The position numbers were made by a program, and so were the translations under genes. From the sequence record MG589383: DNA of 64,000 nucleotides, one strand, 5' to 3'. Below, piece after piece: positions 1-64,000 of the stretch; within the stretch, counting starts at the first letter, position 1; the number at the start of each line of letters is the position of its first letter. This stretch comes from Shigella phage phi25-307. The notes beneath the pieces were generated by a model. That model did no database searches. It was not told where the DNA came from and saw only the letters and a list, made by a program, of their open reading frames with translations.

Positions 1-1
1 A

Positions 2-415
2 TTATTGCCCCGCTTCAAATTCTCGCATATCCTGGATATGTTTAAGTGCAAAACTACGAGACTTGACTGCGTCAAGTGCACCACTACAGAACTCAAGTAA
101 AATTCCCCAGTATTGTAAAGTAGTCTCTATTTTAAGCACATCTTTATCTGCAGCCAGGACAGTTTTCATTTCAGATTTCTCGTATCGGTCCATACTGAAT
201 TCATCACCGTCACCTCGTCCCGAGTAGTAGTCTAATCTTGCTTTTAGAGCAGTTTTCTTCTGAGTCTCTATACGCAACATTTCTTTACGAATAAATGAGT
301 GCTTACGTAGCCATTTGCTGTATAACTTAACATTATTCGCTGTCTCATATTGCAACTTTGTCATATCAATAGCTAAGTCTGCGTCTAACTCTTCCTGTAA
401 ATCTTCCAGCTTCAT
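2..415 (-). CDS. uvsY: recombination mediator UvsY (137 aa; start taken at internal ATG 415 = MKLEDLQEEL)
   Basis: Near full-length similarity to T4 UvsY (LKARLDYYSGRGDGDEFSMDRYEKSEMKTV, HIQDM.EFEAG); stop TAA at 2-4; ORF-track N-extension rejected. Confidence 0.9.
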   Translation of the reverse strand: MKLEDLQEELDADLAIDMTKLQYETANNVKLYSKWLRKHSFIRKEMLRIETQKKTALKARLDYYSGRGDGDEFSMDRYEKSEMKTVLAADKDVLKIETTLQYWGILLEFCSGALDAVKSRSFALKHIQDMREFEAGQ

Positions 416-495
416 AATGTTCTCTCTTTTAACTAATAATCTCCCGGCTGTATCGGAAGGACCTAAAACCATTATACATAGGTTGCCTTGAAGCA

Positions 496-894
496 TTACA
501 CTCTATTGCTTGACGCTAACTGAAGTTTAATTTGTTCAATATCGTCAGGGTTGTCTACGACCGAAAATCTAATCTCTACTATAACCGTATAGTCATCATA
601 TACTGGCGTTACACTTACAGAAAGTTTGTCGATGCGTGGCTCGTAGTTACGAACAGCTGCCTGGATATTACGCTCAATCGTATCGGCTGTAAGTGGTGTC
701 ATGTTCTCGAAAAGTTCGTCGACCAAATCGCATCCAAATTCAGGGTCGAAGGGGCGTGAGCCTTTTCTAGTTGTCACTATGCCAAGAAGACTATTTTTAA
801 TAGAACGAAGTCCTACAGAACGAGCAACGTCCTTGTTCCAATCCATACGCATTTCTGGGTCGATATCTGAATAAAGTTTATTGATATTAGACAT
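496..894 (-). CDS. 25: baseplate wedge subunit gp25 (132 aa)
   Basis: Translation collinear with T4 gp25 (NINKLYSDIDPEM...IEQIKLQLASSNRV), same length. Confidence 0.93.
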   Translation of the reverse strand: MSNINKLYSDIDPEMRMDWNKDVARSVGLRSIKNSLLGIVTTRKGSRPFDPEFGCDLVDELFENMTPLTADTIERNIQAAVRNYEPRIDKLSVSVTPVYDDYTVIVEIRFSVVDNPDDIEQIKLQLASSNRV

Positions 895-1520
895 TATAGT
901 AACTCAAAGAATTCTTTGAGGCCTCGTATTGTGTGAACGTGTGACGCCCCACATTTGGGACATTTAATAGGGGTTGCCAGATAAATTGATGGCGATACTA
1001 AAAGATTTTTAATATTGATCATGTCATCTTCTGTTATAAGGCCGTAAAGGTCGTTTATTTCTGCTTCAGTTAAATCTTCAACAGGGATGGACTCTCCATT
1101 GACAAAAACGGCCTCAATACATGAAGCAATCATTAATGCGATATTTTTATCATCAAATAATTTAGGTTGACGGAACTTAATTTTAATACCACTGAACGAA
1201 TACCAGGGGTCGGCCTGTTCATCTAATTGAGTGTGCAATAAATTCATATAGACTTGAAATGAATGCCCACAGGAACAATTCCAGGTGTGTTCTTGATTCA
1301 CTTCACCTAATGAATGTGCCCACAGATTTACCAACAATAGCTCTGCTTCTTGTTTAGTCAAGTTTTTAGCGTTAGAGCAATTAGTGATAATATTGTTCAC
1401 TGCTGATTCAATAGTACCGGTAGCCCGCGCACCTATGAGTCCTAAATATTCTTTTAAAGTAAAGGCTCTACAATTCACTTCTTTATCGCCTAAACGTACG
1501 GTAAACGTATATTTGTACAT
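894..1520 (-). CDS. 26: baseplate hub subunit gp26 (208 aa)
   Basis: Size and position between 25 and 51 as in T4; late promoter TATAAATA about 20 nt upstream on minus strand. Confidence 0.85.
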   Translation of the reverse strand: MYKYTFTVRLGDKEVNCRAFTLKEYLGLIGARATGTIESAVNNIITNCSNAKNLTKQEAELLLVNLWAHSLGEVNQEHTWNCSCGHSFQVYMNLLHTQLDEQADPWYSFSGIKIKFRQPKLFDDKNIALMIASCIEAVFVNGESIPVEDLTEAEINDLYGLITEDDMINIKNLLVSPSIYLATPIKCPKCGASHVHTIRGLKEFFELL

Positions 1521-1538
1521 GTTAACTCCTTTATTGTG

Positions 1539-1550
1539 TATTTATAAATA
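1539..1550. promoter_or_regulatory. palindromic bidirectional late promoter (TATTTATAAATA) for divergent genes 26 and 51
   Basis: TATAAATA readable on both strands, about 20 nt from each start codon. Confidence 0.6.
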
Positions 1551-1567
1551 ATAGAAAAGGAGTAATT

Positions 1568-2320
1568 ATGGCTAATATAATTCGTTGTAAATTACCGGAT
1601 GGTGTTCATCGTTTTAAGCCGTTCACTGTGGCGGATTATAGAGACTTTTTACTAGTTAGAAATGATATCGAACATCGTTCGCCGCAAGAACAAAAAGAAA
1701 TAATTGCCGATCTGATTGATGATTATTTTGGCGAGTACCCTAAAACATGGCAACCATTTATATTCCTGCAAGTTTTTGCAGGCTCTATAGGCAAAACAAA
1801 AGTTCCCGTTATTTTCACTTGCCCTAAATGCTCTAAAGAAAAAACTGCACCATTTGAGATATATCAAAAAGAACTAGTCGAACCTGAACTTGATGTTGCT
1901 GGTATAAAAATACGTTTTTCTTTCCCTGAAAAGTTTTATGACAATAAGGCATTAATGATAAGTGAAAACATAAAAGAAATATATTATAATGGTGAATGGT
2001 ACCCATGGAATGATTTGACTGAAGAGAACCAAATCCAAGTAATAGAAGCAATAGACATTGACTCACTCGAAAAGGTTATTGCTTCTATGAACCCTATTAA
2101 TTTGACCCTTAGATTAGGTTGTTGTGAACGTCATGTTAAAACATATACTGATATCTTAGAGGTTTTTAAATTGTTAGTTAACCCTGATGAGATTTTTACA
2201 TTCTATCAGATAAACCATTCACTAGTAAAGAGTCAATACACATTGGATTCTATTATGCAAATGATTCCTGTTGAACGTGGTATTGCTTTAACATTAGTAG
2301 AAAAGGACCATAAAAAATGA
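1568..2320 (+). CDS. 51: baseplate hub assembly protein gp51 (250 aa)
   Basis: Position, size (T4 gp51 249 aa), SD AGGAG 7 nt upstream, late promoter upstream. Confidence 0.85.
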
Positions 2321-3489
2321 CAGTATTCCAACGTCCAGGATATCCTAACTTAAGCGTTAAATTATATCAAGATTATTCGGCTTGGCAAGAAAATAGATAT
2401 GTTGAACTCGCAGCAACAATAACAACTTTAACCATGCGAGATTCGCTATATGGAAGAAATGAAGGGATTCTTCAATTTTATGACACTAAAAACATCCACA
2501 CTAAAATGGATGGTAGACAGATAGTCCAAATCTCTGTTTCAAATTCAAACACACCTCTCCAAGTTAGAACTCGAATTTATGGATGTAGACATTATTCTGT
2601 GTCTGTGGACTCAAAAGGTGACAATATTATTGCAATTGAGCTTGGAACAATACATTCTATAGAGAACCTTAAATTTGGGCGACCATTCTTCTCAGACGCA
2701 GGAGAATCTATACGTGAAATGTTAGGTGTCATATATAAAGACCGTACGTTAATTACTCCGCCAATAAACACTATTAATGCTTATGTTCCTGATATTCCTT
2801 GGACAAGCACATTTGATGATTATTTGGCATATGTCAGAGAATTAGGACTTGCTACAGCGAGTGATAAGTTCGTATTCGTATGGCAAGATATTTTAGGCGT
2901 AAACATGATTGACTATGATACTCTTATTGGTCAGGAAGGCATTAAGATGGTTGTAGGTGAGCCAAATACTGTAGGTCAGTATATTCAAGAGCTTGAGTAT
3001 CCATTAGTATGGGATTTCACCTGGATGACTAAAGCTAACCAATTTACAAGAGACCCTATTAAAAACGCCACGATATTCGCTCATTCATTTTTAGATACAT
3101 CTATTCCGGTTATTGTTACAGGCGATGGTGATAATGCTATTCTTGTGTCAAGATCAGGTGGATATTCCGAAATGACCTATCGTAATGGATTTGAAGAAGC
3201 AAGTCGTCTTCAGACAATGGCTCAATACGACGGATATGCTAAATGCACTACTACAGGTAATTTTAACATAACGCCTGCTACTAAAATTATATTTGTTGAC
3301 CAAAAGAACCAATTCAAATCCGAATTTTACGTAGATGAAGTTATTCATGAGTTATCAAATAACAACTCGCAAACTCATCTGTACATGTTTACCAACTCAA
3401 TGGTGTTAGAACCTGTTAACCCAGTTAAGGTTAAAAATGAACTTAAATCTGATTCTACCTCTAAAGAAAATAATTCTACCACAGTCTAA
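2317..3489 (+). CDS. 27: baseplate hub subunit gp27 (390 aa)
   Basis: Size and synteny (T4 gp27 391 aa); ATGA start/stop overlap with gene 51. Confidence 0.88.
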
Positions 3490-3970
3490 TAAAAAGGTAA
3501 TGATTCCCAAATTAGGGCTCAAACATTATAATCTTTTAAAGGACGTTAAAGGCCCTGATGAAAACATGAAAATCTTAGCAGATTCTATTTGTAAAAATAT
3601 GAGTCCAGCAGATTTTGATTTTGCATGTCTACACATATTGGAATTTAATAACAAACTTAAGTCTGAAGTTGAAAAAGATGGATTCACTTATAAACTAGAT
3701 GACGTCTATGTATGCCAACGAACAGAATTCCAATTTCAAGGTAATACTTTTTATTTTAGACCCCCGGGCAAATTTGAACAATTCGCTACAATCAGTGAAA
3801 TGCTATCAAATTGCTTAATAAAAGTTAATGACGAAGAGAAAGAAATTTCTTTCCTTGAGATGCCTGCTTTTGTAATCAAATGGGCAGAAGACCTTTCGAC
3901 AACTATTGCTATTCCAGGCCCTAATGGCCCTATTAAGGGTATAGCAGAAATTATTGGATTGCTTGAATGA
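3437..3970 (+). CDS. 28: baseplate hub distal subunit gp28 (177 aa)
   Basis: Size identical to T4 gp28, synteny; overlaps 3-prime end of gene 27. Confidence 0.82.
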
Positions 3971-5739
3971 AACCTGAAGAAATGAAATCCATGCGTAGAA
4001 ATAAGGTCATTGCCGATAATAAACCACAAAAAGTAGCTGCAACAGCAGCTACTGATTCATTAGAAGCATTGAATGATATTTCATCAAAACTAGACGATGT
4101 CCAAGCCGCGTCTGAACTCACATCACAAAGTGTAGAAGATAAAGGCAATGGAATTATTGAATCAATTGGAGACTTAAAGAATTCGACAGATAATACTGCT
4201 GAAGGCACAGAGCTTATCGCAGAAGTTATTGAAAAACAAACTGAAGTCACTAAAAGTATAAACGAAGTTTCTAGTGCAATAAGCTCCAAGTTAGACCGAT
4301 TAGCTACATTATTAGAGCAAAAATTACAAACATCTACCGCTATTCAAAATACAGGAGGCACCTCTCTTGAAGTAATTGAGAACGCAATACCTGTTAAAGT
4401 GGTTGAGAATGAAACTTATGATGAGCTGTTTAAAGCATTACCTACACCTGAAAAGATTGATAATAAGCCAGACGAAGATTTCTTCCCAGCCCCGGTTCAA
4501 GAAAGTGCTAATTCTACTTCTGATTCTAAAGGCGGGATTAGCTTTAAATTGAGCGATAAAATTGCAATGCTCACCAAAACAGTTCAAGCCGGGTTTAATA
4601 AATCAATATCAATTTCTGACAGAATTGCTGGAATGCTTTTCAAATACACTATAACGGCTGCTATTGAAGCAGCAAAAATGGCCGCACTTATTCTTGGTAT
4701 TGTTATCGGTATTGATTTATTGATAGTCCATTTCAAATATTGGACAGACAAGTTCACTTCTGCCTGGGATTTATTTGATGAAAACTTTACTAAATTCTCC
4801 GATGAAGCTAAAGAGTGGGGTAAATTCTTAAGTGATATATTCACTTCTATTGACTCTATAAAACAATTGTGGGAAGCTGGAGACTGGGGTGGTTTAACCG
4901 TTGCTATTGTCAAAGGTGTAGGAACAGCATTAATGAACTTAGGTGAACTAATTCAATTAGGAATGGCTAAACTCTCCGCGTCTATATTGCGTGCTATAGG
5001 TTTTGGTGATACCGCAGACGAAATAGAAGGACGTGCTTTGGAAGGATTCCAAGAAACTACTGGGAACACATTAAAGAAAGAAGACCAAGAGAAAGTCGCT
5101 AAATATCAAATGAAGCGTGACGATGGGGAATTAGGAACCGTTTCTAAAGGTCTTGATATGTTACAACGCGGCAAAACATTCGTTACTAACTGGGTTCGTG
5201 GTAATGACAATAAAGAAGAGTTTAGTACAAGCGATGAGCGTGCTGCGGAATCGGCAAAATTAAAAGAGTTACCTGAAGAGGAGCGTAAAGAGGCGTATAT
5301 AAAAGCTAATGAAACTCGTGCGGCACTAGTTAGATTTGAGGATTATATCGATAAAATCGATATGACTAATCCAGAAAATGCTAAAAACGTCGAGAAGTCT
5401 TATGCTGATTTAAGTAAACTTATTAAAGACCCTGAACTTAATAAAACTCCTGTTGTTAAAAAGGAATTGGATGCTAGATTTGAAAAGCTAAATAATAAAA
5501 TGGCTGAAGCCAAAAAAGCCCAGACAACAGTTAAGCCTGAATCTTCGACTAAATCTCCTGAAGCAAAACAAGTTCAGTCAATAGAGAAAGGACGTGCTTC
5601 TGAATCTAAACAACAGCAACCGGTAGCGGCGATTAGTAACACAAATAATGTCGTCAAAAAGAATACCGTAGTCCAGAATATGACCCCTGTAACAAGTACA
5701 ACGGCTCCTGGAATTTTCCATGCCACCGGTGTTAATTAA
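3967..5739 (+). CDS. 29: baseplate hub / tail length determinator gp29 (590 aa)
   Basis: Size identical to T4 gp29, synteny, low-complexity coiled regions typical of a tape-measure-like protein. Confidence 0.88.
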   Translation: MKPEEMKSMRRNKVIADNKPQKVAATAATDSLEALNDISSKLDDVQAASELTSQSVEDKGNGIIESIGDLKNSTDNTAEGTELIAEVIEKQTEVTKSINEVSSAISSKLDRLATLLEQKLQTSTAIQNTGGTSLEVIENAIPVKVVENETYDELFKALPTPEKIDNKPDEDFFPAPVQESANSTSDSKGGISFKLSDKIAMLTKTVQAGFNKSISISDRIAGMLFKYTITAAIEAAKMAALILGIVIGIDLLIVHFKYWTDKFTSAWDLFDENFTKFSDEAKEWGKFLSDIFTSIDSIKQLWEAGDWGGLTVAIVKGVGTALMNLGELIQLGMAKLSASILRAIGFGDTADEIEGRALEGFQETTGNTLKKEDQEKVAKYQMKRDDGELGTVSKGLDMLQRGKTFVTNWVRGNDNKEEFSTSDERAAESAKLKELPEEERKEAYIKANETRAALVRFEDYIDKIDMTNPENAKNVEKSYADLSKLIKDPELNKTPVVKKELDARFEKLNNKMAEAKKAQTTVKPESSTKSPEAKQVQSIEKGRASESKQQQPVAAISNTNNVVKKNTVVQNMTPVTSTTAPGIFHATGVN

Positions 5740-5747
5740 GGATTATC

Positions 5748-6857
5748 ATGATTAGTGTAAAAGAAATAGTAGTAGATGCAAAGGATTTAAATAAAGCAAT
5801 CCCAGTCTCAGAAAGTGCTGGGCAAAGCACTAAAACCGAAACAACTACTAAAACTTATGTTGCTCAATTTCCTACAGGAAGAGCAGCCGGAAATGACTCC
5901 ACAGGAGACTTCCAGGTAACAGACCTTTATAAGAATGGATTATTATTTACCGCGTACAATATGTCTGCACGCGATTCAGGATCCCTCAGGAATTTACGTC
6001 CGGCATACGCCGGCACTTCATCTAATGGTATCATATCAGATTTAACTGATAATGTGAAAGATGCAGTGACTAAATTCTCTAATGGGTTGCTTCCTGCCGG
6101 AGCTAATAAACCTACTATAAATAAAACTCCTGTTGCTAATATACTTTTGCCACGTTCCAAATCTGACGTTGATACAACTTCACATCGTTTTAATGATGTT
6201 GGTGATAGCCTTATTACTAAAGGTGGAGGTACTGCTACGGGTGTTTTAAGTAACATTGCTTCTACTGCAGTTTTTGGTGCATTAGATTCTATTACTCAAG
6301 GGCTTATGGCTGATAATAACGAACAGATTTATACGACTTCTCGTAGTATGTATGGCGGTGCAGAGAACCGTACTAAAGTCTTTACATGGGATTTAACTCC
6401 GCGTTCAACTGAAGACCTTATGGCTATTATAAACATTTACCAGTATTTTAACTATTTCTCATATGGTGAGACCGGTAAATCACAGTACGCCCAAGAGATT
6501 AAAAGTTATTTAGACGAATGGTACCGTTCAACGTTTATTGAGCCTATGACGCCTGATGATGCAGTAAAAAATAAGACATTGTTTGAAAAGATTACTGCGT
6601 CATTAACAAATGTATTAGTTGTAAGCAACCCTACAATTTGGATGGTTAAAAACTTTGGTTATACGTCTAAATTTGATGGATTAACTGACGTATTTGGCCC
6701 ATGTCAAATTCAAAGCGTACGTTTTGATAAAACTCCAAATGGACAATTTAATGGTCTTTCTGTTGCTCCTAACTTACCGTCAACATTTACGTTAGAGATA
6801 ACAATGCGAGAAATTATTACATTAAACCGTTCTTCACTTTATGCGGGGACTTTCTAA
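5748..6857 (+). CDS. 48: baseplate-tail tube junction protein gp48 (369 aa)
   Basis: Size and synteny with T4 gp48. Confidence 0.87.
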   Translation: MISVKEIVVDAKDLNKAIPVSESAGQSTKTETTTKTYVAQFPTGRAAGNDSTGDFQVTDLYKNGLLFTAYNMSARDSGSLRNLRPAYAGTSSNGIISDLTDNVKDAVTKFSNGLLPAGANKPTINKTPVANILLPRSKSDVDTTSHRFNDVGDSLITKGGGTATGVLSNIASTAVFGALDSITQGLMADNNEQIYTTSRSMYGGAENRTKVFTWDLTPRSTEDLMAIINIYQYFNYFSYGETGKSQYAQEIKSYLDEWYRSTFIEPMTPDDAVKNKTLFEKITASLTNVLVVSNPTIWMVKNFGYTSKFDGLTDVFGPCQIQSVRFDKTPNGQFNGLSVAPNLPSTFTLEITMREIITLNRSSLYAGTF

Positions 6858-7819
6858 TGTACTCTTTAGAAGAATTTAATAACCAAGCTATAAATGCAGA
6901 TTTCCAACGAAACAATATGTTTAGTTGTGTATTTGCTACTACACCGTCGACCAAATCGTCTTCACTAATTTCGTCAATTGGTAGTTTTGCTTATAATAAC
7001 TTAGGGTTGGATTCCGATTGGCTAGGATTGACTCAAGGTGATATCAATCAGGGCGTAACAACCCTGATTACAGCAGGAACACAGAAATTAATTCGAAAAT
7101 CAGGTGTAAGTAAATATCTGATTGGAGCAATGAGTCAACGTACGGTACAAAGCTTGTTAGGTGAGTTCACAGTAGGAGCTTATCTGATAGACTTCTTCAA
7201 TATGGCATATAATAATACAGGTTTAATGATTTATTCTGTAAAAATGCCTGAGAACCGATTATCTTATGAAACGGATTTCAACTATAACTCACCGAACATC
7301 CGAATTACCGGCCGTGAAATGGACCCGTTAGTAATAAGCTTTAGAATGGATTCCGAAGCATCTAACTTTAGAGCAATGCAAGACTGGGTAAACTCAGTCC
7401 AAGACCCTGTAACAGGTCTCCGTGCTTTACCACAAGACGTCGAAGCAGATATTCAGGTTAATTTACATGCACGAAATGGTTTACCACATACCGCTGTCAT
7501 GTTCACCGGATGTATTCCTGTTAGTGTCTCTTCTCCTGAGTTAACGTATGACGGTGATAATCAGATAACAGTTTTTGATGTAACATTTGCTTATCGCGTT
7601 ATGCAATCAGGTGCTGTAAATAGACAGGCTGCTTTAGAATGGCTGGAATCAGGACTTATTAGTAGTGTTTCAGGAATGTTTGGAAATAACCAGAATGATT
7701 CTGGTCTAGGAAGTGCAGTATCAAGACTTTCTAGATTAGGTGGGACCGCTGGAGGTGTGTCTAATATAAACACATTGACAGGTGTGGTGAATTCTGCGTC
7801 AAGAGTTTTAGGACTATAA
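6857..7819 (+). CDS. 54: baseplate tail tube initiator gp54 (320 aa)
   Basis: Size identical to T4 gp54, synteny; followed by terminator hairpin. Confidence 0.88.
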   Translation: MYSLEEFNNQAINADFQRNNMFSCVFATTPSTKSSSLISSIGSFAYNNLGLDSDWLGLTQGDINQGVTTLITAGTQKLIRKSGVSKYLIGAMSQRTVQSLLGEFTVGAYLIDFFNMAYNNTGLMIYSVKMPENRLSYETDFNYNSPNIRITGREMDPLVISFRMDSEASNFRAMQDWVNSVQDPVTGLRALPQDVEADIQVNLHARNGLPHTAVMFTGCIPVSVSSPELTYDGDNQITVFDVTFAYRVMQSGAVNRQAALEWLESGLISSVSGMFGNNQNDSGLGSAVSRLSRLGGTAGGVSNINTLTGVVNSASRVLGL

Positions 7820-7827
7820 AGAAAAAA

Positions 7828-7849
7828 GGGAGACGTTGTCTCCCTTTAG
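7828..7849. terminator. bidirectional hairpin terminator between convergent gene 54 and the alt-downstream ORF
   Basis: GGGAGAC-GTTG-TCTCCC followed by TTT; 9 nt after gene 54 stop. Confidence 0.55.
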
Positions 7850-7853
7850 GGGT

Positions 7854-8147
7854 TTATTTACGGAATGAAAGGAATGCTGGTGCTCGGAATGGAGTATCAT
7901 CTTTAGAGTATTTAACTAATACGACCATTGGTACCTCTGTTTCTAAATGACCCGTCACTACACCGACAAAAATTTGATCAGTGTGTTCAGGGTCACGAAA
8001 GTTTTTAAGAGGTTCCATAGCAATATGGAATGCACCTGGGAATACTCGATTCAATTCGTCAATCACAGCTTCGTTAAAAGCATCATCCGCTGGGATAACA
8101 TCTTCAACTACTAGTTCTTGACCATTAAAGCGAAGCATAGATTTCAT
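7854..8147 (-). CDS. hypothetical early protein downstream of alt (98 aa; start at internal ATG 8147)
   Basis: ORF with SD GAGGA 7 nt upstream of ATG 8147; early promoter (-35 GTTTAC / -10 TACTAT) at 8177-8206; ORF-track N-extension overlapping alt rejected. Confidence 0.5.
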   Translation of the reverse strand: MKSMLRFNGQELVVEDVIPADDAFNEAVIDELNRVFPGAFHIAMEPLKNFRDPEHTDQIFVGVVTGHLETEVPMVVLVKYSKDDTPFRAPAFLSFRK

Positions 8148-8176
8148 AACGTTTTCCTCATGTTGTTGATGGGATG

Positions 8177-8206
8177 ATAGTATCACACATCCATGTGTTT
8201 GTAAAC
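8177..8206 (-). promoter_or_regulatory. T4-type early promoter (-35 GTTTAC, 18-nt spacer, -10 TACTAT)
   Basis: Minus-strand GTTTACAAACACATGGATGTGTGATACTAT; leader CAACAACATGAGGAAA precedes ATG 8147. Confidence 0.5.
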
Positions 8207-10293
8207 TATCCTTGGACAAATTTAAACGGAACTGATTCTAAATCCATTAAAGATGCTAACAATTTCAATCCTTTAGGAGCACTAGTTTTTTCTACAAATG
8301 AGGAGAACGATATCGGCTCATCTGATTCGATTTCACCCGTCATAGCAACCACCTCACCTGTTTCCATGAGAACATCACCGTCGTAAATGACAGCTTCGTC
8401 CAACTGGTCCGAGGACATGACTTCAGCTTGAATAAATTTAAGGTTGGATTCTAAACCTGCACCAGTGTCAGATGACGCATCTGTAATTTTATTTATCTGC
8501 AAGAGAATGCCTCTAGGCAAAATAATTTCTTGCTCATTAGGGTGATTACTCAACTGTCCAGGATAAATCACGTTAACTTTATGGGCGCCATCAATAGCCC
8601 ATCCAACGTTAACACGGATTTGGTCTGGTGCATGCATAGCTGTTCTTACTTGACTAGGAGAAATAGTAACACCTTCGTCATTATTGTCAATGTTAAGCTC
8701 TTTGCGAACTTCTTCAGGAGCAAGTCCAAGGGCAACGTTCTCTTTAAACCCACCGAAAATAATAGGAGCTAGTGAAGTGGAAACATAGTTTCTGAAGTAG
8801 AATACCTTATTTTTAACCATTGCTTCGTAAATAGGCATTCTGATAGACTGAGCTCTATATAACGTTAGTCCTTCAGGTAAACGGTCTCCATTTAAAAACG
8901 CTGAATCAAGACCATCAATAGCGCGTTTAACTTCATCTTCATCTGCAACATCGTAAAAATCTGGTTTATAACGACCTAACAGCATATTATTGATATCGGT
9001 ATACGCAGAAGAGGCATATTCACGAATAGCTCGTTTTTCAGCAACAGAGTATTGATTAGGGACCCGATTCATTGTTATATTAAAGGTGCCTCTAGCCGAT
9101 TCTCGTGCATAAGTATACATCACATTAGACAAGAACGCTGATTTACGTTGTTTCCAAGTTTTTTCAGATACTTCAGCTAAAACGTCGTCAGCCAGTTGGA
9201 AATTATCACGTCTAAAATCTTCAAACCATTCGTCTTTAATAGAGTCTGCAATTTCATTTGCAGCTTCAACAAAAGCAGTTAATGCTTTAACAGATGTTGT
9301 TTTTTCAGTTTTAATTTTCTTAGCAAACTTTTCTAAAGTTGGCTTAATAACACTACCATAAGAAACTTCATCAGCAAATCTAAAGGATTCATCAATACGA
9401 TTATAAATCTTATTTTCGATATCAGCAACTAAAGTGCCTTTTGCTGTGGACGATGCTTGGGCTAGTACGATTTCATATGCTTCAGGAAGTAATTCGGCTG
9501 TAGCTGGGCCACTAACTTCTTTAGCAGAATTTTCGTATTTCTGGAATAACTCACCTTCTTGTCGGTCAGCTTCTAAAGATTGACTTGCTGCAATAGCACG
9601 ACGAGAAATTTTAGTACGAGCAATAACAGGCTTATCTTTACGTTTTTCTTCTACAGCAGCAATAGAACCAGCGATAGCCGTTTCTTTGGTGACCTTTTCG
9701 CCAGTCTTTTTACTCACATAAACTTCGCCAACATCAGAATCTACTTTCGTGTACAACTCTGTGTTAATGTTAGGGATGCCTTTAATATCTTCAATGTTGG
9801 CATTTTTGCGAACCATCATCACATAGGTGTGTTTACCTGTGAATTGATACATTGCCGACAATACTTTAAAACGACCACCGGTTTTAGTAGAAACTAAACG
9901 AGCAAGAAGAGTTTGAAGCTGCTGTCCGCGTCCTTTCAATTTCTTGGTAGGGAATCGGAATAGAACTGCATCCATACGAAGAGCTTTAACCTGTTCATAT
10001 ACTGTATTGAAAATGGTGTTGATTGCATCAATAGGAGCAGGACCAAGGCCATTTTTCAATTCAGCGAGATTGCCCTTTTCAGATAGACTCATAATAACAA
10101 CATGAGCGTATTTGTCGCCAAGTTTAACTTGTTTTACAGCATCACCTTCGGAAAGGTAAGAGAATAAGCGAACTACGATGTTTGTATCGATATCACCAAT
10201 TTTCCAGACTTGTGGAACTTTAGCTTTAGGGTTCAAATTGACGACAGGAAGACTGCCTTCAGATTCAAACACTTCATTTAATTGTTCAGACAT
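8206..10293 (-). CDS. alt: ADP-ribosyltransferase Alt (695 aa)
   Basis: Collinear with T4 Alt (ISRRAIA.SQSLE, GITLYR.Q, YEAMVKN.VFYFRNFVSTSL, ILPRG, KFVQG C-terminus). Confidence 0.92.
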   Translation of the reverse strand: MSEQLNEVFESEGSLPVVNLNPKAKVPQVWKIGDIDTNIVVRLFSYLSEGDAVKQVKLGDKYAHVVIMSLSEKGNLAELKNGLGPAPIDAINTIFNTVYEQVKALRMDAVLFRFPTKKLKGRGQQLQTLLARLVSTKTGGRFKVLSAMYQFTGKHTYVMMVRKNANIEDIKGIPNINTELYTKVDSDVGEVYVSKKTGEKVTKETAIAGSIAAVEEKRKDKPVIARTKISRRAIAASQSLEADRQEGELFQKYENSAKEVSGPATAELLPEAYEIVLAQASSTAKGTLVADIENKIYNRIDESFRFADEVSYGSVIKPTLEKFAKKIKTEKTTSVKALTAFVEAANEIADSIKDEWFEDFRRDNFQLADDVLAEVSEKTWKQRKSAFLSNVMYTYARESARGTFNITMNRVPNQYSVAEKRAIREYASSAYTDINNMLLGRYKPDFYDVADEDEVKRAIDGLDSAFLNGDRLPEGLTLYRAQSIRMPIYEAMVKNKVFYFRNYVSTSLAPIIFGGFKENVALGLAPEEVRKELNIDNNDEGVTISPSQVRTAMHAPDQIRVNVGWAIDGAHKVNVIYPGQLSNHPNEQEIILPRGILLQINKITDASSDTGAGLESNLKFIQAEVMSSDQLDEAVIYDGDVLMETGEVVAMTGEIESDEPISFSSFVEKTSAPKGLKLLASLMDLESVPFKFVQG

Positions 10294-10329
10294 AGTGTTT
10301 TCCTTTTAGTAATAATTTATATTTATGCC

Positions 10330-10349
10330 AAAAAGAGCCCGAAGGCTCT
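10330..10349 (-). terminator. rho-independent terminator (stem AGAGCC/GGCTCT, UUCG loop, U-tract)
   Basis: Minus-strand AAGAGCC-TTCG-GGCTCTT-TTTGG immediately after ORF 10349-10537. Confidence 0.55.
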
Positions 10350-10537
10350 TAATCCACAATCGGGAGCAAAGTACGATAAACTTCAAAATTAGGGCCTTTT
10401 TCGTACCCATTAACGTTATCTACGAAAACCCGATACGAATTTTCATTAGGAAAATCTAATATAATCTGAGAGCAAGAGGTGGAAACATCTCCACCATCCT
10501 TCTTAGCTACAATAACTGTTTCTAAATAAGCTTTCAT
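10349..10537 (-). CDS. hypothetical small protein (62 aa), translationally coupled to ligase (TAATG overlap)
   Basis: ORF between ligase and alt; start ATG 10537 overlaps ligase stop; terminator hairpin at its 3-prime end. Confidence 0.45.
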   Translation of the reverse strand: MKAYLETVIVAKKDGGDVSTSCSQIILDFPNENSYRVFVDNVNGYEKGPNFEVYRTLLPIVD

Positions 10538-12030
10538 TATAAACCTGTCTGGGACCACGGTCCAAATACGTCTTCAAACGAATCCGCTTCTGTTTTATCA
10601 AAACGGAACCCTTTAATAATTGGAAGGAAAATACCTACAGTACCTTCACGGCCTTTAGAATGAACCCAACCATTACATTCACAATCAGCGATACGTCCAA
10701 TTAATTTACCTTCACGAGCTTCGGTCATTAATCGTTCACGGTCTAAATCATGACGCTCGTCTAAAGGAATAAGAACCTTTACACCGTCAACTGTTTTATG
10801 AGTTGTATCTTTAAACCCTGAACCACAATCGGTTGTAATACGACGACAACGTGATACGAGTTCGACACCACCTAATTTGTTAGGGTCTTTAGAGTGTTCA
10901 TAGTATCCTACAACTTCTAAAGCGATATCAATAACTTCTTTAAATTTAATTAGGTTCTTAGAGCGTTTGTTTTCCCAATATGAATCACGGTTTTTAAGGA
11001 TAATACCTTCAAGACCTTGGTCAACATATTTTTTATAAACTACTTTAGCTTCGTCAAGATTACGAACTAACTGATTTTCAATTGGTTCAATTCGCTTAAA
11101 GCCTTCAGCCATATTTTCAAGAGCAGCAAAACGAACATCGTATTTCTGACCTTTAATTTTGCCGTCAGAATAGACTTCATCTAAAGGAACATAGTCCCAG
11201 GCTTGAAGAACCATACCTTCCGCTTCTTTAGGAGAAATAGTCCCTTGAAGAGATTTATTTGCTAAACCATTTGAAGTGCTACGGTCTGCAACTTGTACTT
11301 CTTCGGATTCTTCATTATCACCAAATAAGAACGACAGGTCATTTCCTGAGCTCACAGCCTTTTTAATATCGAATGAATGATAAACTAATTCACCGTCGAT
11401 TAAAACCCCATTAGGGTGTCTTTCACGAGCTTCTTTAGTCATTTCCATTAGTTCATCCGCTAATAGAGTAAGACCATGGTATTCGTTACCAGCACGAGAA
11501 AAGAATTGAACACCATCATCGCGAACTTCAGCGAAACAACGAGCACCATCTGCTTTTAATTGGGCAAATGCGGGCCATTTAATATTTTTAGTAATCAATT
11601 TCTCATCATATGCAGATGCTAACATCTGTGGTTGCAATTGAATAAGTCCAGGCCACACCTTATTCGCGATAGACACTGAAGCACCTACTTCAAGGTCGCG
11701 CATCATTACACGACGAAGGACTTCTACATCATCAGGTTTACCATCAGCGATATAACCCATGAGCTCTTTAATTGCAGCATTACCGGTGAGTTTACGAGTG
11801 GCTAATGTGAACTCAATAAAATCCAACATGTCATCTAATTCAAGAAGACCATATGCTTGAGACCTTTCACCCGGTCCTGGCCATTTCTTAATATAATACT
11901 GGATACCACGTGCATATGTTAAACGATACACACGTTCAAGTAATTTGTTGTCCTTATTTTTCTTAAGGATTTCTTGTTTTGTTTTAGTAGAACCGATCGC
12001 AGCTATTTGGTTTAAAATATCTAAAATCAT
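10537..12030 (-). CDS. 30: ATP-dependent DNA ligase gp30 (497 aa)
   Basis: Collinear with T4 DNA ligase (MIL.ILN.IA.IGSTK.KQ, FAQLKADGARCFAEV, GVLIDGELV, ECECNGW). Confidence 0.94.
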   Translation of the reverse strand: MILDILNQIAAIGSTKTKQEILKKNKDNKLLERVYRLTYARGIQYYIKKWPGPGERSQAYGLLELDDMLDFIEFTLATRKLTGNAAIKELMGYIADGKPDDVEVLRRVMMRDLEVGASVSIANKVWPGLIQLQPQMLASAYDEKLITKNIKWPAFAQLKADGARCFAEVRDDGVQFFSRAGNEYHGLTLLADELMEMTKEARERHPNGVLIDGELVYHSFDIKKAVSSGNDLSFLFGDNEESEEVQVADRSTSNGLANKSLQGTISPKEAEGMVLQAWDYVPLDEVYSDGKIKGQKYDVRFAALENMAEGFKRIEPIENQLVRNLDEAKVVYKKYVDQGLEGIILKNRDSYWENKRSKNLIKFKEVIDIALEVVGYYEHSKDPNKLGGVELVSRCRRITTDCGSGFKDTTHKTVDGVKVLIPLDERHDLDRERLMTEAREGKLIGRIADCECNGWVHSKGREGTVGIFLPIIKGFRFDKTEADSFEDVFGPWSQTGL

Positions 12031-12296
12031 TTGATGTCCTCGATTTTGGTTACGGTTCTATTATAAGCCACTTCATCTAGAAGCGATTTCAGCGTTTTCT
12101 GATAAGTGGTAATCCATTTACCGAGACCTTCAACATAATATTCTGAAATGTAGATGAACCCTTGTTCAACACACTCTTTAAATATTTCTGCGTCTTTTAC
12201 TGAACGAAACATTGGCCAGTCTCGAAAGAACATGTTAACGTGACCGTAGTCACGCGTTGTGTTTTTGCCATCTGTAATATCATGAACTACAAACAT
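12027..12296 (-). CDS. hypothetical protein (89 aa)
   Basis: ORF in 30.x early block, 4-nt overlap with ligase start. Confidence 0.5.
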   Translation of the reverse strand: MFVVHDITDGKNTTRDYGHVNMFFRDWPMFRSVKDAEIFKECVEQGFIYISEYYVEGLGKWITTYQKTLKSLLDEVAYNRTVTKIEDIK

Positions 12297-12305
12297 AATT
12301 AACCC

Positions 12306-13130
12306 TTAACAATTTGTAGACCAAGTCCATTTGGACGAATCTAAAGGAAAGTTTTGAATCGTCCACCATGGCTGCATATCGGTTGGTCCTGGGGTTCGCC
12401 AGGTATATGGAGTACGTGTTGTCGAGGGGCCACCAATTTGATTAGGCCATGCACCTGGACTTGTTGTACCAGATTCTTTAAGCAAATCCGCCAATCGTTT
12501 TAAAAGGTCTTCACGATCTGAATCTGAATTATGCTCGGGTGGAACCAAACGAGATTCAATATCATCCCACGTGTGTACACGTTGTGCAGTACGAGGAATG
12601 GCATCACGTTCACCACGAGCCAACCAATAAATCGGTACATTAAGAATTTCTGCTGCATGGTCACAATGATGAGCTAAATCGTCAACGTAACAAATCACGT
12701 TATATTTTGTTTTAGCTAGTTCGAATAATTGTTCCTTTGAAGAATCATGACCACACATCATTACTTCAGAGAAAGCGCCTGGGAACAAAGCATTCAAATT
12801 AAATTGTCTATTCAATCGAGCATCAATTGAATCACCTAGCGCCGTCACGGCTACAAAATTATAGTCTTCTTTTAGTTTATTGATAACTCGAAGAGCATCC
12901 GAATAAGGCGCTAAGTAACGAATAAAATCAGAGCTATTATATTTTTCTATTAATTGTTTACCAAGGTTATCGTCGGTATTGAACAGTTTACCAGGAGAAA
13001 TAAATTTTTCGTCCTGAATCATTTTTAAAATATGTTCTAATGGAAGATTATATTTTTGGGCAAAATAAGGAAGTCCAGATTGCCAGCTTAAACATACACC
13101 ATCAATATCAGTCAAAATAGTAGGTTTCAT
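12306..13130 (-). CDS. HAD-superfamily hydrolase-like protein (274 aa)
   Basis: N-terminal ILTDIDGV motif (HAD motif I, DxDG[TV]); Trp/Pro-rich C-terminal tail of uncertain authenticity. Confidence 0.55.
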   Translation of the reverse strand: MKPTILTDIDGVCLSWQSGLPYFAQKYNLPLEHILKMIQDEKFISPGKLFNTDDNLGKQLIEKYNSSDFIRYLAPYSDALRVINKLKEDYNFVAVTALGDSIDARLNRQFNLNALFPGAFSEVMMCGHDSSKEQLFELAKTKYNVICYVDDLAHHCDHAAEILNVPIYWLARGERDAIPRTAQRVHTWDDIESRLVPPEHNSDSDREDLLKRLADLLKESGTTSPGAWPNQIGGPSTTRTPYTWRTPGPTDMQPWWTIQNFPLDSSKWTWSTNC

Positions 13131-13594
13131 AAAGAGTCTCTTAATAGGTTTAACACATCAATAAATTCAGCTTCGGTTAGTATTGTATCATCTTTTGTTA
13201 GACCGCTAGCCATGCTGTGCTTCAAAATTTTTCCTTTAGAGGCTTGTAAGGCATCACGAAACCCCTTGTTTTGGATCGCGGCTTCAAAATATGCATTTGT
13301 GTATAATTCTTTCCACGCTTCGGAGTATCTTGAAAATGGAACTCCTAACCAGAAGAGAGTTCCACGGTCCTGAGCTCTTGCATAAGACCTTCCAGCTTGC
13401 TGTGCAGCCAATCCAGACATCCCAAATATGCGTCTTTGTTGTTCAACATTTTTCACCTTACATCCTTGGAGAAATCCTTCAAGTCCTCCGAATTGAATAC
13501 CATCCATAACGAAAGGCCATTGAGCAAAGTTACTTAATGCACATGACGGCCATTTGAAATTGCTTCTTATTTCTAATTCAGACATCTTTAACAC
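13127..13594 (-). CDS. NADAR / YbiA-like domain protein (155 aa)
   Basis: LSNFAQWPFVMDGIQF resembles the YbiA/NADAR core motif (FSNFAAWP..DG); call from memory, not searched. Confidence 0.5.
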   Translation of the reverse strand: MLKMSELEIRSNFKWPSCALSNFAQWPFVMDGIQFGGLEGFLQGCKVKNVEQQRRIFGMSGLAAQQAGRSYARAQDRGTLFWLGVPFSRYSEAWKELYTNAYFEAAIQNKGFRDALQASKGKILKHSMASGLTKDDTILTEAEFIDVLNLLRDSL

Positions 13595-13796
13595 TTATAA
13601 TTTCAACATCAGCCCAATGGCCATATCCAGGTATACGGTCTTCGATAGATAAATTTCCGTCATTTTTAGGCATTTTAATTGACGTAACGTATGGTTCTAA
13701 ACGGTTTTCTGCATAATACGGAAAAACGTCTGTTACACGATAAGTAACTTCGATCATTTCCGTACCAAACAATTTCTGGATTAATTTATTCAACAT
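13578..13796 (-). CDS. hypothetical protein (72 aa)
   Basis: ORF in operon-like arrangement with overlapping starts/stops. Confidence 0.45.
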   Translation of the reverse strand: MLNKLIQKLFGTEMIEVTYRVTDVFPYYAENRLEPYVTSIKMPKNDGNLSIEDRIPGYGHWADVEIISVKDV

Positions 13797-13983
13797 GTTT
13801 CAACCCTTTAATAGGAGATAACTCTTTACCCATACGTATGTCAGAAGTCCAATCAACCCATTGAACAGCATACGCTTCATTGATAATTCCAGCGCCGGTT
13901 TTAAATTCAGGGAGAACTTTAAAAATCACCCCAGGAATTCCAACACCTTTTAATTGAACTGTTTGTGCTATTAAAAATTTCAT
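13786..13983 (-). CDS. hypothetical protein (65 aa)
   Basis: ORF preceded by early promoter at about 13995-14036. Confidence 0.45.
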   Translation of the reverse strand: MKFLIAQTVQLKGVGIPGVIFKVLPEFKTGAGIINEAYAVQWVDWTSDIRMGKELSPIKGLKHVE

Positions 13984-14037
13984 ATTTTTCCACTTACTAA
14001 AGAAATCATTATACTCTAATCCGTCCTTGGATGTAAA

Positions 14038-14652
14038 CTACTTAACGAAATTAATTTCTACTGGATGAACAACAGGTTGAGCAGTGATATATTGAGTAAT
14101 TGCTTTCATGACTAGAGCTTCAGAACCAGGATTTTTCTCAACGAATTCACGTGCTTGGTTATGAGCTTCAAGTTCACTTAGTAAACCACTTCGTTGGCAT
14201 CCACGGTCTTGAGTACCCTGTTCAGATAAAAAGACGACGATGTATTTTTCATCGTCATACGGTTTAGACGGTTGAGCAAATGTTCCTTTACTTCCAAAAG
14301 GAGAGTTATGACGCCACATCACGCCGTGAGGAGTTTCAACCTTCATATATTCGTGCGGGCCATTTTTCTTAGTTTCTTGATGTGGAACTTCGTGGACCTT
14401 AGGGTTAGGACATTCAATAAAATGCTCATCTAAATCGGTCGAGAATATTAAAGTAAAACAATTACTGAATTTACCAACACCTGCCTGATAAATTTTACCT
14501 TCAGAAGTTCTAATTTCACAAACCGAGCCGGCATCAGTAACTTCTAAAACTTCAAAAGGCTCGATAAGGTCATATGAGAACATGTTTTTAAGGCGTGGAG
14601 TAATATCCCCATTTTTAAAATTCATTTTATAAAAAGTATTAACTTTAAACAT
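14038..14652 (-). CDS. hypothetical protein (204 aa)
   Basis: Long ORF, SD GAGGAAATT upstream of ATG; no recognisable domain. Confidence 0.55.
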   Translation of the reverse strand: MFKVNTFYKMNFKNGDITPRLKNMFSYDLIEPFEVLEVTDAGSVCEIRTSEGKIYQAGVGKFSNCFTLIFSTDLDEHFIECPNPKVHEVPHQETKKNGPHEYMKVETPHGVMWRHNSPFGSKGTFAQPSKPYDDEKYIVVFLSEQGTQDRGCQRSGLLSELEAHNQAREFVEKNPGSEALVMKAITQYITAQPVVHPVEINFVK

Positions 14653-14687
14653 AATTTCCTCAGTGGGAGCCGAAGCTCCCAGTTAAA

Positions 14688-15053
14688 TTAGATATCGAAT
14701 TCGTTAAGAACTACATCAAAGATTGCTTCGAGATGTTCAGGTTTAGCTCGGTTACTCAGGATATGACGAATCCAAGTTTTAACCAGAAGTTTACGATTAT
14801 CACCGTTCCAGCAAGGATGAGTACCTAAATCACGTTGACGGAAATCGTCATCTAATGCAATTTTGAAGTTGGAACCTTCCATCGTGATTGAAACCGTGAT
14901 GCCATTTTCAAATCGCATATAAACGTAATTAGGAGTCATATACTGCTCAATTTCACATACTGAACCGTTATTATGTTTCCATAAGCAAATCGTATCAATA
15001 GAACCAGCAATACCGTTAGAAACATATTTACGTTCGAAGTTGATGTAGTTCAT
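14688..15053 (-). CDS. hypothetical protein (121 aa)
   Basis: ORF with early promoter (15092-15124) and SD GGAGAATAAA upstream. Confidence 0.5.
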   Translation of the reverse strand: MNYINFERKYVSNGIAGSIDTICLWKHNNGSVCEIEQYMTPNYVYMRFENGITVSITMEGSNFKIALDDDFRQRDLGTHPCWNGDNRKLLVKTWIRHILSNRAKPEHLEAIFDVVLNEFDI

Positions 15054-15091
15054 TTATTCTCCAGATGTTTAAGTTGTTTGTTGGTACAGGT

Positions 15092-15124
15092 CTATAATAA
15101 CAAAACCTGTACCAAAGTAAACAT
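15092..15124 (-). promoter_or_regulatory. T4-type early promoter with inverted repeat GGTACAGGT/ACCTGTACC flanking -10
   Basis: Minus-strand GTTTAC..17 nt..TATTAT; palindrome 15085-15112. Confidence 0.5.
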
Positions 15125-15126
15125 TT

Positions 15127-15498
15127 TTATTTGATTTTTGTCCACTTAGCTGAATCAATAACACCTTTTGCTTTAATCTTCTCGATTAATGACTCTGCAC
15201 GATTTCTAGCATTTTCGTACCATACAACATCTTCAGAGTAACCAGTCTCTTCATCTTCGTAAGTTTTAGAACGAATACAACCATAAACTGTAGAATTCAG
15301 ACGGTAAATTTCACCAGTGAAAAAGTTTTCGATTTCGATATGATAACAAAAATCGTCTGAAGGGCCATCAGGAGTTGTACAATAAACTACATCACCTTGA
15401 ACCGAACGAACCATCCACTGTAACTCGTTAACAACTTGAGATTTATATCCATCATGGTCACGGCATTTAATTGTAGCATTTAAATTGATAGTGTTCAT
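15127..15498 (-). CDS. hypothetical protein (123 aa)
   Basis: ORF with early promoter (15538-15570) and SD GGAGAATAAAA upstream. Confidence 0.5.
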   Translation of the reverse strand: MNTINLNATIKCRDHDGYKSQVVNELQWMVRSVQGDVVYCTTPDGPSDDFCYHIEIENFFTGEIYRLNSTVYGCIRSKTYEDEETGYSEDVVWYENARNRAESLIEKIKAKGVIDSAKWTKIK

Positions 15499-15537
15499 TT
15501 TATTCTCCGGTTGTTTTATTGATTAGGTGGTACAAGT

Positions 15538-15570
15538 CTATAGTAACACATCCTACAGGAGAGTAAACAT
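15538..15570 (-). promoter_or_regulatory. T4-type early promoter (-35 GTTTAC / -10 TACTAT)
   Basis: 17-nt spacer; upstream of ORF 15127-15498. Confidence 0.5.
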
Positions 15571-15600
15571 CTTTTTTAAACTTTTTCTGCCCTAAACGCA

Positions 15601-15623
15601 CAAAAGGGAGACCGAAGTCTCCC
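15601..15623 (-). terminator. rho-independent terminator (GGGAGAC-UUCG-GUCUCCC, U-tract)
   Basis: Minus-strand hairpin followed by TTTTG; after ORF 15629-15808. Confidence 0.55.
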
Positions 15624-15628
15624 TAAAA

Positions 15629-15808
15629 TTATGCAACAACCTTTCCAAAACGAGAAGCATCATCTCGAAGAACTGCACGTGCTCTGCGCATGATCTTCTC
15701 AACGGTTTGATTAATACGAGAGTTCGACCCACGCTTGTATCCAGCGCGTTTAGAGGTACCATCAACTTTCTTTTCAACTGCTTTCTTTGCTTTAGCTTGT
15801 TTTGCCAT
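15629..15808 (-). CDS. small lysine/arginine-rich protein (59 aa; not in ORF track)
   Basis: Hand-translated MAKQAKAKKAVEKKVDGTSKRAGYKRGSNSRINQTVEKIMRRARAVLRDDASRFGKVVA; followed by UUCG hairpin terminator 15606-15623. Confidence 0.4.
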   Translation of the reverse strand: MAKQAKAKKAVEKKVDGTSKRAGYKRGSNSRINQTVEKIMRRARAVLRDDASRFGKVVA

Positions 15809-16075
15809 TATAAATTCTCTTTAAATGAAAATGCAGGACTTATTGTCATTGCCTGCTCAAGCCCTCAAGGGGAATATAGGTTTTGGATATTTAACGACAG
15901 GATAACCATAAACCCGTCATCATACCGACCACGACTTAGACAGATAACCTTTTTCTGACGCGTGATAGTACAAAATACATTCAAGAGGTACACCGTAAAA
16001 TTGTCGGGGCGGTACTTCAAAACATACCGATTCGCAAATCGATAATCAGACAATTCGACGGCTCCTCGATTTAAC

Positions 16076-16324
16076 TTACTTCAGGGTAATAACAAAATGA
16101 CGAACTGCTTTACGTGCTGCAGAAGCCAGAGGCTTAGCATATTTCAATTCATCTTTCTGGACCAGGATATCGCGAAGATCGGCTTGTGCTGGATTCAGAT
16201 GTTTGAAATACTGTAAGATTTCAAGAGCTTCAGCTTCAACATCAATAGATGCGCCGTAATTGTCATGGCCATTATTCCATGCATGGCGTTGCAGTTCAAG
16301 AGCGTGTTGTAATTGTTTAGTCAT
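16076..16324 (-). CDS. rIII: lysis-inhibition accessory protein rIII (82 aa)
   Basis: Size and position immediately upstream of gene 31 as in T4; sequence recall of T4 rIII is approximate. Confidence 0.7.
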   Translation of the reverse strand: MTKQLQHALELQRHAWNNGHDNYGASIDVEAEALEILQYFKHLNPAQADLRDILVQKDELKYAKPLASAARKAVRHFVITLK

Positions 16325-16448
16325 TTTAAATTCTCAATTCGAGATAATATTTAGTAGCCACGTTCTTCTGAATTTCACCTTCTTTCGACAAGTCTCTCAG
16401 TTGTAGGCTACCGCTTAGAAGAATGTTCTCTTCATATAGTTATTTATA

Positions 16449-16781
16449 TCACTTATAAAGACACGGAATAGCTTTATAGTGGCATGTTACGAATTTCTGT
16501 TTAATTTCTTTAGGTTGTTTAAGTCCCAAAGCCACAAATGGATGCGGAACGTTTCGAATTTGACCAACTGGCAGAGAAGTCAAATCACCAACTTCAACAA
16601 AACCTTCAGGAACATCAGGACCTACAGAATGAACTACACATAGTTCAGGAACTTCACCTTGAACACGTTTACCAATCACAAGTCCTGATTCGGTAACTTC
16701 TTCATCACCTGCTTGAGCGGGTTCAGAAACCAGAATGACATATTCACCAACAGCACGAATTGGGAGTTGTACTTCAGACAT
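16449..16781 (-). CDS. 31: co-chaperonin gp31 (GroES analogue, 110 aa)
   Basis: Near-identical to T4 gp31 ([41 protein letters not shown]). Confidence 0.93.
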
Positions 16782-16810
16782 CTTATTTCCTTGTTGTTTG
16801 ACGATAGATT

Positions 16811-16838
16811 AATAATACTATACTATTCGTAAAGCATA
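16811..16838 (-). promoter_or_regulatory. candidate MotA-dependent middle promoter for gene 31 (MotA box ATGCTTTA, 12 nt, TATTAT)
   Basis: Minus-strand ATATGCTTTACGAATAGTATAGTATTATT about 30 nt upstream of ATG 16781. Confidence 0.35.
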
Positions 16839-17135
16839 TTACATAAGAAGCAAACGTTCCACCGGAGTACCATCAACCGAAATTACTTTATCAAGGCGGA
16901 AAGAACGCCACTGACCTAACTTGGTGTCGAATGCTCGAACTGATTCACGAGGTTCATAACGAACTTCTGTTGCCGGATTGTTATTTTCGTATTTGACTTC
17001 AAGTTCATCACGGGAGGCAAACATCGTACGAACATCACCGTTAGCCTTTTCAAATACAACACAATGAACGCCTACAGACAGAATAGTTTTAATACGTTCA
17101 CGAAGAACCATAGTTTCTTGTTCAGTTAAAATCAT
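16839..17135 (-). CDS. hypothetical protein (98 aa)
   Basis: ORF between cd and 31. Confidence 0.5.
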   Translation of the reverse strand: MILTEQETMVLRERIKTILSVGVHCVVFEKANGDVRTMFASRDELEVKYENNNPATEVRYEPRESVRAFDTKLGQWRSFRLDKVISVDGTPVERLLLM

Positions 17136-17137
17136 AA

Positions 17138-17719
17138 TTATTCACCACAAAAGTTTCGGATTTGTTCCCAATTCAGAGAACGAAGATTATTACGAGAGTA
17201 CTGAATTACTTCAATACCGGCTTGTTTTAGAATGTCTGCCCAATTTTCAGGAGATCTGTCATATAATTCTGCGTATACAACCTTTTTAATACCTGACTGC
17301 GTAATAGCTTTAGTGCAATCAGGACATGGAGAAAGTGTCGTATACAACGTAGCACCTTCAATAGAATTACCTTTACGAGCTGCAAACAAAATGGCATTCA
17401 ATTCAGCATGGATTTCGTTATTAGCAGACCATGCACTATGAGCGGCCCGATGTTCTTTAGCCAAAACAAAATTATCCACCCGTCCAAATGCTGTAGTGCC
17501 TTCTTTATGTCCGGCAACGATGACCGGGCTTGGTTTATTCTTCAACCAACCGTTTTCGGATGCATGTTCACAACAGTTAACGCCACCTGCTGGTGAGCCA
17601 TTATATCCAGTAGAGATAATGCGTCCATCTTTTTCAATGACGGCACCAACTTTCCATGAACAACATTTTGATTCTTGAGAAATCAGATATGCAATCTGAA
17701 GGTATGTGCTAGCTTTCAT
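17138..17719 (-). CDS. cd: dCMP deaminase (193 aa)
   Basis: Cytidine/dCMP deaminase zinc motifs HAELNA and PCPDC; size equals T4 Cd. Confidence 0.9.
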   Translation of the reverse strand: MKASTYLQIAYLISQESKCCSWKVGAVIEKDGRIISTGYNGSPAGGVNCCEHASENGWLKNKPSPVIVAGHKEGTTAFGRVDNFVLAKEHRAAHSAWSANNEIHAELNAILFAARKGNSIEGATLYTTLSPCPDCTKAITQSGIKKVVYAELYDRSPENWADILKQAGIEVIQYSRNNLRSLNWEQIRNFCGE

Positions 17720-18711
17720 TATTGAACCTTATTAATATAAGTTAACAGCTCTTTAGTTTGTTCCCAACCGATGCACGCATCGGTAACGGAAACGCCATAG
17801 GACATATTATCAGAAATTTTTTGATTTCCTTCATGTAGGAATGATTCTATCATAATTCCTTTGACCAAATCATTAGCTGCTAAATTTTTACCAATACCAA
17901 TTTGATTGCTATAATACCCATCAGCGTTTGCGTGGCTACAGTCAACCATTACATAATGATTCAGACCTAATGCACTTGCTTTGTTAGAAGCTTCTTGAAT
18001 ATCAGAAGAATGATAGTTCGGGCCGTTAGTCCCGCCACGCAATACGATATGCGTATTCTGATTACCTTCAGCTTCAACAATGCCTACAGTACCATCGACG
18101 TCCATACCCATATACCGATGAGGCCAGGCGGCACTATACATCGCGTCTGTAGCTACTTTAATAGAACCATTGGTTGCGTTCTTGAAGCCTACGCACATCG
18201 GTAGACCTGAAGCAATTTCACGATGTGTCTGACTTTCAGTCGTACGGGCGCCAATAGCAACCCATGAGAAAATACCAGAAAGATACTTAATCGTGAATGG
18301 GTCTAATACTTCAGTTGCTAATGGAAGTCCCATACGTAGAAGTTTACGACACAATGTTCGTGCAACTATAAGACCGTGGTTCATATCAAAACTTCCGTCA
18401 AGATATGGATCATTTACAAGACCTTTCCAACCTACGGTAGTTCGAGGCTTTTCAAAATAAACGCGCATCACTAACAGAACATTAGGAAGACGAGTTTGAA
18501 GTTCAGCCAGACGTTTGCCGTATTCAACAGCAGCAATAGGGTCATGAATTGAACAAGGACCTACAACAATAAGTTTGCGTGGGTCTTCACCGTTCATAAT
18601 CGAATTAACTTGTTCGCGATGAGAAGCCACTTGTGATGCGTAAGCTTCCGACAAAGGAATAATCTCAGCCAGTTCTTTTGGAGAAATAAGTTTTCTGACG
18701 ATAGGTAACAT
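17719..18711 (-). CDS. 3-deoxy-D-arabino-heptulosonate-7-phosphate (DAHP) synthase, class I-alpha AroG-like (330 aa)
   Basis: Motifs shared with E. coli AroG along the whole length: GPCSIHDP, VMRVYFEKPRTTVGWKGL.NDP, GARTTESQ.HRE.ASGL, VGFKN.T.G.IKVA.DA, LRGG, D.SHAN, ESFL.EGNQ, TDACIGWE. Confidence 0.85.
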   Translation of the reverse strand: MLPIVRKLISPKELAEIIPLSEAYASQVASHREQVNSIMNGEDPRKLIVVGPCSIHDPIAAVEYGKRLAELQTRLPNVLLVMRVYFEKPRTTVGWKGLVNDPYLDGSFDMNHGLIVARTLCRKLLRMGLPLATEVLDPFTIKYLSGIFSWVAIGARTTESQTHREIASGLPMCVGFKNATNGSIKVATDAMYSAAWPHRYMGMDVDGTVGIVEAEGNQNTHIVLRGGTNGPNYHSSDIQEASNKASALGLNHYVMVDCSHANADGYYSNQIGIGKNLAANDLVKGIMIESFLHEGNQKISDNMSYGVSVTDACIGWEQTKELLTYINKVQ

Positions 18712-18831
18712 AACAATCCTTAGGAGATATAAACAGATTCTGATTCAACAATACCTTTAACCGGATTAGACAGGCTAAGTTGGTAGTGCTCAGATTTATG
18801 ACCATTCTCGATAGTAATGAGATAGCTCTCA

Positions 18832-19068
18832 TTATAGTGTTCCATATACTCGAGTTGCTTCAACAAGACCATCACTGCCTAATTTAAGATTAGTAATTTG
18901 GTCACCATCTTTAGGATTAACGATTATGAGAAAAGAACGTGGAGATTCTTTAATAACTCGTAATGTTGCATCTTGGAAACGTTCAGACACTTTATTGATG
19001 AGTGCTTGAGCAAATTCTTTTACTTTAATCTGAAATTCGTGTACTGTAATTGGGTTTTCACTTAGCAT
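18832..19068 (-). CDS. hypothetical protein (78 aa)
   Basis: ORF with early promoter at about 19095-19125. Confidence 0.45.
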   Translation of the reverse strand: MLSENPITVHEFQIKVKEFAQALINKVSERFQDATLRVIKESPRSFLIIVNPKDGDQITNLKLGSDGLVEATRVYGTL

Positions 19069-19128
19069 TTCTATTTCCTCATTTGTTGGTAGAGTTATAG
19101 TATCACAACTCCACCATGTTGTAAACCA

Positions 19129-19404
19129 TTAAATTGCTTTGCATTCAATTTTTTGTGTACCGAAATTGATATCACATTGGATAACTAAATCGCCGTCAAG
19201 ATCAAATACCACTATGACGTGTGCAGACCCAGGGAGAAGAGTAATAGCAATAGAATCTACTTGGTCTGGGAGCAAAGCATTGAGTACATGAGTTAGTTGA
19301 GCATGAACTCTGAGTTCGGCTGCATTATCAAGCACTTCAAACATATTATTAGCAATAATCTGACTGAAGACTACCTTTACAATTTCAGAATAAGTTGGGA
19401 ACAT
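19129..19404 (-). CDS. hypothetical protein (91 aa)
   Basis: ORF in cd-pseT intergenic block. Confidence 0.45.
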   Translation of the reverse strand: MFPTYSEIVKVVFSQIIANNMFEVLDNAAELRVHAQLTHVLNALLPDQVDSIAITLLPGSAHVIVVFDLDGDLVIQCDINFGTQKIECKAI

Positions 19405-19411
19405 AATTACC

Positions 19412-19636
19412 TCAGTGTACAGTATTTACTTTAACTCGAACAACAAATCGCTCGGTCGGTTCACCTACAGGAACAAACTCTACATGATATTCACCTTTGT
19501 AACGAGTATTCAGATCATTACGAATTCCTGCGAGTTTGTTGATTAATGTAGGACTCATATTAAGTCCCACTAGTTTACGAAGCATTTTGTATGCTTCATC
19601 TTCGATTTCATGATGTTTATCGTACATAGTTTTCAT
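19412..19636 (-). CDS. hypothetical protein (74 aa)
   Basis: ORF in cd-pseT intergenic block. Confidence 0.45.
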   Translation of the reverse strand: MKTMYDKHHEIEDEAYKMLRKLVGLNMSPTLINKLAGIRNDLNTRYKGEYHVEFVPVGEPTERFVVRVKVNTVH

Positions 19637-19807
19637 TTAACCATTCAATTGCCTGGTCGACGTTATCAAATATACCGCCGTCCAACCATTCTTCATGTTC
19701 ATAGTCCAGCACATCAATACCGAACCGTCCATTTACTAAAGGCCATACTACAAACAAATATTCTTTATGCTGTTCGATGGCCTCAATCACTTCATATAAT
19801 CGTTTCA

Positions 19808-19808
<1 letters not shown>
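19617..19808 (-). CDS. hypothetical protein (63 aa)
   Basis: ORF abutting pseT. Confidence 0.4.
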
Positions 19809-20894
<1,086 letters not shown>

Positions 20895-20895
<1 letters not shown>

Positions 20896-21194
20896 TATTT
20901 TATTCCTAAGAAAATTTCAAGAATACGAATGTTATGCTCGCGCCGGTCTTTATTAATTTCAGCAACGTTTTTATTAATTGACGTACTTCTAACGTTTGAA
21001 GAAATAAATTTAATCATATGACTTTTGAGTTGTTGCAAATCCAACCCTTTTTCTTTAGCAGCTTTACGAAGAGCTTTACCTGCTTCATCTAGTGCCTTTG
21101 CTGCATCTTTGTCATAATTGCCGAGTGACATTCCACGACAGATATCAATATACTCATCAGACCGTTTGATGTAATTCTCTAGTAATGTTTTCAT
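20895..21194 (-). CDS. hypothetical protein (99 aa)
   Basis: ORF with early promoter at 21218-21250. Confidence 0.45.
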
Positions 21195-21251
21195 TTAGAT
21201 TTCCTCAATTATCCATAGGAGCATTATACTCTGCTCCTGAGAGTTTGTAAA

Positions 21252-21476
21252 CTATTTTACTAAAGATTCAATATACTCGTGAAGAGCTTTAGTCGCTACT
21301 GCCCACTTATTCTGATATTCATTTTTCAGATTAGCACGAGACTGAACTAACAATCGGTCATTAGTCGGAGGCAAAGATTCTAATCGTTGAATCTGGCGCC
21401 CATAAATCATAGCCGCCATTTCAGATTCATAGATAAGCCCTTTAATGTATTCATGTTGTTCTTTAGTCATTGGCAT
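21252..21476 (-). CDS. hypothetical protein (74 aa)
   Basis: ORF upstream of spanin pair. Confidence 0.4.
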   Translation of the reverse strand: MPMTKEQHEYIKGLIYESEMAAMIYGRQIQRLESLPPTNDRLLVQSRANLKNEYQNKWAVATKALHEYIESLVK

Positions 21477-21757
21477 TTTTCCTCTTTTAAACCACTACGA
21501 TAATAACATATCATAGTCTTCTGGTCATGTACATATCTTTTTACATCGTTTAACCAGATACGAAATTCTTGAGAGTCTTCAAACGGCATTCCAACCCACG
21601 GATTACCATCAATAACCTTTACTTGCCATTTCTGGTTATATTCAACAATAGATTCAGGCCATGGCGGATGTAAAGTTTCTTTAGGGCTTAAGGGCACATC
21701 CTGGGCACATCCAGCCAAAATACTAATAGATAATACAACTGCGGTTAATTTAATCAT
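21467..21757 (-). CDS. o-spanin-like outer-membrane lipoprotein (96 aa)
   Basis: Signal peptide with lipobox (MIKLTAVVLSISILAGC); position and size as T4 PseT.2. Confidence 0.6.
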   Translation of the reverse strand: MIKLTAVVLSISILAGCAQDVPLSPKETLHPPWPESIVEYNQKWQVKVIDGNPWVGMPFEDSQEFRIWLNDVKRYVHDQKTMICYYRSGLKEEKCQ

Positions 21758-22110
21758 TCTGAGAGCTTCCTGAGGTCTTCTGCAAAGGAATCGAAGGACT
21801 TGTTGATTTGTTTTTCGACCAATCCTGGTTTACTTGCCACCACGTTCTTCTTCTTCGAATCCTTACGGAGCTTTTCATTTTCGGCCTTAAGTTGGTCAAC
21901 TAAAACACGGTTCTTATAAGTCATTTCTTCGATTGACTGATACTGAACCTTGAAGTCGTCTAATACTTTAGCATTGTTTTTAGCGGTCTCTTTGACAGAA
22001 GCTAATTCAGTATTCAACGAATCAACTTTGTTGTTTAAGACAACTATTGTTACCGTAGAAACTAGAGCAAAAGCTGCTACTATAGTATAAATCGGATTTA
22101 CTTTAAGCAT
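21754..22110 (-). CDS. i-spanin-like protein (118 aa; N-terminal TM plus coiled coil)
   Basis: N-terminal TM (IYTIVAAFALVSTVTIVVL) then charged coiled-coil region; 4-nt overlap with the lipoprotein gene; position as T4 PseT.3. Confidence 0.6.
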   Translation of the reverse strand: MLKVNPIYTIVAAFALVSTVTIVVLNNKVDSLNTELASVKETAKNNAKVLDDFKVQYQSIEEMTYKNRVLVDQLKAENEKLRKDSKKKNVVASKPGLVEKQINKSFDSFAEDLRKLSE

Positions 22111-22598
22111 GTTTTAATAATCTCAATGATTTCATCTCGGGATAATCCATTGATAAGAACGGTTTTCGGACCATCGCACTGGATTTTGTACGATTCAAAC
22201 AATACACACAACTCTTCTGCTGTATGATACGGACTTGAAATTCCGAGGCGGTTGAATTTGTCGGTAAGAGGGTCGCAAATAATGTAGAATTTTATACCTG
22301 CGATATGTACATTTGGTTGACTAATATTAATGAACACATTAGCGTCATATTTAGTCAAATTGTTTTGAAGAAATTCTACCATGGCATTAACTGCTTCTGG
22401 CATCGCTTCACGTTTCTCTTCGGTGTAACGTGTTGAATATTCCTTTTGCTTTAACTTCTTTTTAGCATTTTTGGCCAGTGTAACACGTAGGTCAGTAAGA
22501 TAACCAACTGGACGTCCTTTCTTAAAGACCCTGATTCCATCTGAAGAATCACCAAATGCTGCCACAACCATATCGTTAGTAATCAATTGCATATTCAT
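22098..22598 (-). CDS. alc: Alc, inhibitor of host transcription on C-containing DNA (166 aa; start at internal ATG 22598)
   Basis: Begins MNMQLITNDM as T4 Alc; SD GAGGAG 8 nt upstream of ATG 22598; early promoter 22629-22658. Confidence 0.8.
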   Translation of the reverse strand: MNMQLITNDMVVAAFGDSSDGIRVFKKGRPVGYLTDLRVTLAKNAKKKLKQKEYSTRYTEEKREAMPEAVNAMVEFLQNNLTKYDANVFINISQPNVHIAGIKFYIICDPLTDKFNRLGISSPYHTAEELCVLFESYKIQCDGPKTVLINGLSRDEIIEIIKTCLK

Positions 22599-22628
22599 AA
22601 TTTTCTCCTCGTGATGTTGATAAAAGCC

Positions 22629-22658
22629 ATAGTAACACCATCCTTGGTGTTTGTAAAC
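22629..22658 (-). promoter_or_regulatory. T4-type early promoter upstream of alc
   Basis: Minus-strand GTTTACAAACACCAAGGATGGTGTTACTAT. Confidence 0.5.
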
Positions 22659-22660
22659 CA

Positions 22661-23794
<1,134 letters not shown>

Positions 23795-23808
23795 TCAGTT
23801 AGTTTTTT

Positions 23809-23841
23809 AAATTGTACCACAATCCTTGTGGCGTGTAAACT
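23809..23841 (-). promoter_or_regulatory. T4-type early promoter upstream of rnlA (-35 TTTACA / -10 TACAAT)
   Basis: 17-nt spacer; overlaps denA stop codon. Confidence 0.45.
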
Positions 23842-24250
23842 ACTTTTTCTTATGTTGGATATTCCAAGGCGGGTTGAACTTTTTGATAAAAAGCGGTTCT
23901 TCAAGGTCCATTGTTGCGATGGTCATTGAACCAAGTTCGTTGGTGACTGAAAGGTCAAAACATTGGCGGGCCCAGAATTCAACCTTTTTGCCTTGCATTA
24001 AGGCATCCAAAATCATAAGTGATTTTCTTGAATCTGAAGTCTGGTCTTTTCGATTTATGGCTGTTCGATAATAGTTAATGCGTTTCTTTAAATTCTTGGT
24101 TTTACCAATATACACAAGTTCGTCATCTATAGCAATAGCGTATATGACATTTTTCTTATTAGGGACATCAACTGTTTTAATTGTTGCATCTTCTAATAGC
24201 TCCAATTCTGTATATTTAATAAAGGAATATTCGGCGGCAATATCTTTCAT
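23840..24250 (-). CDS. denA: endonuclease II, GIY-YIG family (136 aa)
   Basis: Collinear with T4 DenA (YSFIKYTELEL, NVIYAIAI.DELVYIGKTKNL.KRINYYRTAINRKD, FNPPWNIQHKKK). Confidence 0.9.
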   Translation of the reverse strand: MKDIAAEYSFIKYTELELLEDATIKTVDVPNKKNVIYAIAIDDELVYIGKTKNLKKRINYYRTAINRKDQTSDSRKSLMILDALMQGKKVEFWARQCFDLSVTNELGSMTIATMDLEEPLFIKKFNPPWNIQHKKK

Positions 24251-24276
24251 AATAAAGTGGGACCGAAGTCCCGTCC

Positions 24277-25464
24277 TTAGAAATATTTTTTGTATGAATT
24301 GATTACATTTTGGTCTACATCATTATCAATTTGTGCGACAAGATAAGAACTGATTTCAACTTCCTGAGGAGCTGCTTGAACTAAATCAGAGTTCAGATAT
24401 TCACGAATCCAAGGATATGGATGCTTGGTCGGAGCATCAGTGATTGGGCATGGTAAACCACACTGTTTCATACGAGACACAGTCAAGTAATCAACAAAAG
24501 CACACATACTCTGCGTATTGATACCTGGGCATGTACCGTTTTTAAAGAGGTGTGCAGCCCATTCCTTCTCTTGTCTATTTACTTCCATAAAAATGTCAAC
24601 TGCTTCTTGTTCACATTCTTTAGCAATTTGAACCCACTCATCACCATCAGTACCAGATTGAAGTTGACGGATAATGTACTGAGTACCCTTGAGGTGGAGT
24701 TGTTCGTCACGAGCAATGAACTTCATAATCTTTGCATTACCTTCCATAATTTCCATATTTTTATGGAAGTTGAAAGTACATGCAAATGATACGTAAAAAC
24801 GAATAGCTTCTAAGGCATTGATAACATGCAAACAGAGATAAAGAGACTTCATTAAATCACGCTTGGCGTTAAACATTATTTCTTCATACATCTCAATATC
24901 ATTCTGCTGGCATGAGCCTATTGAACGCTCATAATCTTCCTTAGCGTTTTCCCAATAACGAGTTTTAACCAGAACATCATCGTAATATTTACCTATTGAT
25001 TCAGCTCGTTTCATGATTGCTTCGTCTAATACAATTTCATCAAATACCTTAGATGGGTCCGTATAAAGATTTCGCATAATATGAGTATACGAACGAGAGT
25101 GAATAGTTTCACTGAATGTCCATGTTGCAACCCACGTATCTAATGAAGGGTCAGAAATCAGTGCCATAAGTACCGCAGATGGGGCCCTGCCTTGGATAGA
25201 ATCTAATAATGATTGATACTTAAGATTGTTTGTAAAGATGTCCTGTTGGAACTGAGGAAGCTTATTGAACTGCGCAGAGTCCAACATCAAGTTTACCTCT
25301 TCTGGGCGCCAAAAAAACGATAATTGCTTTTCGGTCAAATCTTCAAAAACTTTATGGCGTTGAATATCATAACGCGCAATACCAAGACCAGAACCAAAGA
25401 ACATCGGTTCATTCAAAACATCAACTTGTTGTGTGTTAAAAACTGTACTCATTATATTTCTCAC
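24277..25464 (-). CDS. nrdB: ribonucleotide reductase small (beta) subunit (395 aa), uninterrupted
   Basis: Size and synteny with T4 NrdB; continuous reading frame, no intron-sized gap. Confidence 0.88.
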   Translation of the reverse strand: MRNIMSTVFNTQQVDVLNEPMFFGSGLGIARYDIQRHKVFEDLTEKQLSFFWRPEEVNLMLDSAQFNKLPQFQQDIFTNNLKYQSLLDSIQGRAPSAVLMALISDPSLDTWVATWTFSETIHSRSYTHIMRNLYTDPSKVFDEIVLDEAIMKRAESIGKYYDDVLVKTRYWENAKEDYERSIGSCQQNDIEMYEEIMFNAKRDLMKSLYLCLHVINALEAIRFYVSFACTFNFHKNMEIMEGNAKIMKFIARDEQLHLKGTQYIIRQLQSGTDGDEWVQIAKECEQEAVDIFMEVNRQEKEWAAHLFKNGTCPGINTQSMCAFVDYLTVSRMKQCGLPCPITDAPTKHPYPWIREYLNSDLVQAAPQEVEISSYLVAQIDNDVDQNVINSYKKYF

Positions 25465-25504
25465 TTAGTTTAACTCATCCATGAGTAAATTATAATCAAA
25501 AGTC

Positions 25505-27760
25505 TTAAAGCTTACAAGCAGAACAATCTTCAGCTTTAGGTGTTTCTAATTCGTAGTCATCTGTACCTGACCCATCACGAGTGTTATGATAGTAGAGGTT
25601 TTTTCCGCCAAAGTACCAGAAGTAAAGTAGATCGTCAAGCATTACTGACATTGGTACTTTACCTTTCTCAAATACTGCAGGGTCATAGTAAGTATTAGCA
25701 GAAGCAGATTGGCACACCCATTTCAACATGATAGCAACTTGGGTCAAATAAGGTTTATTACCTTTCTTAGCAAGTTTCCACGCGTAGTCGTAAAGACTCA
25801 TGTTATGTTCTATATTAGGAACAACCTGACGGAAGTTGCCTTCTTTAGATTCTTTAATACTTACTGGACCGCGTGGGGGCTCAATCCCGTTTGTAGAGTT
25901 TGATACTTGACTGCTTGACTCACAAGGCATGAGTGCAGACAACGTTGAGTTACGAATTCCATGTTCTTTGAGTTCAGCTCGAAGTTCTTCCCAGTCACAG
26001 ACGTAGTTCGGGGCTGCGATTTGGTCAATCTTTTTATTGTACCAGTCGATAGGTAATTCGCCTCTAGACCATTTAGTGTCTGAATAATACTCGCAACATC
26101 CTTTTTCTTTGGCGAGTTTGATTGAAGCTTTGATAAGGCCATATTGCAATCTCTCAAACAATTCATGAGTCAAATCGTTAGCGTCTTCATATGAAGCAAA
26201 GTTGGAAGCTAACCATGCGGCATAGTTCGTAACACCAACACCGAGGTTTCGACGCTTTTTAGCTTTTAAAGCTTCTGGAACCGGATAATCTTGATAGTCT
26301 AACAGGTTATCAAGTGCACGTACTTGTACTTCAGCAAGTTCATTAATTTTATCTTGGTCTTGCCAATCAAATTTATCTAATACAAAAGCAGATAATGTGC
26401 ATAAACCAATTTCAGCATCAGGACCATTCACATCATTAGTTGGAATAGCGATTTCACAACATAAGTTACTCTGACGAATTGGAGCTTTTTCACGAATAAA
26501 TGGAGTGTAGTTATTCGTGTTATCAACAAACTGTGGATAAATTCGAGCAGTGCCAGAACGTTCAGTCATGAACAATTCAAAGAGTTCTAGTGCTTTTATT
26601 CTTTTCTTTCTGATTGTTGGGTCTTTTTCAGCTTTCTCATAAAGCTCACGGAATTTATCTTGATCTTCAAAGAACGAGTAGTATAGTTCGCCTGACATTT
26701 CGTGAGGGCTAAATAAAGTAATATAATCATTTTTACCAAGGCGTTCCATCATAAGGTCATTAATCTGAATTCCGTAGTCCATATGACGAATACGGTTTTC
26801 ATCCACGCCTTTGTTATTTTTCAGAACTAATAGGTTCTCTACTTCTAAGTGCCACATCGGATAATACGCTGTAGCAGCACCACCACGAATACCACCTTGA
26901 GAACAAGATTTTACTGCAGTTTGGAAATGTTTCCAGAATGGAATAACACCTGTATGTCGAACTTCACCCATACCGATCTTAGAACCTTCTGCACGAAGCA
27001 TACCAACGTTGATACCGATACCAGCTCGTTTAGAAATATATTCAATAATTGATGCTGAAGTTTTGTTAATAGATTTTAACGAATCACCGGCTTCAATAAC
27101 TACACAACTAGAGAACTGGCGAGTTGGAGTACGAGCACCTGCCATAATTGGAGTAGGCAATGAAACTTGATGAGTAGAAACGGCATCATAAAAACGAATA
27201 ATATGTTTCAAACGGTCGTGAGTTTCGTCTTGATGTAAGGCCATACCAATAGCCATGATAGCAAACTGTGGAGTTTCATAAATCTTCCCAGTTGTTTTAT
27301 CTTTAACTAGATATTTTTCTTTAAGCTGCATAGCACCAGCATAAGTCAGGTCAAAGTCTCGTTCATGTTTAATCTGTGAATCGAGATAAATGATTTCTTC
27401 TGCTGAATATTGAGACAACAACTCAGGGTCATATTTGCCTTCATTAACACAGTAAGAAATATGGTCGATAAAAGCAGGTGGTTCAAACTGTCCGTATACA
27501 TCTTTACGAAGTGCAAACATTAGCCCTTTGGCGGCGACATACTGATAATCAGGTTCTTCGACAGAAATCAAGTTAGCTGCAACTTTAATACAAATCTTCT
27601 GAATATCTTTGGTGCTCATCCCATCGACAAGATGGGTCTTAATTTCTTCGTACAATTCATATGGATCAATTTGTGTTCCTTCACATTGCCAAGTTAAGAC
27701 TTGAATAATTTTCTGTGCATCAAAATTTTGGGATACACCACTGCTCTTAGTTACTTGCAT
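25505..27760 (-). CDS. nrdA: ribonucleotide reductase large (alpha) subunit (751 aa)
   Basis: Size (T4 NrdA 754 aa) and synteny; class I RNR C-terminal cysteines. Confidence 0.9.
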   Translation of the reverse strand: MQVTKSSGVSQNFDAQKIIQVLTWQCEGTQIDPYELYEEIKTHLVDGMSTKDIQKICIKVAANLISVEEPDYQYVAAKGLMFALRKDVYGQFEPPAFIDHISYCVNEGKYDPELLSQYSAEEIIYLDSQIKHERDFDLTYAGAMQLKEKYLVKDKTTGKIYETPQFAIMAIGMALHQDETHDRLKHIIRFYDAVSTHQVSLPTPIMAGARTPTRQFSSCVVIEAGDSLKSINKTSASIIEYISKRAGIGINVGMLRAEGSKIGMGEVRHTGVIPFWKHFQTAVKSCSQGGIRGGAATAYYPMWHLEVENLLVLKNNKGVDENRIRHMDYGIQINDLMMERLGKNDYITLFSPHEMSGELYYSFFEDQDKFRELYEKAEKDPTIRKKRIKALELFELFMTERSGTARIYPQFVDNTNNYTPFIREKAPIRQSNLCCEIAIPTNDVNGPDAEIGLCTLSAFVLDKFDWQDQDKINELAEVQVRALDNLLDYQDYPVPEALKAKKRRNLGVGVTNYAAWLASNFASYEDANDLTHELFERLQYGLIKASIKLAKEKGCCEYYSDTKWSRGELPIDWYNKKIDQIAAPNYVCDWEELRAELKEHGIRNSTLSALMPCESSSQVSNSTNGIEPPRGPVSIKESKEGNFRQVVPNIEHNMSLYDYAWKLAKKGNKPYLTQVAIMLKWVCQSASANTYYDPAVFEKGKVPMSVMLDDLLYFWYFGGKNLYYHNTRDGSGTDDYELETPKAEDCSACKL

Positions 27761-27848
27761 ATATTCCTCAGTATAGGTTGATAGACATTACTCCAAACGG
27801 GATAGTATTTATCCCGTTAATTTATTATACAACTTTTAAACTGAAGCG

Positions 27849-28103
27849 TTAATTATCCTCAGCAATAATTTCTTCGTATTCTTTAGGTGTCAAGACTGTG
27901 ATATCGAAATAAACCAACGGTTCTTTTTCTATACCGTAACCACCACAAAATTCACGATATTCATAAATTCGTTCATGTGAATAGCAAATGAATCGTTCAC
28001 CTTTAATTGTGATTTCACTATTCGGTGAAGGGATATCCAGTTCGGTAGGATTTTTCATTTCAAAAATTGTGGTGCCATATGAATTAATAAAACGTAAAAT
28101 CAT
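27849..28103 (-). CDS. hypothetical protein (84 aa)
   Basis: ORF between td and nrdA. Confidence 0.45.
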   Translation of the reverse strand: MILRFINSYGTTIFEMKNPTELDIPSPNSEITIKGERFICYSHERIYEYREFCGGYGIEKEPLVYFDITVLTPKEYEEIIAEDN

Positions 28104-28104
28104 T

Positions 28105-28965
28105 TTATACCGCCATTTTAGCTTTGATAGCTGGATGTGATTCGTAATTTTTAAGAACGAAATCAGAATGTGTCATTGTTCCGGTAACCCAGTCCATTTG
28201 GATTTTTGTAGGCCAATTCTCAAAATTACTAGGCCAATTAATTTCAAGAGAACATAACTCTTTAGGTTCACGACGAAGAACTTCTTTGCATTGTTCTACA
28301 TGATTGCTGTAGATATGCGTGTTGCCGCCTGAGAACACTAAATCACCTGGGGTAAGGTTACACATCTTCGCTACAATATGCGTCAAGGCAGCGTACGAGG
28401 CAATGTTGAACGGCAGGCCTAAGAAAACATCTACACTGCGTTGATACCATTGTAAATCAAGATGACCATTACGCACATTGAACTGATAGAACATATGGCA
28501 AGGAGGAAGAGCCATTTGATTTATTTCAGCTGGATTCCAGGCAGAAACAATTTGACGACGATCAGTTGGTAATTTTTTAATACGGTCGATTGTTTCAACT
28601 AATTGGTCTACACCACCAAAATCACGCCATTGCTTACCATAAATAGGACCAAGTTCGCCACTATGATATCCAAGGTCTTTTGCCTGATTTTCATAGTTAT
28701 CGTCCCAAATAGTTTTACCTTGAATAAGACTACCATGAGTACGAATACGCAAATCATTAACATTGGTAGAACCAGACATGAACCATAATAGCTCGGCAAT
28801 ACAAGCTTTCCATGCTAATTTCTTAGTTGTTACCGCAGGGAATCCTTTAGTCAGATCCCAACGTAATTTAGTTCCGAACAGGGCAATAGTGCCGGTACCT
28901 GTACGGTCGTCTGTTTCGTAGCCATTTTCTAAGATATCTTTAATTAGGTATTGGTATTGTTTCAT
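28105..28965 (-). CDS. td: thymidylate synthase (286 aa), uninterrupted
   Basis: Thymidylate synthase active-site region (LPPCH.FYQF); size equals spliced T4 Td; no intron. Confidence 0.92.
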   Translation of the reverse strand: MKQYQYLIKDILENGYETDDRTGTGTIALFGTKLRWDLTKGFPAVTTKKLAWKACIAELLWFMSGSTNVNDLRIRTHGSLIQGKTIWDDNYENQAKDLGYHSGELGPIYGKQWRDFGGVDQLVETIDRIKKLPTDRRQIVSAWNPAEINQMALPPCHMFYQFNVRNGHLDLQWYQRSVDVFLGLPFNIASYAALTHIVAKMCNLTPGDLVFSGGNTHIYSNHVEQCKEVLRREPKELCSLEINWPSNFENWPTKIQMDWVTGTMTHSDFVLKNYESHPAIKAKMAV

Positions 28966-29549
28966 TTATAAACGCTCTCAGTAATTTCGGTGAGTTCATC
29001 GATTCTGTAGTAATGAGATTCTACCATAGAACGTTGAAGCATAATATCTTGGACGAAATCTTTATCAAGTTGAACATCGGAATTAACACGACATTTCTTA
29101 ATGATTTTAGTCATCACGATTTCATCGGCATAAGGCAGTGCTTGTTTTAATAAAGCAGGACCACCAATAACCGAGACATTAACATGTTCAGTAGAAAGTT
29201 TAAACGGTACGTCAGTTGCAGGGCTAAACAGGTTAATTTCACCACCTGTTACCAAGGTAATAAATTCAGATTGGGTGATATAGAACCGTGCAAGTTCGTT
29301 GGTTTTAGTCCTAGGCAGTTTTCTGGCCATATCAGTGACAACCACATGAGTGCGATCTGGTAGTAGACGAGGTAATGATGCAAAAGTCTTAGCACCCATA
29401 ACCATTACAGTGTTTTTAGTGCGAGCAACAAAGTTACTCATATCTTGTTTGATATGCTTCCATGGAAGTCCATCACCTAATCCAAAAGCATATTCCAGTT
29501 TATCATCAACCGTTTTAGACGGTGCGCATGCGAATACTAATTTAAGCAT
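28962..29549 (-). CDS. frd: dihydrofolate reductase (195 aa; start at internal ATG 29549)
   Basis: Aligns with T4 Frd from MLKLVF (LPW, VMGAKTF.SLP.LLP.R.H.VV, VIGGPALL); ORF-track N-extension overlapping upstream gene rejected. Confidence 0.88.
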   Translation of the reverse strand: MLKLVFACAPSKTVDDKLEYAFGLGDGLPWKHIKQDMSNFVARTKNTVMVMGAKTFASLPRLLPDRTHVVVTDMARKLPRTKTNELARFYITQSEFITLVTGGEINLFSPATDVPFKLSTEHVNVSVIGGPALLKQALPYADEIVMTKIIKKCRVNSDVQLDKDFVQDIMLQRSMVESHYYRIDELTEITESVYK

Positions 29550-29790
29550 TTTTAAGTCCTTTAATAACTTTTTGGATTTGTGATTTAGAAGAAACCAAAT
29601 CAGTCTGGATTTGACAGCCGTCGGTCGGGTCAAATGTTGTAACACAAACACGAGGTTTTGTTGTGTATCGACCAGACAAATCAAATGCGTCACCAATGAA
29701 TTCGGCTAAATCCGGATGGTCCAAATTAACTGAAGTATAAACTTCATATCCGACATCAGCGCCTTGAGAGTATTCAACAACAACATTCAT
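29542..29790 (-). CDS. hypothetical protein (82 aa)
   Basis: ORF upstream of frd, overlapping its start by 8 nt. Confidence 0.5.
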   Translation of the reverse strand: MNVVVEYSQGADVGYEVYTSVNLDHPDLAEFIGDAFDLSGRYTTKPRVCVTTFDPTDGCQIQTDLVSSKSQIQKVIKGLKNA

Positions 29791-29792
29791 AA

Positions 29793-30056
29793 TTATTTCC
29801 TCAGATTTTTCTTAACAACTTTCCAATCGGCTTTAAACGATTCAACATCAGAGTGGTGAATCCAGAATCCTGCACTTTCACCATCTTCGTAGAGTGGACA
29901 TCCATCACATTCTTCGTTCCAACCCATTTCACGTAAAGCTTCTTCGGCTTGTTCAAGGAGTTCAGCGTCTTTACCAACTATGGTAAAGTACCATTTACCT
30001 CTAACTTCTGAATCTTTGATGCTCTGGCGTTGCAATCTCATTTTATTCTCCTTCAC
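29793..30056 (-). CDS. hypothetical protein (87 aa)
   Basis: ORF with early promoter upstream (about 30065-30100). Confidence 0.5.
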   Translation of the reverse strand: MKENKMRLQRQSIKDSEVRGKWYFTIVGKDAELLEQAEEALREMGWNEECDGCPLYEDGESAGFWIHHSDVESFKADWKVVKKNLRK

Positions 30057-30102
30057 TTTTATTTGATAGGACTACTATAACATAGCCCTATCTTGTTATA
30101 AA

Positions 30103-30495
30103 CTACTTTTTAAAAGTTTTTTGCAAAAGTTTGATGATTTCGTCGACGTTGGTTTCATCTACGATACAATGTATTTTTGTTACACCTAAAGCTATACCTT
30201 TGTTGGTAGATTGAGGCTTTACTAAATCTACCTCAGTAAAGTATTTGAACTCGTCAGGATAAATCTCAAAATAAGTTTCAATTTCACCAGCGGCAGAACA
30301 TACAGTACCGTCTTCCATAGTTACACTTACTACGTTTGGCGTATCGTCATCATAATCAGGTTCCATTCCGTTTACAACAAAACTAGGCCCGTGGAGTTCA
30401 ATCAATTTTAACATCTTAGCGTTATTGTGTGGCGCTTCTTGAACAAAGTCGTCTTTAAACAAAGGGTTAATGATATAAGATTTTCCGATTTCCAT
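30103..30495 (-). CDS. hypothetical protein (130 aa)
   Basis: ORF with early promoter upstream (about 30510-30558). Confidence 0.5.
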   Translation of the reverse strand: MEIGKSYIINPLFKDDFVQEAPHNNAKMLKLIELHGPSFVVNGMEPDYDDDTPNVVSVTMEDGTVCSAAGEIETYFEIYPDEFKYFTEVDLVKPQSTNKGIALGVTKIHCIVDETNVDEIIKLLQKTFKK

Positions 30496-30579
30496 TTTGA
30501 TTTCCTCATGTTGTTGATAGAACTATAATATCACATCTAGGGAAGAAGTAAACAACTTTTTTGGCAATTTACAGATACT

Positions 30580-30602
30580 CAAAAGGGAGACCGAAGTCTC
30601 CC
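30580..30602 (-). terminator. gene 32 terminator (GGGAGAC-UUCG-GUCUCCC, U-tract)
   Basis: Hairpin starts 6 nt after gene 32 stop; TTTTGAG follows. Confidence 0.65.
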
Positions 30603-30608
30603 GATTTA

Positions 30609-31508
30609 TTATAGACCAGCTAACAGGTCATCGAGGTCGCCATCGTCAGAAGACGAGGAACTCATGAAGTCATCTTCAGTTTTTGCAGAACTAAAGGCTT
30701 CCATGTCTTTATCAAAATCGTCGAGGTCAGAAGCAACTTTATCTGCAACAGAAGCTGCGGCAGCTGCTGCACCACCAAGAGCGGCAGTACCAAGAACTTG
30801 AGTAAATTTAGTATTCAATTCTTCAAACGATTTGAACTTATCTTTAGAAGTCATTTCAGAAAGGTCAACCATTTGTTCGAACAATTCTTTCTGGAAAGAT
30901 TCATCATCAATGTTTGGAATCGCAGATTGATTCAGGAATTTAGATTCGTCATAGTTACTGAAACCAGAAACCTGTTTAACTTTCAGCACAAAGTTAGCAC
31001 CTTCCCATGGGCAAGTTACATCAACAGGAGTTTCACCCATTTCAGTATCGACTGCAATCATTGCATTGATTTTGTCCCAAATCTTTTTACCAAAACGGTA
31101 TTTGAATACTTTACCTTCATTATCTGGAGCTTGTGGGTCTTTAACAACCAGGATATTAGCCCAATAAGAAGTTTTACGTTTCAGTTGAGAATATTCTGTT
31201 TTGTTTGTATTGTACAGATCATTTTTACTAATGTACTGACATACTGGACAAGAGTCATAATCGCCGTGTGTAGATGAACAGGTTTCAATATACCATTTGC
31301 CGTTTTTCTTGAACCCGTGGTTAACAAGAATTGCAAACGGAAGTGCGTCATCTGTTTTTGCCGGCAGGAAACGAATTACCGCTTGACCATTACCGGATGC
31401 ATCGAGTTTCAGCTTCCATTCACCTTTATCTTCTGAAGAGAAACCTTTGTTACCATTCAGTTTAGCCATCTGAGCTGCGAGGTCTGCGGTACTTTTACGT
31501 TTAAACAT
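30609..31508 (-). CDS. 32: single-stranded DNA-binding protein gp32 (299 aa)
   Basis: Collinear with T4 gp32 ([35 protein letters not shown], zinc site [16 protein letters not shown], acidic C-terminus). Confidence 0.95.
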
Positions 31509-31575
31509 TTTATTTGCCTTTATTTAGATTAATTAAATTTTACAGTTGGTTGCTACGACACTTATACCTCGTAGC
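31509..31575 (-). promoter_or_regulatory. gene 32 translational operator: AU-rich unstructured leader plus upstream hairpin/pseudoknot element
   Basis: Minus-strand leader AAAATTTAATTAATCTAAATAAAGGCAAATAAA-ATG; hairpin GCTACGA(10 nt)TCGTAGC at 31552-31575; matches known T4 gene 32 autoregulatory architecture. Confidence 0.5.
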
Positions 31576-31622
31576 TGGTATGATTTATTTATAAAGTAAT
31601 TTTAACACACAAGAAATAAAGC

Positions 31623-32276
31623 TTAATACTTACATGATTTGATTGTTTCTATGAACAATTTCTTAGCAGCATTTCCATCGATTTGAAGTATTTTTCGATA
31701 TGCCTTTAATTTGGTAGAATAATTTTGCCAGACTAAATTGTCAGTAAGTTCGTCGTGCTTATCTATAATATTCAAAAATGAGTCCAACAATAAGAAAGTC
31801 TCAAATGAGATTATATTGCTTTGTAGCAATTTGAATATGTAGCTCGACTGAACGTTGTTATTATAATCAAATATCTCTTGAAGCGCACTAACTTCAACTT
31901 TCTTACTGAAATAGTAGATGTTACGTACGTCTTCAGCAAACGTCTCCTTGGCTTGTTTGAGACGTCCAATATATTCCCTATAGAAAACTAATGCATCAGC
32001 GTCTGATATCTCACCAATCCATGCGTCTTGGTTAGCAACTAAGTTGCTTATGAATATCAAGGTGAGTTCCTTCAATTTATATTTCTCTGCTAGTTTTTCA
32101 AAGAAATATTTATCTCGGCGTTTTTGATACGCATTATCCGAAACACGCATGCACCAGTTATATTTGATTACGTCATACCGACCACCAAAGTGGTTTTTGC
32201 ACATCAAGTATAGTTTATATACTGATTTACCGTTAATATAACGTTCTCCGTCAGGAGGCATGCGTATTTTAATCAT
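31623..32276 (-). CDS. 59: helicase loader gp59 (217 aa)
   Basis: Size identical to T4 gp59; position between 32 and 33. Confidence 0.85.
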   Translation of the reverse strand: MIKIRMPPDGERYINGKSVYKLYLMCKNHFGGRYDVIKYNWCMRVSDNAYQKRRDKYFFEKLAEKYKLKELTLIFISNLVANQDAWIGEISDADALVFYREYIGRLKQAKETFAEDVRNIYYFSKKVEVSALQEIFDYNNNVQSSYIFKLLQSNIISFETFLLLDSFLNIIDKHDELTDNLVWQNYSTKLKAYRKILQIDGNAAKKLFIETIKSCKY

Positions 32277-32952
32277 AGTTCCATCCAGGCCATTTTGAAG
32301 ATTTAAGTCTATACGTAACTAGAGATGCAGAAATATTAAAAACATCCGAAACTTCTGTGCATGACGAGTATTTTATACCATCAATAATTATAGGTTTTTG
32401 TTTTTTAATAGTTCTTTCTTTAGAATGCGGCTTTGAATTTGCTATTCTAAGAGCTTCTTTGGTTGAATCAGGCATCGGCTTATTCGTTTTTCGCCCTTTT
32501 CGGACTTTACTCAAAGCTAATTTATGAGCTTCAGATAGTTTCTTACCCTTATTAGGGGATGGTATTTTTCTTTCTAATCTGGTTTTAGATACTTTAGCCT
32601 TAGTCTCTTCAGATCTAGGTTTACCTAATTTAGAAAGTGAAATAGCCCTTTTAGCTTCATCACTTTGTTTTTTACCAGGGCCACCTTTACCACCGGGAAC
32701 TAAGTTATAAGTATCAGTTCGCAAAACAAAATCTTCATTAACCAATTCTGCTTCTTTTTTATAGGCGTCCTTGTCATTATCATATTCATAAAGAATTTCG
32801 GTATAAAAATTTTTTAGTCCATATTTAGCTTTGGCCGCTAATATAGCGCGGCCTGATCCAATATACCAATCTTTCTCTTTATGTTTTTTGTGTACGCCTA
32901 TATAAATTTTACCATTTATTTTATTGGTAGTTTTATACACAACGTATTTCAT
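32269..32952 (-). CDS. free-standing GIY-YIG homing endonuclease, Seg-like (227 aa)
   Basis: N-terminal GIY-YIG module (KYVVYKTTNKINGKIYIGVH...R...E) followed by Lys/Ser-rich DNA-binding-type repeats; wedged between 59 and 33 with overlapping stops/starts. Confidence 0.75.
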   Translation of the reverse strand: MKYVVYKTTNKINGKIYIGVHKKHKEKDWYIGSGRAILAAKAKYGLKNFYTEILYEYDNDKDAYKKEAELVNEDFVLRTDTYNLVPGGKGGPGKKQSDEAKRAISLSKLGKPRSEETKAKVSKTRLERKIPSPNKGKKLSEAHKLALSKVRKGRKTNKPMPDSTKEALRIANSKPHSKERTIKKQKPIIIDGIKYSSCTEVSDVFNISASLVTYRLKSSKWPGWNYD

Positions 32953-33287
32953 AATAAGAAATCTAACGTATTAGTTTTTTCACCACGAGCAACTGATGGG
33001 CGAAGCATGTTTTCGTCAATTGCTTCGCTTGTAATTTTTTCAACAATTCCTGTAGGAATAAATTTAGCAAATTGTGTTTCTGGAATAGAATTTTCTTCCA
33101 AGAAAGCAGTTGTTGCTTCTAAATAAGACATACCAAATCGTTCAACCATGGATTCGATAATGAATCCGTTTTCTTGTCGGTCAAGTAATTTAGCGATATC
33201 ATCTTTATCGTGTTTTACTGCTAATTCTTGTTCAGATAAACCGGCCTCATCAACCGGTTTAATATCACTTAGTGAAAACTGTGTCAT
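32949..33287 (-). CDS. 33: late transcription accessory protein gp33 (112 aa)
   Basis: Collinear with T4 gp33 (MVERFGMSYLEATTAFLEENSIPETQFAKFIP, KTNTLDFLL). Confidence 0.93.
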   Translation of the reverse strand: MTQFSLSDIKPVDEAGLSEQELAVKHDKDDIAKLLDRQENGFIIESMVERFGMSYLEATTAFLEENSIPETQFAKFIPTGIVEKITSEAIDENMLRPSVARGEKTNTLDFLL

Positions 33288-33534
33288 AAAGCTCGACTAC
33301 CTCTTCGTTTTCAGCTTCAAATTGATCACGAGCGTCTTTATGATAAAGAGCTAACAAACGATTAAACATTTTTCCATCGACGCCAAGCTCTTCTTTAGCA
33401 CGAGTACGAATGTCTTTAATCAGTTCATTATAACCAGAAATTTTAAGTTTGTTATCGGAAGCTTCTTTGACTAGTTTAGCCAGTTCTTCACCATGCACAT
33501 CTTGATTAAATTCAACTGCTTCTTTCTTAGCCAT
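33265..33534 (-). CDS. dsbA: dsDNA-binding protein DsbA (89 aa; start at internal ATG 33534)
   Basis: MAKKE..VEF...HGE.LAK..KEASD.KLKISGYNELIKDIR as T4 DsbA; SD GAGGT upstream of ATG 33534. Confidence 0.88.
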   Translation of the reverse strand: MAKKEAVEFNQDVHGEELAKLVKEASDNKLKISGYNELIKDIRTRAKEELGVDGKMFNRLLALYHKDARDQFEAENEEVVELYDTVFTK

Positions 33535-33541
33535 GTTTACC

Positions 33542-34459
33542 TCAGAATTCATTAATTACACTTGTTAATTTAGAAAGACCAGATTTTACAAAGTATGAAT
33601 AAATCTTGCCTTTAGGTTGTGGTTTATATGAGTTATAATACTCTATAATGGTTGAAGCAATATTATCAGGGATATAATCAAAATCAATGAGAACCAAATT
33701 TTCTTGATACCGTTTATATTCTTCTGCACTTAATAATACTTCGGCTTGAGAACGGTCATTGGCAATTGCTTCAATAATCGTTGTTTTCATGCTCGGAGTT
33801 CGTTCACCATCAACTCGAGTAAACCAGAAGTCACCACGAACTCGAACAGATGCAACGCCATCTTTACGGTCACCTTTAAGAATTTTAGTCATGCAATCAA
33901 TTTCAGCAGAACCGTTCTTAATTTTAACCCATTTTTTCTGTGGTGGCGACCACTGTTTAACGTTAGGATATTTGTGTAATTGTGTAAAGTCACCATCTGA
34001 TGCAACAATACATACCTTATGACCAGCTAATGACAAATATTTAGTTAATACACCGATATGGTCATCCGCTTCATACTTGTCAATATCCATTACAACGTAT
34101 GGCATGTATTTCTTAATCTCATCAACAACTTGATGGAGTGCAGTAAAATATCCTTCCCAATCCCACTTTGAAGCTTCACGATCGGTTTTACGATTTTTCT
34201 TGTAATAGTAAGCAAAGTCACGACGCCAATAACCTGAAGTAGCATTATCCATACACAATACAAATTTTGTATAGCCTTGCTTACGGAACATCACCACGTT
34301 TTTACGAATTGAATTCAAGATTACATGGCGAACCATCGGAACAGTAATTTTATCGCCGTCTTCAAAGTTGTTTAATGCGGCTGCCAATGCAATGTTACTA
34401 AAGTCGGCAAGTGCAATACCTTCTTTGTAATCTTCATCCAACATCATTTCTAAATCCAT
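33542..34459 (-). CDS. rnh: RNase H / 5-prime flap exonuclease (305 aa)
   Basis: Size identical to T4 RNase H; position between dsbA and gene 34. Confidence 0.85.
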   Translation of the reverse strand: MDLEMMLDEDYKEGIALADFSNIALAAALNNFEDGDKITVPMVRHVILNSIRKNVVMFRKQGYTKFVLCMDNATSGYWRRDFAYYYKKNRKTDREASKWDWEGYFTALHQVVDEIKKYMPYVVMDIDKYEADDHIGVLTKYLSLAGHKVCIVASDGDFTQLHKYPNVKQWSPPQKKWVKIKNGSAEIDCMTKILKGDRKDGVASVRVRGDFWFTRVDGERTPSMKTTIIEAIANDRSQAEVLLSAEEYKRYQENLVLIDFDYIPDNIASTIIEYYNSYKPQPKGKIYSYFVKSGLSKLTSVINEF

Positions 34460-34524
34460 ATGAACCTCTTGTTCAGTTAGTCAACTTGACTATAGTAACA
34501 TACTCATTTGAAAGCGTAAACTGG

Positions 34525-34532
34525 TATAAATA
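34525..34532 (+). promoter_or_regulatory. late promoter TATAAATA for gene 34
   Basis: Exact T4 late -10 consensus 31 nt upstream of ATG 34563. Confidence 0.65.
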
Positions 34533-34562
34533 AGTATTATTGAAACAATAAAGGAAAAACGA

Positions 34563-37500
34563 ATGGCCGACATCAAACGTAAGTTCAGAGCCGAAGACGG
34601 TCTGGACGCCGGTGGCGACAAGATTGTTAACGTAGCATTAGCCGACCGTACAGTAGGTACTGATGGCGTAAACGTTGACTTCCTGGTACAAGAAAACACC
34701 GTTCAAGTATATGATTCTACGCGTGGATATAACAAAGGATTTGTTGTTCTTTATGACAACCGTTTATATCAAGCAATAAATGATATCGTGTCTCCTTCCG
34801 GGGCATTTAACCTTTTACAATGGCGCACAGTTCGTACCGATGCACAATGGATAACTGTCGCTTCTGGGACTTATCAACTTTCTTCAGGTGAATCGATTTC
34901 GGTTAACACTGCTGCCGGCAATGATATGGTTTTCACATTGCCAAGTACGCCGGTTGATGGTGATACTGTTGTTTTGGCTGATATCGGTGGAAGAACCGGG
35001 ACAGTTAAAGTACAGATTAACGCGTCTGTGCAGAGTATTTTAAACTTTAGAGGTGAACAAGTTCGTTCAGTTTTAATGACGCGACCACGTTCACAACTAG
35101 TGTTTGTGTTTAGTAATCGTTTGTGGCAGATGTATATCATTGATTACGGTAAAGAATCAATCACTGTTACACCAGCGGCACCATATCAAGCACAAGCAAA
35201 TGATTTTATCGTTCGTCGTTTTACTAGTGCAGCACCAATCAACATTACACTTCCACGTAATGCTAACAATGGTGATATAATCAGCCTAGTCGATTTAGAT
35301 AAATTAAACCCACTGTATCATACAATTGTTAAAACATTTGATGATACAACGTCTATTGGTGAAGTCGGGACTCATATTGCCGAAGGCAGAAATGACTCTG
35401 ACGCGTTTTTTGTTTTTGATGCTGCAAATAGTTTATGGCGTATATGGGAAGGCGACCAGAAATCGCGTCTTCGTATTATCCGTGCGGATTCAAATATTCG
35501 TCCAAATGAAGAAGTTCTTATTTTTGGCACAAATAACGCTGCAACCGGAACTATTAATCTTACGCTGCCTACCGGAATTTTGAGTGGTGACACTGTTAAA
35601 ATTTCAATGAACTACATGCGTAAAGGCCAAACAGTAAAAATTAAAGCTGCCGAAGGTGATACAATTGCTTCTTCTGTTGCGTTGCTTCAGTTCCCTAAAC
35701 GTTCTGAGTATCCACCTGATGCTCAATGGGTCTCTGTTACTGAACTAGAATTCAATGGCACTACTTCATATGTTCCTGTATTAGAATTATCGTATATCGA
35801 AGACACCGTTGCTGGTACACGTTATTGGGTTGTGCAACAAAACGTCCCAACTGTAGAACGTGTTGATGCTGGAACTGATGCTACACGAGCTCGTTTAGGT
35901 GTTATTGCTCTTGCTACTCAAGCGCAAGCAAACGTTGATTTTGAAAATTCTCCGGCTAAAGAAGTTGCTATTACTCCTGAAACGTTGGCAAATCGTACAG
36001 CAACTGAAGCTCGACGTGGTATCGCTAAAATTGCTACAACAGCACAAGTTAACCAGAATTCCACAGCATCATTTGTGGACGATACTATTGTTACGCCTAA
36101 AAAACTAAATGAGCGTACAGCAACTGAAACTCGTCGTGGTCTTGCTGAAATTGCTACTCAGGCTGAAACAGATGCTGGTCTTGATGACACAACGATTATT
36201 ACACCTAAGAAATTGCAGGCACGTCAGGGTTCTGAAACACTATCTGGTATAGTTAAATATGTATCAACTACTTCTGCTACTCCTGCTGAAACTCGTGGGG
36301 CTGCAGGCACTAATGTTTATAATAAAACCGTAAATAATTTAACTATTTCTCCTAAAGCCCTTGACCAATATAAAGCAACTTACGCCCAACAAGGTGCAGT
36401 AATTTTAGCTATTGATAGTGAAGTAATTGCTGGACAATCTCAGTCTGGATACTCTCATGCTGTAGTAACTCCTGAAACACTACATAAGAAAACTTCTACT
36501 GATGGACGTATTGGTTTAATTGAAATTGCTACGCAAGCAGAAACTAATGCTGGGACTGATTATACACGTGCAGTAACGCCTAAGACGTTAAATGATAGGA
36601 GAGCGACGGAAGGATTATCCGGCATAGCCGAAATTGCTACGCAAGTTGAATTTGATACTGGAACTGATGATACTCGTATCTCGACTCCACTGAAAATTAA
36701 AACTCATTTTGATTCTTCTGACCGTACCAGTGTTAATTCTGATTCCGGACTTATTGAAGAAGGAACCTTGTGGAACCATTATACTCTTGATATTTCTAAA
36801 GCAAATGAAACACAACGTGGTACACTTCGCGTAGCGACCCAGGCAGAATCTAATGCAGGAACTTTAGATGATGTTCTTATTACTCCTAAAAAGCTTTTAG
36901 GGACTAAGTCCACTGAAACGTCTGAAGGTGTAATCAAGGTTGCAACCCAGTCTGAAACTGTGACTGGAACGTCAGCGAACACTGCTGTATCTCCTAAGAA
37001 TTTAAAATGGATTGTGCAGAGTGAACCAACATGGGCTGCTACTACAGCAATTCGCGGATTCGTTAAAACTTCATCCGGTTCTATTACATTCGTTGGTAAT
37101 GATACAGTCGGTTCTACACAAAACTTAGAGCTATACGAGAAAAATAGCTATGCAGTATCACCGTATGAATTAAACCGTGTATTGGCAAATTACTTGCCAT
37201 TAAAAGCAAAAGCTGCTGACGCAAATTTATTAGATGGCCTAGATTCATCTCAGTTCATTCGTAGGGACATTGCACAGACGGTTAATGGTTCACTAACCTT
37301 AACCCAACAAACGAATCTGAGTGCCCCTCTTGTATCATCTAGTACGGCTACGTTTGGTGGTTCGGTATCTGCTAATAGTACATTAACTATTTCTAATACA
37401 GGTGCTTCAACTCGCTTAATATTTGAAAAAGGTCCACAAACTGGAAACAACCCTGCTCAGGCGATGAATATCCGTGTATGGGGTAACCAATTCGCCGGCG

Positions 37501-38438
37501 GTTCTGATACATCTCGTGCTACGATATTTGAAGTTGGTGATGAAACATCTAACCACTTTTATTCACAACGGGATAACCTTGGTAATATTACTTTCAGCAT
37601 CAACGGTACAGTTCGGCCGATTAATGTTAATGCATCCGGAACATTGAATGCTAATGGTGCGGCAACATTTGGACGTTCGGTGACAGCACAGGGTGAATTT
37701 ATAACCTATAGTGCAAACGCATTCAGAGCAATTAGTGGTAATTACGGATTCTTTATTCGTAATGATGCTGCTAATACCTATTTTATGCTTACTGCATCAG
37801 GTGATCAGACTGGCGGATTTAATGGATTACGTCCTTTAGCTATTAATAATGCATCCGGCCAAGTAACGATTGGTGAAGGCTTAATCATTGCCAAAGGTGC
37901 TACTATAAATTCAGGTGGTTTAACTGTTAACTCGAGAATTCGTTCTCATGGTTCTAAAACTGCTGATTTATACACTCGTGCTCCTACTGCTGATACAGTC
38001 GGATTCTGGTCAATCGATATTAACGATTCAGCCACTTATAACCAGTTCCCGGGTTATTTTAAAATGGTTGAAAAAACTAATGAAGTGACTGGACTTCCAT
38101 ACTTAGAACGTGGCGAAGAAGTTAAATCTCCTGGTACACTGACTCAGTTTGGTAACACACTTGATTCGCTTTACCAAGATTGGATTACTTATCCAACAAC
38201 TCCAGAAGCACGTACAACCCGTTGGACACGTACATGGCAGAAAACTAAAAATTCTTGGTCGAGTTTTGTTCAGGTATTTGATGGTGGAAACCCTCCTCAA
38301 CCTTCTGATATTGGTGCTTTACCTTCTGATAATGCAACAATCGGAAACTTGACAATAAGAGATTTCTTAAGGATTGGTAACGTCCGCATTATTCCAGACC
38401 CTGTGAATAAATCTGTTAAATTCGAGTGGATTGAATAA
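34563..38438 (+). CDS. 34: long tail fibre proximal subunit gp34 (1291 aa)
   Basis: Size (T4 1289 aa), synteny, internal repeated fibre motifs, late promoter TATAAATA at 34525-34532. Confidence 0.93.
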   Translation: MADIKRKFRAEDGLDAGGDKIVNVALADRTVGTDGVNVDFLVQENTVQVYDSTRGYNKGFVVLYDNRLYQAINDIVSPSGAFNLLQWRTVRTDAQWITVASGTYQLSSGESISVNTAAGNDMVFTLPSTPVDGDTVVLADIGGRTGTVKVQINASVQSILNFRGEQVRSVLMTRPRSQLVFVFSNRLWQMYIIDYGKESITVTPAAPYQAQANDFIVRRFTSAAPINITLPRNANNGDIISLVDLDKLNPLYHTIVKTFDDTTSIGEVGTHIAEGRNDSDAFFVFDAANSLWRIWEGDQKSRLRIIRADSNIRPNEEVLIFGTNNAATGTINLTLPTGILSGDTVKISMNYMRKGQTVKIKAAEGDTIASSVALLQFPKRSEYPPDAQWVSVTELEFNGTTSYVPVLELSYIEDTVAGTRYWVVQQNVPTVERVDAGTDATRARLGVIALATQAQANVDFENSPAKEVAITPETLANRTATEARRGIAKIATTAQVNQNSTASFVDDTIVTPKKLNERTATETRRGLAEIATQAETDAGLDDTTIITPKKLQARQGSETLSGIVKYVSTTSATPAETRGAAGTNVYNKTVNNLTISPKALDQYKATYAQQGAVILAIDSEVIAGQSQSGYSHAVVTPETLHKKTSTDGRIGLIEIATQAETNAGTDYTRAVTPKTLNDRRATEGLSGIAEIATQVEFDTGTDDTRISTPLKIKTHFDSSDRTSVNSDSGLIEEGTLWNHYTLDISKANETQRGTLRVATQAESNAGTLDDVLITPKKLLGTKSTETSEGVIKVATQSETVTGTSANTAVSPKNLKWIVQSEPTWAATTAIRGFVKTSSGSITFVGNDTVGSTQNLELYEKNSYAVSPYELNRVLANYLPLKAKAADANLLDGLDSSQFIRRDIAQTVNGSLTLTQQTNLSAPLVSSSTATFGGSVSANSTLTISNTGASTRLIFEKGPQTGNNPAQAMNIRVWGNQFAGGSDTSRATIFEVGDETSNHFYSQRDNLGNITFSINGTVRPINVNASGTLNANGAATFGRSVTAQGEFITYSANAFRAISGNYGFFIRNDAANTYFMLTASGDQTGGFNGLRPLAINNASGQVTIGEGLIIAKGATINSGGLTVNSRIRSHGSKTADLYTRAPTADTVGFWSIDINDSATYNQFPGYFKMVEKTNEVTGLPYLERGEEVKSPGTLTQFGNTLDSLYQDWITYPTTPEARTTRWTRTWQKTKNSWSSFVQVFDGGNPPQPSDIGALPSDNATIGNLTIRDFLRIGNVRIIPDPVNKSVKFEWIE

Positions 38439-38446
38439 GAGGTATT

Positions 38447-39574
38447 ATGGAAAAATTTATGGCTAAGTTTGGACAAGGATACGTCCAAACGCCATTTTTA
38501 TCGGAAAGCAATTCAGTACGATTTAAATTAAGCATAGCGGGCTCTTGCCCGCTATCAACATCTCCTGCTTATATTAAGTTCCAGGATAATCCACTTGGGT
38601 CCCAGGTTTTTTCTGTTGGATTAAACGTTCGTGTAATAAATCCTACAACAGGTGCAGTAGTTGAATCTAAGTCATATAATTTCTCTACTGAAAACGACAC
38701 AACGTCAAGTGCATTTGTTACTTTCATGGACACATATGCTTCAAATTTTATATTTGCTCTTGTTACTAACGCTAAAACAAACTTTCCGCCTGAAGTTCTT
38801 ACATGGTTTAATAAAGCCGGAAGTTCTGCTATTCCATTAGCTCAACAAGTTTTAAATATAGTGGACATTTCTTATTCGGCATTTTATATTTCTGGTAAGA
38901 ATGCTATAGCACTAGAACATATTAAGTATAGTAATAAGAAAACTTCAACCGACTATAGTACACCACTTGATGTTGTGTATGACACGATCGACGATATTGG
39001 TGCTACCGGCTTCCCTAGTCGTACGTATGAATCGACAGACACATTTTTATCTGCCGTTGGAGGTACTAATAATGAAATTAAAAGGATGCCTACAACATCC
39101 CTTATTACACCTCTCGCTGGGTATAAATTGAAGCCTGGAGATTTCCTTTATATGAAATTCCAACTAATGGCTGATGCCGATTTGTTAGCACAAGGGACGA
39201 CACGACTTTCTATTCGTTTCTTTAAATCTCCTTCTACTTCACCTATTTCATTTAAGGATACAAACTTTGATGGGGCTGCAGGTGAATGGAAGATATATGA
39301 AGACTACATAGAAATTCCTGCTGGTGCTGACGGGTTCACGATTTATTGTTATCGTACAGCTCCAGTCGGGCAAGGTGGATTAAGAAACGTTATATTCACT
39401 GAAGTATCATGTAATGGAAGCGTTTCAAAACCTGCTGAGTTTGGTGTAAATGGTATTCGTGTAAATTATGTTTCAGAATCTTTAAGTGCCCCAGACATAA
39501 TGACATTACCTACTCAATCTTCAACTGATACTGGTAAGGTATTTGGTCAAGAATTTAAAGAAGCATCAGAATAA
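38447..39574 (+). CDS. 35: long tail fibre hinge connector gp35 (375 aa)
   Basis: Size and synteny with T4 gp35. Confidence 0.85.
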   Translation: MEKFMAKFGQGYVQTPFLSESNSVRFKLSIAGSCPLSTSPAYIKFQDNPLGSQVFSVGLNVRVINPTTGAVVESKSYNFSTENDTTSSAFVTFMDTYASNFIFALVTNAKTNFPPEVLTWFNKAGSSAIPLAQQVLNIVDISYSAFYISGKNAIALEHIKYSNKKTSTDYSTPLDVVYDTIDDIGATGFPSRTYESTDTFLSAVGGTNNEIKRMPTTSLITPLAGYKLKPGDFLYMKFQLMADADLLAQGTTRLSIRFFKSPSTSPISFKDTNFDGAAGEWKIYEDYIEIPAGADGFTIYCYRTAPVGQGGLRNVIFTEVSCNGSVSKPAEFGVNGIRVNYVSESLSAPDIMTLPTQSSTDTGKVFGQEFKEASE

Positions 39575-39579
39575 ATTTA

Positions 39580-39604
39580 GGGAGACTTCAGTCTCCCATT
39601 TTTG
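39580..39604 (+). terminator. terminator after gene 35 (GGGAGAC-TTCA-GTCTCCC, T-tract)
   Basis: Hairpin then ATTTTTG; directly upstream of gene 36 late promoter. Confidence 0.6.
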
Positions 39605-39612
39605 TATAAATA
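39605..39612 (+). promoter_or_regulatory. late promoter TATAAATA for gene 36-37
   Basis: Exact consensus 25 nt upstream of ATG 39637, just downstream of the gene 35 terminator. Confidence 0.65.
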
Positions 39613-39636
39613 TGGTATACATATAAGGAGACAACT

Positions 39637-40302
39637 ATGGCCGATTTAAAAGCTGGTAGTACAACTGGCGGCGCCGTTATATGGCATCAAGGTAATTTCC
39701 CTTTAATGCCAGCAGGTGATGACGTCCTGTATAAAACGTTTAAACTCTATTCAGAATATAATAAACCACAAGCGGCTGATAACGATTTCGTTTCTAAAGC
39801 TAATGGTGGTACGTATGCCGCTCGAGTAACATTTAATAATGGTGTGCAAGTACCTTATGCCGTAAATAACACAAATCAAAGTGGTATTTATCCTGGCAAT
39901 GGCGATGCTGCTACTTTTGATACAGCAAATATTGATATTGTTTCATGGTATGGCATTGGTTTTAAATCATCACAAGGATCTGCAGGTAGAACTGTTGTTG
40001 TTAACACTCGTACTGGTGATATCAGCACTAAAGGTGGTATTTATGCAACTGGTCCTGTCCGTTCTAACGCTACTGCTCCGGTTGCAGCAAATGATCTCAC
40101 AAGAAAAGATTACGTTGATGGACGAATAAATATTGTTACAGATAACGCAAATTCCCGTGTATTGCGTTCTGGCGATACCATGGCTGGTACTTTAACAGCA
40201 CCAAACTTTTTCTCACAGAATCCGGCGTCTGAGGCTAATCATGTTCCTCGTTTCGACCAGATTGTAATTAAAGATTCTGTTCAAGATTTCGGCTATTATT
40301 AA
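39637..40302 (+). CDS. 36: long tail fibre distal connector gp36 (221 aa)
   Basis: Size identical to T4 gp36; late promoter at 39605-39612. Confidence 0.88.
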
Positions 40303-40310
40303 GAGGACTT

Positions 40311-43300
40311 ATGGCTACATTAAAACAGATACAATTTAAAAGAAGCAAAGTAGCAGGAGTTAATCCTACTGCAGCACAATTAGCCGAAGGCGAATTAGCG
40401 ATAAACTTAAAAGATCGAACTCTTTTTACTAAAGATGACCTCGGTAATATTATTAGCCTAGGCTTTGCTAAGGGCGGGGATATTAACGGTAATGTAACTC
40501 AAAATGGAGATTATTTACAGAACGGTACATATAATCTCAATGGAAACCAGTTTGTTTATGCAGGAAAATATATTGAATTTTTACCTAAAACTGCAGGCAA
40601 TGGTGCTTGGGCTAACCAACATTTGAATAAAGCCCCTATCTTTACAGATTTAAGTTCAACTACTTCTGTTTCAGAATACCATCCGCTGATTAAACAACGC
40701 TATAAAGATGGAACTTTTTCTGCTGGTACATTAGTAAACGAAGGTAGTTTTAAATTCCATTATATTGATGAAACCAGGACTTCAAAATACTGGACTTTTA
40801 ATCGAAACGGTAATTTTCAAGTTGATTCCGGAAGTTTATTAGTATCTAATGGATATTTAGTTACTCAAAGTAATATTGAAACTAAAGCTGGTTCTTTAAT
40901 TGGTCCTAAAGTTATTACCAAAAATATCAATGTGAGCACTAAATCTTGGGACACTAATATTGATACTGCATATGATTTAGTTTCATTACCTACTTGGCAG
41001 TATACTCCAACCGAAACGGATTTGGATACTAATGGTATAAACTACCTTCGTAAATTCCGCGGACATGTTTCTTCTGCTATTTTCCATGAAGTTGCTGATG
41101 CTCGTTCAGGTAAACCACAGAATATTTCGTATTGGACGGGACGTAATGCTGAAGTTTATCAATGGTCTTATACCACAGATGGGCGTATGTCTGTTGCTAA
41201 TTCGATAGGTATAGGTCTTGCTGATGTTGGTGACCAAGGACGTTATCCATTGGTTTCGTTTGGTAAAGGTATTGCAATTGGTGACAATGATACTGGTATT
41301 AAATGGGTTCGTGACGGGGTTATCGATTTAGTTGCGAATGGTATTTCTGCCGGCACTATTCTTAATAACGGTATTAACAGTACTAAAAAATTGATGGTCG
41401 GTTATAGCCGCGATTCTGGTACTACTTGGGATTTCCCAAATAACAACCAAGCAATGTTTACCGCACGCACCGATGTTGATGGTAATAATAACGGCGATGG
41501 TCAGACTCATATCGGTTATAACAGTAATTCTAAAATGTATCACTATTTCCGTGGTACAGGTCGTATGGCTGTTGGTATGTCCCAAGGTCTCCTTGTTGAA
41601 CCAGGAATTTTAGATATTAGCACTGGTTCAAATACATTAAGTTTGCGTGCTGACGGTACTGTTGCTTCTGTTCAAACGTTAAAGCTTAATAATGGATTAT
41701 ATTTTAATGGTGATGGAACTAATGCTTCTTTAGTTTTTAAAGCAGCTTCAGGTATTGATGGCACTAAGCAAATTATGTGGGAAGGTGGTAAGCGTGCTGG
41801 TCAAAATAAAAGTTATGTGACAGCTAAAGCTTGGGGTAATTCATTTAACGCATCTGGCGATCGTAATCGTGAAACAGTTTTTGAAGTAGCTGACGGACAA
41901 GGTTATTACTTTTATGCGCAGCGTGTAGCTCCCGCTTCAGGATCTACTGTCGGACCAATTCAATTTAGAATTGCTGGAGCATTATTAACCGGTGGTGGTA
42001 TTACATCATCCGGCTCGATTGTTACAGAATCAAGTTTAGTTGCTAATAACGGATTATCTGTAAATGGCCAGGCTAAATTTGGCGGAACAGCTGATGCATT
42101 AAGAATTTGGGATGCCGAATATGGCGCTATTTTCCGTCGTTCAGAAACAGCATTACATATTATCCCGACCAATAAAGATGCTGGTGAATCTGGTGGAATA
42201 AGCAATCTGCGCCCATTGAGCATCGCACTTAACAACGGTATGGTTCAAATGCGTCATTCTGTCACGTTAGGTGATGATGGTGCAGGCGGTAATATGATTA
42301 CTGTGGACAACGATAACAAACTTGTTGTTGTTACTAGTCATAGTCGTATTTCTCCTAATTACCGTATGCAGGTAGGACAAGCAGCTTATATTGATGCTGA
42401 ATGTACTGACACCGTTCGCCCGGCTGGTGCAGGGTCTTTTGCTTCACAAAATAATGAAAACGTTCGTGCTCCGTTCTATATGAATATTAATCGCACAGAT
42501 ACAAGTACTTACGTTCCTATTTTAAAACAACGTTATGTTCAAGGAAATAGCTGTTATTCTTTAGGTACTTTAATAAATGGCGGTAACTTCAGAGTTCATT
42601 ATCATGAAGGTGGAGACGGAAGTTCAACAGGCGCAACTATAAAAGATTTAGGCTGGGAATTTACACGTTCTGGTGATTTTATATCTCCTAAGCGCATTTC
42701 TGCTGGGGGTTCAGTTTATTTAGGCACAGACGGTAACATTACTGGTGGTTCTGGTAATTTTGCCAACTTAAATAGTACAATTGAATCACTTAAAACTGAT
42801 ATTGTTTCAAGTTATCCTATTGGAGCTCCGATTCCTTGGCCTACTGATACACCTCCTGAAGGTTACGCCATAATGGAAGGTCAAACATTTGATGCTGGCT
42901 TGTATCCTAAGTTAGCTGCTGTGTATCCTTCCGGCTCTCTGCCTGATATGCGTGGTCAAACTATCAAGGGTAAACCATCTGGGCGTGCTGTATTAAGTAC
43001 AGAAGCAGACGGTGTTAAGTCACATAGCCATAGTGCAAGTGCATCAAACACGGATTTGGGTACTAAAACCACTTCTAGTTTTGATTACGGTAGCAAAACG
43101 ACTTCAAGCTTTGATTATGGTACTAAGACCAGTAATACCACTGGCAACCATAACCATACAGTGAGTGGTAATACTAGTTCCGCTGGTGCTCACCGACACG
43201 CGCGTTCAGGCCCTCAGATTCAATACGGCGTACACACTAGCATATTCTATGATGGATACAATAGTGCTGGTCCAAATGGCAACGCTAAAATCACTGGAAC

Positions 43301-43568
43301 CGTGAGTGGTGCTACTGCATCGTCGAATATGGCCAAAACTTCTTCAGACGGTGCCCACACCCATAGTTGGTCTGGTACTACTAGCACCACAGGTAACCAT
43401 GCCCACACCGTAGGTATTGGCGCCCATACTCACACCGTAGGTATTGGCGCTCACACCCATTCGGTTGCAATTGGTTCACATGGTCATACAATAACTGTAA
43501 ATGCCACAGGAAATACAGAAAACACAGTTAAAAACGTTGCTTTTAACTATATCGTTCGTTTAGCATAA
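40311..43568 (+). CDS. 37: long tail fibre distal subunit / receptor-recognising gp37 (1085 aa)
   Basis: Size, synteny, C-terminal HxH repeat region, followed by T4-type gp38 gene. Confidence 0.9.
43407..43514 (+). repeat. four tandem 27-nt coding repeats in gene 37 encoding H-x-H-[TS]-[VI]-x-[IV]-[GN]-x units
   Basis: CATGCCCACACCGTAGGTATTGGCGCC / CATACTCACACCGTAGGTATTGGCGCT and two degenerate copies, in frame. Confidence 0.8.
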
Positions 43569-43574
43569 GGAGAA

Positions 43575-43593
43575 GGGACTTCTGTCCCTTTTT
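43575..43593 (+). terminator. terminator after gene 37 (GGGAC-TTCT-GTCCC, T-tract)
   Basis: Hairpin then TTTTTAT, 7 nt after gene 37 stop. Confidence 0.55.
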
Positions 43594-43598
43594 ATAAT

Positions 43599-44150
43599 AT
43601 GAAACTCTATCACTATTATTTTGACACTAAAGAATTTTACAAAGAAGAAAATTATAAACCATTAAAAGGCGTAGGATTTCCAGCTCATTCGACACCAAAA
43701 AAACCTTTAGACCCTAAAGAAGGCTATGCTGTTGTATTTGATGAACGCGAACAAGAATGGGTATATGTTGAAGACCATCGTGGAAAAACAGTATGGACTT
43801 ATGATAAGCAAAAAATTGTTATTGACACTCCAGGTGCTCTTCAAAATGTTACTACAGAAGAACCTGGTGAATTTGACATTTGGACCGGCGACGGGTGGAA
43901 GGAAGATGAAGCATATAAACGCGTAGTTCAACGTGATAAGAAAATTCATGAACTCTATAAATTATTCAGTGTTTTAAGTTCTCTTATTGACGCAGAGGTT
44001 GCTAATAGAGAAGAAAAACGAAAATTTAAAGAGCTCAAAAAATTCTTTGCCCTTTTAGAAAAACATGAACATCTTGGTGGTGAATTCCCTAAATTCCCTG
44101 ACCTTGAAAACAAATCTATTGTCAAAGCGATTATAAATATCTTTAAGTAA
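43599..44150 (+). CDS. 38: gp38, T4-type tail fibre assembly chaperone (183 aa)
   Basis: Collinear with T4 gp38 (YHYYFDTKEFYKEENYKP, EGYAVVFDER, FALLEKHEHLGGEFP), same length. Confidence 0.88.
   Translation: MKLYHYYFDTKEFYKEENYKPLKGVGFPAHSTPKKPLDPKEGYAVVFDEREQEWVYVEDHRGKTVWTYDKQKIVIDTPGALQNVTTEEPGEFDIWTGDGWKEDEAYKRVVQRDKKIHELYKLFSVLSSLIDAEVANREEKRKFKELKKFFALLEKHEHLGGEFPKFPDLENKSIVKAIINIFK
44132..44139 (+). promoter_or_regulatory. late promoter TATAAATA for holin gene t (inside 3-prime end of gene 38)
   Basis: Exact consensus 21 nt upstream of ATG 44160. Confidence 0.6.
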
Positions 44151-44159
44151 GGAGGTATT

Positions 44160-44819
44160 ATGGCAACACCAAAAGTATCATTTTCGCCTAGTGATATTCT
44201 ATTTGGGTTGCTAGATCGTATTTTCAAAGATAACGCTACTGGAAAGGTTTTAATGTCTCGAGTAGCGGTAATTATTCTTTTGTTCCTAATGGCACTAATA
44301 TGGTACAAAGGAAGTATTTTGCTGGATTATTATGTAAGAGCTAAGTATGATACTTATACTGAAATAATCCAAAAAGAACGAGCTTTACGTTTTGAATCTG
44401 CGGCTCTAGAACAACTGCAAATAGTTCATATCTCATCTGGTGCAGATTTTAGTGCTGTGTATTCTTTCAGACCTAAAAACTTAAATTATTTCGTCGACCT
44501 TATAGCTTATGAAGGCAAACTACCTAGCACAATTTCTGAAAAGTCCCTTGGCGGATTTCCGGTGGATAAAACGGCCAATGAATATATAATTCATTTAAGT
44601 GGCCGTCATTTCTCATCTAAATCAGAATTTGCATTTTTGCCTACAAAATCTAAGACCGCCGAACTTTCTTATATGTATAGTTGCCCATACTTTAATTTGG
44701 ATAACATCTATGCTGGGACTGTGACGATGTATTGGTATAAGGGGAGTAATATACTTGAGGAGGATCGCTTAGCGGCTATATGCAACCAAGCGATCCGAAT
44801 ACTAGGAAGGGCTAAATAA
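44160..44819 (+). CDS. t: holin T (219 aa)
   Basis: Collinear with T4 holin (ISFSPSDILFG.LDR.FKDNATGKVL, YMYSCPYFNLDNIYAGT, RILGRAK); late promoter 44132-44139. Confidence 0.93.
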   Translation: MATPKVSFSPSDILFGLLDRIFKDNATGKVLMSRVAVIILLFLMALIWYKGSILLDYYVRAKYDTYTEIIQKERALRFESAALEQLQIVHISSGADFSAVYSFRPKNLNYFVDLIAYEGKLPSTISEKSLGGFPVDKTANEYIIHLSGRHFSSKSEFAFLPTKSKTAELSYMYSCPYFNLDNIYAGTVTMYWYKGSNILEEDRLAAICNQAIRILGRAK

Positions 44820-45092
44820 TTAGTTGTTAGAATACATCGCTAAATGACGATAAATATTTTCAAAACCTTCATTGAATTCACTAATCAGTGTTTTCTTTTC
44901 TTCGGCAGTTAAATTTGTAATTAGTTTTCTGAACGAATTCTGATTTAGCTGCCGACCATCTTTTTTAATTCCAATCTCATTCAAGAAACCGATGAAACTT
45001 GCTCGGTCTTCAACAATATCTTCCCTAGAGAATTTAATCAAAATAGAAGCAATAGTAATAATTTCACGTACGATTTCAATGTCTTTATTCAT
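44820..45092 (-). CDS. asiA: anti-sigma-70 factor AsiA (90 aa)
   Basis: Collinear with T4 AsiA (VREIIT.ASILIKFSREDIVE.RA.FI.FLNEIG, NEGFE); early promoter 45127-45156. Confidence 0.92.
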   Translation of the reverse strand: MNKDIEIVREIITIASILIKFSREDIVEDRASFIGFLNEIGIKKDGRQLNQNSFRKLITNLTAEEKKTLISEFNEGFENIYRHLAMYSNN

Positions 45093-45124
45093 AACGTTTT
45101 ATTCATTCCACTTAATTGATAGGA

Positions 45125-45158
45125 GTATAGTACCACTATCAGTGTTGATTGTAAACGG
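45125..45158 (-). promoter_or_regulatory. T4-type early promoter upstream of asiA
   Basis: Minus-strand GTTTACAATCAACACTGATAGTGGTACTAT. Confidence 0.5.
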
Positions 45159-45354
45159 CTTTTTCTACGCTTTTAACGTAATTGGTGTAGTCTTCCTGTT
45201 CGTACGAGTGTAAGGCCAAGAACGGAGCTAATAGTTCATTATAGACTAAAGCCTCACGCTCACGTTCGGCCTCTACTACGTTCTGAAGATTATGACTCAT
45301 ACTGTTCCTTATAACTATCAATGTAGTCCTGTATGTCGAAGAATGATATTTCAT
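45139..45354 (-). CDS. hypothetical small protein (71 aa as drawn; true start uncertain)
   Basis: ORF only; overlaps next ORF by 65 nt. Confidence 0.3.
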   Translation of the reverse strand: MKYHSSTYRTTLIVIRNSMSHNLQNVVEAEREREALVYNELLAPFLALHSYEQEDYTNYVKSVEKAVYNQH

Positions 45355-45589
45355 ATTCTAAGGCATTAAGAGCCTGTTCTTCAGTGTAGTCAGAACCAAA
45401 TACAATAGTGATTTCACCAGGTTTAGAATGACTGAAATCAACACTAAACTCAAGTCGAGAGCAGACTTCATCTTCCATATCTATGATAACACTACGATAC
45501 ACTTCTCGGTTAACCTGATAAAGCTCTGCAAGTTCTTCGCATCGAATAACAAGTTCAGTGGCAGGATTTTCTTTGATTTTAGTAAGCAT
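45290..45589 (-). CDS. hypothetical acidic protein (100 aa; start at internal ATG 45589)
   Basis: ORF only; weak SD. Confidence 0.35.
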   Translation of the reverse strand: MLTKIKENPATELVIRCEELAELYQVNREVYRSVIIDMEDEVCSRLEFSVDFSHSKPGEITIVFGSDYTEEQALNALEYEISFFDIQDYIDSYKEQYES

Positions 45590-45672
45590 AGTCTTTACCC
45601 TTATGTTTTTGTTTGCGTTTAGATTGAAGTTCTGATTTCTTCTTGTCCTTATGGACGGAAGCCTTATTGAAA

Positions 45673-45891
45673 TCATGTTTTGCTACAAAATTGTTCATAA
45701 TGCTTTATAACCTCGTTTAAACATTTGTCTGTGAAAGAAAACTTTTTAGCCACAGAACATTCGATAATGTGCTCTTTCAAATCTTTAGAGTCAGTATAAC
45801 CCATCTCAGTAATAAAGTGGCGAATTAAAGCTTTATTCTTATCATTAACAGAATTAAAATAATCTGCTTTAGAATCAATTATTCTCATCAT
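45673..45891 (-). CDS. hypothetical protein (72 aa)
   Basis: ORF in asiA-motA early block. Confidence 0.4.
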   Translation of the reverse strand: MMRIIDSKADYFNSVNDKNKALIRHFITEMGYTDSKDLKEHIIECSVAKKFSFTDKCLNEVIKHYEQFCSKT

Positions 45892-46156
45892 CTAATTTCC
45901 TTAATTGATATTGCAACGAGCCAATAATTTCTTCGTTCATTTTAATATACATGTCGCGCAAGAAAGGTTTTAACCCATCACGAATAATTGCTAATGTATC
46001 ACCTTTACATAAATTAACCAAATAAGGATGGTCTAAAGCATCCCAACCAGGCTGATTAGCATACATACCATAATTTTCTTCCATCATATGATTAAGACGT
46101 TTGATATCTTGGATACGTGATTCAATAGCATCTTTCTGGAGTTGTTTAATATTCAT
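45875..46156 (-). CDS. hypothetical acidic protein (93 aa); size compatible with Arn but not verified
   Basis: ORF; T4 Arn is 92 aa and lies in this block, but sequence identity could not be confirmed from memory. Confidence 0.4.
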
Positions 46157-46418
46157 TAATAAAGGTCCTCTGAATAAAGTTCTTTCTCGCTTCCGCCACG
46201 TTCAATTTAAACCTATTAGCTGCACATACTATAACACGTTGAACTTTTTGGTCATTATTCCAATAGCACGTTTGCCAACAGATTTCAGGAACTTCATTCA
46301 TTATATCATCAGCAGAATAATTATAACCGTAGGACTGGAATTTTTCTGCTAGACTTTCAGGAGTCTCACGAGACAAGGCCAAATCTAATAGCTCTAAACG
46401 TTCTTTAAATGATTTCAT
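46146..46418 (-). CDS. hypothetical protein (90 aa)
   Basis: ORF in asiA-motA early block. Confidence 0.4.
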
Positions 46419-46744
46419 TTAAACCATTCCTTAATACGTTGCCAAATAGATTTTTGTGCTTGTTTATTTACACCAATCGAACGAATAACTGGTTGTGACT
46501 GCTGATATTCTTTATAATCTTCTTTATAGATTTCGTAAGCGGCATCAACAAATGAACTGATCGCTGCCATGTAGTTTTTACGAAGGCCGAATGGTGCGTC
46601 ATTATTTTCACGAATAACCATATATTGGCCTGCTTTAATCTTTACAATTGTCCCTAAATAAGCCCCGTGGTACCAAATATCCCATCCTTCCTGAGTAGGT
46701 TCTGCACATTTACGAAGTTCGTTAATAATATTCAGCTTATTCAT
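46415..46744 (-). CDS. hypothetical protein (109 aa)
   Basis: ORF in asiA-motA early block. Confidence 0.45.
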
Positions 46745-46754
46745 TATGTATTCC

Positions 46755-47387
46755 TCACAGTACGTTAGTTACAAGGGTAATGATTTCTTTGGACACATTA
46801 GGGAAGTCAATGTAAGTATATTTACCACCGATCTTAATCTTAACATCATTTTCAAGAGAAGTAAACAGCTTTGATTCAGTTTCTGACATGTTATATGCAA
46901 ATATTCTAAGACAACCGTCTCGACGAATTTCGATCTGACGAATACCTAGAACTCGTTTTGCAAATCGAACTTCCAAGTTACTACGGTTTTCACCAATTTC
47001 TTTAACTTCAACTTTATCTTTAATATTTTCAAAAACAAAGTTTGCTAATTCATGCATTTCGGGAGTAACTCCACGTGCTTTTCTAGTGTTACGTTTCTGA
47101 AGAAGTTCTGGAGCATTTTCTTGGGCAAAGAGGTCTGCAGCTTTTTGGATAATATCCATTGCTTCGCCTGTTGCTATAAGTCCATCACCAGATTTTTCGA
47201 CTAAACCTTTCTTAATCAATACACCAATGTTAGAGTTAACAACCGATGCATTGTATTCCGCTTCCAGAGCTTCACGGACATTGGCAGCAGTGGTGAAGTT
47301 GTTCTTAATGATATAAACCATTATTGCAGCAGTTTTTTCATTCAGAGCGTTTTCGGAAGCTTTGATGATGTAAGCAACTTTAGACAT
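46755..47387 (-). CDS. motA: middle-transcription activator MotA (210 aa)
   Basis: N-terminal domain collinear with T4 MotA (MSKV.YIIKAS...LNEKTA, VVNSNIGVLIKKGLVEKSGDGLI.TGEA, AQENAPELL.KR.TRKAR); early promoter 47427-47454. Confidence 0.88.
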   Translation of the reverse strand: MSKVAYIIKASENALNEKTAAIMVYIIKNNFTTAANVREALEAEYNASVVNSNIGVLIKKGLVEKSGDGLIATGEAMDIIQKAADLFAQENAPELLQKRNTRKARGVTPEMHELANFVFENIKDKVEVKEIGENRSNLEVRFAKRVLGIRQIEIRRDGCLRIFAYNMSETESKLFTSLENDVKIKIGGKYTYIDFPNVSKEIITLVTNVL

Positions 47388-47424
47388 TTTATTTCTCCAA
47401 TTTGGTTGTTTTGTTTTGATAGGT

Positions 47425-47456
47425 CTATAATATCATGTTTGAAGCACATGTAAACT
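47425..47456 (-). promoter_or_regulatory. T4-type early promoter upstream of motA
   Basis: Minus-strand TTTACATGTGCTTCAAACATGATATTAT. Confidence 0.5.
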
Positions 47457-47475
47457 GTTTTGTGAGAAAAATGCA

Positions 47476-47496
47476 CAAAAGGGAGCCGAAGCTCCC
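47476..47496 (-). terminator. terminator downstream of gene 52 (GGGAGC-UUCG-GCUCCC, U-tract)
   Basis: Minus-strand hairpin followed by TTTTGTG; upstream of motA promoter. Confidence 0.55.
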
Positions 47497-47572
47497 TAAT
47501 CGTGTTTGTCCAACCAATACAGCCAAATCACTAGTGCAGCTATTGCACCGAGAAATCCTAAGGCTAGGGCAC

Positions 47573-48898
47573 TCAAAGTGCCTCCAAGTCTTTAGTGTAC
47601 TCTGTCACAACATCAGTAGACTTCCAATACTCATTTTCTTCTTTCTTAGCTTTAGCTTCTTCTGCCAGTTTACGTGCTTCGTCGGAAGTGATATGGAAGA
47701 TGTTAAGGCCTACCAGTTTATCGACATGTTCTTTATACATTTCGATTTGTGCTAGCTCTTCAGTCAAAGCTTTACGAGTCTTGCCCTGAATCACAATTTC
47801 GCCACTGATAACTTTTTTGATGAAGTGTGCCTTAGCAAAAGCCAGTTTAAATGCTTTTTCAGATTCAAGGATTTTGTTGTCAATACGTTTCTGAACGTAA
47901 GTCTTACGGACTTCAACAAAATCTTTGATTAAGTCCACTACGTTATCATAGACGGCTAATTTACCCTTTTCATTAATCACTGTGATGTTTTGTGAACGAC
48001 GTTCGATGAGACTAAAATCTTTCATGATTTTTTCATGACGTAGCTCTTCATCATCAGGAAGCGAGTACTCTTTACGGAACTTCACCTTAAACCCAAAGCC
48101 GTGTTCACCACAATCATCTTCCCATGAGATTAGACCTTTGTCTTCCAATGGGTCAAGAACCTTACTCACATACGTTTCACGGTCGAATTTATATGGGATT
48201 TCAGTTATCTGCATTTGAGTGCGAGATGTGAACTTATATGTTCCGTGAATCTCATAACGCCCATCAACTTCGTGTACTTCACCACGGAATTCCGGGAATT
48301 CAACTTTTGGCTTAGTGACATTTTTACCTTGAAGAGCTTGTAATACGGCCTTTTTTACCGATTTAAAACTATGAGGCAGAATATTTGTTGCGTAACCGGT
48401 TGCAATACCAGAGACACCATTCAAAAGAACTGTCGGAATAATAGGAAGATAGAATTTTGGTGGAATGTGTTCTTTATCTTCATGGGCTGGAGCATATTCA
48501 GTATCTTTATATACGTTATAGAAATTTTTACTTACACGAGCAAAAATATAACGAGATGCTGCAGCTTTTTGGACTGTTCGAGAACCAAAGTTGCCTTGGC
48601 CATCTAACAGTGGATAGTTGTTGTTCCATGTGTTAGCCATCAATGCACCTGCATCTTGTGCAGAAGATTCACCATGGTGATAACCTAAATCTGCAACACC
48701 GCCTGCAATTGACGCAAGTTTATGAAATTTTTCTTTATTACCACGAGCCAAATCTAACGCACGATGAACCACAAAACGTTGAACCGGCTTAAATCCATCA
48801 ATCATGTTTGGGATTGCACGGTTTTCAACGGTGTACATCGCGTATGCTAAGGCTTCGTTATCAATAATACTTTTTAGATTACGAGAATTCAATTGCAT
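47573..48898 (-). CDS. 52: DNA topoisomerase II medium subunit gp52 (GyrA-like, 441 aa)
   Basis: Size (T4 442 aa), synteny, GyrA/ParC-type N-terminal region with putative catalytic Tyr; not searched. Confidence 0.9.
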   Translation of the reverse strand: MQLNSRNLKSIIDNEALAYAMYTVENRAIPNMIDGFKPVQRFVVHRALDLARGNKEKFHKLASIAGGVADLGYHHGESSAQDAGALMANTWNNNYPLLDGQGNFGSRTVQKAAASRYIFARVSKNFYNVYKDTEYAPAHEDKEHIPPKFYLPIIPTVLLNGVSGIATGYATNILPHSFKSVKKAVLQALQGKNVTKPKVEFPEFRGEVHEVDGRYEIHGTYKFTSRTQMQITEIPYKFDRETYVSKVLDPLEDKGLISWEDDCGEHGFGFKVKFRKEYSLPDDEELRHEKIMKDFSLIERRSQNITVINEKGKLAVYDNVVDLIKDFVEVRKTYVQKRIDNKILESEKAFKLAFAKAHFIKKVISGEIVIQGKTRKALTEELAQIEMYKEHVDKLVGLNIFHITSDEARKLAEEAKAKKEENEYWKSTDVVTEYTKDLEAL

Positions 48899-48902
48899 AT
48901 TT

Positions 48903-49043
48903 TCACCATATTAATGAACGAATAGCCATTATAACATCTGAAATGAAAAGCACTACTTGGATTAGCCCAAACATCACACCATAGTACAGAACCGTAAGCA
49001 ACAACAAGAGCCCGAAGGCTCCTGCTAAGATTTTCTTAATCAT
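48903..49043 (-). CDS. small hydrophobic membrane peptide (46 aa; not in ORF track)
   Basis: Hand-translated MIKKILAGAFGLLLLLTVLYYGVMFGLIQVVLFISDVIMAIRSLIW; stop 4 nt before gene 52 ATG; start overlaps upstream peptide stop (ATGATTAA). Confidence 0.4.
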   Translation of the reverse strand: MIKKILAGAFGLLLLLTVLYYGVMFGLIQVVLFISDVIMAIRSLIW

Positions 49044-49188
49044 TACTCGCCTTTAATACGTTAAAAAGAGCTAAGACCGCTAAGGTACCTTGTGACACAG
49101 CCTGTTGAAATACTGTTGTTTCGCCTGTAACTAAAGTGTTAACGAATAAAAACGACCAACACAGCAATGCAATAATCCATGCTACCAT
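49036..49188 (-). CDS. small membrane protein (50 aa; not in ORF track), candidate ac-like
   Basis: Hand-translated MVAWIIALLCWSFLFVNTLVTGETTVFQQAVSQGTLAVLALFNVLKASND; SD GAGGT upstream; T4 ac is a 51-aa membrane protein in this position. Confidence 0.4.
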   Translation of the reverse strand: MVAWIIALLCWSFLFVNTLVTGETTVFQQAVSQGTLAVLALFNVLKASND

Positions 49189-49240
49189 TTTAATTACCTC
49201 AAAAATAAATTAAAGGCCTAGCTTAATAGGCCTGTATAAA

Positions 49241-49687
49241 TTAGTAACTCTGCAGAATGAATTTGAAGTTATCAGCCAGAAGACGGTTCATTTCAGTGAG
49301 TGTTTGATATTCTGATGTATGGTTGCGAGTGAATGCCAGAGCCAATTGACCTTTACCGTAACCAGTAGTCAGGGGTTTCATGTTCTTAGCTGCAACAAAG
49401 ATTACATCATATTCAATATTGTTAGTGCCCATGGTACGGGCTAGTTGCGAACGGCCTTGACGAATGTGAGAAAGAATTGCATCTAACCCTTGTTTAGAAC
49501 GTTGACGTCCTACAAAGAATCGTGCTGCTACTTGACGCCAATCAGATGAACCTTTAACAAAGAAGTAAAAACCTTCACGAGAACGAAACTCTTTAGAAAC
49601 TTCAGAACCGTATTCGCCATTACGAACTACTGCAACAACTTCACCGCCAACTGCCAGAAGGTCTTTACGAGTTAAATATTTGGACAT
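49241..49687 (-). CDS. ndd: nucleoid disruption protein Ndd (148 aa)
   Basis: Collinear with T4 Ndd ([71 protein letters not shown]). Confidence 0.9.
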
Positions 49688-49727
49688 GCTAATTTCCTCA
49701 ATTGATTAATGATTTTATTATCCAATG

Positions 49728-49762
49728 AGAGCATTATACTCTGCTCTCAAGAGTTTGTACAA
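49728..49762 (-). promoter_or_regulatory. early promoter upstream of ndd with palindrome GAGAGCAGAGTATAATGCTCTC over the -10
   Basis: -10 TATAAT inside an inverted repeat; near-identical cassette at 21218-21250. Confidence 0.45.
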
Positions 49763-49764
49763 TT

Positions 49765-49965
49765 TTATTCGGCTATATCAGAACGTTCAAAAAGCTCTTC
49801 AACAGTTAAACATTCGGTGTCGTCCTCAATAAAGAATCGAGTCCAACACGTTGGGGCGATACAGTTATGAGTTTGTCCGGCGATAGAAGCTACACGAATA
49901 AGCTGCTGACCATTATTCAGAACAAATTTTTCACCAATTTCAACATCTTTAAAAAGCTTAGCCAT
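49765..49965 (-). CDS. hypothetical protein (66 aa)
   Basis: ORF with early promoter upstream (about 49995-50030). Confidence 0.45.
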   Translation of the reverse strand: MAKLFKDVEIGEKFVLNNGQQLIRVASIAGQTHNCIAPTCWTRFFIEDDTECLTVEELFERSDIAE

Positions 49966-50215
49966 TTTGTGTTCCTCATGTTTCAGTAGGACTACTATAC
50001 CATAATCCTACCTTGATGTAAACAATTAAATTACATTAAAATATGTTAAAGCCAACCATGTTCCAGTGAACGAACATACGATGTAAAAACCCGTATCACA
50101 AATTGTTCTTAGTACAATAAGAAGCGCATTTTTCATAAGTACCTCAATGCAATTGAAAATATTATACAAATCATAGGGATACTAAGCAACCATATTCCGA
50201 TCCACATTTTAGAGC

Positions 50216-50479
50216 TCATATCTCAACTTCCGCGAGTTCCATATATCCTTTGTTGATAACCTCTTTAAGGTCTTTAGAAAGAATAACACTAAAATGGTCG
50301 TTCATATGTCCATTAACTAAACGAGTTATTTCTGCTTCAGATGACATATAAGGCACGTCTGAGTCCCAATGAGATAGACTCAAATGGGTATAAATCATCC
50401 CTTCGTCATCTGCGGTGTTGTACATTGAAACAAATTCGCCTGTTACTTTATGTTTTGCGTAGAAAAATTTAAATTTCAT
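50216..50479 (-). CDS. hypothetical protein (87 aa)
   Basis: ORF with palindromic early promoter upstream (50495-50535). Confidence 0.45.
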   Translation of the reverse strand: MKFKFFYAKHKVTGEFVSMYNTADDEGMIYTHLSLSHWDSDVPYMSSEAEITRLVNGHMNDHFSVILSKDLKEVINKGYMELAEVEI

Positions 50480-50547
50480 GATGTTATCCTCTTTTAGATA
50501 GGACTACTATATCATAGTCCTACTTAGTTGTAAACACTTTTATGAAA

Positions 50548-51105
50548 TTAAAGATGAAGATACCACCCGTTGTAGTTGCTCTTGCGGACGATTTTCTTTA
50601 GGTCTTCATGGTCTCCCACGAACTTTATAGAATAAGAGAAGACGTCAGGTGAGGTTTCTTTGACATCTAATATAATAATGCAATCTGCGACTCGATGGTT
50701 CAAGAAGGGCCCTATATTGATTCCATTACCACCCGGATAATCACCACTGTATCCTGTGGTAACCGAAATCCATTTAGAATCTATCTGGTGTGTCTTGACT
50801 TCTACACGAATTCCACAATACTTGGGATGGGCTAACACGTCCCATGCATACGTGTACGGGTCTTCTACGTCTTCAATACCTTTATTAACATATCCGTCTA
50901 GCCAATTTGCTACTACATACTCTGCAAAGACCGCAACCTTACAACGTCGAACTACGTCTTCTTTTATTTGACCTGGATCTTGTTTCAACGAGTACCGAGC
51001 AGTGTCAGCAATCTTCACCTTCATTTCACTAGTCAAAAACTCATTCGACAGGATAAATGTCGGAAGATTCTTCAGTCTCAACAGTCCCAAGTTCGTCTTT
51101 ACCAT
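50548..51105 (-). CDS. denB: endonuclease IV-like protein (185 aa; start at internal ATG 51105)
   Basis: Position between ndd block and rIIB; 185 aa as T4 DenB when started at ATG 51105, which has SD GAGG 5 nt upstream; identity by synteny and size only. Confidence 0.6.
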   Translation of the reverse strand: MVKTNLGLLRLKNLPTFILSNEFLTSEMKVKIADTARYSLKQDPGQIKEDVVRRCKVAVFAEYVVANWLDGYVNKGIEDVEDPYTYAWDVLAHPKYCGIRVEVKTHQIDSKWISVTTGYSGDYPGGNGINIGPFLNHRVADCIIILDVKETSPDVFSYSIKFVGDHEDLKKIVRKSNYNGWYLHL

Positions 51106-51328
51106 AGATACCTCTGATGTGTAGTTCGCCAAAATAAATGCGGTCACCTTCTTCAAGATATTCTGCATCTACAGGCGGAATTTCAATAACAACTTCGTCA
51201 CATTCTAACCAGCCGTAGTGTGCATCGCCAGGATGTTTTACCAATTTAGCACAATAAACTGATTTACACTTATGATGACCACGAAGATTAGCAATTTTGG
51301 ATTCTGATACGTCAAATGGATGAATCAT
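51041..51328 (-). CDS. hypothetical protein (95 aa; start at internal ATG 51328) overlapping denB start
   Basis: ORF with SD AGGGG 6 nt upstream of ATG 51328; overlaps the denB-like ORF by 64 nt in another frame. Confidence 0.4.
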   Translation of the reverse strand: MIHPFDVSESKIANLRGHHKCKSVYCAKLVKHPGDAHYGWLECDEVVIEIPPVDAEYLEEGDRIYFGELHIRGIYGKDELGTVETEESSDIYPVE

Positions 51329-51340
51329 AATTACCCCTAA

Positions 51341-51366
51341 AGAAAAAAAAGGGGACCGAAGTCCCC
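51341..51366 (-). terminator. rIIB terminator (GGGGAC-UUCG-GUCCCC, U8 tract)
   Basis: Hairpin begins 6 nt after rIIB stop; followed by TTTTTTTTCTTT on the minus strand. Confidence 0.7.
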
Positions 51367-51371
51367 AATTA

Positions 51372-52307
51372 TTATTCTGCAAATAATTCAGTAACGTCTG
51401 AAATTACTTCATAACGACAAGTACGCATCTTAGCATCACCATAGTCAACTGGGATAGATACAACATCACGTGGATGAACTTTAACCTTAACAACTTTATC
51501 TGAGCTAGAACCAAAGTAACGAATATATGATTTAGCACAAACATGTAGACCACGGGAACAAGTTTGTGTATCATCATCGTTAACACGAGTACGAGGCATT
51601 GAAACAACTTTACCAGGCGAGTTATCAAATGTGCCACTATAGCAATCTAAATAGTCTTTACGAACTACTTTCCACGCATAGAAATGCCCATCTTCAGTGA
51701 TTTCAATATCGTTTGCAACCAAGAAGTCGAATAAACGTTGTACAGCTTTTTCGCTTGGGTTTTCTAACAGGTTTTCAAGGAACGGCAGATAGAATTTAAA
51801 GTCTTCGCCTTTTTCCATGGAATCAATAATACGATTAACCAGTCCTGAACGAATTTCTATACCTTGATAAAATAAACTACCACCTTCAATAGTAACATTA
51901 CCGTCAACAAACTTAGTAATAGCTTTCTTGATGTTAATAAGTTCGACAGCTTTACTAAGGTTTCCTGCGACCAAATTGGCTTTAATTTCTTCAAAATTTG
52001 CATGACTTGTTGGGGTCGCATTGTATGCTACGCGTCCTTCAATGATTGAAATAAATTTAGATGACGCGTTCCATACGATTTCTGGACGATGACCTGTAAT
52101 AATAGGTTCATTATTTTCTGGGACCTGTTCTTCGTCTTCAAATTCAGCTGCTTTCTCTTCAGCTTTAAAATTCTTAACAATCTTACGAAGAGTATCTGTT
52201 GAAATGCCGAAGTAATCGGCAATTTCTTTACGAGTCCATTTGCCTGATTCAACCAGGCCGTAAGCTTCTAACTGTTCTTCTTGGGACAAGCATTTAATAT
52301 TGTACAT
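51372..52307 (-). CDS. rIIB: rapid-lysis / Rex-exclusion protein rIIB (311 aa)
   Basis: Collinear with T4 rIIB (MYNIKCL, IEGGSLFYQ.IE.RSGLV.RI.DSMEKGE.F.FY.PFLENLLENPS.KAV.RLFDFLVANDIEITEDG.FYAWKVVR, SRGLHVC.KSYI, VKVKVHPRDVVSIP.DY.DAKMRTC.YEV). Confidence 0.94.
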   Translation of the reverse strand: MYNIKCLSQEEQLEAYGLVESGKWTRKEIADYFGISTDTLRKIVKNFKAEEKAAEFEDEEQVPENNEPIITGHRPEIVWNASSKFISIIEGRVAYNATPTSHANFEEIKANLVAGNLSKAVELINIKKAITKFVDGNVTIEGGSLFYQGIEIRSGLVNRIIDSMEKGEDFKFYLPFLENLLENPSEKAVQRLFDFLVANDIEITEDGHFYAWKVVRKDYLDCYSGTFDNSPGKVVSMPRTRVNDDDTQTCSRGLHVCAKSYIRYFGSSSDKVVKVKVHPRDVVSIPVDYGDAKMRTCRYEVISDVTELFAE

Positions 52308-52316
52308 AATGTTTCC

Positions 52317-54530
52317 TTATTTGGCCGCTTCCACGGCCTTCATGAATTTAACGATTTGAGCGACCTGTTCTTTGGAAAGAGTACCACGTCGTCCCATGTA
52401 TTCTGACACAATATGATAATTGGTTTCGAATTCAATAACCATTTTATCATCATTATCGTAAGCATTATCTTTAAGCTTATCGAAAATTTTAGCACACAAT
52501 TCTAACTTCTTATTCAGGTCTGTATTAGTAGCACCTGCGAATCGATTCCATCCCCAACGATTATTTACTGTTGAGAGTTTTGCAAAGTCTTTACTGATTT
52601 CTTTGTTCTTAGAGCTAAAATACTTACTAAGGAAGTTAAGCTCTTCGTTACGAGTAATATGATTCAAATAAGGCTGTGCTCTACGACTTGGTGATACATA
52701 CTCATCATAATCCACTTTGTCAATTAGCGTAATATAGTCATTAATTGATTTTTCGAACAAGCATTCTACTTCACCAAGTTTACGAACTTTCTTAGCAATC
52801 TGTGGACGGACTACAGTGAACTCTTTAATACCTGACAAATCAGCAATACGAGTCAAGAAACTAGAATCATAGTTCAACCAACCTTTATCTGCGTCAAGAC
52901 ATTCGGCGTTAGAACGATTACGAATTACAACATAACCTTGAATCTCATCGGCTTTACCGGCCGGAATAAAGAGATCTTCTGATACCCAAACATCGTTTTC
53001 ATTCTTAAAGAACCGATGAGCACTTGGGGATTTAGGACGAGGCTGCGATGAACGTTCTTTAACTTCAATCCACGGTTTAACTAATGCAAGAATTTCAGAG
53101 GTCTTATAAAATTTAAGGCTATCACCAGCGAAAATAACCTTTAATCGTTCTAGAAGTTTCATTGCAACTTCATCTTCCGGATTAACGAATAATACGCTAC
53201 TACCCCATCCGGAAGGAACCTTATCAACGAGTGTTGATGCATCGGTGGAAGTCAAAGCATCGTTCAGAGCACGCATCATTGGTACGCGGCCTTTCACATC
53301 GTCAATAACAATATCAATATGCTTACGACTAATACCTAGCAGGCTATTAATTGAAATAGTTGAAGACGAGCTTCCGCTTTCACGAATACGACGAAGTCGT
53401 GGATCTGAAACGATATCGTATACAACACCAAGGTTGCACCATTCAGGTCCCATTTTAAACCGTTTGTACAACTCAGAATAAGTTAGCTGTTCTTTAGAAT
53501 ATTTCAGTGATTCAATATTAGAACCGGCTTTTTCCATGTATTTACGAGCAGAGTAACCAAGAGAATCGATTTCACGGAATACATGACGTGGATATTCACA
53601 ATCAATCCATTTCTTAGAATCTTCAGCAAATAATTTTGCATCGATTTCTGCAACACGTTTATGGATATTTGCTACTGTACGTTTATCAAATGACAATGCT
53701 TCACGAGACGGGGCTACATCTAGTTCACCCATAGGGAATTTAATATAAGCTGTAGTGCATCGCGTCATCATCCATGTTTGTTCTTTAATAACACTTCCGA
53801 TTGGATATACAATACCACCATAAACAGCCATGATATTACCACGTTCACCCCATGGAGCTTCCTTGGCTAAATAAACATCATCGAATTCCGGGAAGTATTT
53901 GATATCTTTAACACCACGAACTTCTGCAATATCGCCGAGAGGACGCATAACATATGCAATTTCAGATGCGAACTTTTCAAAATCTTCTGGGTTAACCGGT
54001 ACAACTACTTCTACACCCGTACGGTCATCAGGGCCCATCTTATCTACAAAGGTTGGCTTAATCTGTGGACCGCTGTCATCTTGATAAATTACATAACCAC
54101 GAACTTCACCGTTGTGATAAGACGTAAGGTTAAACGTATCGGTATACGCTAGTGGAGCTTTAGAGCCGAGTCCGAATCCACCAATGAAATCGTTACTCGA
54201 TGTTTTAGTTGAAGCAAAATATGAATTATAGATTCCTGGCTCTTCGTCATTACCTCGAATGGTGAAATCACTCATACCAGGACCAAAGTCTCGAACTACA
54301 AAACGTGGGTCTAAACGACCTGGAGCCTGAACAATAAACTTATCAGTGCAACCATTAAGAATTTGACCATCGATACAGTTTGTGATTAATTCGCGTACAC
54401 AAGCCAATTCTTTGTTTGTATAAAGGTCATTAGACAAAATCTTATAAACTTTGCTATTGCCTTGAATAGTAAATGCTGTGCTCTTATCGCCTGAACCAAT
54501 AATCGTTTCTTTAGCCGTTTCAATAATCAT
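52317..54530 (-). CDS. rIIA: rIIA protein (737 aa)
   Basis: Collinear with T4 rIIA (CVRELITN, GRLDPRFV.RDFGPGMSDF, DFIGGFGLGSK, GPQIKPTFV, IYGGIVYPI). Confidence 0.93.
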   Translation of the reverse strand: MIIETAKETIIGSGDKSTAFTIQGNSKVYKILSNDLYTNKELACVRELITNCIDGQILNGCTDKFIVQAPGRLDPRFVVRDFGPGMSDFTIRGNDEEPGIYNSYFASTKTSSNDFIGGFGLGSKAPLAYTDTFNLTSYHNGEVRGYVIYQDDSGPQIKPTFVDKMGPDDRTGVEVVVPVNPEDFEKFASEIAYVMRPLGDIAEVRGVKDIKYFPEFDDVYLAKEAPWGERGNIMAVYGGIVYPIGSVIKEQTWMMTRCTTAYIKFPMGELDVAPSREALSFDKRTVANIHKRVAEIDAKLFAEDSKKWIDCEYPRHVFREIDSLGYSARKYMEKAGSNIESLKYSKEQLTYSELYKRFKMGPEWCNLGVVYDIVSDPRLRRIRESGSSSSTISINSLLGISRKHIDIVIDDVKGRVPMMRALNDALTSTDASTLVDKVPSGWGSSVLFVNPEDEVAMKLLERLKVIFAGDSLKFYKTSEILALVKPWIEVKERSSQPRPKSPSAHRFFKNENDVWVSEDLFIPAGKADEIQGYVVIRNRSNAECLDADKGWLNYDSSFLTRIADLSGIKEFTVVRPQIAKKVRKLGEVECLFEKSINDYITLIDKVDYDEYVSPSRRAQPYLNHITRNEELNFLSKYFSSKNKEISKDFAKLSTVNNRWGWNRFAGATNTDLNKKLELCAKIFDKLKDNAYDNDDKMVIEFETNYHIVSEYMGRRGTLSKEQVAQIVKFMKAVEAAK

Positions 54531-54542
54531 ATTTTTCTCTCA

Positions 54543-54743
54543 TCACAAGTTACGTTTAAAAATTTCTGCTACTTCAAGAAGTTCTTCTTTAGTAGCTGTA
54601 TCGGTTTGTATTTTATATCGAATTTCCTTAAAGCGTTCTTTAAAGGCTTCAGCTGATTCGATATCAAAAAATCTTTGGATAAGCCGGAATTCCCGGAGCA
54701 CAGCTTTATCAAAAAGTTCCAAGTCCACGTTATATGTTCTCAT
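54543..54743 (-). CDS. hypothetical protein rIIA.1-like (66 aa)
   Basis: ORF immediately upstream of rIIA; SD GAAGAGAAT. Confidence 0.5.
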   Translation of the reverse strand: MRTYNVDLELFDKAVLREFRLIQRFFDIESAEAFKERFKEIRYKIQTDTATKEELLEVAEIFKRNL

Positions 54744-54835
54744 AATATTCTCTTCAGTAGATTCCTAGGGCACTATTACTAAAGACCATATAATCTATCA
54801 TCTTATGTGTAATAGTGCCTCAGGCTATTCAGGAT

Positions 54836-55936
54836 TTACGCTGTGAAGATTTTATCCCACATCGCAACAACTGCATCTCGGTTATACTTCTTCCATACTG
54901 CTTCAGCACGTTTAACTCGAGCTTCGTATGTATCAGTGAATTCTAATACAGCTTTTGTGTAAAGCGCAACTACTTCTTTCTTAGGAGTAGAGGAATCAAT
55001 TTCTACACGCACAGTATCTGGGTCGTATTCAAATGTCGCATGAGGATAATCCTTAAAAACTAACTGGATTACAGGGACACCTTTAGAGATGGCTTCAATA
55101 GAACTATTCTCTACCGTACCTGTGTCAGGACATGTATTAATAAGTGCTTTAGCTGTTTTAAGACGTTCCATGATTTCACTGTGTGGAGCATCAATAATAA
55201 CAGGATATTTAGCTGGTGGTGCCCATTTGCTTGGACAGTATCCTACACCATTTTCGCCTAGTGCTTTAATCGCTTCAAGAGCAACATCAGTACGACGCAT
55301 TTTAGTGTCATAACGTTGTGCACTAATAATCAGATCAGTCGCCGGAAGAACTTCAGGTTTCTCATTCAAACAAATAACCGGATAATCTTCGGCTTCAAAC
55401 AACGGATTTGCTCGCCAATAATCATAATCAATTTTGTCAGTCAGAGCTGAAGTCATATGGCAATATTTACGTTCAAATTCACGGAAGGCTTTAGTAGGAG
55501 CATAACTCTTACCGCCATTCTTATGAATTTGAATAGTCTGGTCCCAAATTTGAACAATGCCACGAGATACCGGTTCAAATGGTGTTGCCATAAAATTCTT
55601 ATGAACTTTAGAGAGACCTGCGTCTTTAATTGCCTGAACGGTTAGTTTAGTCGGTTCCATAGTAACAACAAAATCGTATTCATGGATGCCGGCTAGTTCA
55701 ACAATCTTACGAGCCATAGTATAACTCATACCTAGACTGAATTTAGTCAGATGACCAACAGGATGGTGTGTAACTTTCCAGTCACCAAACGTGTCATTAT
55801 CAAAGCCGATATAATCAATATCAGCACCAATGGACACAAGATATTTCAACACATTTAAATGTACTGCTTCAAGGCCACCTTGTACACGGTCAGGATTAAA
55901 TGGGACTGCACGAGATGGGATAAACATAACTTTCAT
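54836..55936 (-). CDS. GT-B fold glycosyltransferase, GT4-like (366 aa); candidate DNA-hmC sugar transferase
   Basis: N-terminal GG.E motif (RVQGGLEAVHLNVLKYL) and C-terminal GT4 donor-binding signature (ENSSIEAISKGVPVIQ); position between rIIA.1 and gene 39. Confidence 0.6.
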   Translation of the reverse strand: MKVMFIPSRAVPFNPDRVQGGLEAVHLNVLKYLVSIGADIDYIGFDNDTFGDWKVTHHPVGHLTKFSLGMSYTMARKIVELAGIHEYDFVVTMEPTKLTVQAIKDAGLSKVHKNFMATPFEPVSRGIVQIWDQTIQIHKNGGKSYAPTKAFREFERKYCHMTSALTDKIDYDYWRANPLFEAEDYPVICLNEKPEVLPATDLIISAQRYDTKMRRTDVALEAIKALGENGVGYCPSKWAPPAKYPVIIDAPHSEIMERLKTAKALINTCPDTGTVENSSIEAISKGVPVIQLVFKDYPHATFEYDPDTVRVEIDSSTPKKEVVALYTKAVLEFTDTYEARVKRAEAVWKKYNRDAVVAMWDKIFTA

Positions 55937-55978
55937 AATTAAGCCTTATTAAAATTAAAATGAAGCTCCCGAAGGAGC

Positions 55979-56791
55979 TTAGGACATCCAACACATTTTA
56001 TAACCTTTGCAGGTTCTGTTAGGATTATTTAATGCTTTCAATATATTAGAAGACCCTATATCTAAATACTCCCTTAATTCATAAAGATAGTTAAAATCAA
56101 TAGTTTCACCTGTTTTTACACTTGTGATTCTTATAGGCCTTCTTTCATATTTAGATTTATACAACTCTCTAGTCTTAGCTTTAGTTTCTTCTGACCTAGG
56201 AGTGTATGGTTTAAATCCTTTTGTTTTAAATGTTTCCATTCTTGATTTAGTTATTTTATCCTGGTGTTCTTTTGTTTTTACAGGTGCTTTTCGCCCATTC
56301 TCCCAAGATAACTTGTTGGCCTGTATTATTTTATCTATTGCTTCTTGCGTATGAGTTTTACCATAAAATGGATTTAATTCGCCTATACGTTGTGAAGCAA
56401 TATGTGACATTAATTCTCTTGTTGCTTTAGTATGTTTTTTACCTTTAAATGGGTTGCCATTTTTAGCAATCCATTCTTTCATAAATCTAGAGTGCTCTTT
56501 AGAGAATTCTTGTTTAAGCCAATCATAATCTCTAGAATTTCTAGCTCCCATGTAAAAAGCTCTAATAGCCATAAGCATAGAACGGTTCTTATGAATTTTA
56601 TAAAGCAATAAATGGGCGATAAAATGCTCTCTAGGGGTCATTTTAACTAGATTTGATTTAGCATTACTCCCACCCATAGATTTAGGCAAAATATGGTGAG
56701 TTTCAGTATAATTAGGAATAGTGCTGCGGTTTTTAGCCGCAGCGATAAGTTTATCATAAATTTTACGATAATTCATTATCCTAGCATCCAA
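55979..56791 (-). CDS. free-standing HNH homing endonuclease, Mob-like (270 aa)
   Basis: HNH core (TETHHILPKSMGGSNAKSNLVKMTPREHFIAH) plus repeated NUMOD-like DNA-binding modules (NPFKGKKHT, NPFYGKTHT); overlaps 3-prime end of gene 39 by 16 nt. Confidence 0.8.
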   Translation of the reverse strand: MDARIMNYRKIYDKLIAAAKNRSTIPNYTETHHILPKSMGGSNAKSNLVKMTPREHFIAHLLLYKIHKNRSMLMAIRAFYMGARNSRDYDWLKQEFSKEHSRFMKEWIAKNGNPFKGKKHTKATRELMSHIASQRIGELNPFYGKTHTQEAIDKIIQANKLSWENGRKAPVKTKEHQDKITKSRMETFKTKGFKPYTPRSEETKAKTRELYKSKYERRPIRITSVKTGETIDFNYLYELREYLDIGSSNILKALNNPNRTCKGYKMCWMS

Positions 56792-58596
56792 TCTTTACGG
56801 AGTTCAGGGTCGTTACCCATGAGCATTTCAAATAGTTCTTTCCAATTTTCAGGAAGTTTAACTACGTCGTACACAGGGTTTTGAATCATTTCTTTATATT
56901 CATCCCGCTGAAGTGAGCCCAATCCCTTGATGTATCGAATACTATGCTTAGGCAGTGTATCTTTGGCTTCTTCATACTCAGCTACAGTATAAAACCATTT
57001 TTGAGTTTTGCCAATTTGTGCAATAATTACAGGCGTTTTAACAAAGCGAATACGTCCTTGTTCAAACAATTCAGGCCAATTACTAAAGAAAGCAAGCAAA
57101 GCCGGATAAATACTTCCAAGACCGTCATGATCGGCATCGGTCATAATTGCAATATTACGATAGTTCGTATTCTCTGCCTTTTCACCAAGAATAAGACCTG
57201 TGATAGCACAGATATCAAAGAGCTCTTTGTTCTTCATCATATCAGCATATGACATACCCCAGCTATTCATCACCTTACCACGTAATGGGAATCCACCGTG
57301 TAGTTCACGGTCACGAACATCAATGAGATAACCAATTGCCGAATCACCTTCTGTTAAAAACAATGTCGTATCTGCATCTTTACCACATTGGTTAGCTTTA
57401 ATATGCTTATGAACCTTAGCTTTAGTTGCCTTTTTAGCTGCTTTAGTTTCTGCAGCCTTTTCTGCTGCCAATTTACGAGCTAATGCTGCTTCAACAATAG
57501 GCATAATCAAAGCTTCATTTTTAAGAAGTGCCTGAGCAATTTTCTTAGCATCTAATTGGATATGATTACGAATATCACCATACGTTGACGTTAAACGTTC
57601 TTTAGTCTGAGAATCAAAACGCATGTTGCTCATGTCTCTAATAAACATCAACATTGTGAGGCATTCTTTAACACGAGCTTTAGTGACTTCAATACCCTTA
57701 TATTTCTTTTTAATACCGGGCAAAAGATGTTCGCAGATATCATCCATTACACATTCAACATGATGACCACCATTTTTAGTATGGATGTTATTCACATAAG
57801 TTAAATGACGGAAGCCATCTGGTGATGTTGTGAATGCTATAGAGACTTTATCATTTTCTTGAATGATGTTATCTTCGCCAAATTGTTTAGCAAATCGTTT
57901 AAAATTACCATCAACCTTTTTACCATTAAATGTGAACTTGATATCAGGATAAACGACTGCCAATGTTTGAAGACGGTCTAAAGTAATATCTAAATAAATT
58001 TGAGATAAATTATGCTCTTCAAATGAAGAGAAATCAGGAGTGAAGATTACTTTAGTGCCTTTACCTTTAGATTTCTTAGAAGACCATGATTTGTTTTCCA
58101 TTCCGTTTGAACAGTTAACAGTGATTTCATTTTCGCCATCTGACGTGATGCCTGTAAACAACGTAGAGAAGATATTAGTTAAACTACTCCCGACGCCGTT
58201 CATACCACCAGTCTTGCGTTCAGAGTCATCACCAAAGTTACCACCGGCCTTTGGAATAGTCCAGGCCGCTACAGGCCCAGGAATTTGTTCACCTGTTTGG
58301 TCGGTAACTAAACCTTGAGGAATACCACGTCCGTTATCTTCCACTGAGACTTGATTATTTTTAATTTGCACATCAATTTTATTTGCAAACTTAAATGATG
58401 TACGAATAGCTTCATCAACCGAGTTGTCAATAATCTCATCGATTAATTTAACAAGACCAGGAACATATTCAACTTGTTGATATTTACCAAACAAAAAACG
58501 CTCATGGGCTTCTTTAGCCGAAGAACCAATATACATGCCACTGCGTTTCTTAATATGTTCTACATCTGACAATACCTTAATTTCATTTTTAATCAT
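56776..58596 (-). CDS. 39: DNA topoisomerase II large subunit, fused 39+60 type (606 aa)
   Basis: GHKL ATPase N-terminus collinear with T4 gp39 and Toprim C-terminus collinear with T4 gp60 (AIMTDADHDGLGSIYP.LL.FFSNWPELFEQGRIRFVKTPVIIAQ) in one uninterrupted frame. Confidence 0.93.
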   Translation of the reverse strand: MIKNEIKVLSDVEHIKKRSGMYIGSSAKEAHERFLFGKYQQVEYVPGLVKLIDEIIDNSVDEAIRTSFKFANKIDVQIKNNQVSVEDNGRGIPQGLVTDQTGEQIPGPVAAWTIPKAGGNFGDDSERKTGGMNGVGSSLTNIFSTLFTGITSDGENEITVNCSNGMENKSWSSKKSKGKGTKVIFTPDFSSFEEHNLSQIYLDITLDRLQTLAVVYPDIKFTFNGKKVDGNFKRFAKQFGEDNIIQENDKVSIAFTTSPDGFRHLTYVNNIHTKNGGHHVECVMDDICEHLLPGIKKKYKGIEVTKARVKECLTMLMFIRDMSNMRFDSQTKERLTSTYGDIRNHIQLDAKKIAQALLKNEALIMPIVEAALARKLAAEKAAETKAAKKATKAKVHKHIKANQCGKDADTTLFLTEGDSAIGYLIDVRDRELHGGFPLRGKVMNSWGMSYADMMKNKELFDICAITGLILGEKAENTNYRNIAIMTDADHDGLGSIYPALLAFFSNWPELFEQGRIRFVKTPVIIAQIGKTQKWFYTVAEYEEAKDTLPKHSIRYIKGLGSLQRDEYKEMIQNPVYDVVKLPENWKELFEMLMGNDPELRKDWMLG

Positions 58597-58641
58597 GTTG
58601 TCTCCTCGTTATGAAGGTATTCTATCATCCGAAATCTAAAG

Positions 58642-58660
58642 CAAAAAGGGCCGAAGCCCT
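58642..58660 (-). terminator. terminator (GGGC-UUCG-GCCC, U-tract) upstream of gene 39
   Basis: Minus-strand hairpin followed by TTTTTGC; abuts stop of ORF 58660-59085. Confidence 0.5.
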
Positions 58661-59085
58661 TATTTAAATTTAATTTTCTGAAGTGCATCAATTGCAGCCA
58701 AACGCCCTTGTTCACTTTTAACTGTAATGACCACATCGCCTGATACGATCACCGAACCATCAACAAATTCTATAGAGCCTTTTTTGAAATCGACAGATGT
58801 ATCTGGTTCCGGAACTTCTTCAAAGAATTTAAATTCTGCACCATAAAGCAGAATATCACCTTGCATACTATGAATAGTTCGGCCATAATCGCCTACGGCT
58901 TCTACAGCAATCACAGAAACGCCGTAACCAATCATCTCTTCCACAATAAAATCTTTGGACAATAAAGTAGTATGCAGATTAGTATTAAGACGTTTACCAG
59001 TCGTATTAAGAATTCTCAAGAAATTATCTTCCTGTCCTTTGATAATACGATATTTCTTACCAACTTCAAAACCTTTAAAAGCCAT
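58660..59085 (-). CDS. hypothetical protein (141 aa)
   Basis: ORF; terminator hairpin at its 3-prime end. Confidence 0.5.
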   Translation of the reverse strand: MAFKGFEVGKKYRIIKGQEDNFLRILNTTGKRLNTNLHTTLLSKDFIVEEMIGYGVSVIAVEAVGDYGRTIHSMQGDILLYGAEFKFFEEVPEPDTSVDFKKGSIEFVDGSVIVSGDVVITVKSEQGRLAAIDALQKIKFK

Positions 59086-59123
59086 AATTAACCCTTCTTA
59101 AGTAAGTCGTAAAAACCACCGTT

Positions 59124-59267
59124 CACATGTTTAGGAGCAGAAACCCGACGAGTAGACAAACGATGACATTCAGGGCAAACATCGTTTTCTCGTTCAGAAA
59201 TTCTTTTAATTTTTTCATATTCATGACCACAATCTTCAGATTGGCATTTATAGTCGTATAACGGCAT
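59124..59267 (-). CDS. small Cys-containing membrane-anchored peptide (47 aa; not in ORF track)
   Basis: Hand-translated MPLYDYKCQSEDCGHDMKKLKEFLNEKTMFALNVIVCLLVGFLLLNM; SD AAGGA upstream. Confidence 0.3.
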
Positions 59268-59269
59268 TA

Positions 59270-59698
59270 TTATTCCTTAAAATGTGCTTTCAACATTTGA
59301 TACAAAGACCATGCCTGGTCGTTATTTTCGATAGTAATCGTCATCACCGGAAATTCAGACAATTCGTCAAGTTCACCAGAATCTTGCTCTTCGGACGCTT
59401 GATATGGATTTTCAACTTCGTCAAAGAACTCTGCTTCATTCGTGGAGAGCCAGATAAAGTTTTCATCAAGGATATCACCGCCTGTTGCGTATCCAACCGT
59501 GCCAGTAGATGTCACAATTTTAGTAGGACGGCCAAGATGGTCAACATCTAATACTTTAAATGGTTCCATGCCAAGACGTCGTGCATAAATCCCATTATCA
59601 GTGTGGTCTTTAATAAACTCTTCTTGGGCACGTTTATCTATAAATTGGTACCATGAGTTAACGCGGAATTTATTAGCCATTAGTAAGTTTCCTTCCAA
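59270..59698 (-). CDS. hypothetical protein (142 aa)
   Basis: ORF. Confidence 0.5.
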
Positions 59699-59907
59699 TA
59701 AGTTGTACCGTTTTCAGTGATTTCACGGAAGATACCATAGATAGGCATTTCATCACCGAGTTTTTCGTAAACGTAAATCACTTCTGTGTAGCATAAAAAT
59801 TCGGTCCAGTTTTTCTGTACAACAACTAAATCAGGATTAAACAGAACATCTTCAAACTCATCGATGTTTGAATCAGTAGTTACGTTTTTAATGATTTGGC
59901 GTTTCAT
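59680..59907 (-). CDS. hypothetical protein (75 aa; start at internal ATG 59907)
   Basis: SD GAGGAG upstream of ATG 59907 and early promoter at 59933-59962 argue against the longer ORF-track start. Confidence 0.45.
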
Positions 59908-59968
59908 AATATTCTCCTCTTGTTTTGATAGGTCTATAGTAACACATCTAGAGGAGAAGTAAACAACT

Positions 59969-60388
59969 TTATGCAAAAGATGCTGGACAATATTTTTTGA
60001 TTTGGAACTCAGGAACTACCATGAACTGTCCAGCGAAAACGATGTTATAAAGCTTAACACCATCTTCTACCCAACGGTCGCTAATAAATCCGGCGATTTG
60101 CTTAGTTTTCCACGGCGTTCCATCGGTTCCCGCAGCAATAGTGAATTCATGGTCTTTTACAACTAAAACAGACCTGCACAGTTTCCATTTGAACGCTTTT
60201 TCTTCTGGCTCAATGAATTGGCTTGAGACGTAGCCAATGTTGCCATCGGCGTCACGAACTTTAACTTGATGTGGACTAAAGAGTCCACAACTTACAGAAA
60301 GAACTTCAACCAACTTCCCGGCAACTTTAGAGCGAGAAGCAACAGATACATATACGTAATCACCTGTAGAGAGATTTACAATATTCAT
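59969..60388 (-). CDS. hypothetical protein, tandem paralogue A (139 aa)
   Basis: Shares ASRSK.AG.LVEV, FKW.LC and GFISD.WVEDG.KLYNIVF.G.F.VV motifs with the adjacent upstream gene. Confidence 0.55.
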   Translation of the reverse strand: MNIVNLSTGDYVYVSVASRSKVAGKLVEVLSVSCGLFSPHQVKVRDADGNIGYVSSQFIEPEEKAFKWKLCRSVLVVKDHEFTIAAGTDGTPWKTKQIAGFISDRWVEDGVKLYNIVFAGQFMVVPEFQIKKYCPASFA

Positions 60389-60397
60389 AATAATTCC

Positions 60398-60853
60398 TTA
60401 AGCTTTACGAGGAGACACATAGCGAGTGATTTCAGATTCTTTAACAACTCGGAAGTCACCTAAGAATACGATATTGTATAACTTTTCACCATCTTCAACC
60501 CATTGGTCACTAATGAAGCCACACATAGTATCAGTTTTGCTTGGATAACCGTATTCGTCGATGTAATCAAATTCTTTATCGGTTATAAATTCAACGCCTT
60601 TGCAAAGGGCCCATTTGAACTGTACATTAGGTTCAGTAGAAGCAAAATGAGCACTCACATGAGTTTCCAGGAATTTAGGACTTACGTAAGCGTACTGAGT
60701 ATCCTGACGTCCAAAACTAGGAATGATTCGAACTTTAACTTCTTTAATACGTCCCATGCCATTTGTGCGAAGTCCGACAACTTCAACCAGACGACCTGCG
60801 GCTTTAGACCGGGATGCAGTTGATACACGCTTAATTTCACCAATAGTAATCAT
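60398..60853 (-). CDS. hypothetical protein, tandem paralogue B (151 aa; start at internal ATG 60853)
   Basis: Paralogue of 59969-60388; early promoter 60866-60907 and SD upstream of ATG 60853. Confidence 0.55.
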   Translation of the reverse strand: MITIGEIKRVSTASRSKAAGRLVEVVGLRTNGMGRIKEVKVRIIPSFGRQDTQYAYVSPKFLETHVSAHFASTEPNVQFKWALCKGVEFITDKEFDYIDEYGYPSKTDTMCGFISDQWVEDGEKLYNIVFLGDFRVVKESEITRYVSPRKA

Positions 60854-60918
60854 AATTTTTCTCTCTTTGTTTAAGTTGAATTCATTATACTCCATCCATC
60901 CTTGGATGTAAACTGGTT

Positions 60919-61596
60919 TTATCGCTGTTTTACACTTAACGGGTCAGGATTTTCAGGGACATCTTCAAGGCCAAGCGCATAACGCTGAGCATATTTTAAC
61001 ATCAAAATATCTTTAGCACAATCATGAATACTATCATGGGCAACGAATCCTTTTAACGTACCCAACGGTAATGGACACATACTTAATCCTCGTGTCAACG
61101 AGTAAGCTTCGATTGCCGTACGAATATCGCGTTGAGCCCAGAATTTAACCGGTTCTAATTTATCAGTATCAATCTCTGGTTCAGGAACACCTTCATCACG
61201 ATAGAGGTCACGAATCAAATCGACTAATATCGGGAAGTCAAAGCTCATACCACGGCACCACATCTGTGATTTCCATTGGTCAACTTTATTAGCTCGACAA
61301 TAATCTAAAAAGATTTTAATGCCTTCAAGCGTAGTGACATCGTCTTCAGACGGAGCCAAGTTTTTACGTGCTTCAGCCGATTGTTCTTTCCACCATTTCA
61401 TAGTGGATTTAGCGAAAACTCGCTTCCCTTTCTGAGAAGCTAAATTAAATTTAATTCGTTTACCTCGTTGAACAAGTTCTTCAAATGATTCAACAACTTC
61501 AGGGTCGGAATTATATGCAATAACCGCAAGGTCAATAACAGCCGCTTTTGATGTATTGCCGAATGTTTCAAAATCTATAATAACATCAGTGCTCAT
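60919..61596 (-). CDS. dexA: exonuclease A, DEDD family (225 aa)
   Basis: DEDD exonuclease motif I (IIDFETFG) and later H/D motif; size and synteny with T4 DexA. Confidence 0.88.
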   Translation of the reverse strand: MSTDVIIDFETFGNTSKAAVIDLAVIAYNSDPEVVESFEELVQRGKRIKFNLASQKGKRVFAKSTMKWWKEQSAEARKNLAPSEDDVTTLEGIKIFLDYCRANKVDQWKSQMWCRGMSFDFPILVDLIRDLYRDEGVPEPEIDTDKLEPVKFWAQRDIRTAIEAYSLTRGLSMCPLPLGTLKGFVAHDSIHDCAKDILMLKYAQRYALGLEDVPENPDPLSVKQR

Positions 61597-61605
61597 AATT
61601 TTCTC

Positions 61606-62919
61606 TCAAATAAAATGGACGTCAAACCGGCCACGAGTTGTGCCGACATACAATAACTGTTTAGCTAATTCTGAATCGGCATAATGGATACACGGTGTAT
61701 AAACAAAGGCCGTGTCAACAGACATACCCTGGGCCTTATGGAAGGTTGATACTGGTAGTGCCTTCACCTTAGTGAACATACGTTTAGCATCCCAGAATTC
61801 GCTCCATGGAGCTTTACCACCTTTATTCCAAAATTTGTATGTTTCTGCGGTCTTAGCCAAAAACAAATTGAATTTATAAAGCTCTTCTTCAGAAGAAATA
61901 ACCTTTATATCTTCGCGGATGTATTCTTCATCATCCCCATATGTTTCTACTGTAAGATTCCAGTATCGTATCATATATTCGCCCGAAACACCACGTGCTT
62001 TAACGAATGTAGACGTTTCTACAGCATCTCTAATACGAACGAATTGGCCGTTATTGAAAAGCATTTCGGTAATATTTTTACCATCTAGCTTATATGTCTT
62101 AGTAAATGGCTCCTGTAGAACAATGACTTCGTCTTTAATAAATGGTTTTTCTGTTTCAAGAAGTTTTCGTCGAATAATTGAATTTAACTTGTCCACCGAC
62201 TTATTTGTGAATGCCATCATTCGATTTTCGAAAAGGTCTTCAGGAGTTTTAACGACGTTAAAATAGTTCATCATATACGATTTAAGGTCTGTATATCCGT
62301 GAACACCATGTCCATCAACTACTTTATCGTAAATCCATTTGCCATTACGAATATCAGTAGCAACATCAATAATTGGTGCATTGCTACGTTTAACTTCTGT
62401 AAGGTTGCATTGCACGAAGTCTTTGTGAGTGAAGAAAGGACTTAGATACGCAGTTGATTCGCCTGGGTCTACCGGACGAATCTGGCATCGGTCGCCGATG
62501 CCAATTACTGTACACCATTTAGGGATACTAGCTAACATTATTTTAAACAGAGAACGGTCGCACATTGACGCTTCATCAAATAACAGTACACGGCACAAGG
62601 CTAGGTCTGGAACCTTTTTCTGTTCAAACAATACGTTTTCTTCGTATGTAGTTGGGTTGATTTTAAGAATGCTATGAATAGTCGATGCTTCTTGTCCCGC
62701 AAGTTTACTTAGAACCTTTTTAGCGGCATGTGTAGGGGCTGCTAAAATAATACCTGATTCTCCAGAAGAAATAAGGGCTTCAACGATGAATCTAGTAAGG
62801 GTTGTTTTACCTGTACCAGCAGGCCCATTAATAGTTACGTGATGTTTCTTTTCTTTAATAGCGTTCATAACAACGTTGAAGGCGTTTTTCTGGCCTTCAG
62901 TCAAATCATCAAATGTCAT
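61606..62919 (-). CDS. dda: Dda DNA helicase, SF1B (437 aa)
   Basis: Collinear with T4 Dda (MTFDDLTEGQKNAFN.VM.AIKEKKHHVTINGPAGTGKTTLT, STFHKAQGMSVD.AF.YTPCIHYAD). Confidence 0.94.
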   Translation of the reverse strand: MTFDDLTEGQKNAFNVVMNAIKEKKHHVTINGPAGTGKTTLTRFIVEALISSGESGIILAAPTHAAKKVLSKLAGQEASTIHSILKINPTTYEENVLFEQKKVPDLALCRVLLFDEASMCDRSLFKIMLASIPKWCTVIGIGDRCQIRPVDPGESTAYLSPFFTHKDFVQCNLTEVKRSNAPIIDVATDIRNGKWIYDKVVDGHGVHGYTDLKSYMMNYFNVVKTPEDLFENRMMAFTNKSVDKLNSIIRRKLLETEKPFIKDEVIVLQEPFTKTYKLDGKNITEMLFNNGQFVRIRDAVETSTFVKARGVSGEYMIRYWNLTVETYGDDEEYIREDIKVISSEEELYKFNLFLAKTAETYKFWNKGGKAPWSEFWDAKRMFTKVKALPVSTFHKAQGMSVDTAFVYTPCIHYADSELAKQLLYVGTTRGRFDVHFI

Positions 62920-63227
62920 CGTAAAGTCCCTGCAATTGGAATACTAACAATACGGCCTGTATCCAGGATTCGTTGATACAATTTTTGCGTCTCCGCATCT
63001 AGTTTAACGTGTTTCATTTCAAGCTTATTAAACCAGAACTTACGCGGAGTTTCGACCATTCTTAGAACTCCCATTTTTAAATCTGTTTTATACTGTGTTT
63101 TCAAAGTATCGAAAACTTTATCTGCAATATCCTTTCTAAAAAATACTGCAGGACGATGCTCATCAAGTGGAACCGGGACAGTAAATCCTTCCATATCTCG
63201 ATAAACTATTGCATATACATAAACCAT
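62916..63227 (-). CDS. hypothetical protein dda.1-like (103 aa)
   Basis: ORF overlapping dda start by 4 nt. Confidence 0.5.
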   Translation of the reverse strand: MVYVYAIVYRDMEGFTVPVPLDEHRPAVFFRKDIADKVFDTLKTQYKTDLKMGVLRMVETPRKFWFNKLEMKHVKLDAETQKLYQRILDTGRIVSIPIAGTLR

Positions 63228-63229
63228 AA

Positions 63230-63976
63230 TTAACCTTTAATCAGTTGGAATAATGATGCGCTAAGTGGTAAGCCACGTTTCAATTTTAATTTACCAATGA
63301 AACCGATCTTTTCAAAACGTTGCAGACCTTGGATAACTTTATCATATGTATCGAAAAGCGATTCAGCGTCAGTTAATTTAGTTTTAGTTTTCCAGTCAGA
63401 GCCTTTAAGAAGAACGTTGAGTTTAGTAAGTTCATGGCCTTCTGCTTGATGCGAGCCATTAATGCGTGCTTTCAAAGCAACAATTCTAAGTTTAGCTTCG
63501 TCAGATAAAGGTTGATTTTTCATCATGTTCGCCATATGCTTAACACGATTTTCACGTTTTGCTCGGATTTTTAAAATGGTATCATAAACCTTTTTAATTT
63601 GGGCCCATTTCTTCTCGTCGAGATTAAGTTTCTCTACTTTACGGGCGGAAGGATTAGCGATACGTCTTGCAATAGCGTCACGTTTCTCAATAAGTTCTTC
63701 TAATGTTAAATCAGAACGAGCCGTGTTATATTTTTTCTTAACTGGGATAACATTACCTTTAATGTAACCGATATCGTTATTAAAACGTTCTAAGGATAAT
63801 TTCTCACCTTCAACAGAGTTATTGAAAGATTCACCTGAGTAAGCGCAGACCTTTTGATCAAGAATGTTTTTAAGGTAATTAAAGTCTAAGTTAAAATCCT
63901 TAGAGCGTCTCTTCGCAGAAGCTCTGGTGTGGTCAAGACGACGATTGATTTTGTTAATTTTATTATTTGATAACAT
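63230..63976 (-). CDS. srd: Srd-like protein (248 aa)
   Basis: Size and position downstream of dda as T4 srd; identity by synteny only. Confidence 0.55.
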   Translation of the reverse strand: MLSNNKINKINRRLDHTRASAKRRSKDFNLDFNYLKNILDQKVCAYSGESFNNSVEGEKLSLERFNNDIGYIKGNVIPVKKKYNTARSDLTLEELIEKRDAIARRIANPSARKVEKLNLDEKKWAQIKKVYDTILKIRAKRENRVKHMANMMKNQPLSDEAKLRIVALKARINGSHQAEGHELTKLNVLLKGSDWKTKTKLTDAESLFDTYDKVIQGLQRFEKIGFIGKLKLKRGLPLSASLFQLIKG

Positions 63977-64000
63977 AATATTTTCCTCTGTCTTACGGAC

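Follow-up and report, generated by a model that had tools for sequence, protein, structure and literature searches.

The 64,000-nucleotide stretch of Shigella phage phi25-307 analysed here (sequence record MG589383; hereafter the window) carries the genes nrdA, nrdB, denA and rnlA in that order on its minus strand, according to its list of open reading frames (ORFs). The phage is RB69-like, of the T4 type and genus Mosigvirus: over the 901 nt that were tested, identity is 99.6% with Escherichia phage F2 and 97.3% with RB69. The nrdB coding sequence (24277..25452, minus strand), which is intronless here, specifies the small subunit of ribonucleotide reductase, as judged from its ORF and a Pfam Ribonuc_red_sm match (E = 1e-37), and the gene is annotated as such in RB69 and phage F2. 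It is followed by denA (23840..24250, minus strand), an ORF with a Pfam GIY-YIG match that encodes endonuclease II, a GIY-YIG family protein of 136 aa. DenA is a nuclease that degrades host DNA, and the DenA proteins of the Mosigvirus phages are 100% identical.

The junction between the two genes reads UAUUUC UAAGGA C GGGAC UUCG GUCCC ACUUUAUU AUG AAA on the minus strand. The nrdB stop codon UAA (24279-24277, minus strand) is overlapped by the Shine-Dalgarno (SD)-like sequence UAAGGA (24274..24279, minus strand), the sole element of this kind upstream of denA. A single C separates it from the 5′ arm of a hairpin, GGGAC-UUCG-GUCCC (24259..24272, minus strand; 5′ arm 24272-24268, loop 24267-24264, 3′ arm 24263-24259), after which a U-rich 8-nt spacer free of SD-like sequence (ACUUUAUU; 24251..24258, minus strand) leads to the denA start codon AUG (24250-24248, minus strand). 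With a UUCG tetraloop closed by a C-G pair, in an intercistronic position on the transcribed strand, the hairpin belongs to the C(UUCG)G class. The initial annotation had drawn a stable UUCG hairpin between the SD and the AUG of denA; the hairpin is present, but it comprises five pairs (GGGAC/GUCCC), the flanking C and A being unpaired. Similarly, the SD had been placed about 25 nt from the AUG; it is indeed far away, although the gap measures 23 nt from the last A of AAGGA and 24 nt from its GG.

In the ORF list, ATG 24250 is the first ATG, GTG or TTG after the upstream in-frame stop, so that denA has no alternative start upstream of it, and the conserved N-terminus of the DenA proteins, MK-IA-E-SF, which is kept across lineages, confirms this codon as the start. 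An alternative start with a conventional SD, named by the initial annotation as evidence that would count against its reading, is not present in the window. An in-frame GUG or AUG just past the SD was considered as an alternative denA start for T4, the JS98-like group and lineage L100 and was rejected; the window has none. Such upstream in-frame codons occur in some lineages only, 0-1 nt from the SD, and are out of frame or absent elsewhere. The predicted duplex energy with the anti-SD at the 16S 3′ end is -2.4 kcal/mol for the region -20..-4 relative to the denA start and -8.7 kcal/mol for -45..-18, which bears out the earlier suggestion that AAGGA is the only SD, and the spacer ACUUUAUU itself gives +2.8 kcal/mol.

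The hairpin alone has a predicted folding energy (dG) of -7.5 kcal/mol and appears in both the MFE and the centroid fold. The local fold of 41 nt has a z of -1.9 and was matched in stability by 10 of 200 shuffles; the hairpin is thus not beyond chance on its own sequence, and its significance rests on conservation and covariation in relatives. A test of the SD against the start-codon region, for which the structure used was poorly chosen, gave no pairing. Three further possibilities were examined for the element. An Rfam search returned no relevant match, only sub-threshold miRNA noise. An element on the antisense strand was rejected, since that strand would give CGAA or UUGC loops, would lose the G-U pairs and has no U tract after the hairpin. 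The G-U pairs and the UUCG and GNRA loops fit a hairpin in the sense-strand RNA only. Judging from the sequences, a RegB site, GGAG, was likewise rejected as the conserved feature, being found in T4 and a few lineages; the window has GGAC at this place.

For the comparison with relatives, 116 loci from annotated phage genomes, IMG/VR and metagenomes were reduced to approximately 27 distinct nrdB-denA junctions, drawn from Tequatrovirus, Mosigvirus, Moonvirus and Bragavirus (by the records' own taxonomy) and from further lineages. All of these junctions have the same order of parts, namely stop codon and SD, GC stem, tetraloop, U-rich SD-free spacer and AUG, and denA directly follows nrdB in every hairpin-bearing lineage. 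The stems have 4-7 Watson-Crick pairs and the spacers 6-10 nt. The loops are mostly UUCG, with GCAA or GUAA in the T4 group, UUAG, UUUG and a single 5-nt loop, and the closing pair is C-G in 26 of the 27 junctions. The SD takes the form AAGGA, AGGAG or AAGGU and either overlaps the nrdB UAA or lies just past it; AAGG or AGGAG stands upstream of the stem in 25 of the 27 junction types.

The stem varies in a manner that preserves pairing. When the 27 junctions were aligned on a 7-pair helix, 89.9% of the cells were paired and 28 cells were changed on both sides, as illustrated by pair 15-22 (GC 18, CG 6, AU 2, GU 1) and pair 12-25 (GC 15, AU 11). None of 500 shuffles reached the observed covariation score and all slid registers scored far lower, although the sequences are phylogenetically related, so that the shuffle statistics overstate independence and we attach no formal probability to them. 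Several of the stem variants occur on different backgrounds. The T4 junction (UAAGGAG UGGGCC GCAA GGCCCA UUUUAUU AUG) differs from that of the window by one stem pair changed on both sides (A-U to C-G) and by the exchange of one extra-stable tetraloop class, UUCG, for another, GNRA.

The spacing of the parts is similarly constrained. Calculated for 25 denA lineages, the folded distance from the GG of the SD to the AUG varies between 6 and 14 nt around a median of 9 nt. Upstream of the stem, the median SD energy in these lineages is -5.6 kcal/mol, and that of the spacer is never better than -0.1 kcal/mol. Lineage L093 has a 7-bp stem, with two extra pairs, between flanks identical to those of its 5-pair relative L023, and in L104 the SD has shifted off the stop codon (UAAAUUAGGAGA) and kept its 2-nt distance to the stem. 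Both features are what one would expect of a looped-out hairpin with the spacing determined by its flanks. Two related junctions (L026 and L028), in which the SD is poor (UAAGAGA, -2.9 kcal/mol) and extends into the stem, count against a split SD.

Other phages lack the arrangement. In two lineages (L025/L101 and L064) the whole module of SD, hairpin and spacer has been lost, and nrdB and denA share an ATGA stop/start overlap with no visible SD. The Aeromonas phages (L036/L037) have the same ATGA overlap, again with no visible SD, between denA and a different upstream gene. In Krischvirus, denA follows another gene, with a strong terminator-like hairpin and then a conventional SD (GAGGAAAGGA), and the denA of ZPAH1 has a conventional SD. 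A far SD with no hairpin was found in none of the lineages compared.

The window also contains two genes that serve as internal comparators. We scanned its 87 putative genes for those in which the SD is weak at -20..-4 and strong at -45..-18. Among the genes with a weak near SD, the strongest far SDs were those of gene 38 (-9.3 kcal/mol) and denA (-8.7 kcal/mol), and gene 25 was also recovered (-5.9 kcal/mol). The far-SD genes at 13983 and 19636 were considered as further split sites and rejected, there being no clean hairpin between SD and AUG. The gene at 43599 is identified as gene 38 (183 aa) by its tail-fibre assembly domain, and the gene at 894 as gene 25 (132 aa) by a GPW_gp25 match (E = 5e-19). 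At the gene 37-38 junction (43566..43601, plus strand), the gene 37 stop and the SD form the sequence UAAGGAG (43566-43572), followed by the hairpin AAGGGAC-UUCU-GUCCCUU (43573-43590, plus strand), the spacer UUUAUAAU (43591-43598) and the AUG at 43599. The gene 26-25 junction (892..925, minus strand) comprises GAGG (925-922), the hairpin CUCAAAG-AAUU-CUUUGAG (920-903, minus strand), the spacer UUACUAUA (902-895) and the AUG (894-892).

In T4, a hairpin between SD and AUG is reported to enhance initiation at genes 38 and 25, and mutations that destabilise it to reduce translation, in the sections of PMC3014915 and PMC7297116 that treat these sites; according to the former, the hairpin shortens the spacing from 22 to 5 nt at gene 38 and from 27 to 11 nt at gene 25. 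The SD-AUG spacing of 27 nt at gene 25 in the window equals the value for T4 gene 25 in PMC3014915. Since both genes lie within the window, it holds its own positive controls, and denA shares their geometry. At both denA and gene 38, 2 nt separate the GG from the stem and 8 nt the stem from the AUG, giving a folded spacing of 10 nt; at gene 25 the corresponding values are 1 nt, 8 nt and 9 nt. This agreement upholds the prediction of the initial annotation that folding would bring the denA SD to a functional distance. Its more general proposal, a split SD of the gene 38 kind, is supported by the comparison across the approximately 27 junctions together with the geometry of genes 38 and 25, and all of the computational tests able to refute it favoured it instead.

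Based on these sequence comparisons, we consider it probable that the denA element is a hairpin-bridged, or split, ribosome binding site. As no denA promoter is found within the 26-nt junction, denA is most likely read from transcripts that run through from nrdB. In the linear RNA, the SD lies 24 nt from the denA AUG, too far to position the 30S subunit. Folding of the C(UUCG)G hairpin would loop out 14 nt, leaving between the SD and the AUG approximately 2 + 8 unpaired nt and the base of the helix. This would amount to a functional spacing; the 30S subunit could then bind the SD and place the denA AUG in its P site. We infer that the 30S subunit would tolerate the hairpin and that translation of denA would need it to fold. 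Given the known footprint of the ribosome, one stopped on the nrdB UAA would occupy the 5′ arm of the hairpin, and initiation at denA would then follow the release of the ribosome that terminates on nrdB. Translational coupling of denA to nrdB termination is therefore a probable addition to the split SD rather than an alternative to it.

A different role for the hairpin was suggested by its appearance. It might act mainly as an intrinsic terminator or attenuator and as a 3′-end stabiliser of nrdA-nrdB transcripts, with the AAGGA incidental and denA translated poorly or by other means, and this we regard as unlikely. The GC-rich stem followed by a U-rich stretch does match a permissive terminator pattern scan, at the minimum stem length, and many similar C(UUCG)G hairpins in the window look terminator-like; that of denA has only five pairs, however, and a tail that starts with AC. 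Terminator scores (d) were calculated with a form of the d'Aubenton-Carafa formula for which only the ranking is reliable: the T4 version of the denA hairpin scores well (d = +39.8), the experimentally studied hairpin of gene 38 is equally terminator-like (d +10.8), and the denA hairpin of the window (d = -19.6) is the lowest of the window's UUCG hairpins. Among lineages, this likeness ranges from -20 to +40, whereas the geometry of SD, hairpin and AUG is constant, and a terminator would leave both the conserved non-coding AAGG and the SD-free spacer of 6-10 nt unexplained. The NR1 record labels the denA hairpin 'terminator', yet the feature sits on the strand opposite to the genes. There is also no room for a promoter between the hairpin and denA, which means that denA needs read-through. 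Published T4 RNA-seq data from 5 min after infection give a denA/nrdB read density of 0.59-0.93 under six conditions (PMC6024815 Table S1), where density was taken as published reads divided by gene length and is rough owing to the nrdB intron and the shortness of denA. In the wild-type infection the read density of denA is approximately 40% below that of nrdB, and these data suggest that most T4 transcripts continue into denA, despite this lineage having the most terminator-like hairpin. The T4 read density is compatible with weak attenuation at most, and a minor attenuator role in T4-like lineages is possible.

Two further alternatives concern translation itself. Purely by termination and reinitiation, nrdB ribosomes could slide from the UAA to the AUG 26 nt downstream, in which case the hairpin would be irrelevant to initiation and might be, for example, only an element of mRNA stability. 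The nrdB stop codon does overlap the SD, nrdB always immediately precedes denA in the hairpin-bearing lineages, and three independent hairpin-less lineages (L025/L101, L064 and the Aeromonas phages L036/L037) have an ATGA overlap with no visible SD. In particular, the two nrdB/denA overlap lineages suggest that denA can be translated by pure coupling, and hence that the SD and hairpin could matter less than proposed. Reinitiation across 26 nt and a stable hairpin is nevertheless less likely than across an overlap, and the constrained lengths of the denA flanks argue against it as the whole explanation. A mechanism independent of the SD would moreover leave unexplained the conservation of AAGG/AGGAG and the 2-nt distance from SD to stem that is kept in L104. 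The gene 37-38 junction has the same layout of a stop codon within the SD, and there the hairpin is reported to matter in the portion of PMC3014915 concerned with it. Taken together, we find pure reinitiation improbable. It seems more improbable still, to the point of being hardly credible, that the hairpin is a translational repressor, in which pairing of UAAGG with CUUUA lengthens the core stem, hides the SD and keeps a toxic nuclease at a low level. The MFE and centroid folds do contain the UAAGG/CUUUA extension, and the T4 stem can be drawn with up to 10 pairs if G-U is allowed, but this extension is built from weak G-U and A-U pairs lying beyond an internal loop. The SD columns pair with the U tail in 74.7% of cases, against 78% in shuffles and 72-79% in slid registers, with no compensatory changes; since this is no higher than in the controls, the extension follows from the composition of a purine-rich and a U-rich segment. 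Gene 38 is also predicted to have such an extension, yet its hairpin is reported to enhance initiation in that same part of PMC3014915.

The split SD is thus the reading that we retain, and both the terminator-like look of the hairpin and a coupling to nrdB termination may coexist with it. In lineages with longer stems and better U tracts, including T4, a minority of transcripts may in addition end at this hairpin. A more elaborate, and in our judgement doubtful, extension of this would be that one hairpin couples three processes and ties both the transcription and the translation of denA to the synthesis of nrdB. Here, the ribosome finishing nrdB would sit on the 5′ arm and block formation of the hairpin behind RNA polymerase, so that transcription would reach denA only while nrdB is being translated; once the ribosome leaves, the hairpin would fold and the ribosome site of denA would be built. 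Were this true, synthesis of the nuclease that attacks host DNA would be tied to that of the enzyme recycling the released nucleotides, and the combination of a stop codon within the SD and a hairpin, common to the gene 37-38 junction, would be a coupling module that T4-type phages can reuse.

Existing annotations disagree on where denA begins. The T4 RefSeq record used in PMC6024815 has a denA of 435 nt, and in T4 RefSeq and strain 147 the gene starts at an in-frame GTG inside the hairpin; in the RB69 and NR1 records it starts at the ATG. In the Moon record, other genes have annotated ribosome binding sites and denA has none. A hairpin-bridged SD would account both for the disagreement between gene callers and for the failure of annotators to find a ribosome binding site. 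Genes 38 and 25 are the only sites of this kind named in reviews from 2010 and 2020 (PMC3014915; PMC7297116). The full-text literature that was covered yielded no account of a split SD at denA; an earlier mention is possible in the original studies of genes 25 and 38 or in the T4 genome review, which lay outside this scope.

If the interpretation holds, denA would be the third case of a hairpin between SD and AUG, after T4 genes 38 and 25. Its natural variants in stem length, loop type and SD position would form a comparative series on how the 30S subunit accommodates a helix before the P site. The split SD also bears on the level at which the potentially toxic nuclease DenA is expressed relative to nrdB. 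The practical gain would be modest, comprising better annotation of start sites and a natural part for the design of synthetic ribosome binding sites.

The denA hairpin can be compared with several known systems. C(UUCG)G hairpins of T4 intercistronic regions were reportedly described by Tuerk and colleagues in 1988, and their loop and closing pair are identical to those of the denA hairpin. In the window, at least ten C(UUCG)G hairpins share a strand with that of denA; unlike it, the others mostly have stems of 6-8 bp followed by U runs and look like terminators. Where UUCG hairpins occur just before genes (55980, 51366 and 14681), the SD comes after the hairpin, indicating that the SD of denA is not forced into its upstream position.

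A split ribosome binding site is also known from E. coli thrS (Sacerdot et al. 1998, as described in the relevant part of PMC3936740). From that account, the ribosome accommodates a folded hairpin inside its binding site, as is proposed for denA. In contrast to denA, the thrS hairpin precedes the SD and is flanked by two single-stranded segments that bind the ribosome, and it is the operator to which a repressor binds rather than a bridge between SD and AUG.

Gene 25 (Nivinskas et al. 1999; Malys and Nivinskas 2009, both via the passages of PMC3014915 that cite them) resembles denA in that a hairpin fills the gap between SD and AUG and, according to the same passages, is kept among T-even relatives and absent in distant ones. 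It differs in having an A/U-rich stem (CUCAAAG/CUUUGAG) and the loop AAUU. The start of gene 25 reads UAAUG, so gene 26 may end there and its ribosomes would then read through the hairpin, whereas at denA the upstream ribosome stops before it.

Gene 38 (Gold 1988, as cited in the corresponding sections of PMC7297116 and PMC3014915) is a late gene that follows the tail-fibre gene 37 on the opposite strand, and in these respects is unlike denA. Its stem is longer, with 7 Watson-Crick pairs and up to 10 if G-U is counted, its loop is UUCU rather than UUCG, and the function of its hairpin is a reported one, that of the denA hairpin a predicted one. Like denA, however, gene 38 has the upstream UAA inside its SD, and the two sites are alike in their GGGAC...GUCCC core, 4-nt loop, 8-nt A/U spacer and folded spacing of 10 nt.

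Within the window, at 24277-25505 on the minus strand, nrdB carries no intron and lies only about 50 nt from nrdA; both the T4 nrdB intron (I-TevIII) and mobE are therefore absent from the window. On the other side of denA, a predicted sigma-70-like promoter (23811-23839, minus strand), with TTTACA and TACAAT separated by 17 nt and TG upstream, sits immediately 3' of the denA stop and 5' of rnlA. This sequence probably gives rnlA a promoter of its own, whereas denA has none.

In T4 strain 147 (KJ477685; 724-750 of the collected denA locus L002), and likewise in the T4 RefSeq record (NC_000866.4, 137517-137951), denA is annotated from an in-frame GTG within the denA junction hairpin. The gene measures 435 nt (144 aa) from the GTG and 411 nt (136 aa) from the ATG. 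Because the in-frame position of this upstream codon is not kept among relatives, and the window has no such in-frame GTG start, the GTG start is probably an annotation error. In phage NR1 (LR990704; 725-747 of locus L001) the junction hairpin carries a terminator annotation, but this is placed on the strand that does not encode nrdB and denA, where no U tract follows the hairpin.

The SD-hairpin-spacer module is wholly missing at the denA start in two separate lineages (loci L025/L101 and L064), where an ATGA overlap joins the nrdB stop to the denA start and no SD is visible. These natural deletion variants would be of use in testing coupling. In the Krischvirus phages Brandy and G37-3 (540-600 of loci L034/L035), denA is preceded by an unrelated gene of 132 aa, and the junction runs from UAAUAAGGUG through a strong hairpin, GGGCGGGAGAAAUCCCGCC, and a U tract to a conventional SD, GAGGAAAGGA. 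The SD-like UAAGGUG that precedes this hairpin could be left over from the split arrangement, or its presence could be coincidental.

Further C(UUCG)G hairpins of the window lie at 58661-58646, 55980-55963, 51366-51351, 49025-49004, 47497-47480, 30602-30585, 15624-15605, 14681-14664 and 10350-10333, all on the minus strand, which carries the early and middle genes. The majority show stems of 6-8 bp with U-rich tails and resemble terminators; three stand shortly 5' of a gene, with the SD following the hairpin.

The window also contains both of the known split SDs. The gene 37-38 junction (43566-43601, plus strand) is a classical example, in which the gene 37 UAA lies within UAAGGAG. The hairpin AAGGGAC-UUCU-GUCCCUU comes next, and the spacer UUUAUAAU separates it from the AUG that starts a gp38 homologue (183 aa); the stem core of this hairpin is identical to that of the denA hairpin. 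The second is the gene 26-25 junction (892-925, minus strand), where GAGG, a single C, the hairpin CUCAAAG-AAUU-CUUUGAG and the spacer UUACUAUA precede the AUG of a gp25 homologue (132 aa), with a spacing of 27 nt that equals the value published for T4 (PMC3014915).

Follow-up and report, generated by a model that had tools for sequence, protein, structure and literature searches.

The analysed window, 64,000 nucleotides of Shigella phage phi25-307 (MG589383), carries a nucleotide-metabolism cluster in the order denA-nrdB-nrdA-nrdA.2-td-frd. The phage belongs to Mosigvirus and shares 95.5% nucleotide identity with RB69; its identity to PNJ-9 is 98%. Coordinates of the cluster, of the intron insertion sites within it, and of the mobile-element-related genes elsewhere in the window are collected in Table 1. 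The td start codon (ATG) overlaps the frd stop codon; the 244-aa frd ORF that begins at a TTG is an over-extension. The open reading frame listed for nrdB spans 24277–25464 (395 aa) and starts at a GTG at 25464. Translation almost certainly begins at the ATG at 25452 instead, because the NrdB proteins of T4, RB69, and AV110 all begin MSTVFNT. NrdA matched three large-subunit Pfam domains of ribonucleotide reductase (RNR), namely PF02867 (1.1e-132), PF00317, and the ATP-cone. DenA is a GIY-YIG nuclease and not a homing endonuclease. A promoter and terminator consensus scan of positions 23700–30100 showed no enrichment over shuffled sequences (25 vs. 21.8 and 4 vs. 3.6).

Table 1. Genes, intron sites, and other features of the window, with positions counted from its first letter.
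Feature	Position	Strand	Remarks
denA, endonuclease II	23840..24250	(-)	79% identical to T4 DenA
nrdB, class Ia ribonucleotide reductase small subunit	24277..25452	(-)	391 aa from ATG, uninterrupted
Empty nrdB intron insertion site	24768..24796	(-)	from DNA alignment breakpoints
nrdA-nrdB spacer	25453..25504	(-)	52 nt, empty
nrdA, class Ia RNR large subunit	25505..27760	(-)	intact, 751 aa
Intact nrdA stretch	26392..26424	(-)	residues about 446–457, directly after the NLCCE motif
nrdA.2 (DUF5496)	27849..28103	(-)	84 aa, between td and nrdA, RB69-like placement
td, thymidylate synthase	28105..28965	(-)	286 aa, uninterrupted
Empty td intron insertion site, I-TevI-type homing site	28405..28443	(-)	positions −27 to +12
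frd, dihydrofolate reductase	28962..29549	(-)	195 aa from MLKLVF
Seg-like / I-TevI-like GIY-YIG endonuclease gene	32269..32952	(-)	free-standing, between genes 59 and 33
Mob-like HNH endonuclease gene	55979..56791	(-)	free-standing, directly 3' of gene 39
Gene 39, fused topoisomerase large subunit (60plus39)	56776..58596	(-)	single frame, 606 aa

Both td and nrdB appear to encode complete proteins. Td matched the Pfam family PF00303 (Thymidylat_synt) over profile positions 1–266 of 266 (6.4e-98; 327.6 bits, cut-off 24.3) and was colinear with the T4 thymidylate synthase structure 1TIS (residues 1–286 vs. 1–286, E 1.5e-164). Its translation contains a PPCH motif and the segment RSVDVFLGLPFN, which by analogy with ThyA would hold the catalytic Cys and form an active-site segment, respectively. 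These matches assign Td to the thymidylate synthase family ThyA/Td, as judged from its predicted translation. NrdB matched PF00268 (Ribonuc_red_sm; 1.1e-37, 130.4 bits against a cut-off of 33.6) and is likewise a predicted member of the class Ia RNR small-subunit family. Residues D84, E115, H118, Y122, E215, E250, and H253 were invariant in a four-sequence alignment and presumably correspond to the iron ligands and the radical tyrosine of E. coli NrdB.

The T4 td gene was spliced in silico by removal of its 1017-nt intron (exons of 549 and 312 nt). The window Td has the same length as the resulting protein (286 aa each), shares 236 identical residues with it, and aligned gap-free up to residue 240. 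DNA alignment breakpoints against T4 placed the td junction between window positions 28417 and 28416, at codons G183 and L184 of DVFLG/LPFN, and the reading frame crosses this point unbroken with no indel close by. From −27 to +12, the site reads CAACGCAGTGTAGATGTTTTCTTAGGC up to the junction and CTGCCGTTCAAC after it. Eight differences from T4 were found in this interval, all of them synonymous, including AGT for TCA at −21 to −19, A at −4, and C for T at −1. I-TevI cleavage requires a CNNNG motif, and CAACG is retained at −27 to −23. Cleavage by the enzyme falls 23 and 25 nt 5' of the td insertion site (PMC2988022). With a contiguous exon junction and the cleavage position kept at the right distance, td reads as an intron-less recipient allele. 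In total, 249 phage records cross the td site without interruption.

The same approach was applied to nrdB (T4 exons of 664 and 503 nt, 598-nt intron removed). The window protein is about 86% identical to spliced T4 NrdB (391 vs. 388 aa), and all indels fall in one variable patch that precedes the insertion point by approximately 30 codons. The T4/RB3 intron would lie between position 24780 (T, which opens the Cys codon of SFAC/TFNF) and position 24779; again, the frame passes unbroken and no indel lies nearby. I-TevIII cleavage occurs 14 and 16 bp 5' of this insertion site (PMC1865063), which maps to about 24793–24795 in the window. Synonymous differences from T4 were found at −2, −8, −14, +5, and +8. 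The variable patch itself (25 aa, residues about 172–195) exists in versions that could not be aligned with one another, one in the window and RB69, another in AV110, and a third in T4. It limited the alignments of 400-nt nrdB queries to ~70%, under the 80% coverage criterion used to count intron-less alleles. This patch was also considered as a target of MobE and ruled out, as the positions do not coincide; MobE nicks nrdB at nt 122–126 (PMC2790892). Compared with the window and T4, the deposited RB69 nrdB is read in a different frame over about 40 codons.

Intron sequence was also searched for directly. Six T4 and Mosigvirus intron sequences compared with the 64 kb by blastn (word size 7) gave no significant match, the best (E about 0.015) being 17-nt chance words, and the segments inserted in other phages likewise showed no similarity to the window. 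The group I covariance model RF00028 gave no match at the gathering score over the whole window. The gathering-threshold scan, however, also missed T4 and four relatives, three of which have an interrupted td or nrdB; this negative was consequently dropped as evidence, known introns having been missed equally, and a permissive mode with positive controls was used instead. The td and nrdB introns of JM17 (35.3 and 33.9 bits) and the nrdB intron of T4 (35.7 bits) were recovered, but that of T4 td escaped detection, and the sensitivity of this mode is therefore imperfect. RF00028 had no match at E ≤ 1 in window positions 20000–34000. No intron-encoded I-TevI or I-TevIII gene was found inside td or nrdB, and the only I-TevI-like ORF is the free-standing one near gene 59. 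By reading frame, covariance model, and sequence similarity, td and nrdB are without a group I intron of the T-even type. The sequence-only reading had proposed that both genes are continuous, of the size of the spliced T4 products, and free of the T4 introns with I-TevI and I-TevIII. The ORFs, the full-length Td family match, and the spliced-exon alignments support the former, and the lack of intron similarity and of RF00028 signal supports the latter. Alignment to the T4 exons around the insertion sites, which it had suggested as a check, was gap-free across both points in Td and NrdB, with no extra residues at either junction to suggest an in-frame insertion derived from an intron. The intron sites covered were those of td and nrdB; the third T4 site, nrdD, lies outside the window.

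The same reading had described gene 39 as fused and the phage as having acquired its own Seg-like and Mob-like endonucleases, and both descriptions held. Gene 39 is collinear with the RB69 gene '60plus39'. The product of the Seg-like gene has NUMOD3 as well as an I-TevI DNA-binding domain and shares 27% identity with I-TevI; over 76 aa, that of the Mob-like gene is 53% identical to T4 MobE. Both genes lie in insertions missing from RB69, which also lacks the DAHP synthase gene and small ORFs inserted in the window. The use of the fused gene 39 as a marker of few self-splicing elements was not supported, as the T4 39/60 split is ascribed, in a preprint and in the RB69 record note, to HEG insertion and translational bypass rather than to RNA self-splicing (bioRxiv 10.1101/2022.08.31.505936).

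Comparison across phages placed the empty sites in context. RB69 shares the uninterrupted arrangement, as do 35 of the 40 phage records that matched best. A td intron was present in about 20 Mosigvirus-type records, AV110 and JM17 among them, which amounts to roughly one genome in seven, and the td of phage TuIa (AY262157) matched the same td junction query at 99.3%. The RB3-type nrdB intron occurred in about nine Mosigvirus-type genomes, such as FL31 and JM17, and nrdA was split by a MobE-like HEG in some, such as JM17 and PTE-Eco05. Intron breakpoints in the DNA alignments fell at identical positions in T4, AV110, JM17, and FL31. T4 itself is the exception among its relatives, in which td and nrdB are normally intron-free. 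The proposal that the window represents a lineage poorer in self-splicing elements than T4 was not borne out, as its genus includes members with a td intron, an nrdB intron, or a split nrdA. Since members with and without introns occur in the same genus, presence or absence is a strain-level polymorphism within Mosigvirus and not a lineage trait.

The introns may once have been present in ancestors and been precisely lost, by recombination with an intron-less relative or by way of spliced RNA, which would make the empty sites secondary. Introns at the same sites in the same genus make both gain and loss plausible. A group I 5' splice site requires a U·G pair at −1, and precise excision would therefore leave a T at this position of td. 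The intron-less EP02SG does have T there, as a former splice site would. The window, in contrast, has C (GGC), whereas T was present in all three intron-bearing alleles compared, and both of its sites show RB69-type synonymous variants without the T4-type co-conversion tracts that flank the JM17 and FL31 introns. Loss is unlikely, although it may have come about by recombination with an intron-less Mosigvirus. The allele of EP02SG also means that C at −1 is not an absolute marker of never-invaded alleles, and it was not used as such.

The synonymous changes could instead make the sites poor substrates for I-TevI and I-TevIII, and thus naturally resistant rather than merely un-invaded. The eight differences at the td homing site are in line with this, as are the five around the nrdB site, one of which (C at −14) falls at the I-TevIII cut (PMC1865063). 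AV110, however, carries the td intron beside the same variants at −21 to −19 and −4. I-TevI tolerates many substitutions, and its cleavage motif is intact in the window. Such resistance seems improbable, and it is very doubtful that td and nrdB are both homing-resistant alleles owing to these variants; if they were, this would partially explain why most Mosigviruses stay intron-free amid intron-bearing relatives. The 3-aa excess of NrdB and its unalignable patch could also be read as a degenerate or HEG-less intron remnant hidden in frame. The patch lies well upstream of the insertion point, the net length change is just 9 nt, the patch has neither a group I signal nor similarity to introns, and in all relatives it forms part of the translated frame. 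By its sequence, a hidden nrdB remnant is effectively refuted, and its likelihood is negligible.

We therefore consider it nearly certain that the window carries intron-less alleles of td and nrdB in a standard RB69-like Mosigvirus nucleotide-metabolism cluster, with the homing sites unoccupied. Thymidylate synthase and class Ia RNR would be translated straight from colinear mRNA, without splicing, and both proteins are predicted to be active. The positions occupied by introns in T4 and in a minority of Mosigviruses are vacant I-TevI and I-TevIII homing sites here. Two further places are vacant as well, the nrdA-nrdB spacer where mobE would sit and the point at which a MobE-like gene splits nrdA in some relatives. 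Co-infection with an intron-carrying relative could lead to cutting and invasion of the empty sites. The window has the empty allele at every examined site. Intron-less td and nrdB are common in T4-related phages and carry little weight alone; they are already known from RB69, the type phage of the genus, and the observation, though correct, is unremarkable. Its use lies in correcting the lineage reading, as intron absence here is one allele of an active presence/absence polymorphism in Mosigvirus. The 4.7-kb cluster, empty in the window, contains up to three mobile insertions in JM17, and pairs of window-type and JM17-type genomes would serve conveniently as natural donors and recipients in studies of homing.

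Among known systems, RB69 is a close counterpart. Its nrdB-nrdA-nrdA.2-td-frd cluster (AY303349, 139700–144970) has the same gene order and spacing as the window; its td and nrdB are also uninterrupted, mobE is absent, and 60plus39 is fused. RB69 has been tabulated without HEGs or introns (PMC2993671, Table 5). T4 (NC_000866), in contrast, has a group I intron with I-TevI in td and a group I intron with a truncated I-TevIII in nrdB, neither of which the window has. The T4 exons are orthologous to the window genes (82.5% protein identity for Td, about 86% for NrdB), and the insertion points fall in the same strictly conserved codons. The T4 spacers hold mobE, nrdB.1, and nrdA.1, all missing from the window; the first two lie in the nrdA-nrdB spacer. 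In EP02SG, this spacer has an 809-bp insertion. A mobE-like HEG was considered for it and rejected, as its 273-aa ORF has no MobE similarity; the ORF shows methyltransferase-like motifs (FCGG...DPPY). The intron-bearing Mosigvirus isolates AV110, JM17, FL31, and vB_Eco_F27 have flanking genes 95–98% identical to those of the window. Their td intron, absent here, is about 90% identical to that of T4 and encodes an I-TevI homologue (89% aa identity). An RB3-type nrdB intron (about 1093–1098 nt, with a full-length I-TevIII-like gene), also absent here, is found in some of them. A MobE-like HNH gene divides nrdA in two at the stretch that is intact in the window; this is seen in JM17 and about 35 further phage records. 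The 'genes-in-pieces' nrdA of Aeromonas phage Aeh1 (PMC3045599) is a precedent for the JM17 split only, the window nrdA being a single gene.

The window is a segment of a T4-type phage genome, and its td and nrdB genes were found to be uninterrupted at the sites where T4 carries group I introns (nrdD, the third T4 intron site, lies outside the window). T4 exons were joined in silico (td, 549-nt exon 1, 1017-nt intron and 312-nt exon 2; nrdB, 664-nt exon, 598-nt intron and 503-nt exon), and the translated products were aligned with the window proteins. Td is 286 aa in both phages, with 236 identical residues and no gap up to residue 240. NrdB is 391 aa in the window versus 388 aa in spliced T4, and every indel falls within a variable patch at residues ~172-195, located ~30 codons upstream of the intron insertion point. 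Both alignments run through the insertion points and no in-frame intron-derived insertion was found around the T4 intron sites, as the sequence-only reading had proposed. The td and nrdAB mRNAs require no splicing. The DNA alignment breakpoints of T4 and the intron-bearing relatives coincide at two window positions. Specifically, the td insertion point is the 28417/28416 boundary (coding strand TTCTTAGGC before and CTGCCG after the junction, codons G183 and L184 in DVFLG/LPFN), and the nrdB insertion point is the 24780/24779 boundary (TTTGCAT before and GTACTTTC after, within the Cys codon of SFAC/TFNF).

Searches for intron sequence were also carried out. The introns of T4 and of the relatives AV110, JM17 and FL31 gave only chance words against all 64 kb (blastn, 7-nt word, best E ~0.015). 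Rfam at the gathering threshold returned no match in the window, which is uninformative because the setting was equally blank for T4 and four relatives, three of which have td or nrdB interrupted. In permissive E-value mode, the group I intron model RF00028 recovered the two introns of JM17 (35.3 and 33.9 bits) as well as that of T4 nrdB (35.7 bits), and detected nothing in window 20000-34000. The T4 td intron escaped this mode, and the case is therefore decided by the continuity of the genes and not by the RNA scan.

In a nucleotide database search, 24277-28965 showed 98.0% identity with Escherichia phage PNJ-9 and 95.5% with RB69, and was matched over 100% of its length by dozens of Mosigvirus records. 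All cluster genes are on the minus strand, and residues 1-286 of Td match residues 1-286 of the solved T4 enzyme 1TIS. The ORF tool began nrdB at a GTG (25464, 395 aa); the true start is likely the ATG at 25452, because NrdB of T4, RB69 and AV110 all open with MSTVFNT.

Features of the window discussed in the text (insertions are relative to RB69)
Feature	Position	Strand	Support or content
204-aa ORF	14038-14652	-	no Pfam match
Class I DAHP synthase gene (insertion)	17719-18711	-	330 aa; Pfam, 1.8e-74
denA	23840-24250	-	Pfam-supported
nrdB	24277-25452	-	Pfam Ribonuc_red_sm, 1.1e-37; likely start, 391 aa
nrdA	25505-27760	-	Pfam barrel, all-alpha and ATP-cone domains
nrdA.2 (DUF5496)	27849-28103	-	Pfam-supported
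td	28105-28965	-	Pfam Thymidylat_synt, 6.4e-98, full length
frd	28962-29549	-	Pfam-supported
82-aa ORF	29542-29790	-	no Pfam match
GIY-YIG gene (insertion)	32277-32949		NUMOD3 and I-TevI DNA-binding domain
HNH/NUMOD3 gene (insertion)	55990-56785		
Same HNH/NUMOD3 gene, full frame (Mob-like)	55979-56791	-	
Fused gene 39	56776-58596	-	one 606-aa frame

Several smaller features of the cluster were noted. The NrdB patch (window ~24866-24940) is hypervariable in a protein otherwise >90% conserved, and exists in three mutually unalignable versions (window/RB69, AV110 and T4); it was rejected as the MobE nick site, since MobE nicks at nt 122-126 of nrdB. The deposited RB69 NrdB (RB69 stretch 20001-21173) differs from the window, AV110 and T4 over ~40 residues before the frame is restored, and this deviant stretch matches an out-of-frame window ORF (24579-24716). 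Comparison of the frames points to a pair of compensating frameshifts in the deposited RB69 sequence, which are probably sequencing errors. A GGGAC-UUCG-GUCCC tetraloop hairpin lies directly 3' of nrdB (24259-24272, minus strand), and the nrdA.2-nrdA spacer contains a 10-bp palindromic hairpin (27796-27818) with a promoter-like TTAACG-17-TATAAT site ahead of it. Taken whole, the cluster region showed no enrichment over shuffles in a promoter and terminator consensus scan. The 82-aa ORF sits in a 240-bp insertion separating frd from frd.1; it is present in the relative EP02SG and absent from RB69, AV110, JM17 and FL31.

Close relatives carry the introns that the window lacks. Five of the 40 best-matching records were broken into several pieces. 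AV110 td contains a 1017-bp insertion with a 245-aa homing endonuclease gene, and JM17 td a 1018-bp insertion at the same site; these share ~90% identity with the intron of T4 td, and the endonuclease they encode shares 89% with I-TevI. In nrdB, FL31 (1093 bp) and JM17 (1098 bp) carry insertions that match the T4 intron at 96-99% identity in shared parts and hold a full-length I-TevIII-type gene (269 aa), as RB3 does. Junction-spanning searches found the td intron between Mosigvirus-type flanks in ~20 phage records and the nrdB intron in ~9; the TuIa td record AY262157 (1517 nt) matched the td query at 99.3%. The window td site was matched at >=90% identity by ~131 records, and 249 records span it uninterrupted. 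On these counts, roughly one in seven Mosigvirus-type genomes carries the td intron, an approximate figure in which RefSeq/GenBank duplicates are counted.

The exon DNA beside the nrdB intron in FL31 and JM17 is T4-identical rather than Mosigvirus-like for ~45 nt per side, and the JM17 td flanks are T4-like at -4 and +3. Such flanks are co-conversion tracts, as expected for homing from a T4-type donor, and the nrdB tract marks import from a T4/RB3-type donor. The AV110-type td intron has the guide GCCUAGG facing exon CUUAGGU (AV110 stretch 6640-6670), versus GCCUGAG facing CUUGGGU at the T4 5' splice site, and its P1 helix remains intact with the Mosigvirus form of the exon (A-U at -4). The pairing hints at residence of this intron variant in Mosigvirus-type td for some time.

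The td and nrdB junctions of the window are probably unoccupied homing sites. For td, the I-TevI cuts lie 23 and 25 nt 5' of the point of insertion (PMC2988022). CAACG is conserved in the window at -27..-23, and eight synonymous changes separate the window from T4 between -27 and +12, including C for T at -1. Strong incompatibility of these variants is argued against because the AV110 intron sits next to window-like variants at -21..-19 and -4. For nrdB, the I-TevIII cuts are 14 and 16 bp 5' of the point of insertion (PMC1865063), and differences between the window and T4 fall at -2, -8, -14, +5 and +8. Alternatively, the td intron could once have been present and then precisely excised. A group I 5' splice site needs U at -1, so the C in the window argues against past excision, although this base is no strict indicator, given that the intron-less EP02SG has T there.

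The sequence-only reading took intron absence as a lineage property, which was not borne out, as the same genus holds the intron-bearing records. With these in a minority, absence is the commoner state of a polymorphism that is still live in this genus. Intron-free td and nrdB are already known and ordinary. RB69 is listed without homing endonuclease genes and introns (Petrov et al. 2010, Table 5; PMC2993671), and among ~40 T4-related genomes intron-encoded homing endonuclease genes occurred in T4, T6, RB3 and LZ2 only (PMC2993671), making T4 the exception. The patchy intron distribution across T-even phages has been on record since the late 1980s, according to references cited by PMC2988022 and PMC2993671.

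Gene 39 had been offered as a further sign of fewer self-splicing elements. The fusion was confirmed, collinear with RB69 60plus39. Its link to self-splicing failed, as the T4 39/60 split is described as a homing endonuclease gene insertion with translational bypass (RB69 record note; bioRxiv 10.1101/2022.08.31.505936). The claim that the phage has its own Seg-like and Mob-like endonucleases was correct: the GIY-YIG insertion is 27% identical to I-TevI, and the first 76 residues of the HNH insertion are 53% identical to T4 MobE. Overall, the initial observation stood and its interpretation was partly supported. Further insertions relative to RB69 include small ORFs and the DAHP synthase gene, a shikimate-pathway auxiliary gene. 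The latter lies between cd and cd.2 and is present at >=95% identity in ~138 phage records, with more distant forms in Klebsiella and Proteus phages. The 204-aa ORF is in a ~850-bp segment replacing RB69 gene 30.6.

Other elements interrupt the clusters of relatives. EP02SG has an 809-bp insertion (EP02SG stretch 2694-3502) in the nrdA-nrdB spacer (window 25449-25467); its 273-aa ORF was rejected as a mobE-type endonuclease, the FCGG and DPPY motifs pointing to a DNA methyltransferase-like protein. JM17 nrdA is split around a 236-aa HNH gene (JM17 stretch 3831-6990), MobE-like with 45% identity to T4 MobE, and no group I signal was found at the split. NrdA-a (474 aa) comprises residues 1-451 and a 23-aa tail, NrdA-b (329 aa) a 27-aa head and residues 450-751, and the break directly follows the NLCCE active-site motif. 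The split is common to ~35 phage records, mostly Tequatrovirus plus JM17 and PTE-Eco05; window nrdA is intact at this site (26392-26424). The JM17 arrangement resembles the genes-in-pieces ribonucleotide reductase of Aeh1. The Mob-like gene of the window overlaps the final 16 nt of fused gene 39, being inserted at the extreme 3' end of RB69 60plus39, whereas T4 mobA lies between 39 and 60.

Follow-up and report, generated by a model that had tools for sequence, protein, structure and literature searches.

A probable free-standing homing endonuclease at the gene 33/59 junction of Mosigvirus phages and its linkage to the 5' end of gene 59

The window considered here, a whole stretch of 64,000 nucleotides from Shigella phage phi25-307 (MG589383), is of Mosigvirus (RB69-like) origin and has a GIY-YIG gene lodged between genes 33 and 59. 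We consider it likely, with a probability of roughly 75%, that this gene encodes a free-standing homing endonuclease, active or recently active, directed at the 5' end of gene 59 of genomes without the insert, and that carriers hold a resistant allele of the target. This reading comes from comparing genomes, and it is carried by the patchy distribution of the gene among close relatives, its confinement to one junction and its exclusive linkage to one short stretch of gene 59.

The gene, its setting and its product

The endonuclease gene lies at 32269-32952 on the minus strand, opens with ATG and encodes 227 amino acids plus a stop. This is a genuine gene, as opposed to an open reading frame that arose by chance. 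Its neighbours have the same orientation: upstream is gene 33, encoding the late-transcription co-activator gp33 (32949-33287, minus strand; Pfam Trans_coact, E 6e-26), and downstream is gene 59, encoding the helicase loader gp59 and proposed as the target gene (31623-32276, minus strand; T4_Gp59_N/C, E 2e-49 and 6e-44). The original prediction, made from the DNA letters, placed a free-standing Seg-like GIY-YIG gene at this position with overlapping stop and start codons on both sides, and the reading frame, the family assignment, the fold matches and the overlaps all agree with it. The gp33 stop overlaps the endonuclease start in an ATGA (32949-32952, minus strand), the motif that joins gp33 to gp59 in phages with an empty site. 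At the other end, the 8 nt ATGATTAA (32269-32276, minus strand) serve both as the last codons and stop of the endonuclease and as codons 1-3 of gp59, and in this way recreate the ATGA coupling for gp59. In Dhakavirus and Karamvirus the copies meet gp59 in the same way as in the window; in Winklervirus the overlap with gp59 is 26 nt long.

Alignment with 13 empty-site Mosigvirus genomes places a single gap at 32273-32948 of the window, a missing segment of 676 bp whose edges are ambiguous by the 4-nt ATGA repeat; the gap spans 677 alignment columns because the AV116 copy carries one extra base. Given that gp33 and gp59 are intact and ATGA-joined in the empty-site relatives, the endonuclease gene stands between genes and in no intron or intein. 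Its first codons, ATGATTAAR (MIK), replicate the first codons of gp59. The GC content of the insert (33%) is close to that of gp59 and gp33 (34%), and base composition is therefore uninformative on a foreign origin. A tblastn search found no paralogue of the gene within the window.

No T4 late promoter of the form TATAAATA was found on the minus strand between 31594 and 34524; the nearest one on that strand is at 31586-31593, in the 59-32 spacer and upstream of gene 32. A scan for sigma-70-type promoters returned weak 9/12 matches inside the endonuclease gene and nothing stronger. The gene appears to be a promoter-less cassette, presumably transcribed together with rnh-dsbA-33-59 and translated by ATGA coupling to the gp33 stop. 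An RNA hairpin that hides the start site, as for I-TevI and segB, was considered and rejected, the fold of 32900-33010 (minus strand) not being unusual (z -0.75).

The product has the I-TevI/Seg architecture. A GIY-YIG nuclease domain at the N terminus (residues 1-90; 32683-32952, minus strand), recognised by its motif and by its fold match to 1MK0, is followed by a linker with NUMOD3-type helical repeats (residues 91-182; 32407-32682, minus strand) and by a predicted helix-turn-helix DNA-binding domain at the C terminus (residues 183-227; 32272-32406, minus strand). The protein matches TIGR01453 'group I intron endonuclease' over residues 4-224 (75 bits, curated cut-off 56.05), PHROG 314 'homing endonuclease' (E 1e-55), Pfam I-TevI_DNA-bd (PF20987; E 6e-11, 42.6 bits, cut-off 27) and, in the linker, Pfam NUMOD3 (20.8 bits, cut-off 20.4). 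The I-TevI_DNA-bd helix-turn-helix is present in all 15 of the 15 clade members, and about 34 linker residues are missing from the Winklervirus and Karamvirus homologues. Identical proteins (100% of amino acids) are annotated as 'Seg-like homing endonuclease' in PHB12 and as 'intron endonuclease, group I' in 348Ecol098PP.

In the AlphaFold model (mean pLDDT 89) the nuclease domain runs strand, strand, helix, strand, helix, and the linker forms helices at 98-107, 115-127, 141-153 and 162-173. The best PDB matches of the model are 1MK0 (catalytic) and 1I3J (DNA-binding). Foldseek pairs the model with 1MK0 and 1LN0, both the I-TevI catalytic domain, at probability 1.00 (for 1MK0, TM 0.65 normalised to the target over 95 aligned columns), and its C-terminal domain with 1I3J, the I-TevI DNA-binding domain, also at 1.00; phmmer finds 1I3J as well (E 5e-4).

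The GIY-YIG motif reads VVY6-x10-Y17-I-G19 and lies on a strand-strand hairpin in the model (2-10 and 16-23), and in the family profile Y6, Y17 and G19 line up with the I-TevI residues of the same numbers. E67 and N83 are the counterparts of the catalytic Glu (E75) and Asn (N90) of I-TevI. E67 sits on helix 60-70, which we take to match by position the I-TevI helix bearing E75. Y6, Y17, G19, E67 and the pair Y82-N83 do not vary across 78 family sequences. Of the five positions that are canonical for catalysis in I-TevI, four are thus conserved, and for these four the loss of catalytic residues that would have spoken against the original prediction is not seen. For the fifth, Arg27, no counterpart could be assigned: the stretch of I-TevI that holds R27 is inserted with respect to the family profile, none of the Arg residues is invariant across the 78 sequences, and H21, K15 and K43 are conserved at 90% or more. 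This gap weighs against a homing reading, as does the SegE_GIY-YIG score, which at 22 bits falls slightly below the Pfam cut-off of 25.

Distribution and the linked stretch of gene 59

The insert is carried by 27 Mosigvirus records and absent from about 124 Mosigvirus records at 95% identity or more, among them RB69, which has a clean gp33/gp59 ATGA junction. Carriers form no clade in the flanking DNA; by its flanks the window is closest to the non-carrier ZQ3, and non-carriers are likewise nearest for several other carriers. At least four ICTV species contain both carriers and empty-site members, and both kinds occur within mar005p1, JS09 and shsm521. Beyond Mosigvirus, homologues with 47-57% amino acid identity occupy the gp33|gp59 junction in Dhakavirus, Winklervirus, Karamvirus and four metagenomic contigs. 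That junction is the site of every clade member whose context was read, and the best match outside the clade has at most 39% amino acid identity. As judged from these matches, the family is a discrete clade of endonucleases evidently specialised for one site in Tevenvirinae phages, the gp33|gp59 junction. The gene had been described as a lineage-specific mobile insertion. Mobility is supported by its presence and absence among close relatives, with empty sites common and the site far from occupied in all of them, and by the footprints discussed below; lineage specificity does not hold, given 27 Mosigvirus records and homologues in three other genera.

The association with gene 59 was examined in 24 genomes (11 carriers and 13 non-carriers) over 5.2 kb. 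Eight of the 692 variable sites are associated with the insert (Fisher p<0.05), and every one falls in gp59 nt 48-92 (32185-32229, minus strand), with p from 4e-7 to 3e-3. The cluster comprises Q28N, N31G and synonymous changes; in the window, gp59 has AAAAACCACTTTGGTGG in place of AAACAACATTTTAATGG, together with TAT for TAC at codon 20. Polymorphic nt 27 and 45 are nearer to the insert and unlinked, and nt 60-92 are completely or almost completely linked. Because the nearer sites are unlinked, the pattern is not one of simple hitchhiking, and this opposite of distance decay implies selection for keeping the insert and the stretch together. The altered stretch is present in all 11 of the 11 carriers. 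It also occurs in full in the empty-site phage F2, and its codon 28-31 block in the empty-site LF82-1 and 12 sister records; such an asymmetry, with all carriers and some empty sites altered, is what a homing model predicts.

We propose that the gp59 nt 48-92 cluster represents the endonuclease target in a resistant form. Even with three mismatches allowed, the window contains no copy of the sensitive-type 26-mer. No I-TevI-like CNNNG cleavage motif was seen by eye in the sensitive gp59 allele. Gene 33 has no insert-linked changes in any comparison, and so of the 59-33 region that had been expected to be affected, the first 100 bp or so of gene 59 bear this out and gene 33 does not.

We infer that the gene is expressed, that its product cleaves at an exact site near the 5' end of gene 59 and that the carrier allele is inherited preferentially. 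When a carrier and a relative without the insert infect the same cell, the helix-turn-helix and NUMOD3 region would bind the 5' part of gene 59 of the empty allele, probably at about nt 50-100 (about 32177-32227 of the window), and the GIY-YIG domain would cleave the DNA at that place. As the break is repaired by recombination with the carrier genome, the endonuclease gene would be copied along with the carrier's first 80-100 bp or so of gene 59, with the 3' end of the endonuclease gene rebuilding the ATGA start context of gp59. Carriers would escape self-cleavage because their gene 59 stretch is altered. Marker exclusion in mixed infection, which the original prediction also named, would be expected under this scheme.

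Transfer footprints and competing explanations

Near-identical genome pairs in three other lineages differ only by the endonuclease gene and a tract of substitutions confined to the first 78-98 nt of gp59. Karamvirus KMB20 and the contig L007 are 100% identical for over 500 bp on the upstream side and about 800 bp on the downstream side, apart from an endonuclease insertion of 592 bp and, in gp59 nt 10-98, 34 substitutions. Winklervirus CHI14 differs from Gravdalen and X20 by the insertion and 22 substitutions in gp59 nt 28-78, and the metagenomic contig L054 differs from L010 by about 22 substitutions in gp59 nt 6-84, with 99.2% identity beyond nt 150. To judge by their sequences, these near-isogenic pairs look like products of above-Mendelian inheritance with co-conversion. 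No donor of the foreign gp59 tract of KMB20 was found in the phage collection; the metagenomic contig L057 has a related tract, whose first 32 codons specify the same protein as in KMB20 at about 80% nucleotide identity (estimated by eye).

These tracts bear on an alternative that we regard as unlikely, although it fares best among the competing readings: a homing endonuclease whose site spans the gp33|gp59 junction, so that the insert splits the site and confers immunity, and the gp59 stretch is foreign DNA co-converted at first arrival. In Karamvirus, Winklervirus and the L054/L010 pair the tract starts within 6-28 nt of the junction and is unbroken up to nt 78-98, as expected of co-conversion from a divergent donor, and the junction has microhomology because the first codons of the endonuclease copy those of gp59. 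The Mosigvirus linkage, however, is absent at nt 27 and 45 and near-complete at nt 60-92, and the known free-standing T4 endonucleases cut away from their insertion sites (PMC2988022). We therefore favour a target within gene 59. A target sequence common to all genera was rejected because the changed gp59 positions differ between clades; the carrier allele of Karamvirus is similar, at codon 28, to the empty allele of Mosigvirus. Such differences between genera also count against the homing reading.

Substitution rates and intactness speak to a second alternative. Compared with five further Mosigvirus copies, the window copy gives a dN/dS of 0.09-0.13 (dS 0.11-0.20), and for the close copies L028 and L032 the ratio is 0.26, a value based on only 10 differences; these ratios indicate that the gene is under purifying selection. 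Among 11 inspected copies, 10 are intact, and the other 16 carrier records have matches over all 227 codons at 96.5% or more. It is hence improbable that the gene is a decaying or domesticated, immobile relic whose patchiness reflects old vertical inheritance, repeated deletion and ordinary recombination. The frameshift in the AV116 copy, which likewise weighs against homing, the empty sites with a carrier-type gp59 allele (F2 and the LF82 series), which resemble losses, and the missing Arg27 assignment would all suit a relic. A dN/dS of about 0.1 over dS up to 0.2 would not, nor would the KMB20/L007 and CHI14/Gravdalen pairs, whose identity outside the element implies a very recent gain, or the restriction of the gene to KMB20 among the Karamvirus records of the phage collection.

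Least probable of all is a nuclease that serves mainly other ends than its own homing, either as a relaxed-specificity weapon against competing phages or host DNA or as a SegB-like promoter of recombination: SegB has relaxed specificity (PMC2330249) and has been linked to anti-defence gene amplification (PMC13096335), and SegD reportedly does not home (cited in PMC10448857), but across at least four genera the clade keeps strictly to one junction, and its linkage is exclusive to one 45-bp gp59 stretch, both of which are signatures of site-specific homing.

A broader form of the homing reading, to which we give slightly less than even odds, is that the gene and the first 30 or so codons of gene 59 form a two-part mobile cassette that has crossed at least four genera and repeatedly overwritten the gp59 N terminus (e.g., Q28N, N31G). 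Within this reading, the clade would also reshuffle its catalytic and DNA-binding halves (P0003). If the cassette reading is true, a selfish element would be a main driver of protein-level evolution at the N terminus of a core replication protein, and the public sensitive and resistant alleles would amount to a specificity map for related, reprogrammable I-TevI-like enzymes.

Comparison with known endonucleases and wider significance

The seg genes of T4 lie at uvsX/beta-gt, tRNA, 5.1/5.3, 23/24, inh/uvsW, soc/56 and 32/59 (PMC2988022). As the original prediction had stated, segG adjoins gene 32, in the 59/32 interval, and the 33/59 interval of T4 is free of seg genes (PMC535899, PMC2988022). 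In the window, the 59-32 spacer is 114 bp long and holds no segG. Orthology with a named Seg protein of the T4 group (SegA-G, or the 'SegH' of Shf125875) was rejected, given at most 39% amino acid identity and a site other than those of the T4 seg genes; all Tequatrovirus endonuclease genes, including the one labelled 'SegH', fall within that limit relative to the window protein. No described 33/59 endonuclease, and no cleavage or co-infection data for the window protein or members of its clade, were found in the openly searchable literature.

SegG offers the closest parallel in setting, being a free-standing GIY-YIG endonuclease of the same rnh-dsbA-33-59-32 cluster, a promoter-less cassette read from upstream transcripts, and an enzyme that cuts a neighbouring essential gene at a distance with co-conversion of flanking markers (PMC2988022, PMC535899). 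Unlike the window gene, it sits at the opposite end of gene 59 (59/32) and has gene 32 as its target, and its sequence, of the IVY...YYIGSK type seen in L005 and LQ5/AnYang, is unrelated to the window protein beyond the motif. Its cut site is reported as 'distant', whereas the tracts of the window clade end about 80-100 bp from the insert.

I-TevI of the T4 td intron has the same order of N-terminal GIY-YIG domain, NUMOD3-type linker and C-terminal helix-turn-helix, and it is the best structural match for both domains of the window protein. It is intron-encoded, whereas the window gene is outside any intron. The catalytic domains share about 23% identity, and the Arg27 helix of I-TevI is not alignable. 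With a single Cys, the window protein lacks the zinc finger of I-TevI.

The clade, uncharacterised and specific to the gp33|gp59 site, extends the classic T4 Seg paradigm to a selfish gene that may impose amino acid changes on an essential replication protein. Public genomes from four genera provide a natural experiment, with carriers, sensitive as well as resistant empty sites, and near-isogenic pairs, and both the target region (the 45-bp stretch of gene 59) and the outcomes of crosses are directly predictable. The 5' end of gp59 is unreliable for phylogeny, and it is predicted to be a locus where therapeutic and collection Mosigviruses convert each other in mixed culture. Modular nucleases of the I-TevI type serve in genome-editing fusions, and related enzymes with inferable targets could have some applied value.

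In sequence, the best Tequatrovirus matches to the window protein are homing endonucleases with 34-39% amino acid identity, some of them annotated segD; the annotated SegD homologues of RB18 and T6 are about 34% identical to it, and the Winklervirus homologue also bears the label 'segD'. SegD itself, however, belongs to another site (the 23/24 region), its identity of at most 39% compares with 47-57% within the 33|59 clade, and it is antisense to its neighbours (PMC2988022), in contrast to the window gene, which is co-oriented and predicted to be translationally coupled. T4 SegD is also reported not to home its own gene (cited in PMC10448857), a further point that weighs against homing by the window gene. 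T4 SegF (soc/56), with another locus and another target, is comparable by its published role alone, as the classic example of localised marker exclusion of an adjacent gene by a free-standing Seg endonuclease (cited in PMC2330249; PMC2988022).

The 33-59 endonuclease gene and its product

The ORF lies where the original prediction placed it, at window 32269-32952 on the minus strand, and encodes 227 aa from an ATG start. It is flanked on the same strand by gene 33 (32949-33287; late-transcription co-activator) upstream and gene 59 (31623-32276; helicase loader) downstream; gene 32 (30609-31508) follows gene 59, and dsbA and rnh lie further upstream of gene 33. The ATGA at 32949-32952 is common to the gp33 stop and the start of the ORF. 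At the other end, the ORF shares its final 8 nt, ATGATTAA, with the beginning of gene 59, whose codons 2-3 supply the stop codon of the ORF. Given that the same ATGA overlap joins gp33 to gp59 in phages with an empty site, the insert is a 676-bp segment with ATGA at either boundary: the motif couples the endonuclease to gp33 and is rebuilt for gp59. Neither a late promoter of its own nor a hairpin at its start site was found for the endonuclease gene.

At the 3' end of the gene (window 32277-32300, minus strand), the conserved C-terminal codons W-P-G-W-N/K-Y (...TGGCCTGGATGGAAC...) supply a purine-rich GGATGGAA about 10 nt ahead of the gp59 ATG. Empty-site phages have TTAGATTTCTTATT at this position, without a Shine-Dalgarno-like sequence, and from this difference we suspect that the insertion may change gp59 translation initiation. 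The short forms of gp59 annotated in RB69 (L043, AY303349; 175 aa, 1726-2253) and, from a later start, in phage SF (L036) are annotation artefacts; both genomes contain the complete 217-aa ORF, ATGA overlap included.

The product is an intact, two-domain GIY-YIG protein of the same build as I-TevI, minus the zinc finger. It matches Pfam I-TevI_DNA-bd (E 6e-11), NUMOD3 (20.8 bits; cut-off 20.4), NCBIfam TIGR01453 'group I intron endonuclease' over residues 4-224 (75 bits; cut-off 56) and PHROG 314 'homing endonuclease' (E 1e-55), with SegE_GIY-YIG slightly under its cut-off (22 bits against 25). For an AlphaFold model built on 78 homologues (mean pLDDT 89), the best PDB matches, both with probability 1.00, were two domains of I-TevI: the catalytic domain 1MK0 (TM 0.65 on target) and the DNA-binding domain 1I3J. 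Y6, Y17, G19, E67 and N83, the counterparts of I-TevI Y6, Y17, G19, E75 and N90, are invariant in the 78-sequence alignment. Arg27 is the exception among the catalytic positions: no counterpart could be assigned because it falls within a segment of I-TevI that is inserted with respect to the family profile. Purifying selection is evident from dN/dS of 0.09-0.13 between the window copy and five others that differ from it by dS 0.11-0.20; the closely similar copies L028 and L032 gave 0.26, from only 10 differences. The AV116 copy (L034) has an extra T at endonuclease nt 307, a 1-nt insertion whose frameshift truncates the annotated ORF; the copy may be a true pseudogene, or the extra base an error of sequencing.

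Distribution of the insert

The window belongs to Mosigvirus (the RB69 group), and phage PHB12 is its closest record, with 99.3% identity across 2.2 kb. This 2.2-kb region is matched by 185 phage records, 151 of them at 95% identity or more; the insert is present in 27 of the 151 and absent from the remainder, RB69 included, so that it is polymorphic among close relatives. Carriers and non-carriers occur together in the ICTV species mar005p1 (WFbE185 against NBG1, moha and JK36), JS09 (SSE1 against ZQ3 and ST0) and shsm521 (SHSML-52-1, a membership assumed from the species name, against FP43). In flanking DNA the window is nearest to the non-carrier ZQ3, and several more carriers are likewise nearest to non-carriers; carriers are therefore not a clade.

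The gene had been predicted to be lineage-specific, but it belongs instead to a site-specific clade, with homologues at gp33|gp59 in Dhakavirus, Winklervirus, Karamvirus and metagenomes. After the 27 Mosigvirus copies (at least 96.5% protein identity), the next matches all adjoin gene 33: Dhakavirus AnYang, IME540 and LQ5 (56.6%), Winklervirus CHI14, CBH8 and LC53 with Kosakonia phage Kc304 (50-52%), and Karamvirus KMB20 (47%). LQ5, AnYang, CHI14 and KMB20 each have it between gp33 and gp59, its start codon lying in the ATGA overlap. All other matches, among them Tequatrovirus genes annotated segD, are at 39% or less. The large protein database yielded the same discrete clade (P0001-P0016, 46-61% identity, followed by a gap), and all four metagenomic members whose context was read (P0003, P0004, P0006, P0008) are at gp33|gp59. 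Most members of the clade begin MIK(Y/H), that is ATGATTAAR, a copy of the first three codons of gp59. In Karamvirus and Winklervirus the linker is shorter by about 34 residues.

The KMB20 gene is intact (L048 2498-3097, OL828291.1; 199 aa when read from the ATGA shared with gp33), and its record annotates merely a 132-aa C-terminal 'hypothetical protein' from an internal ATG. P0003 (contigs L057 and L058) is a chimera. Up to about residue 150 it is nearly identical to the Karamvirus type (P0011, P0012), and the rest, a long linker and the C-terminal DNA-binding domain, is similar to the Dhakavirus type (P0005), which suggests domain shuffling inside the clade.

The insert-linked stretch of gene 59

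In a 5.2-kb alignment of 11 carriers (the window and 10 others) and 13 randomly chosen non-carriers, 8 of 692 variable columns were associated with the insert (Fisher p<0.05). All eight lie at window 32185-32229, gene 59 nt 48-92, to which the linkage is exclusive; gene 33 has no insert-linked changes in this alignment. The carrier allele at 32217 is found in 11/11 carriers and 0/13 non-carriers (p 4e-7), those at 32185, 32186, 32193 and 32195 in 11/11 and 1/13, and 32190, 32223 and 32229 have alleles that occur only in some of the carriers. Non-carriers have GTATACAAACTATACTTGATGTGCAAACAACATTTTAATGG on the gene strand, identical in 12 of 12 sensitive genomes, and carriers have GTATATAAACTATACTTGATGTGCAAAAACCAYTTTGGTGG, which changes gp59 by Q28N and N31G. 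The sensitive 26-mer was not found anywhere in the window with up to 3 mismatches allowed.

Closer to the insert, gp59 nt 27 and nt 45 are polymorphic and common to both classes. Linkage that is strongest at 60-92 bp and absent nearer is unlike hitchhiking, and is the pattern expected if selection acts against genomes that combine the endonuclease with a cleavable target. It also runs in one direction only: some phages with an empty site have the carrier-type stretch, LF82-1 and 12 sister records its codon 28-31 block and F2 the full haplotype. Such phages fit the stage, resistant but free of the endonuclease, that a homing cycle is expected to include.

Near-isogenic pairs in other genera record recent gains. 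KMB20, the only Karamvirus record of the phage collection with the gene, is 100% identical to IMG/VR contig L007 over ~570 bp upstream and ~800 bp downstream, apart from the 592 bp of the endonuclease gene, inserted at ATGA, and 34 substitutions, all of them within gp59 nt 10-98. The P0003 contig's gp59 opens with the same 32 amino acids (MIKLQMPPNNNRYIDGKSVYKLYLMIKQHMNG) as this foreign tract. Winklervirus CHI14 differs from Gravdalen and X20 by the insertion and 22 substitutions in gp59 nt 28-78, with hardly any other difference across 1 kb on either side. The metagenomic Dhakavirus-like carrier L054 differs from the non-carrier L010 by ~22 substitutions in gp59 nt 6-84, with none in nt 85-111 and 99.2% identity past nt 150. 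Thus the predicted free-standing GIY-YIG mobile insertion is borne out, both by presence and absence among close relatives and by these gains, and its site specificity is strict.

In four lineages, what differs is the endonuclease gene together with the first ~80-100 bp of gene 59; gene 33 is never part of it. The recognition site might span the gp33|gp59 junction, the gp59 tract being mere co-converted donor DNA, which would fit the continuous tracts in three genera; however, the Mosigvirus linkage pattern opposes this. Given that the altered gp59 bases are not the same from lineage to lineage, the diverged enzymes probably have diverged specificities. No single target consensus can be given across lineages, and the Karamvirus carrier allele is, at codon 28, like the sensitive allele of Mosigvirus.

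Proposed homing and likeness to known systems

We suspect that the endonuclease gene is expressed from the rnh-dsbA-33-59 transcript. In a mixed infection the enzyme would bind and cut the empty allele at roughly gp59 nt 50-100, and T4-type recombinational repair on the carrier template would transfer both the endonuclease gene and the resistant 5' end of gp59. Crosses would then show marker exclusion localised to that 5' end. The linked sub-clusters, nt 48-60 and nt 82-92, are spaced like the separate cleavage and binding sites of I-TevI, although this is only a resemblance. The nuclease might serve mainly for something else, as has been proposed for SegB or SegD, but confinement to one site opposes this; that the gene is a non-mobile relic is contradicted by both dN/dS and the near-isogenic pairs.

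In its proposed working the element may be likened to T4 SegG and SegF, as a free-standing, promoter-less cassette with a neighbouring essential gene as target and co-conversion. None of the named T4 Seg proteins is its orthologue, since identity is at most 39% and the site is different: the T4 seg genes are at seven other sites, segG at 32/59 (PMC2988022; PMC535899), in agreement with the original prediction, which put segG next to gene 32. GenBank labels it variously in dozens of genomes ('homing endonuclease', 'SegH-like', 'segD', 'group I intron endonuclease'), and literature searches found no published description of an endonuclease at the 33/59 junction. This analysis adds natural-variation evidence for recent mobility, a 45-bp stretch as candidate target and immunity determinant, and the observation that a selfish gene changes amino acids in the gp59 N-terminus.

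The window has no segG, its 59-32 spacer being just 114 bp. Two endonuclease genes border gene 59 in LQ5 and AnYang, both of them Dhakavirus-type carriers: the 33|59 gene and a SegG-like GIY-YIG ORF between genes 59 and 32 (LQ5, L025 4318-4947, IVYW...YYIGSK; AnYang, L049 3845-4462, ...FSYIGSK). The T4-like L005 also has a SegG-like ORF there, and metagenomic L053 an uncharacterised 221-aa ORF (3346-4011). At window ~30509, between gene 32 and frd.2, RB69 alone (L043 342-569) has ~263 bp extra that contain RB69ORF245c and are absent from the window and the other 23 genomes compared, a further presence/absence polymorphism within a few hundred bp of gene 32.

Follow-up and report, generated by a model that had tools for sequence, protein, structure and literature searches.

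The window, by which we mean the whole 64,000 nt stretch of Shigella phage phi25-307 DNA (MG589383) that was analysed, contains a long tail fibre block in which ORFs and Pfam matches (Phage_T4_gp36, Collar in gp37, Caudo_TAP in gp38 and Phage_holin_T) define the gene order gp34 (1291 aa)–gp35–gp36–gp37–gp38–holin t. Gene 37 (40311..43568), an ORF of 1085 aa lying on the plus strand like all of the features described below, encodes a long tail fibre distal subunit of the T4/TuIa type with a C-terminal adhesin. It is followed by gene 38 (43599..44150), the 183 aa product of which was identified from its Pfam match and its identity to T4 gp38 as a T4-type tail fibre assembly chaperone and not an adhesin; a pattern scan did not call the hairpin 3' of gene 37 a terminator. 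Bases 1–25000 of the window are 97–99% identical to RB69-like coliphages such as ZQ3, S143_2, SSE1 and F2. No exact copy of gene 37 was found among database records, the best full-length match being that of phage HX01 (92% nucleotide identity). Over the last 569 nt of the gene the best record matched at 94.6%, 86 records matched with at least 80% coverage and, among the matches listed, at least 40 phage records aligned without gaps. Gene 37 is thus a new allele of the well-known TuIa/T4-type gp37 tip.

The last 278 aa of gp37 (aa 808–1085) match the T4 gp37 tip structure, PDB 2XGF, with E=1.6e-88 (phmmer against PDB), and over their full length the two proteins are 51% identical. All seven His-x-His (HxH) sites of T4, at residues 883, 915, 929, 966, 980, 989 and 998, align to an HxH motif here, and one more has been added. 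The likeness to the iron-coordinating T4 needle that had been noted in the original prediction is therefore confirmed, as is its estimate that the protein is about 60 aa longer than its T4 counterpart (1085 versus 1026 aa, a difference of 59 aa). In T4 the needle is about 150 Å long (PMC3004832) and contains seven axial irons held in octahedral coordination by the HxH motifs, with H929/H931 being essential iron ligands; the irons lie on the axis within the trimer core and are required for folding, and residues 1010–1026 belong to domain D10 (PMC6957217). By homology to T4, three chains of phi25-307 gp37 would leave the collar, reach a small tip and fold back to the collar to form a six-stranded needle, and at each HxH motif six histidines from the three chains would hold one axial metal ion (iron in T4), giving eight putative metal sites compared with seven in T4. 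An AlphaFold2 monomer model of aa 808–1085 (28-sequence alignment; pLDDT 51, pTM 0.21) is unusable for an intertwined, metal-dependent trimer of this kind.

In T4, gp38 assists folding as a chaperone, and the role of adhesin falls to gp37 (PMC3157838, PMC6957217). The gp38 of phi25-307 is 67% identical to that of T4 over its full length, without gaps, and Caudo_TAP is its sole Pfam family. The claim that this is a T4-type chaperone rather than a T2-type adhesin accordingly stands and, as the gene next door encodes a chaperone, the adhesin function is assigned to gp37 and not gp38, as had been proposed and as is established for T4, TuIa and TuIb (PMC3157838, PMC9659904). The gp38 protein, together with gp57A, would act in folding and be absent from the fibre, so that contact with the receptor would be made by a 52 aa tip of gp37.

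Eight HxH motifs are present within the C-terminal 181 aa of gp37, starting at aa 905, 947, 961, 1016, 1030, 1039, 1048 and 1057, a number that was reached in only 2 of 100,000 shuffles of aa 890–1085. Upstream of them is a collar domain (aa 838–885; 42822..42965; Pfam PF07484 Collar, E=8.3e-11), which aligns to the collar of 2XGF. The first motif, H905-S-H907 (43023..43031), is located on the outgoing strand at the needle base, within KSHSHS (aa 903–908), and aligns to T4 H883/H885. Three His-free outgoing units of 10 aa then follow (aa 915–944; 43053..43142), where T4 has two, the middle one being the extra unit that falls opposite a 10 aa gap in T4; the 30 nt tandem repeat at 43065–43124, detected by Tandem Repeats Finder (TRF) as 43065–43122 and with 24 of 30 nt identical, lies within these units, and the extra unit is of the D-Y-G-S-K type. 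The outgoing part of a distal 14 aa module (43149..43199) carries the second and third motifs (aa 947–949 and 961–963; T4 H915/H917 and H929/H931) and leads into the tip or 'head' domain (aa 964–1015; 43200..43355), a hypervariable segment of 52 aa (34 aa in T4) that is the presumed receptor-contact region. The returning part of the distal module, as judged by alignment with T4, begins with the fourth motif (aa 1016–1018, in GAHTHS, aa 1014–1019) and extends to the start of the terminal array (43356..43391). This returning segment also matched the outgoing distal module of T4, which shows that homologous modules are present on both strands. Four units of 9 aa, G-x-H-x-H-[TS]-[VI]-x-[IV], contain motifs five to eight (aa 1028–1063; 43392..43499; three units in T4, with a 9 aa gap), and the remaining C-terminal strand, which goes back into the collar (43500..43565), is identical to that of TuIa and of P0001 at 21–22 of 22 positions. 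A 9 nt 'repeat' at 43505–43527 was discarded as a weak, trivial match. KSHSHS, GAHTHS and the 30 nt tandem repeat had not been mentioned in the original prediction.

The last four HxH motifs are spaced at exactly 9 aa (27 nt), in frame, and the fourth unit reads GSHGHTITV. The array, frame and period that had been predicted from the DNA were therefore correct, but the span that had been assigned to it, 43407–43514, was 15 nt late, and in that register the first HxH is left out and the fourth unit becomes TITVNATGN, which has no histidine. Two further motifs, GNHNHT (aa 945–950) and GAHRHA (aa 959–964), had been described as more degenerate copies upstream; both are present, but they are not 27 nt units, as they lie 14 aa apart on the outgoing strand and have their counterpart in the returning 14 aa module. 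When the four terminal units are compared at the DNA level, the first and second (A and B) share 22 of 27 nt and the second and third (B and C) 18 of 27, with all other pairs sharing 12–15 of 27, and TRF reports period 27 with only 2.3 copies at 43397–43459 (86%). The array thus appears to be a repeat at the protein level more than at the DNA level. The extra unit is one of the near-identical A/B pair, the 9 aa gap relative to T4 falling at either the A/B or the B/C junction in the two alignments made. Within the fragment covered by the T4 structure there are three insertions, by which the outgoing strand is longer by 10 aa, the tip by 18 aa and the returning strand by one HxH unit of 9 aa, and the shaft, which is diverged from T4 gp37 at aa 61–330, contributes a net gain of approximately 22 aa. 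Judging from these alignments, the additional length relative to T4 is owed only in part to needle repeats.

The architecture of the needle was compared across homologues by pooling three sets, comprising 120 close homologues, 16 IMG/VR loci and 150 representatives (50% identity) of 452 hits, which yielded 167 unique complete needles; the C-termini of lambdoid prophage side tail fibres (Stf) make up most of the homologue hits. The repeat region was kept in frame in the homologues compared, in line with the original prediction. After the first HxH the outgoing strand carries n copies of the His-free 10 aa unit D-[LY]-G-[TS]-K-x-T-S-S-F, and the returning strand ends with n HxH spacings of 9 aa. 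Across the 167 needles the distance between the first and second HxH is 22/23, 32, 41/42 and 52 aa for n=1, 2, 3 and 4, respectively, and two further sequences, with n=5 and n=6, have distances of 62 and 73 aa, respectively. The distal 14 aa HxH module is likewise present in equal number on both strands of the 167 needles, with m=0, 1 or 2. Both rules are obeyed by 165 of 167 needles, the exceptions being one in which the second HxH has been lost and one mosaic metagenome contig, L002. The number of HxH motifs is then given by 3+2m+n, which is 7 for T4 (n=2, m=1), 8 for phi25-307 and TuIa (n=3, m=1) and from 4 to 10 overall. Because many of these needles are relatives of one another, there have been fewer independent coordinated changes than the total of 167 would suggest; they include at least the steps between n=1, 2, 3 and 4 and between m=0, 1 and 2, on several different tip families.

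The fact that the numbers of 10 aa and 9 aa units change together across needles indicates that the extra 27 nt and 30 nt repeats of phi25-307 are two halves of one added needle segment. Such pairing is consistent with a hairpin whose two strands pack against each other at equal distances from the tip. In T4 an outgoing-strand residue, G921, packs on a returning-strand residue, F970, that belongs to a neighbouring chain (PMC6957217). That the chain forms a hairpin, and that the 10 aa and 9 aa units lie next to each other in it, is inferred here from homology and covariation. The needle is built from paired modules: a proximal module consists of a His-free 10 aa outgoing unit paired with a returning 9 aa unit of the form G-x-H-x-H-T-V-x-I, and a distal module consists of one 14 aa HxH unit per strand, so that phi25-307, like TuIa, has three proximal pairs and one distal pair where T4 has two and one. 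The added segment would make the needle some 2–3 nm longer (a rough scaling, from a needle of approximately 150 Å over approximately 50 residues per pass) and provide one more metal site while leaving the receptor-binding surface untouched. More generally, the needle of gp37 and Stf proteins may follow a strict combinatorial grammar (n=1–6, m=0–2, 3+2m+n metal sites) in which indels approximately 100 residues apart become fixed only as pairs and needle length is quantised, independent of the tip and perhaps adjusted to how deep the host surface layer is; this generalization is put forward tentatively, and we would place it a little short of even odds. We found no statement of the pairing rule in the searchable literature, which did not cover Bartual et al. 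(2010) or some other key papers, and the paper on Bas63 says only that the number of motifs may scale with needle length. The paired-module grammar is a tidy and possibly unreported regularity.

It had been proposed that variation in repeat number may act as a host-range switch, with the HxH array serving as a copy-number-variable repeat whose expansion and contraction alter host specificity. Variation in number certainly exists, as T4 has three terminal units where phi25-307 has four, the family as a whole ranges from one to six 9 aa spacings (i.e. two to seven terminal HxH units), and contig L002 has exactly one 27 nt unit fewer than TH54, the isolate closest to it. Moreover, duplications in T4 gene 37 reportedly bring Yersinia into the host range (Tetart 1996, cited in PMC7002106). 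However, the units of the array are only 44–81% identical at the DNA level (12–22 of 27 nt) and are therefore a poor substrate for slippage, and at least 40 phage records with this allele, among the matches listed, are ungapped over the last 569 nt. The T4 duplications are said to concern the segment bounded by His boxes, that is, the specificity region, and not the 9 aa units. In 165 of 167 needles, furthermore, a change in the count is always matched by one in the number of outgoing 10 aa units, encoded approximately 110 residues upstream, tips belonging to one family are carried by n=2 as well as n=3 needles, and variation is concentrated in the tip. Switching by slippage was rejected, since there are no near-identical DNA units and, save for the mosaic L002, no independent copy-number polymorphism among the relatives compared. 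With diverged units, coupled counts, ungapped relatives and variation that lies elsewhere, we consider a host-range switch based on repeat number very improbable, and this part of the original prediction is not upheld.

The evidence points instead to the tip. The 52 aa tip of phi25-307 is identical to that of TuIa at 27 of 52 positions, to that of TH54 at 27 of 52 and to that of P0002 at 22 of 52 (42–52%), whereas the flanking needle segments are 89–98% identical to those of relatives with the same architecture. In several tip families, tips of the one family, 74–84% identical to each other, were found on both n=2 and n=3 needles. The occurrence of similar tips on needles of different length, together with the variation within the tip, argues that repeat number sets needle length and the number of metal sites but not the choice of receptor. 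This agrees with T4, in which the residues that contact the receptor map to the tip (PMC6957217, PMC9659904). Host specificity is thus most likely to be set by the variable 52 aa tip rather than by the number of repeats. With only 27 of 52 tip residues (52%) identical, we ruled out carrying the receptor OmpF over from TuIa to phi25-307.

Contig L002, from IMG sample 3300030021, is the one needle of the 167 in which the two strands are mismatched, its outgoing strand carrying three units and its terminal array no more than three HxH units. Compared with TH54 it shows a clean 27 nt gap of exactly one unit. Over the 600 nt upstream its identity is 94% to TH54 and 75% to the window, while over the 380 nt downstream it is 99.7% to the window and 79% to TH54, and the mosaic junction, at which one 27 nt unit was lost, falls inside the HxH array. 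The contig may be the product of either an unequal crossover in the His-box array or a chimeric assembly. If real, it is a natural case of recombination at conserved His boxes of the kind put forward by Tetart and colleagues (cited in PMC3157838) and, unless it is an assembly chimera, a needle with mismatched strands may be viable.

The position of this junction also bears on a second explanation for the array, namely that the conserved HxH-coding boxes around the tip serve mainly as short patches of homology for the swapping of tip cassettes among phages and prophages, and that the array is kept partly for that purpose. The presence of similar tips on different needle backbones is consistent with such exchange, as is the fact that the module is common to T-even phages and the side tail fibres of lambdoid prophages (PMC9659904), and recombination at conserved adhesin motifs has been described (Tetart 1996/1998, as cited in PMC3157838). 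However, L002 may be an artefact of metagenome assembly, with two sequences fused at the repeat that they share, and conservation of the histidines is already accounted for by their essential structural role in T4 (PMC6957217). We therefore regard retention of the array for recombination as possible but rather unlikely, and such a role would add to the structural role of the histidines and not replace it.

A third explanation is that the bound iron is itself displayed as a ligand for a siderophore or iron receptor of the host, the so-called 'Ferrojan horse', a hypothesis that has been published for fibres bearing HxH motifs (PMC11705849) and for which eight putative iron sites might seem well suited. 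The irons of T4 are, however, buried on the trimer axis, and contacts with the receptor are made by residues on the surface of the tip (PMC6957217). In addition, the known receptors of the family are porins and LPS (PMC6957217, PMC9659904), and nothing in the window points to the use of an iron receptor. We give iron display almost no credence.

Taken together, the data identify the region, with a probability of roughly 0.87, as encoding the receptor-binding end of a long tail fibre from a T4-like coliphage of the RB69 group, comprising a needle of the histidine/iron type with one added module and a tip in which specificity most likely resides. For prediction or engineering of the host range of phi25-307, the target should therefore be aa 964–1015 and not the histidine array. 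In the design of chimeric fibres, the numbers of outgoing and returning units must stay matched, and the natural junctions for swapping are the conserved HxH boxes that flank the tip. From sequence alone, the rule can also predict how many metal sites the needle has, and how long it is relative to others, in hundreds of phage and prophage fibres.

The fibre belongs to a family that includes T4, TuIa, TuIb, the Stf of Ur-lambda and more than 200 phages, and that is characterized by conserved flanks around a specificity segment of 30–70 aa and by gp38/Tfa chaperones (PMC9659904). With the T4 gp37 tip (2XGF; Bartual et al., 2010) it shares the collar–needle–tip plan, the seven HxH sites and the gp38 and holin genes downstream, but it has one more proximal needle module, giving eight HxH motifs, and its tip, longer by 18 aa, is not related to that of T4 in sequence. 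The closest parallel is protein 37 of TuIa (GenBank X55190; Montag, Hashemolhosseini & Henning, 1990), the receptor of which is OmpF (PMC9659904). The spacing of HxH motifs is 42, 14, 55, 14, 9, 9 and 9 in both proteins, each has three outgoing D-x-G-x-K units and four terminal 9 aa units with a gp38 chaperone gene next to it, and they are 85% identical across the last 278 aa without a gap; they differ in the tip (27 of 52 residues identical) and in the backbone, which is RB69-like in phi25-307. The Stf C-termini of lambdoid prophages, which are accompanied by a Tfa chaperone, have the same collar, needle and tip module and obey the paired-module rule, but their N-terminal shafts and virion context are different and most are of the n=2, m=1 or n=3, m=0 type. 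Fibres of the T2/T6 type occupy the same position in T-even genomes (PMC3157838), yet their gp38 is a glycine-rich adhesin of approximately 260 aa placed on the processed end of gp37, whereas here gp38 is a 183 aa chaperone and gp37 has a tip of its own. The eight-motif architecture is already known from TuIa, deposited in 1990, and from at least 40 sequenced phages, so that current understanding is not overturned; the modest value that is added lies in the paired-module rule.

The distal long tail fibre gene of phage phi25-307, gene 37 (window 40311–43568, plus strand; 1085 aa), is a mosaic hotspot within a conserved backbone. In the closest whole-genome relatives its coverage is just 62–91 %, whereas the genome backbone is otherwise 97–99 % conserved, and the N-terminal third of the gp37 shaft (aa 61–330; window 40491–41300) contains many indels and aligns poorly with T4. 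Further along the shaft, aa 483–665 (window 41757–42305) match the C-terminal part of T4 gp34 for which structures have been determined (4UXE/5NXF; E about 1e-11), the phi25-307 gp34 itself being encoded at window 34563–38438. A ninth His-x-His motif, HYH, lies at aa 763–765 (window 42597–42605), approximately 45 residues ahead of the region of gp37 that matches the crystal structure of the T4 tip (2XGF), and is retained in T4 gp37 at aa 742–744; it is a possible additional metal site within the shaft.

A further mosaic was observed at the array of four 9-aa His-x-His units in the gp37 needle (window 43392–43499) when positions 3100–3312 of a metagenome contig, IMGVR_UViG_3300030021_000020, were compared with window 43330–43571 and with TH54, the isolate nearest to that contig. 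The contig is 94 % TH54-like upstream and 99.7 % window-like downstream of a junction that falls within the array, and one 27-nt unit is missing from it, coincident with the junction. Either an unequal crossover took place naturally at the His boxes, or the contig is a chimera produced during assembly.

Elsewhere in the fibre, the knee protein gp35 (window 38447–39574) matched the Pfam family ILEI (interleukin-like EMT inducer, PF15711) over aa 58–129 (E=7.5e-7; score 30 bits, cut-off 27), a surprising fold label for a knee protein.

Beyond the stop codon of gene 37, the interval (window 43567–43601) that leads up to the ATG of gene 38, which encodes the T4-type tail fibre assembly chaperone, contains a strong hairpin, GAGAAGGGAC-UUCU-GUCCCUUUUU (−15.9 kcal/mol, z −4.3, 0 of 200 shuffles), for which a pattern scan returned no terminator call. 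The hairpin is kept in T4, in TH54 and in TuIa, a phage with an identical needle layout, and in TH54 its stem is altered on both sides (GGGAC/GTCCC versus GGGGC/GCCCC). It lies between a Shine–Dalgarno-like motif, AAGGAG, and the gene 38 ATG approximately 27 nt downstream. In T4, gene 38 has a split ribosome-binding site, in which the Shine–Dalgarno sequence and the AUG are brought together by a hairpin, and this is the arrangement that the phi25-307 hairpin presumably resembles.
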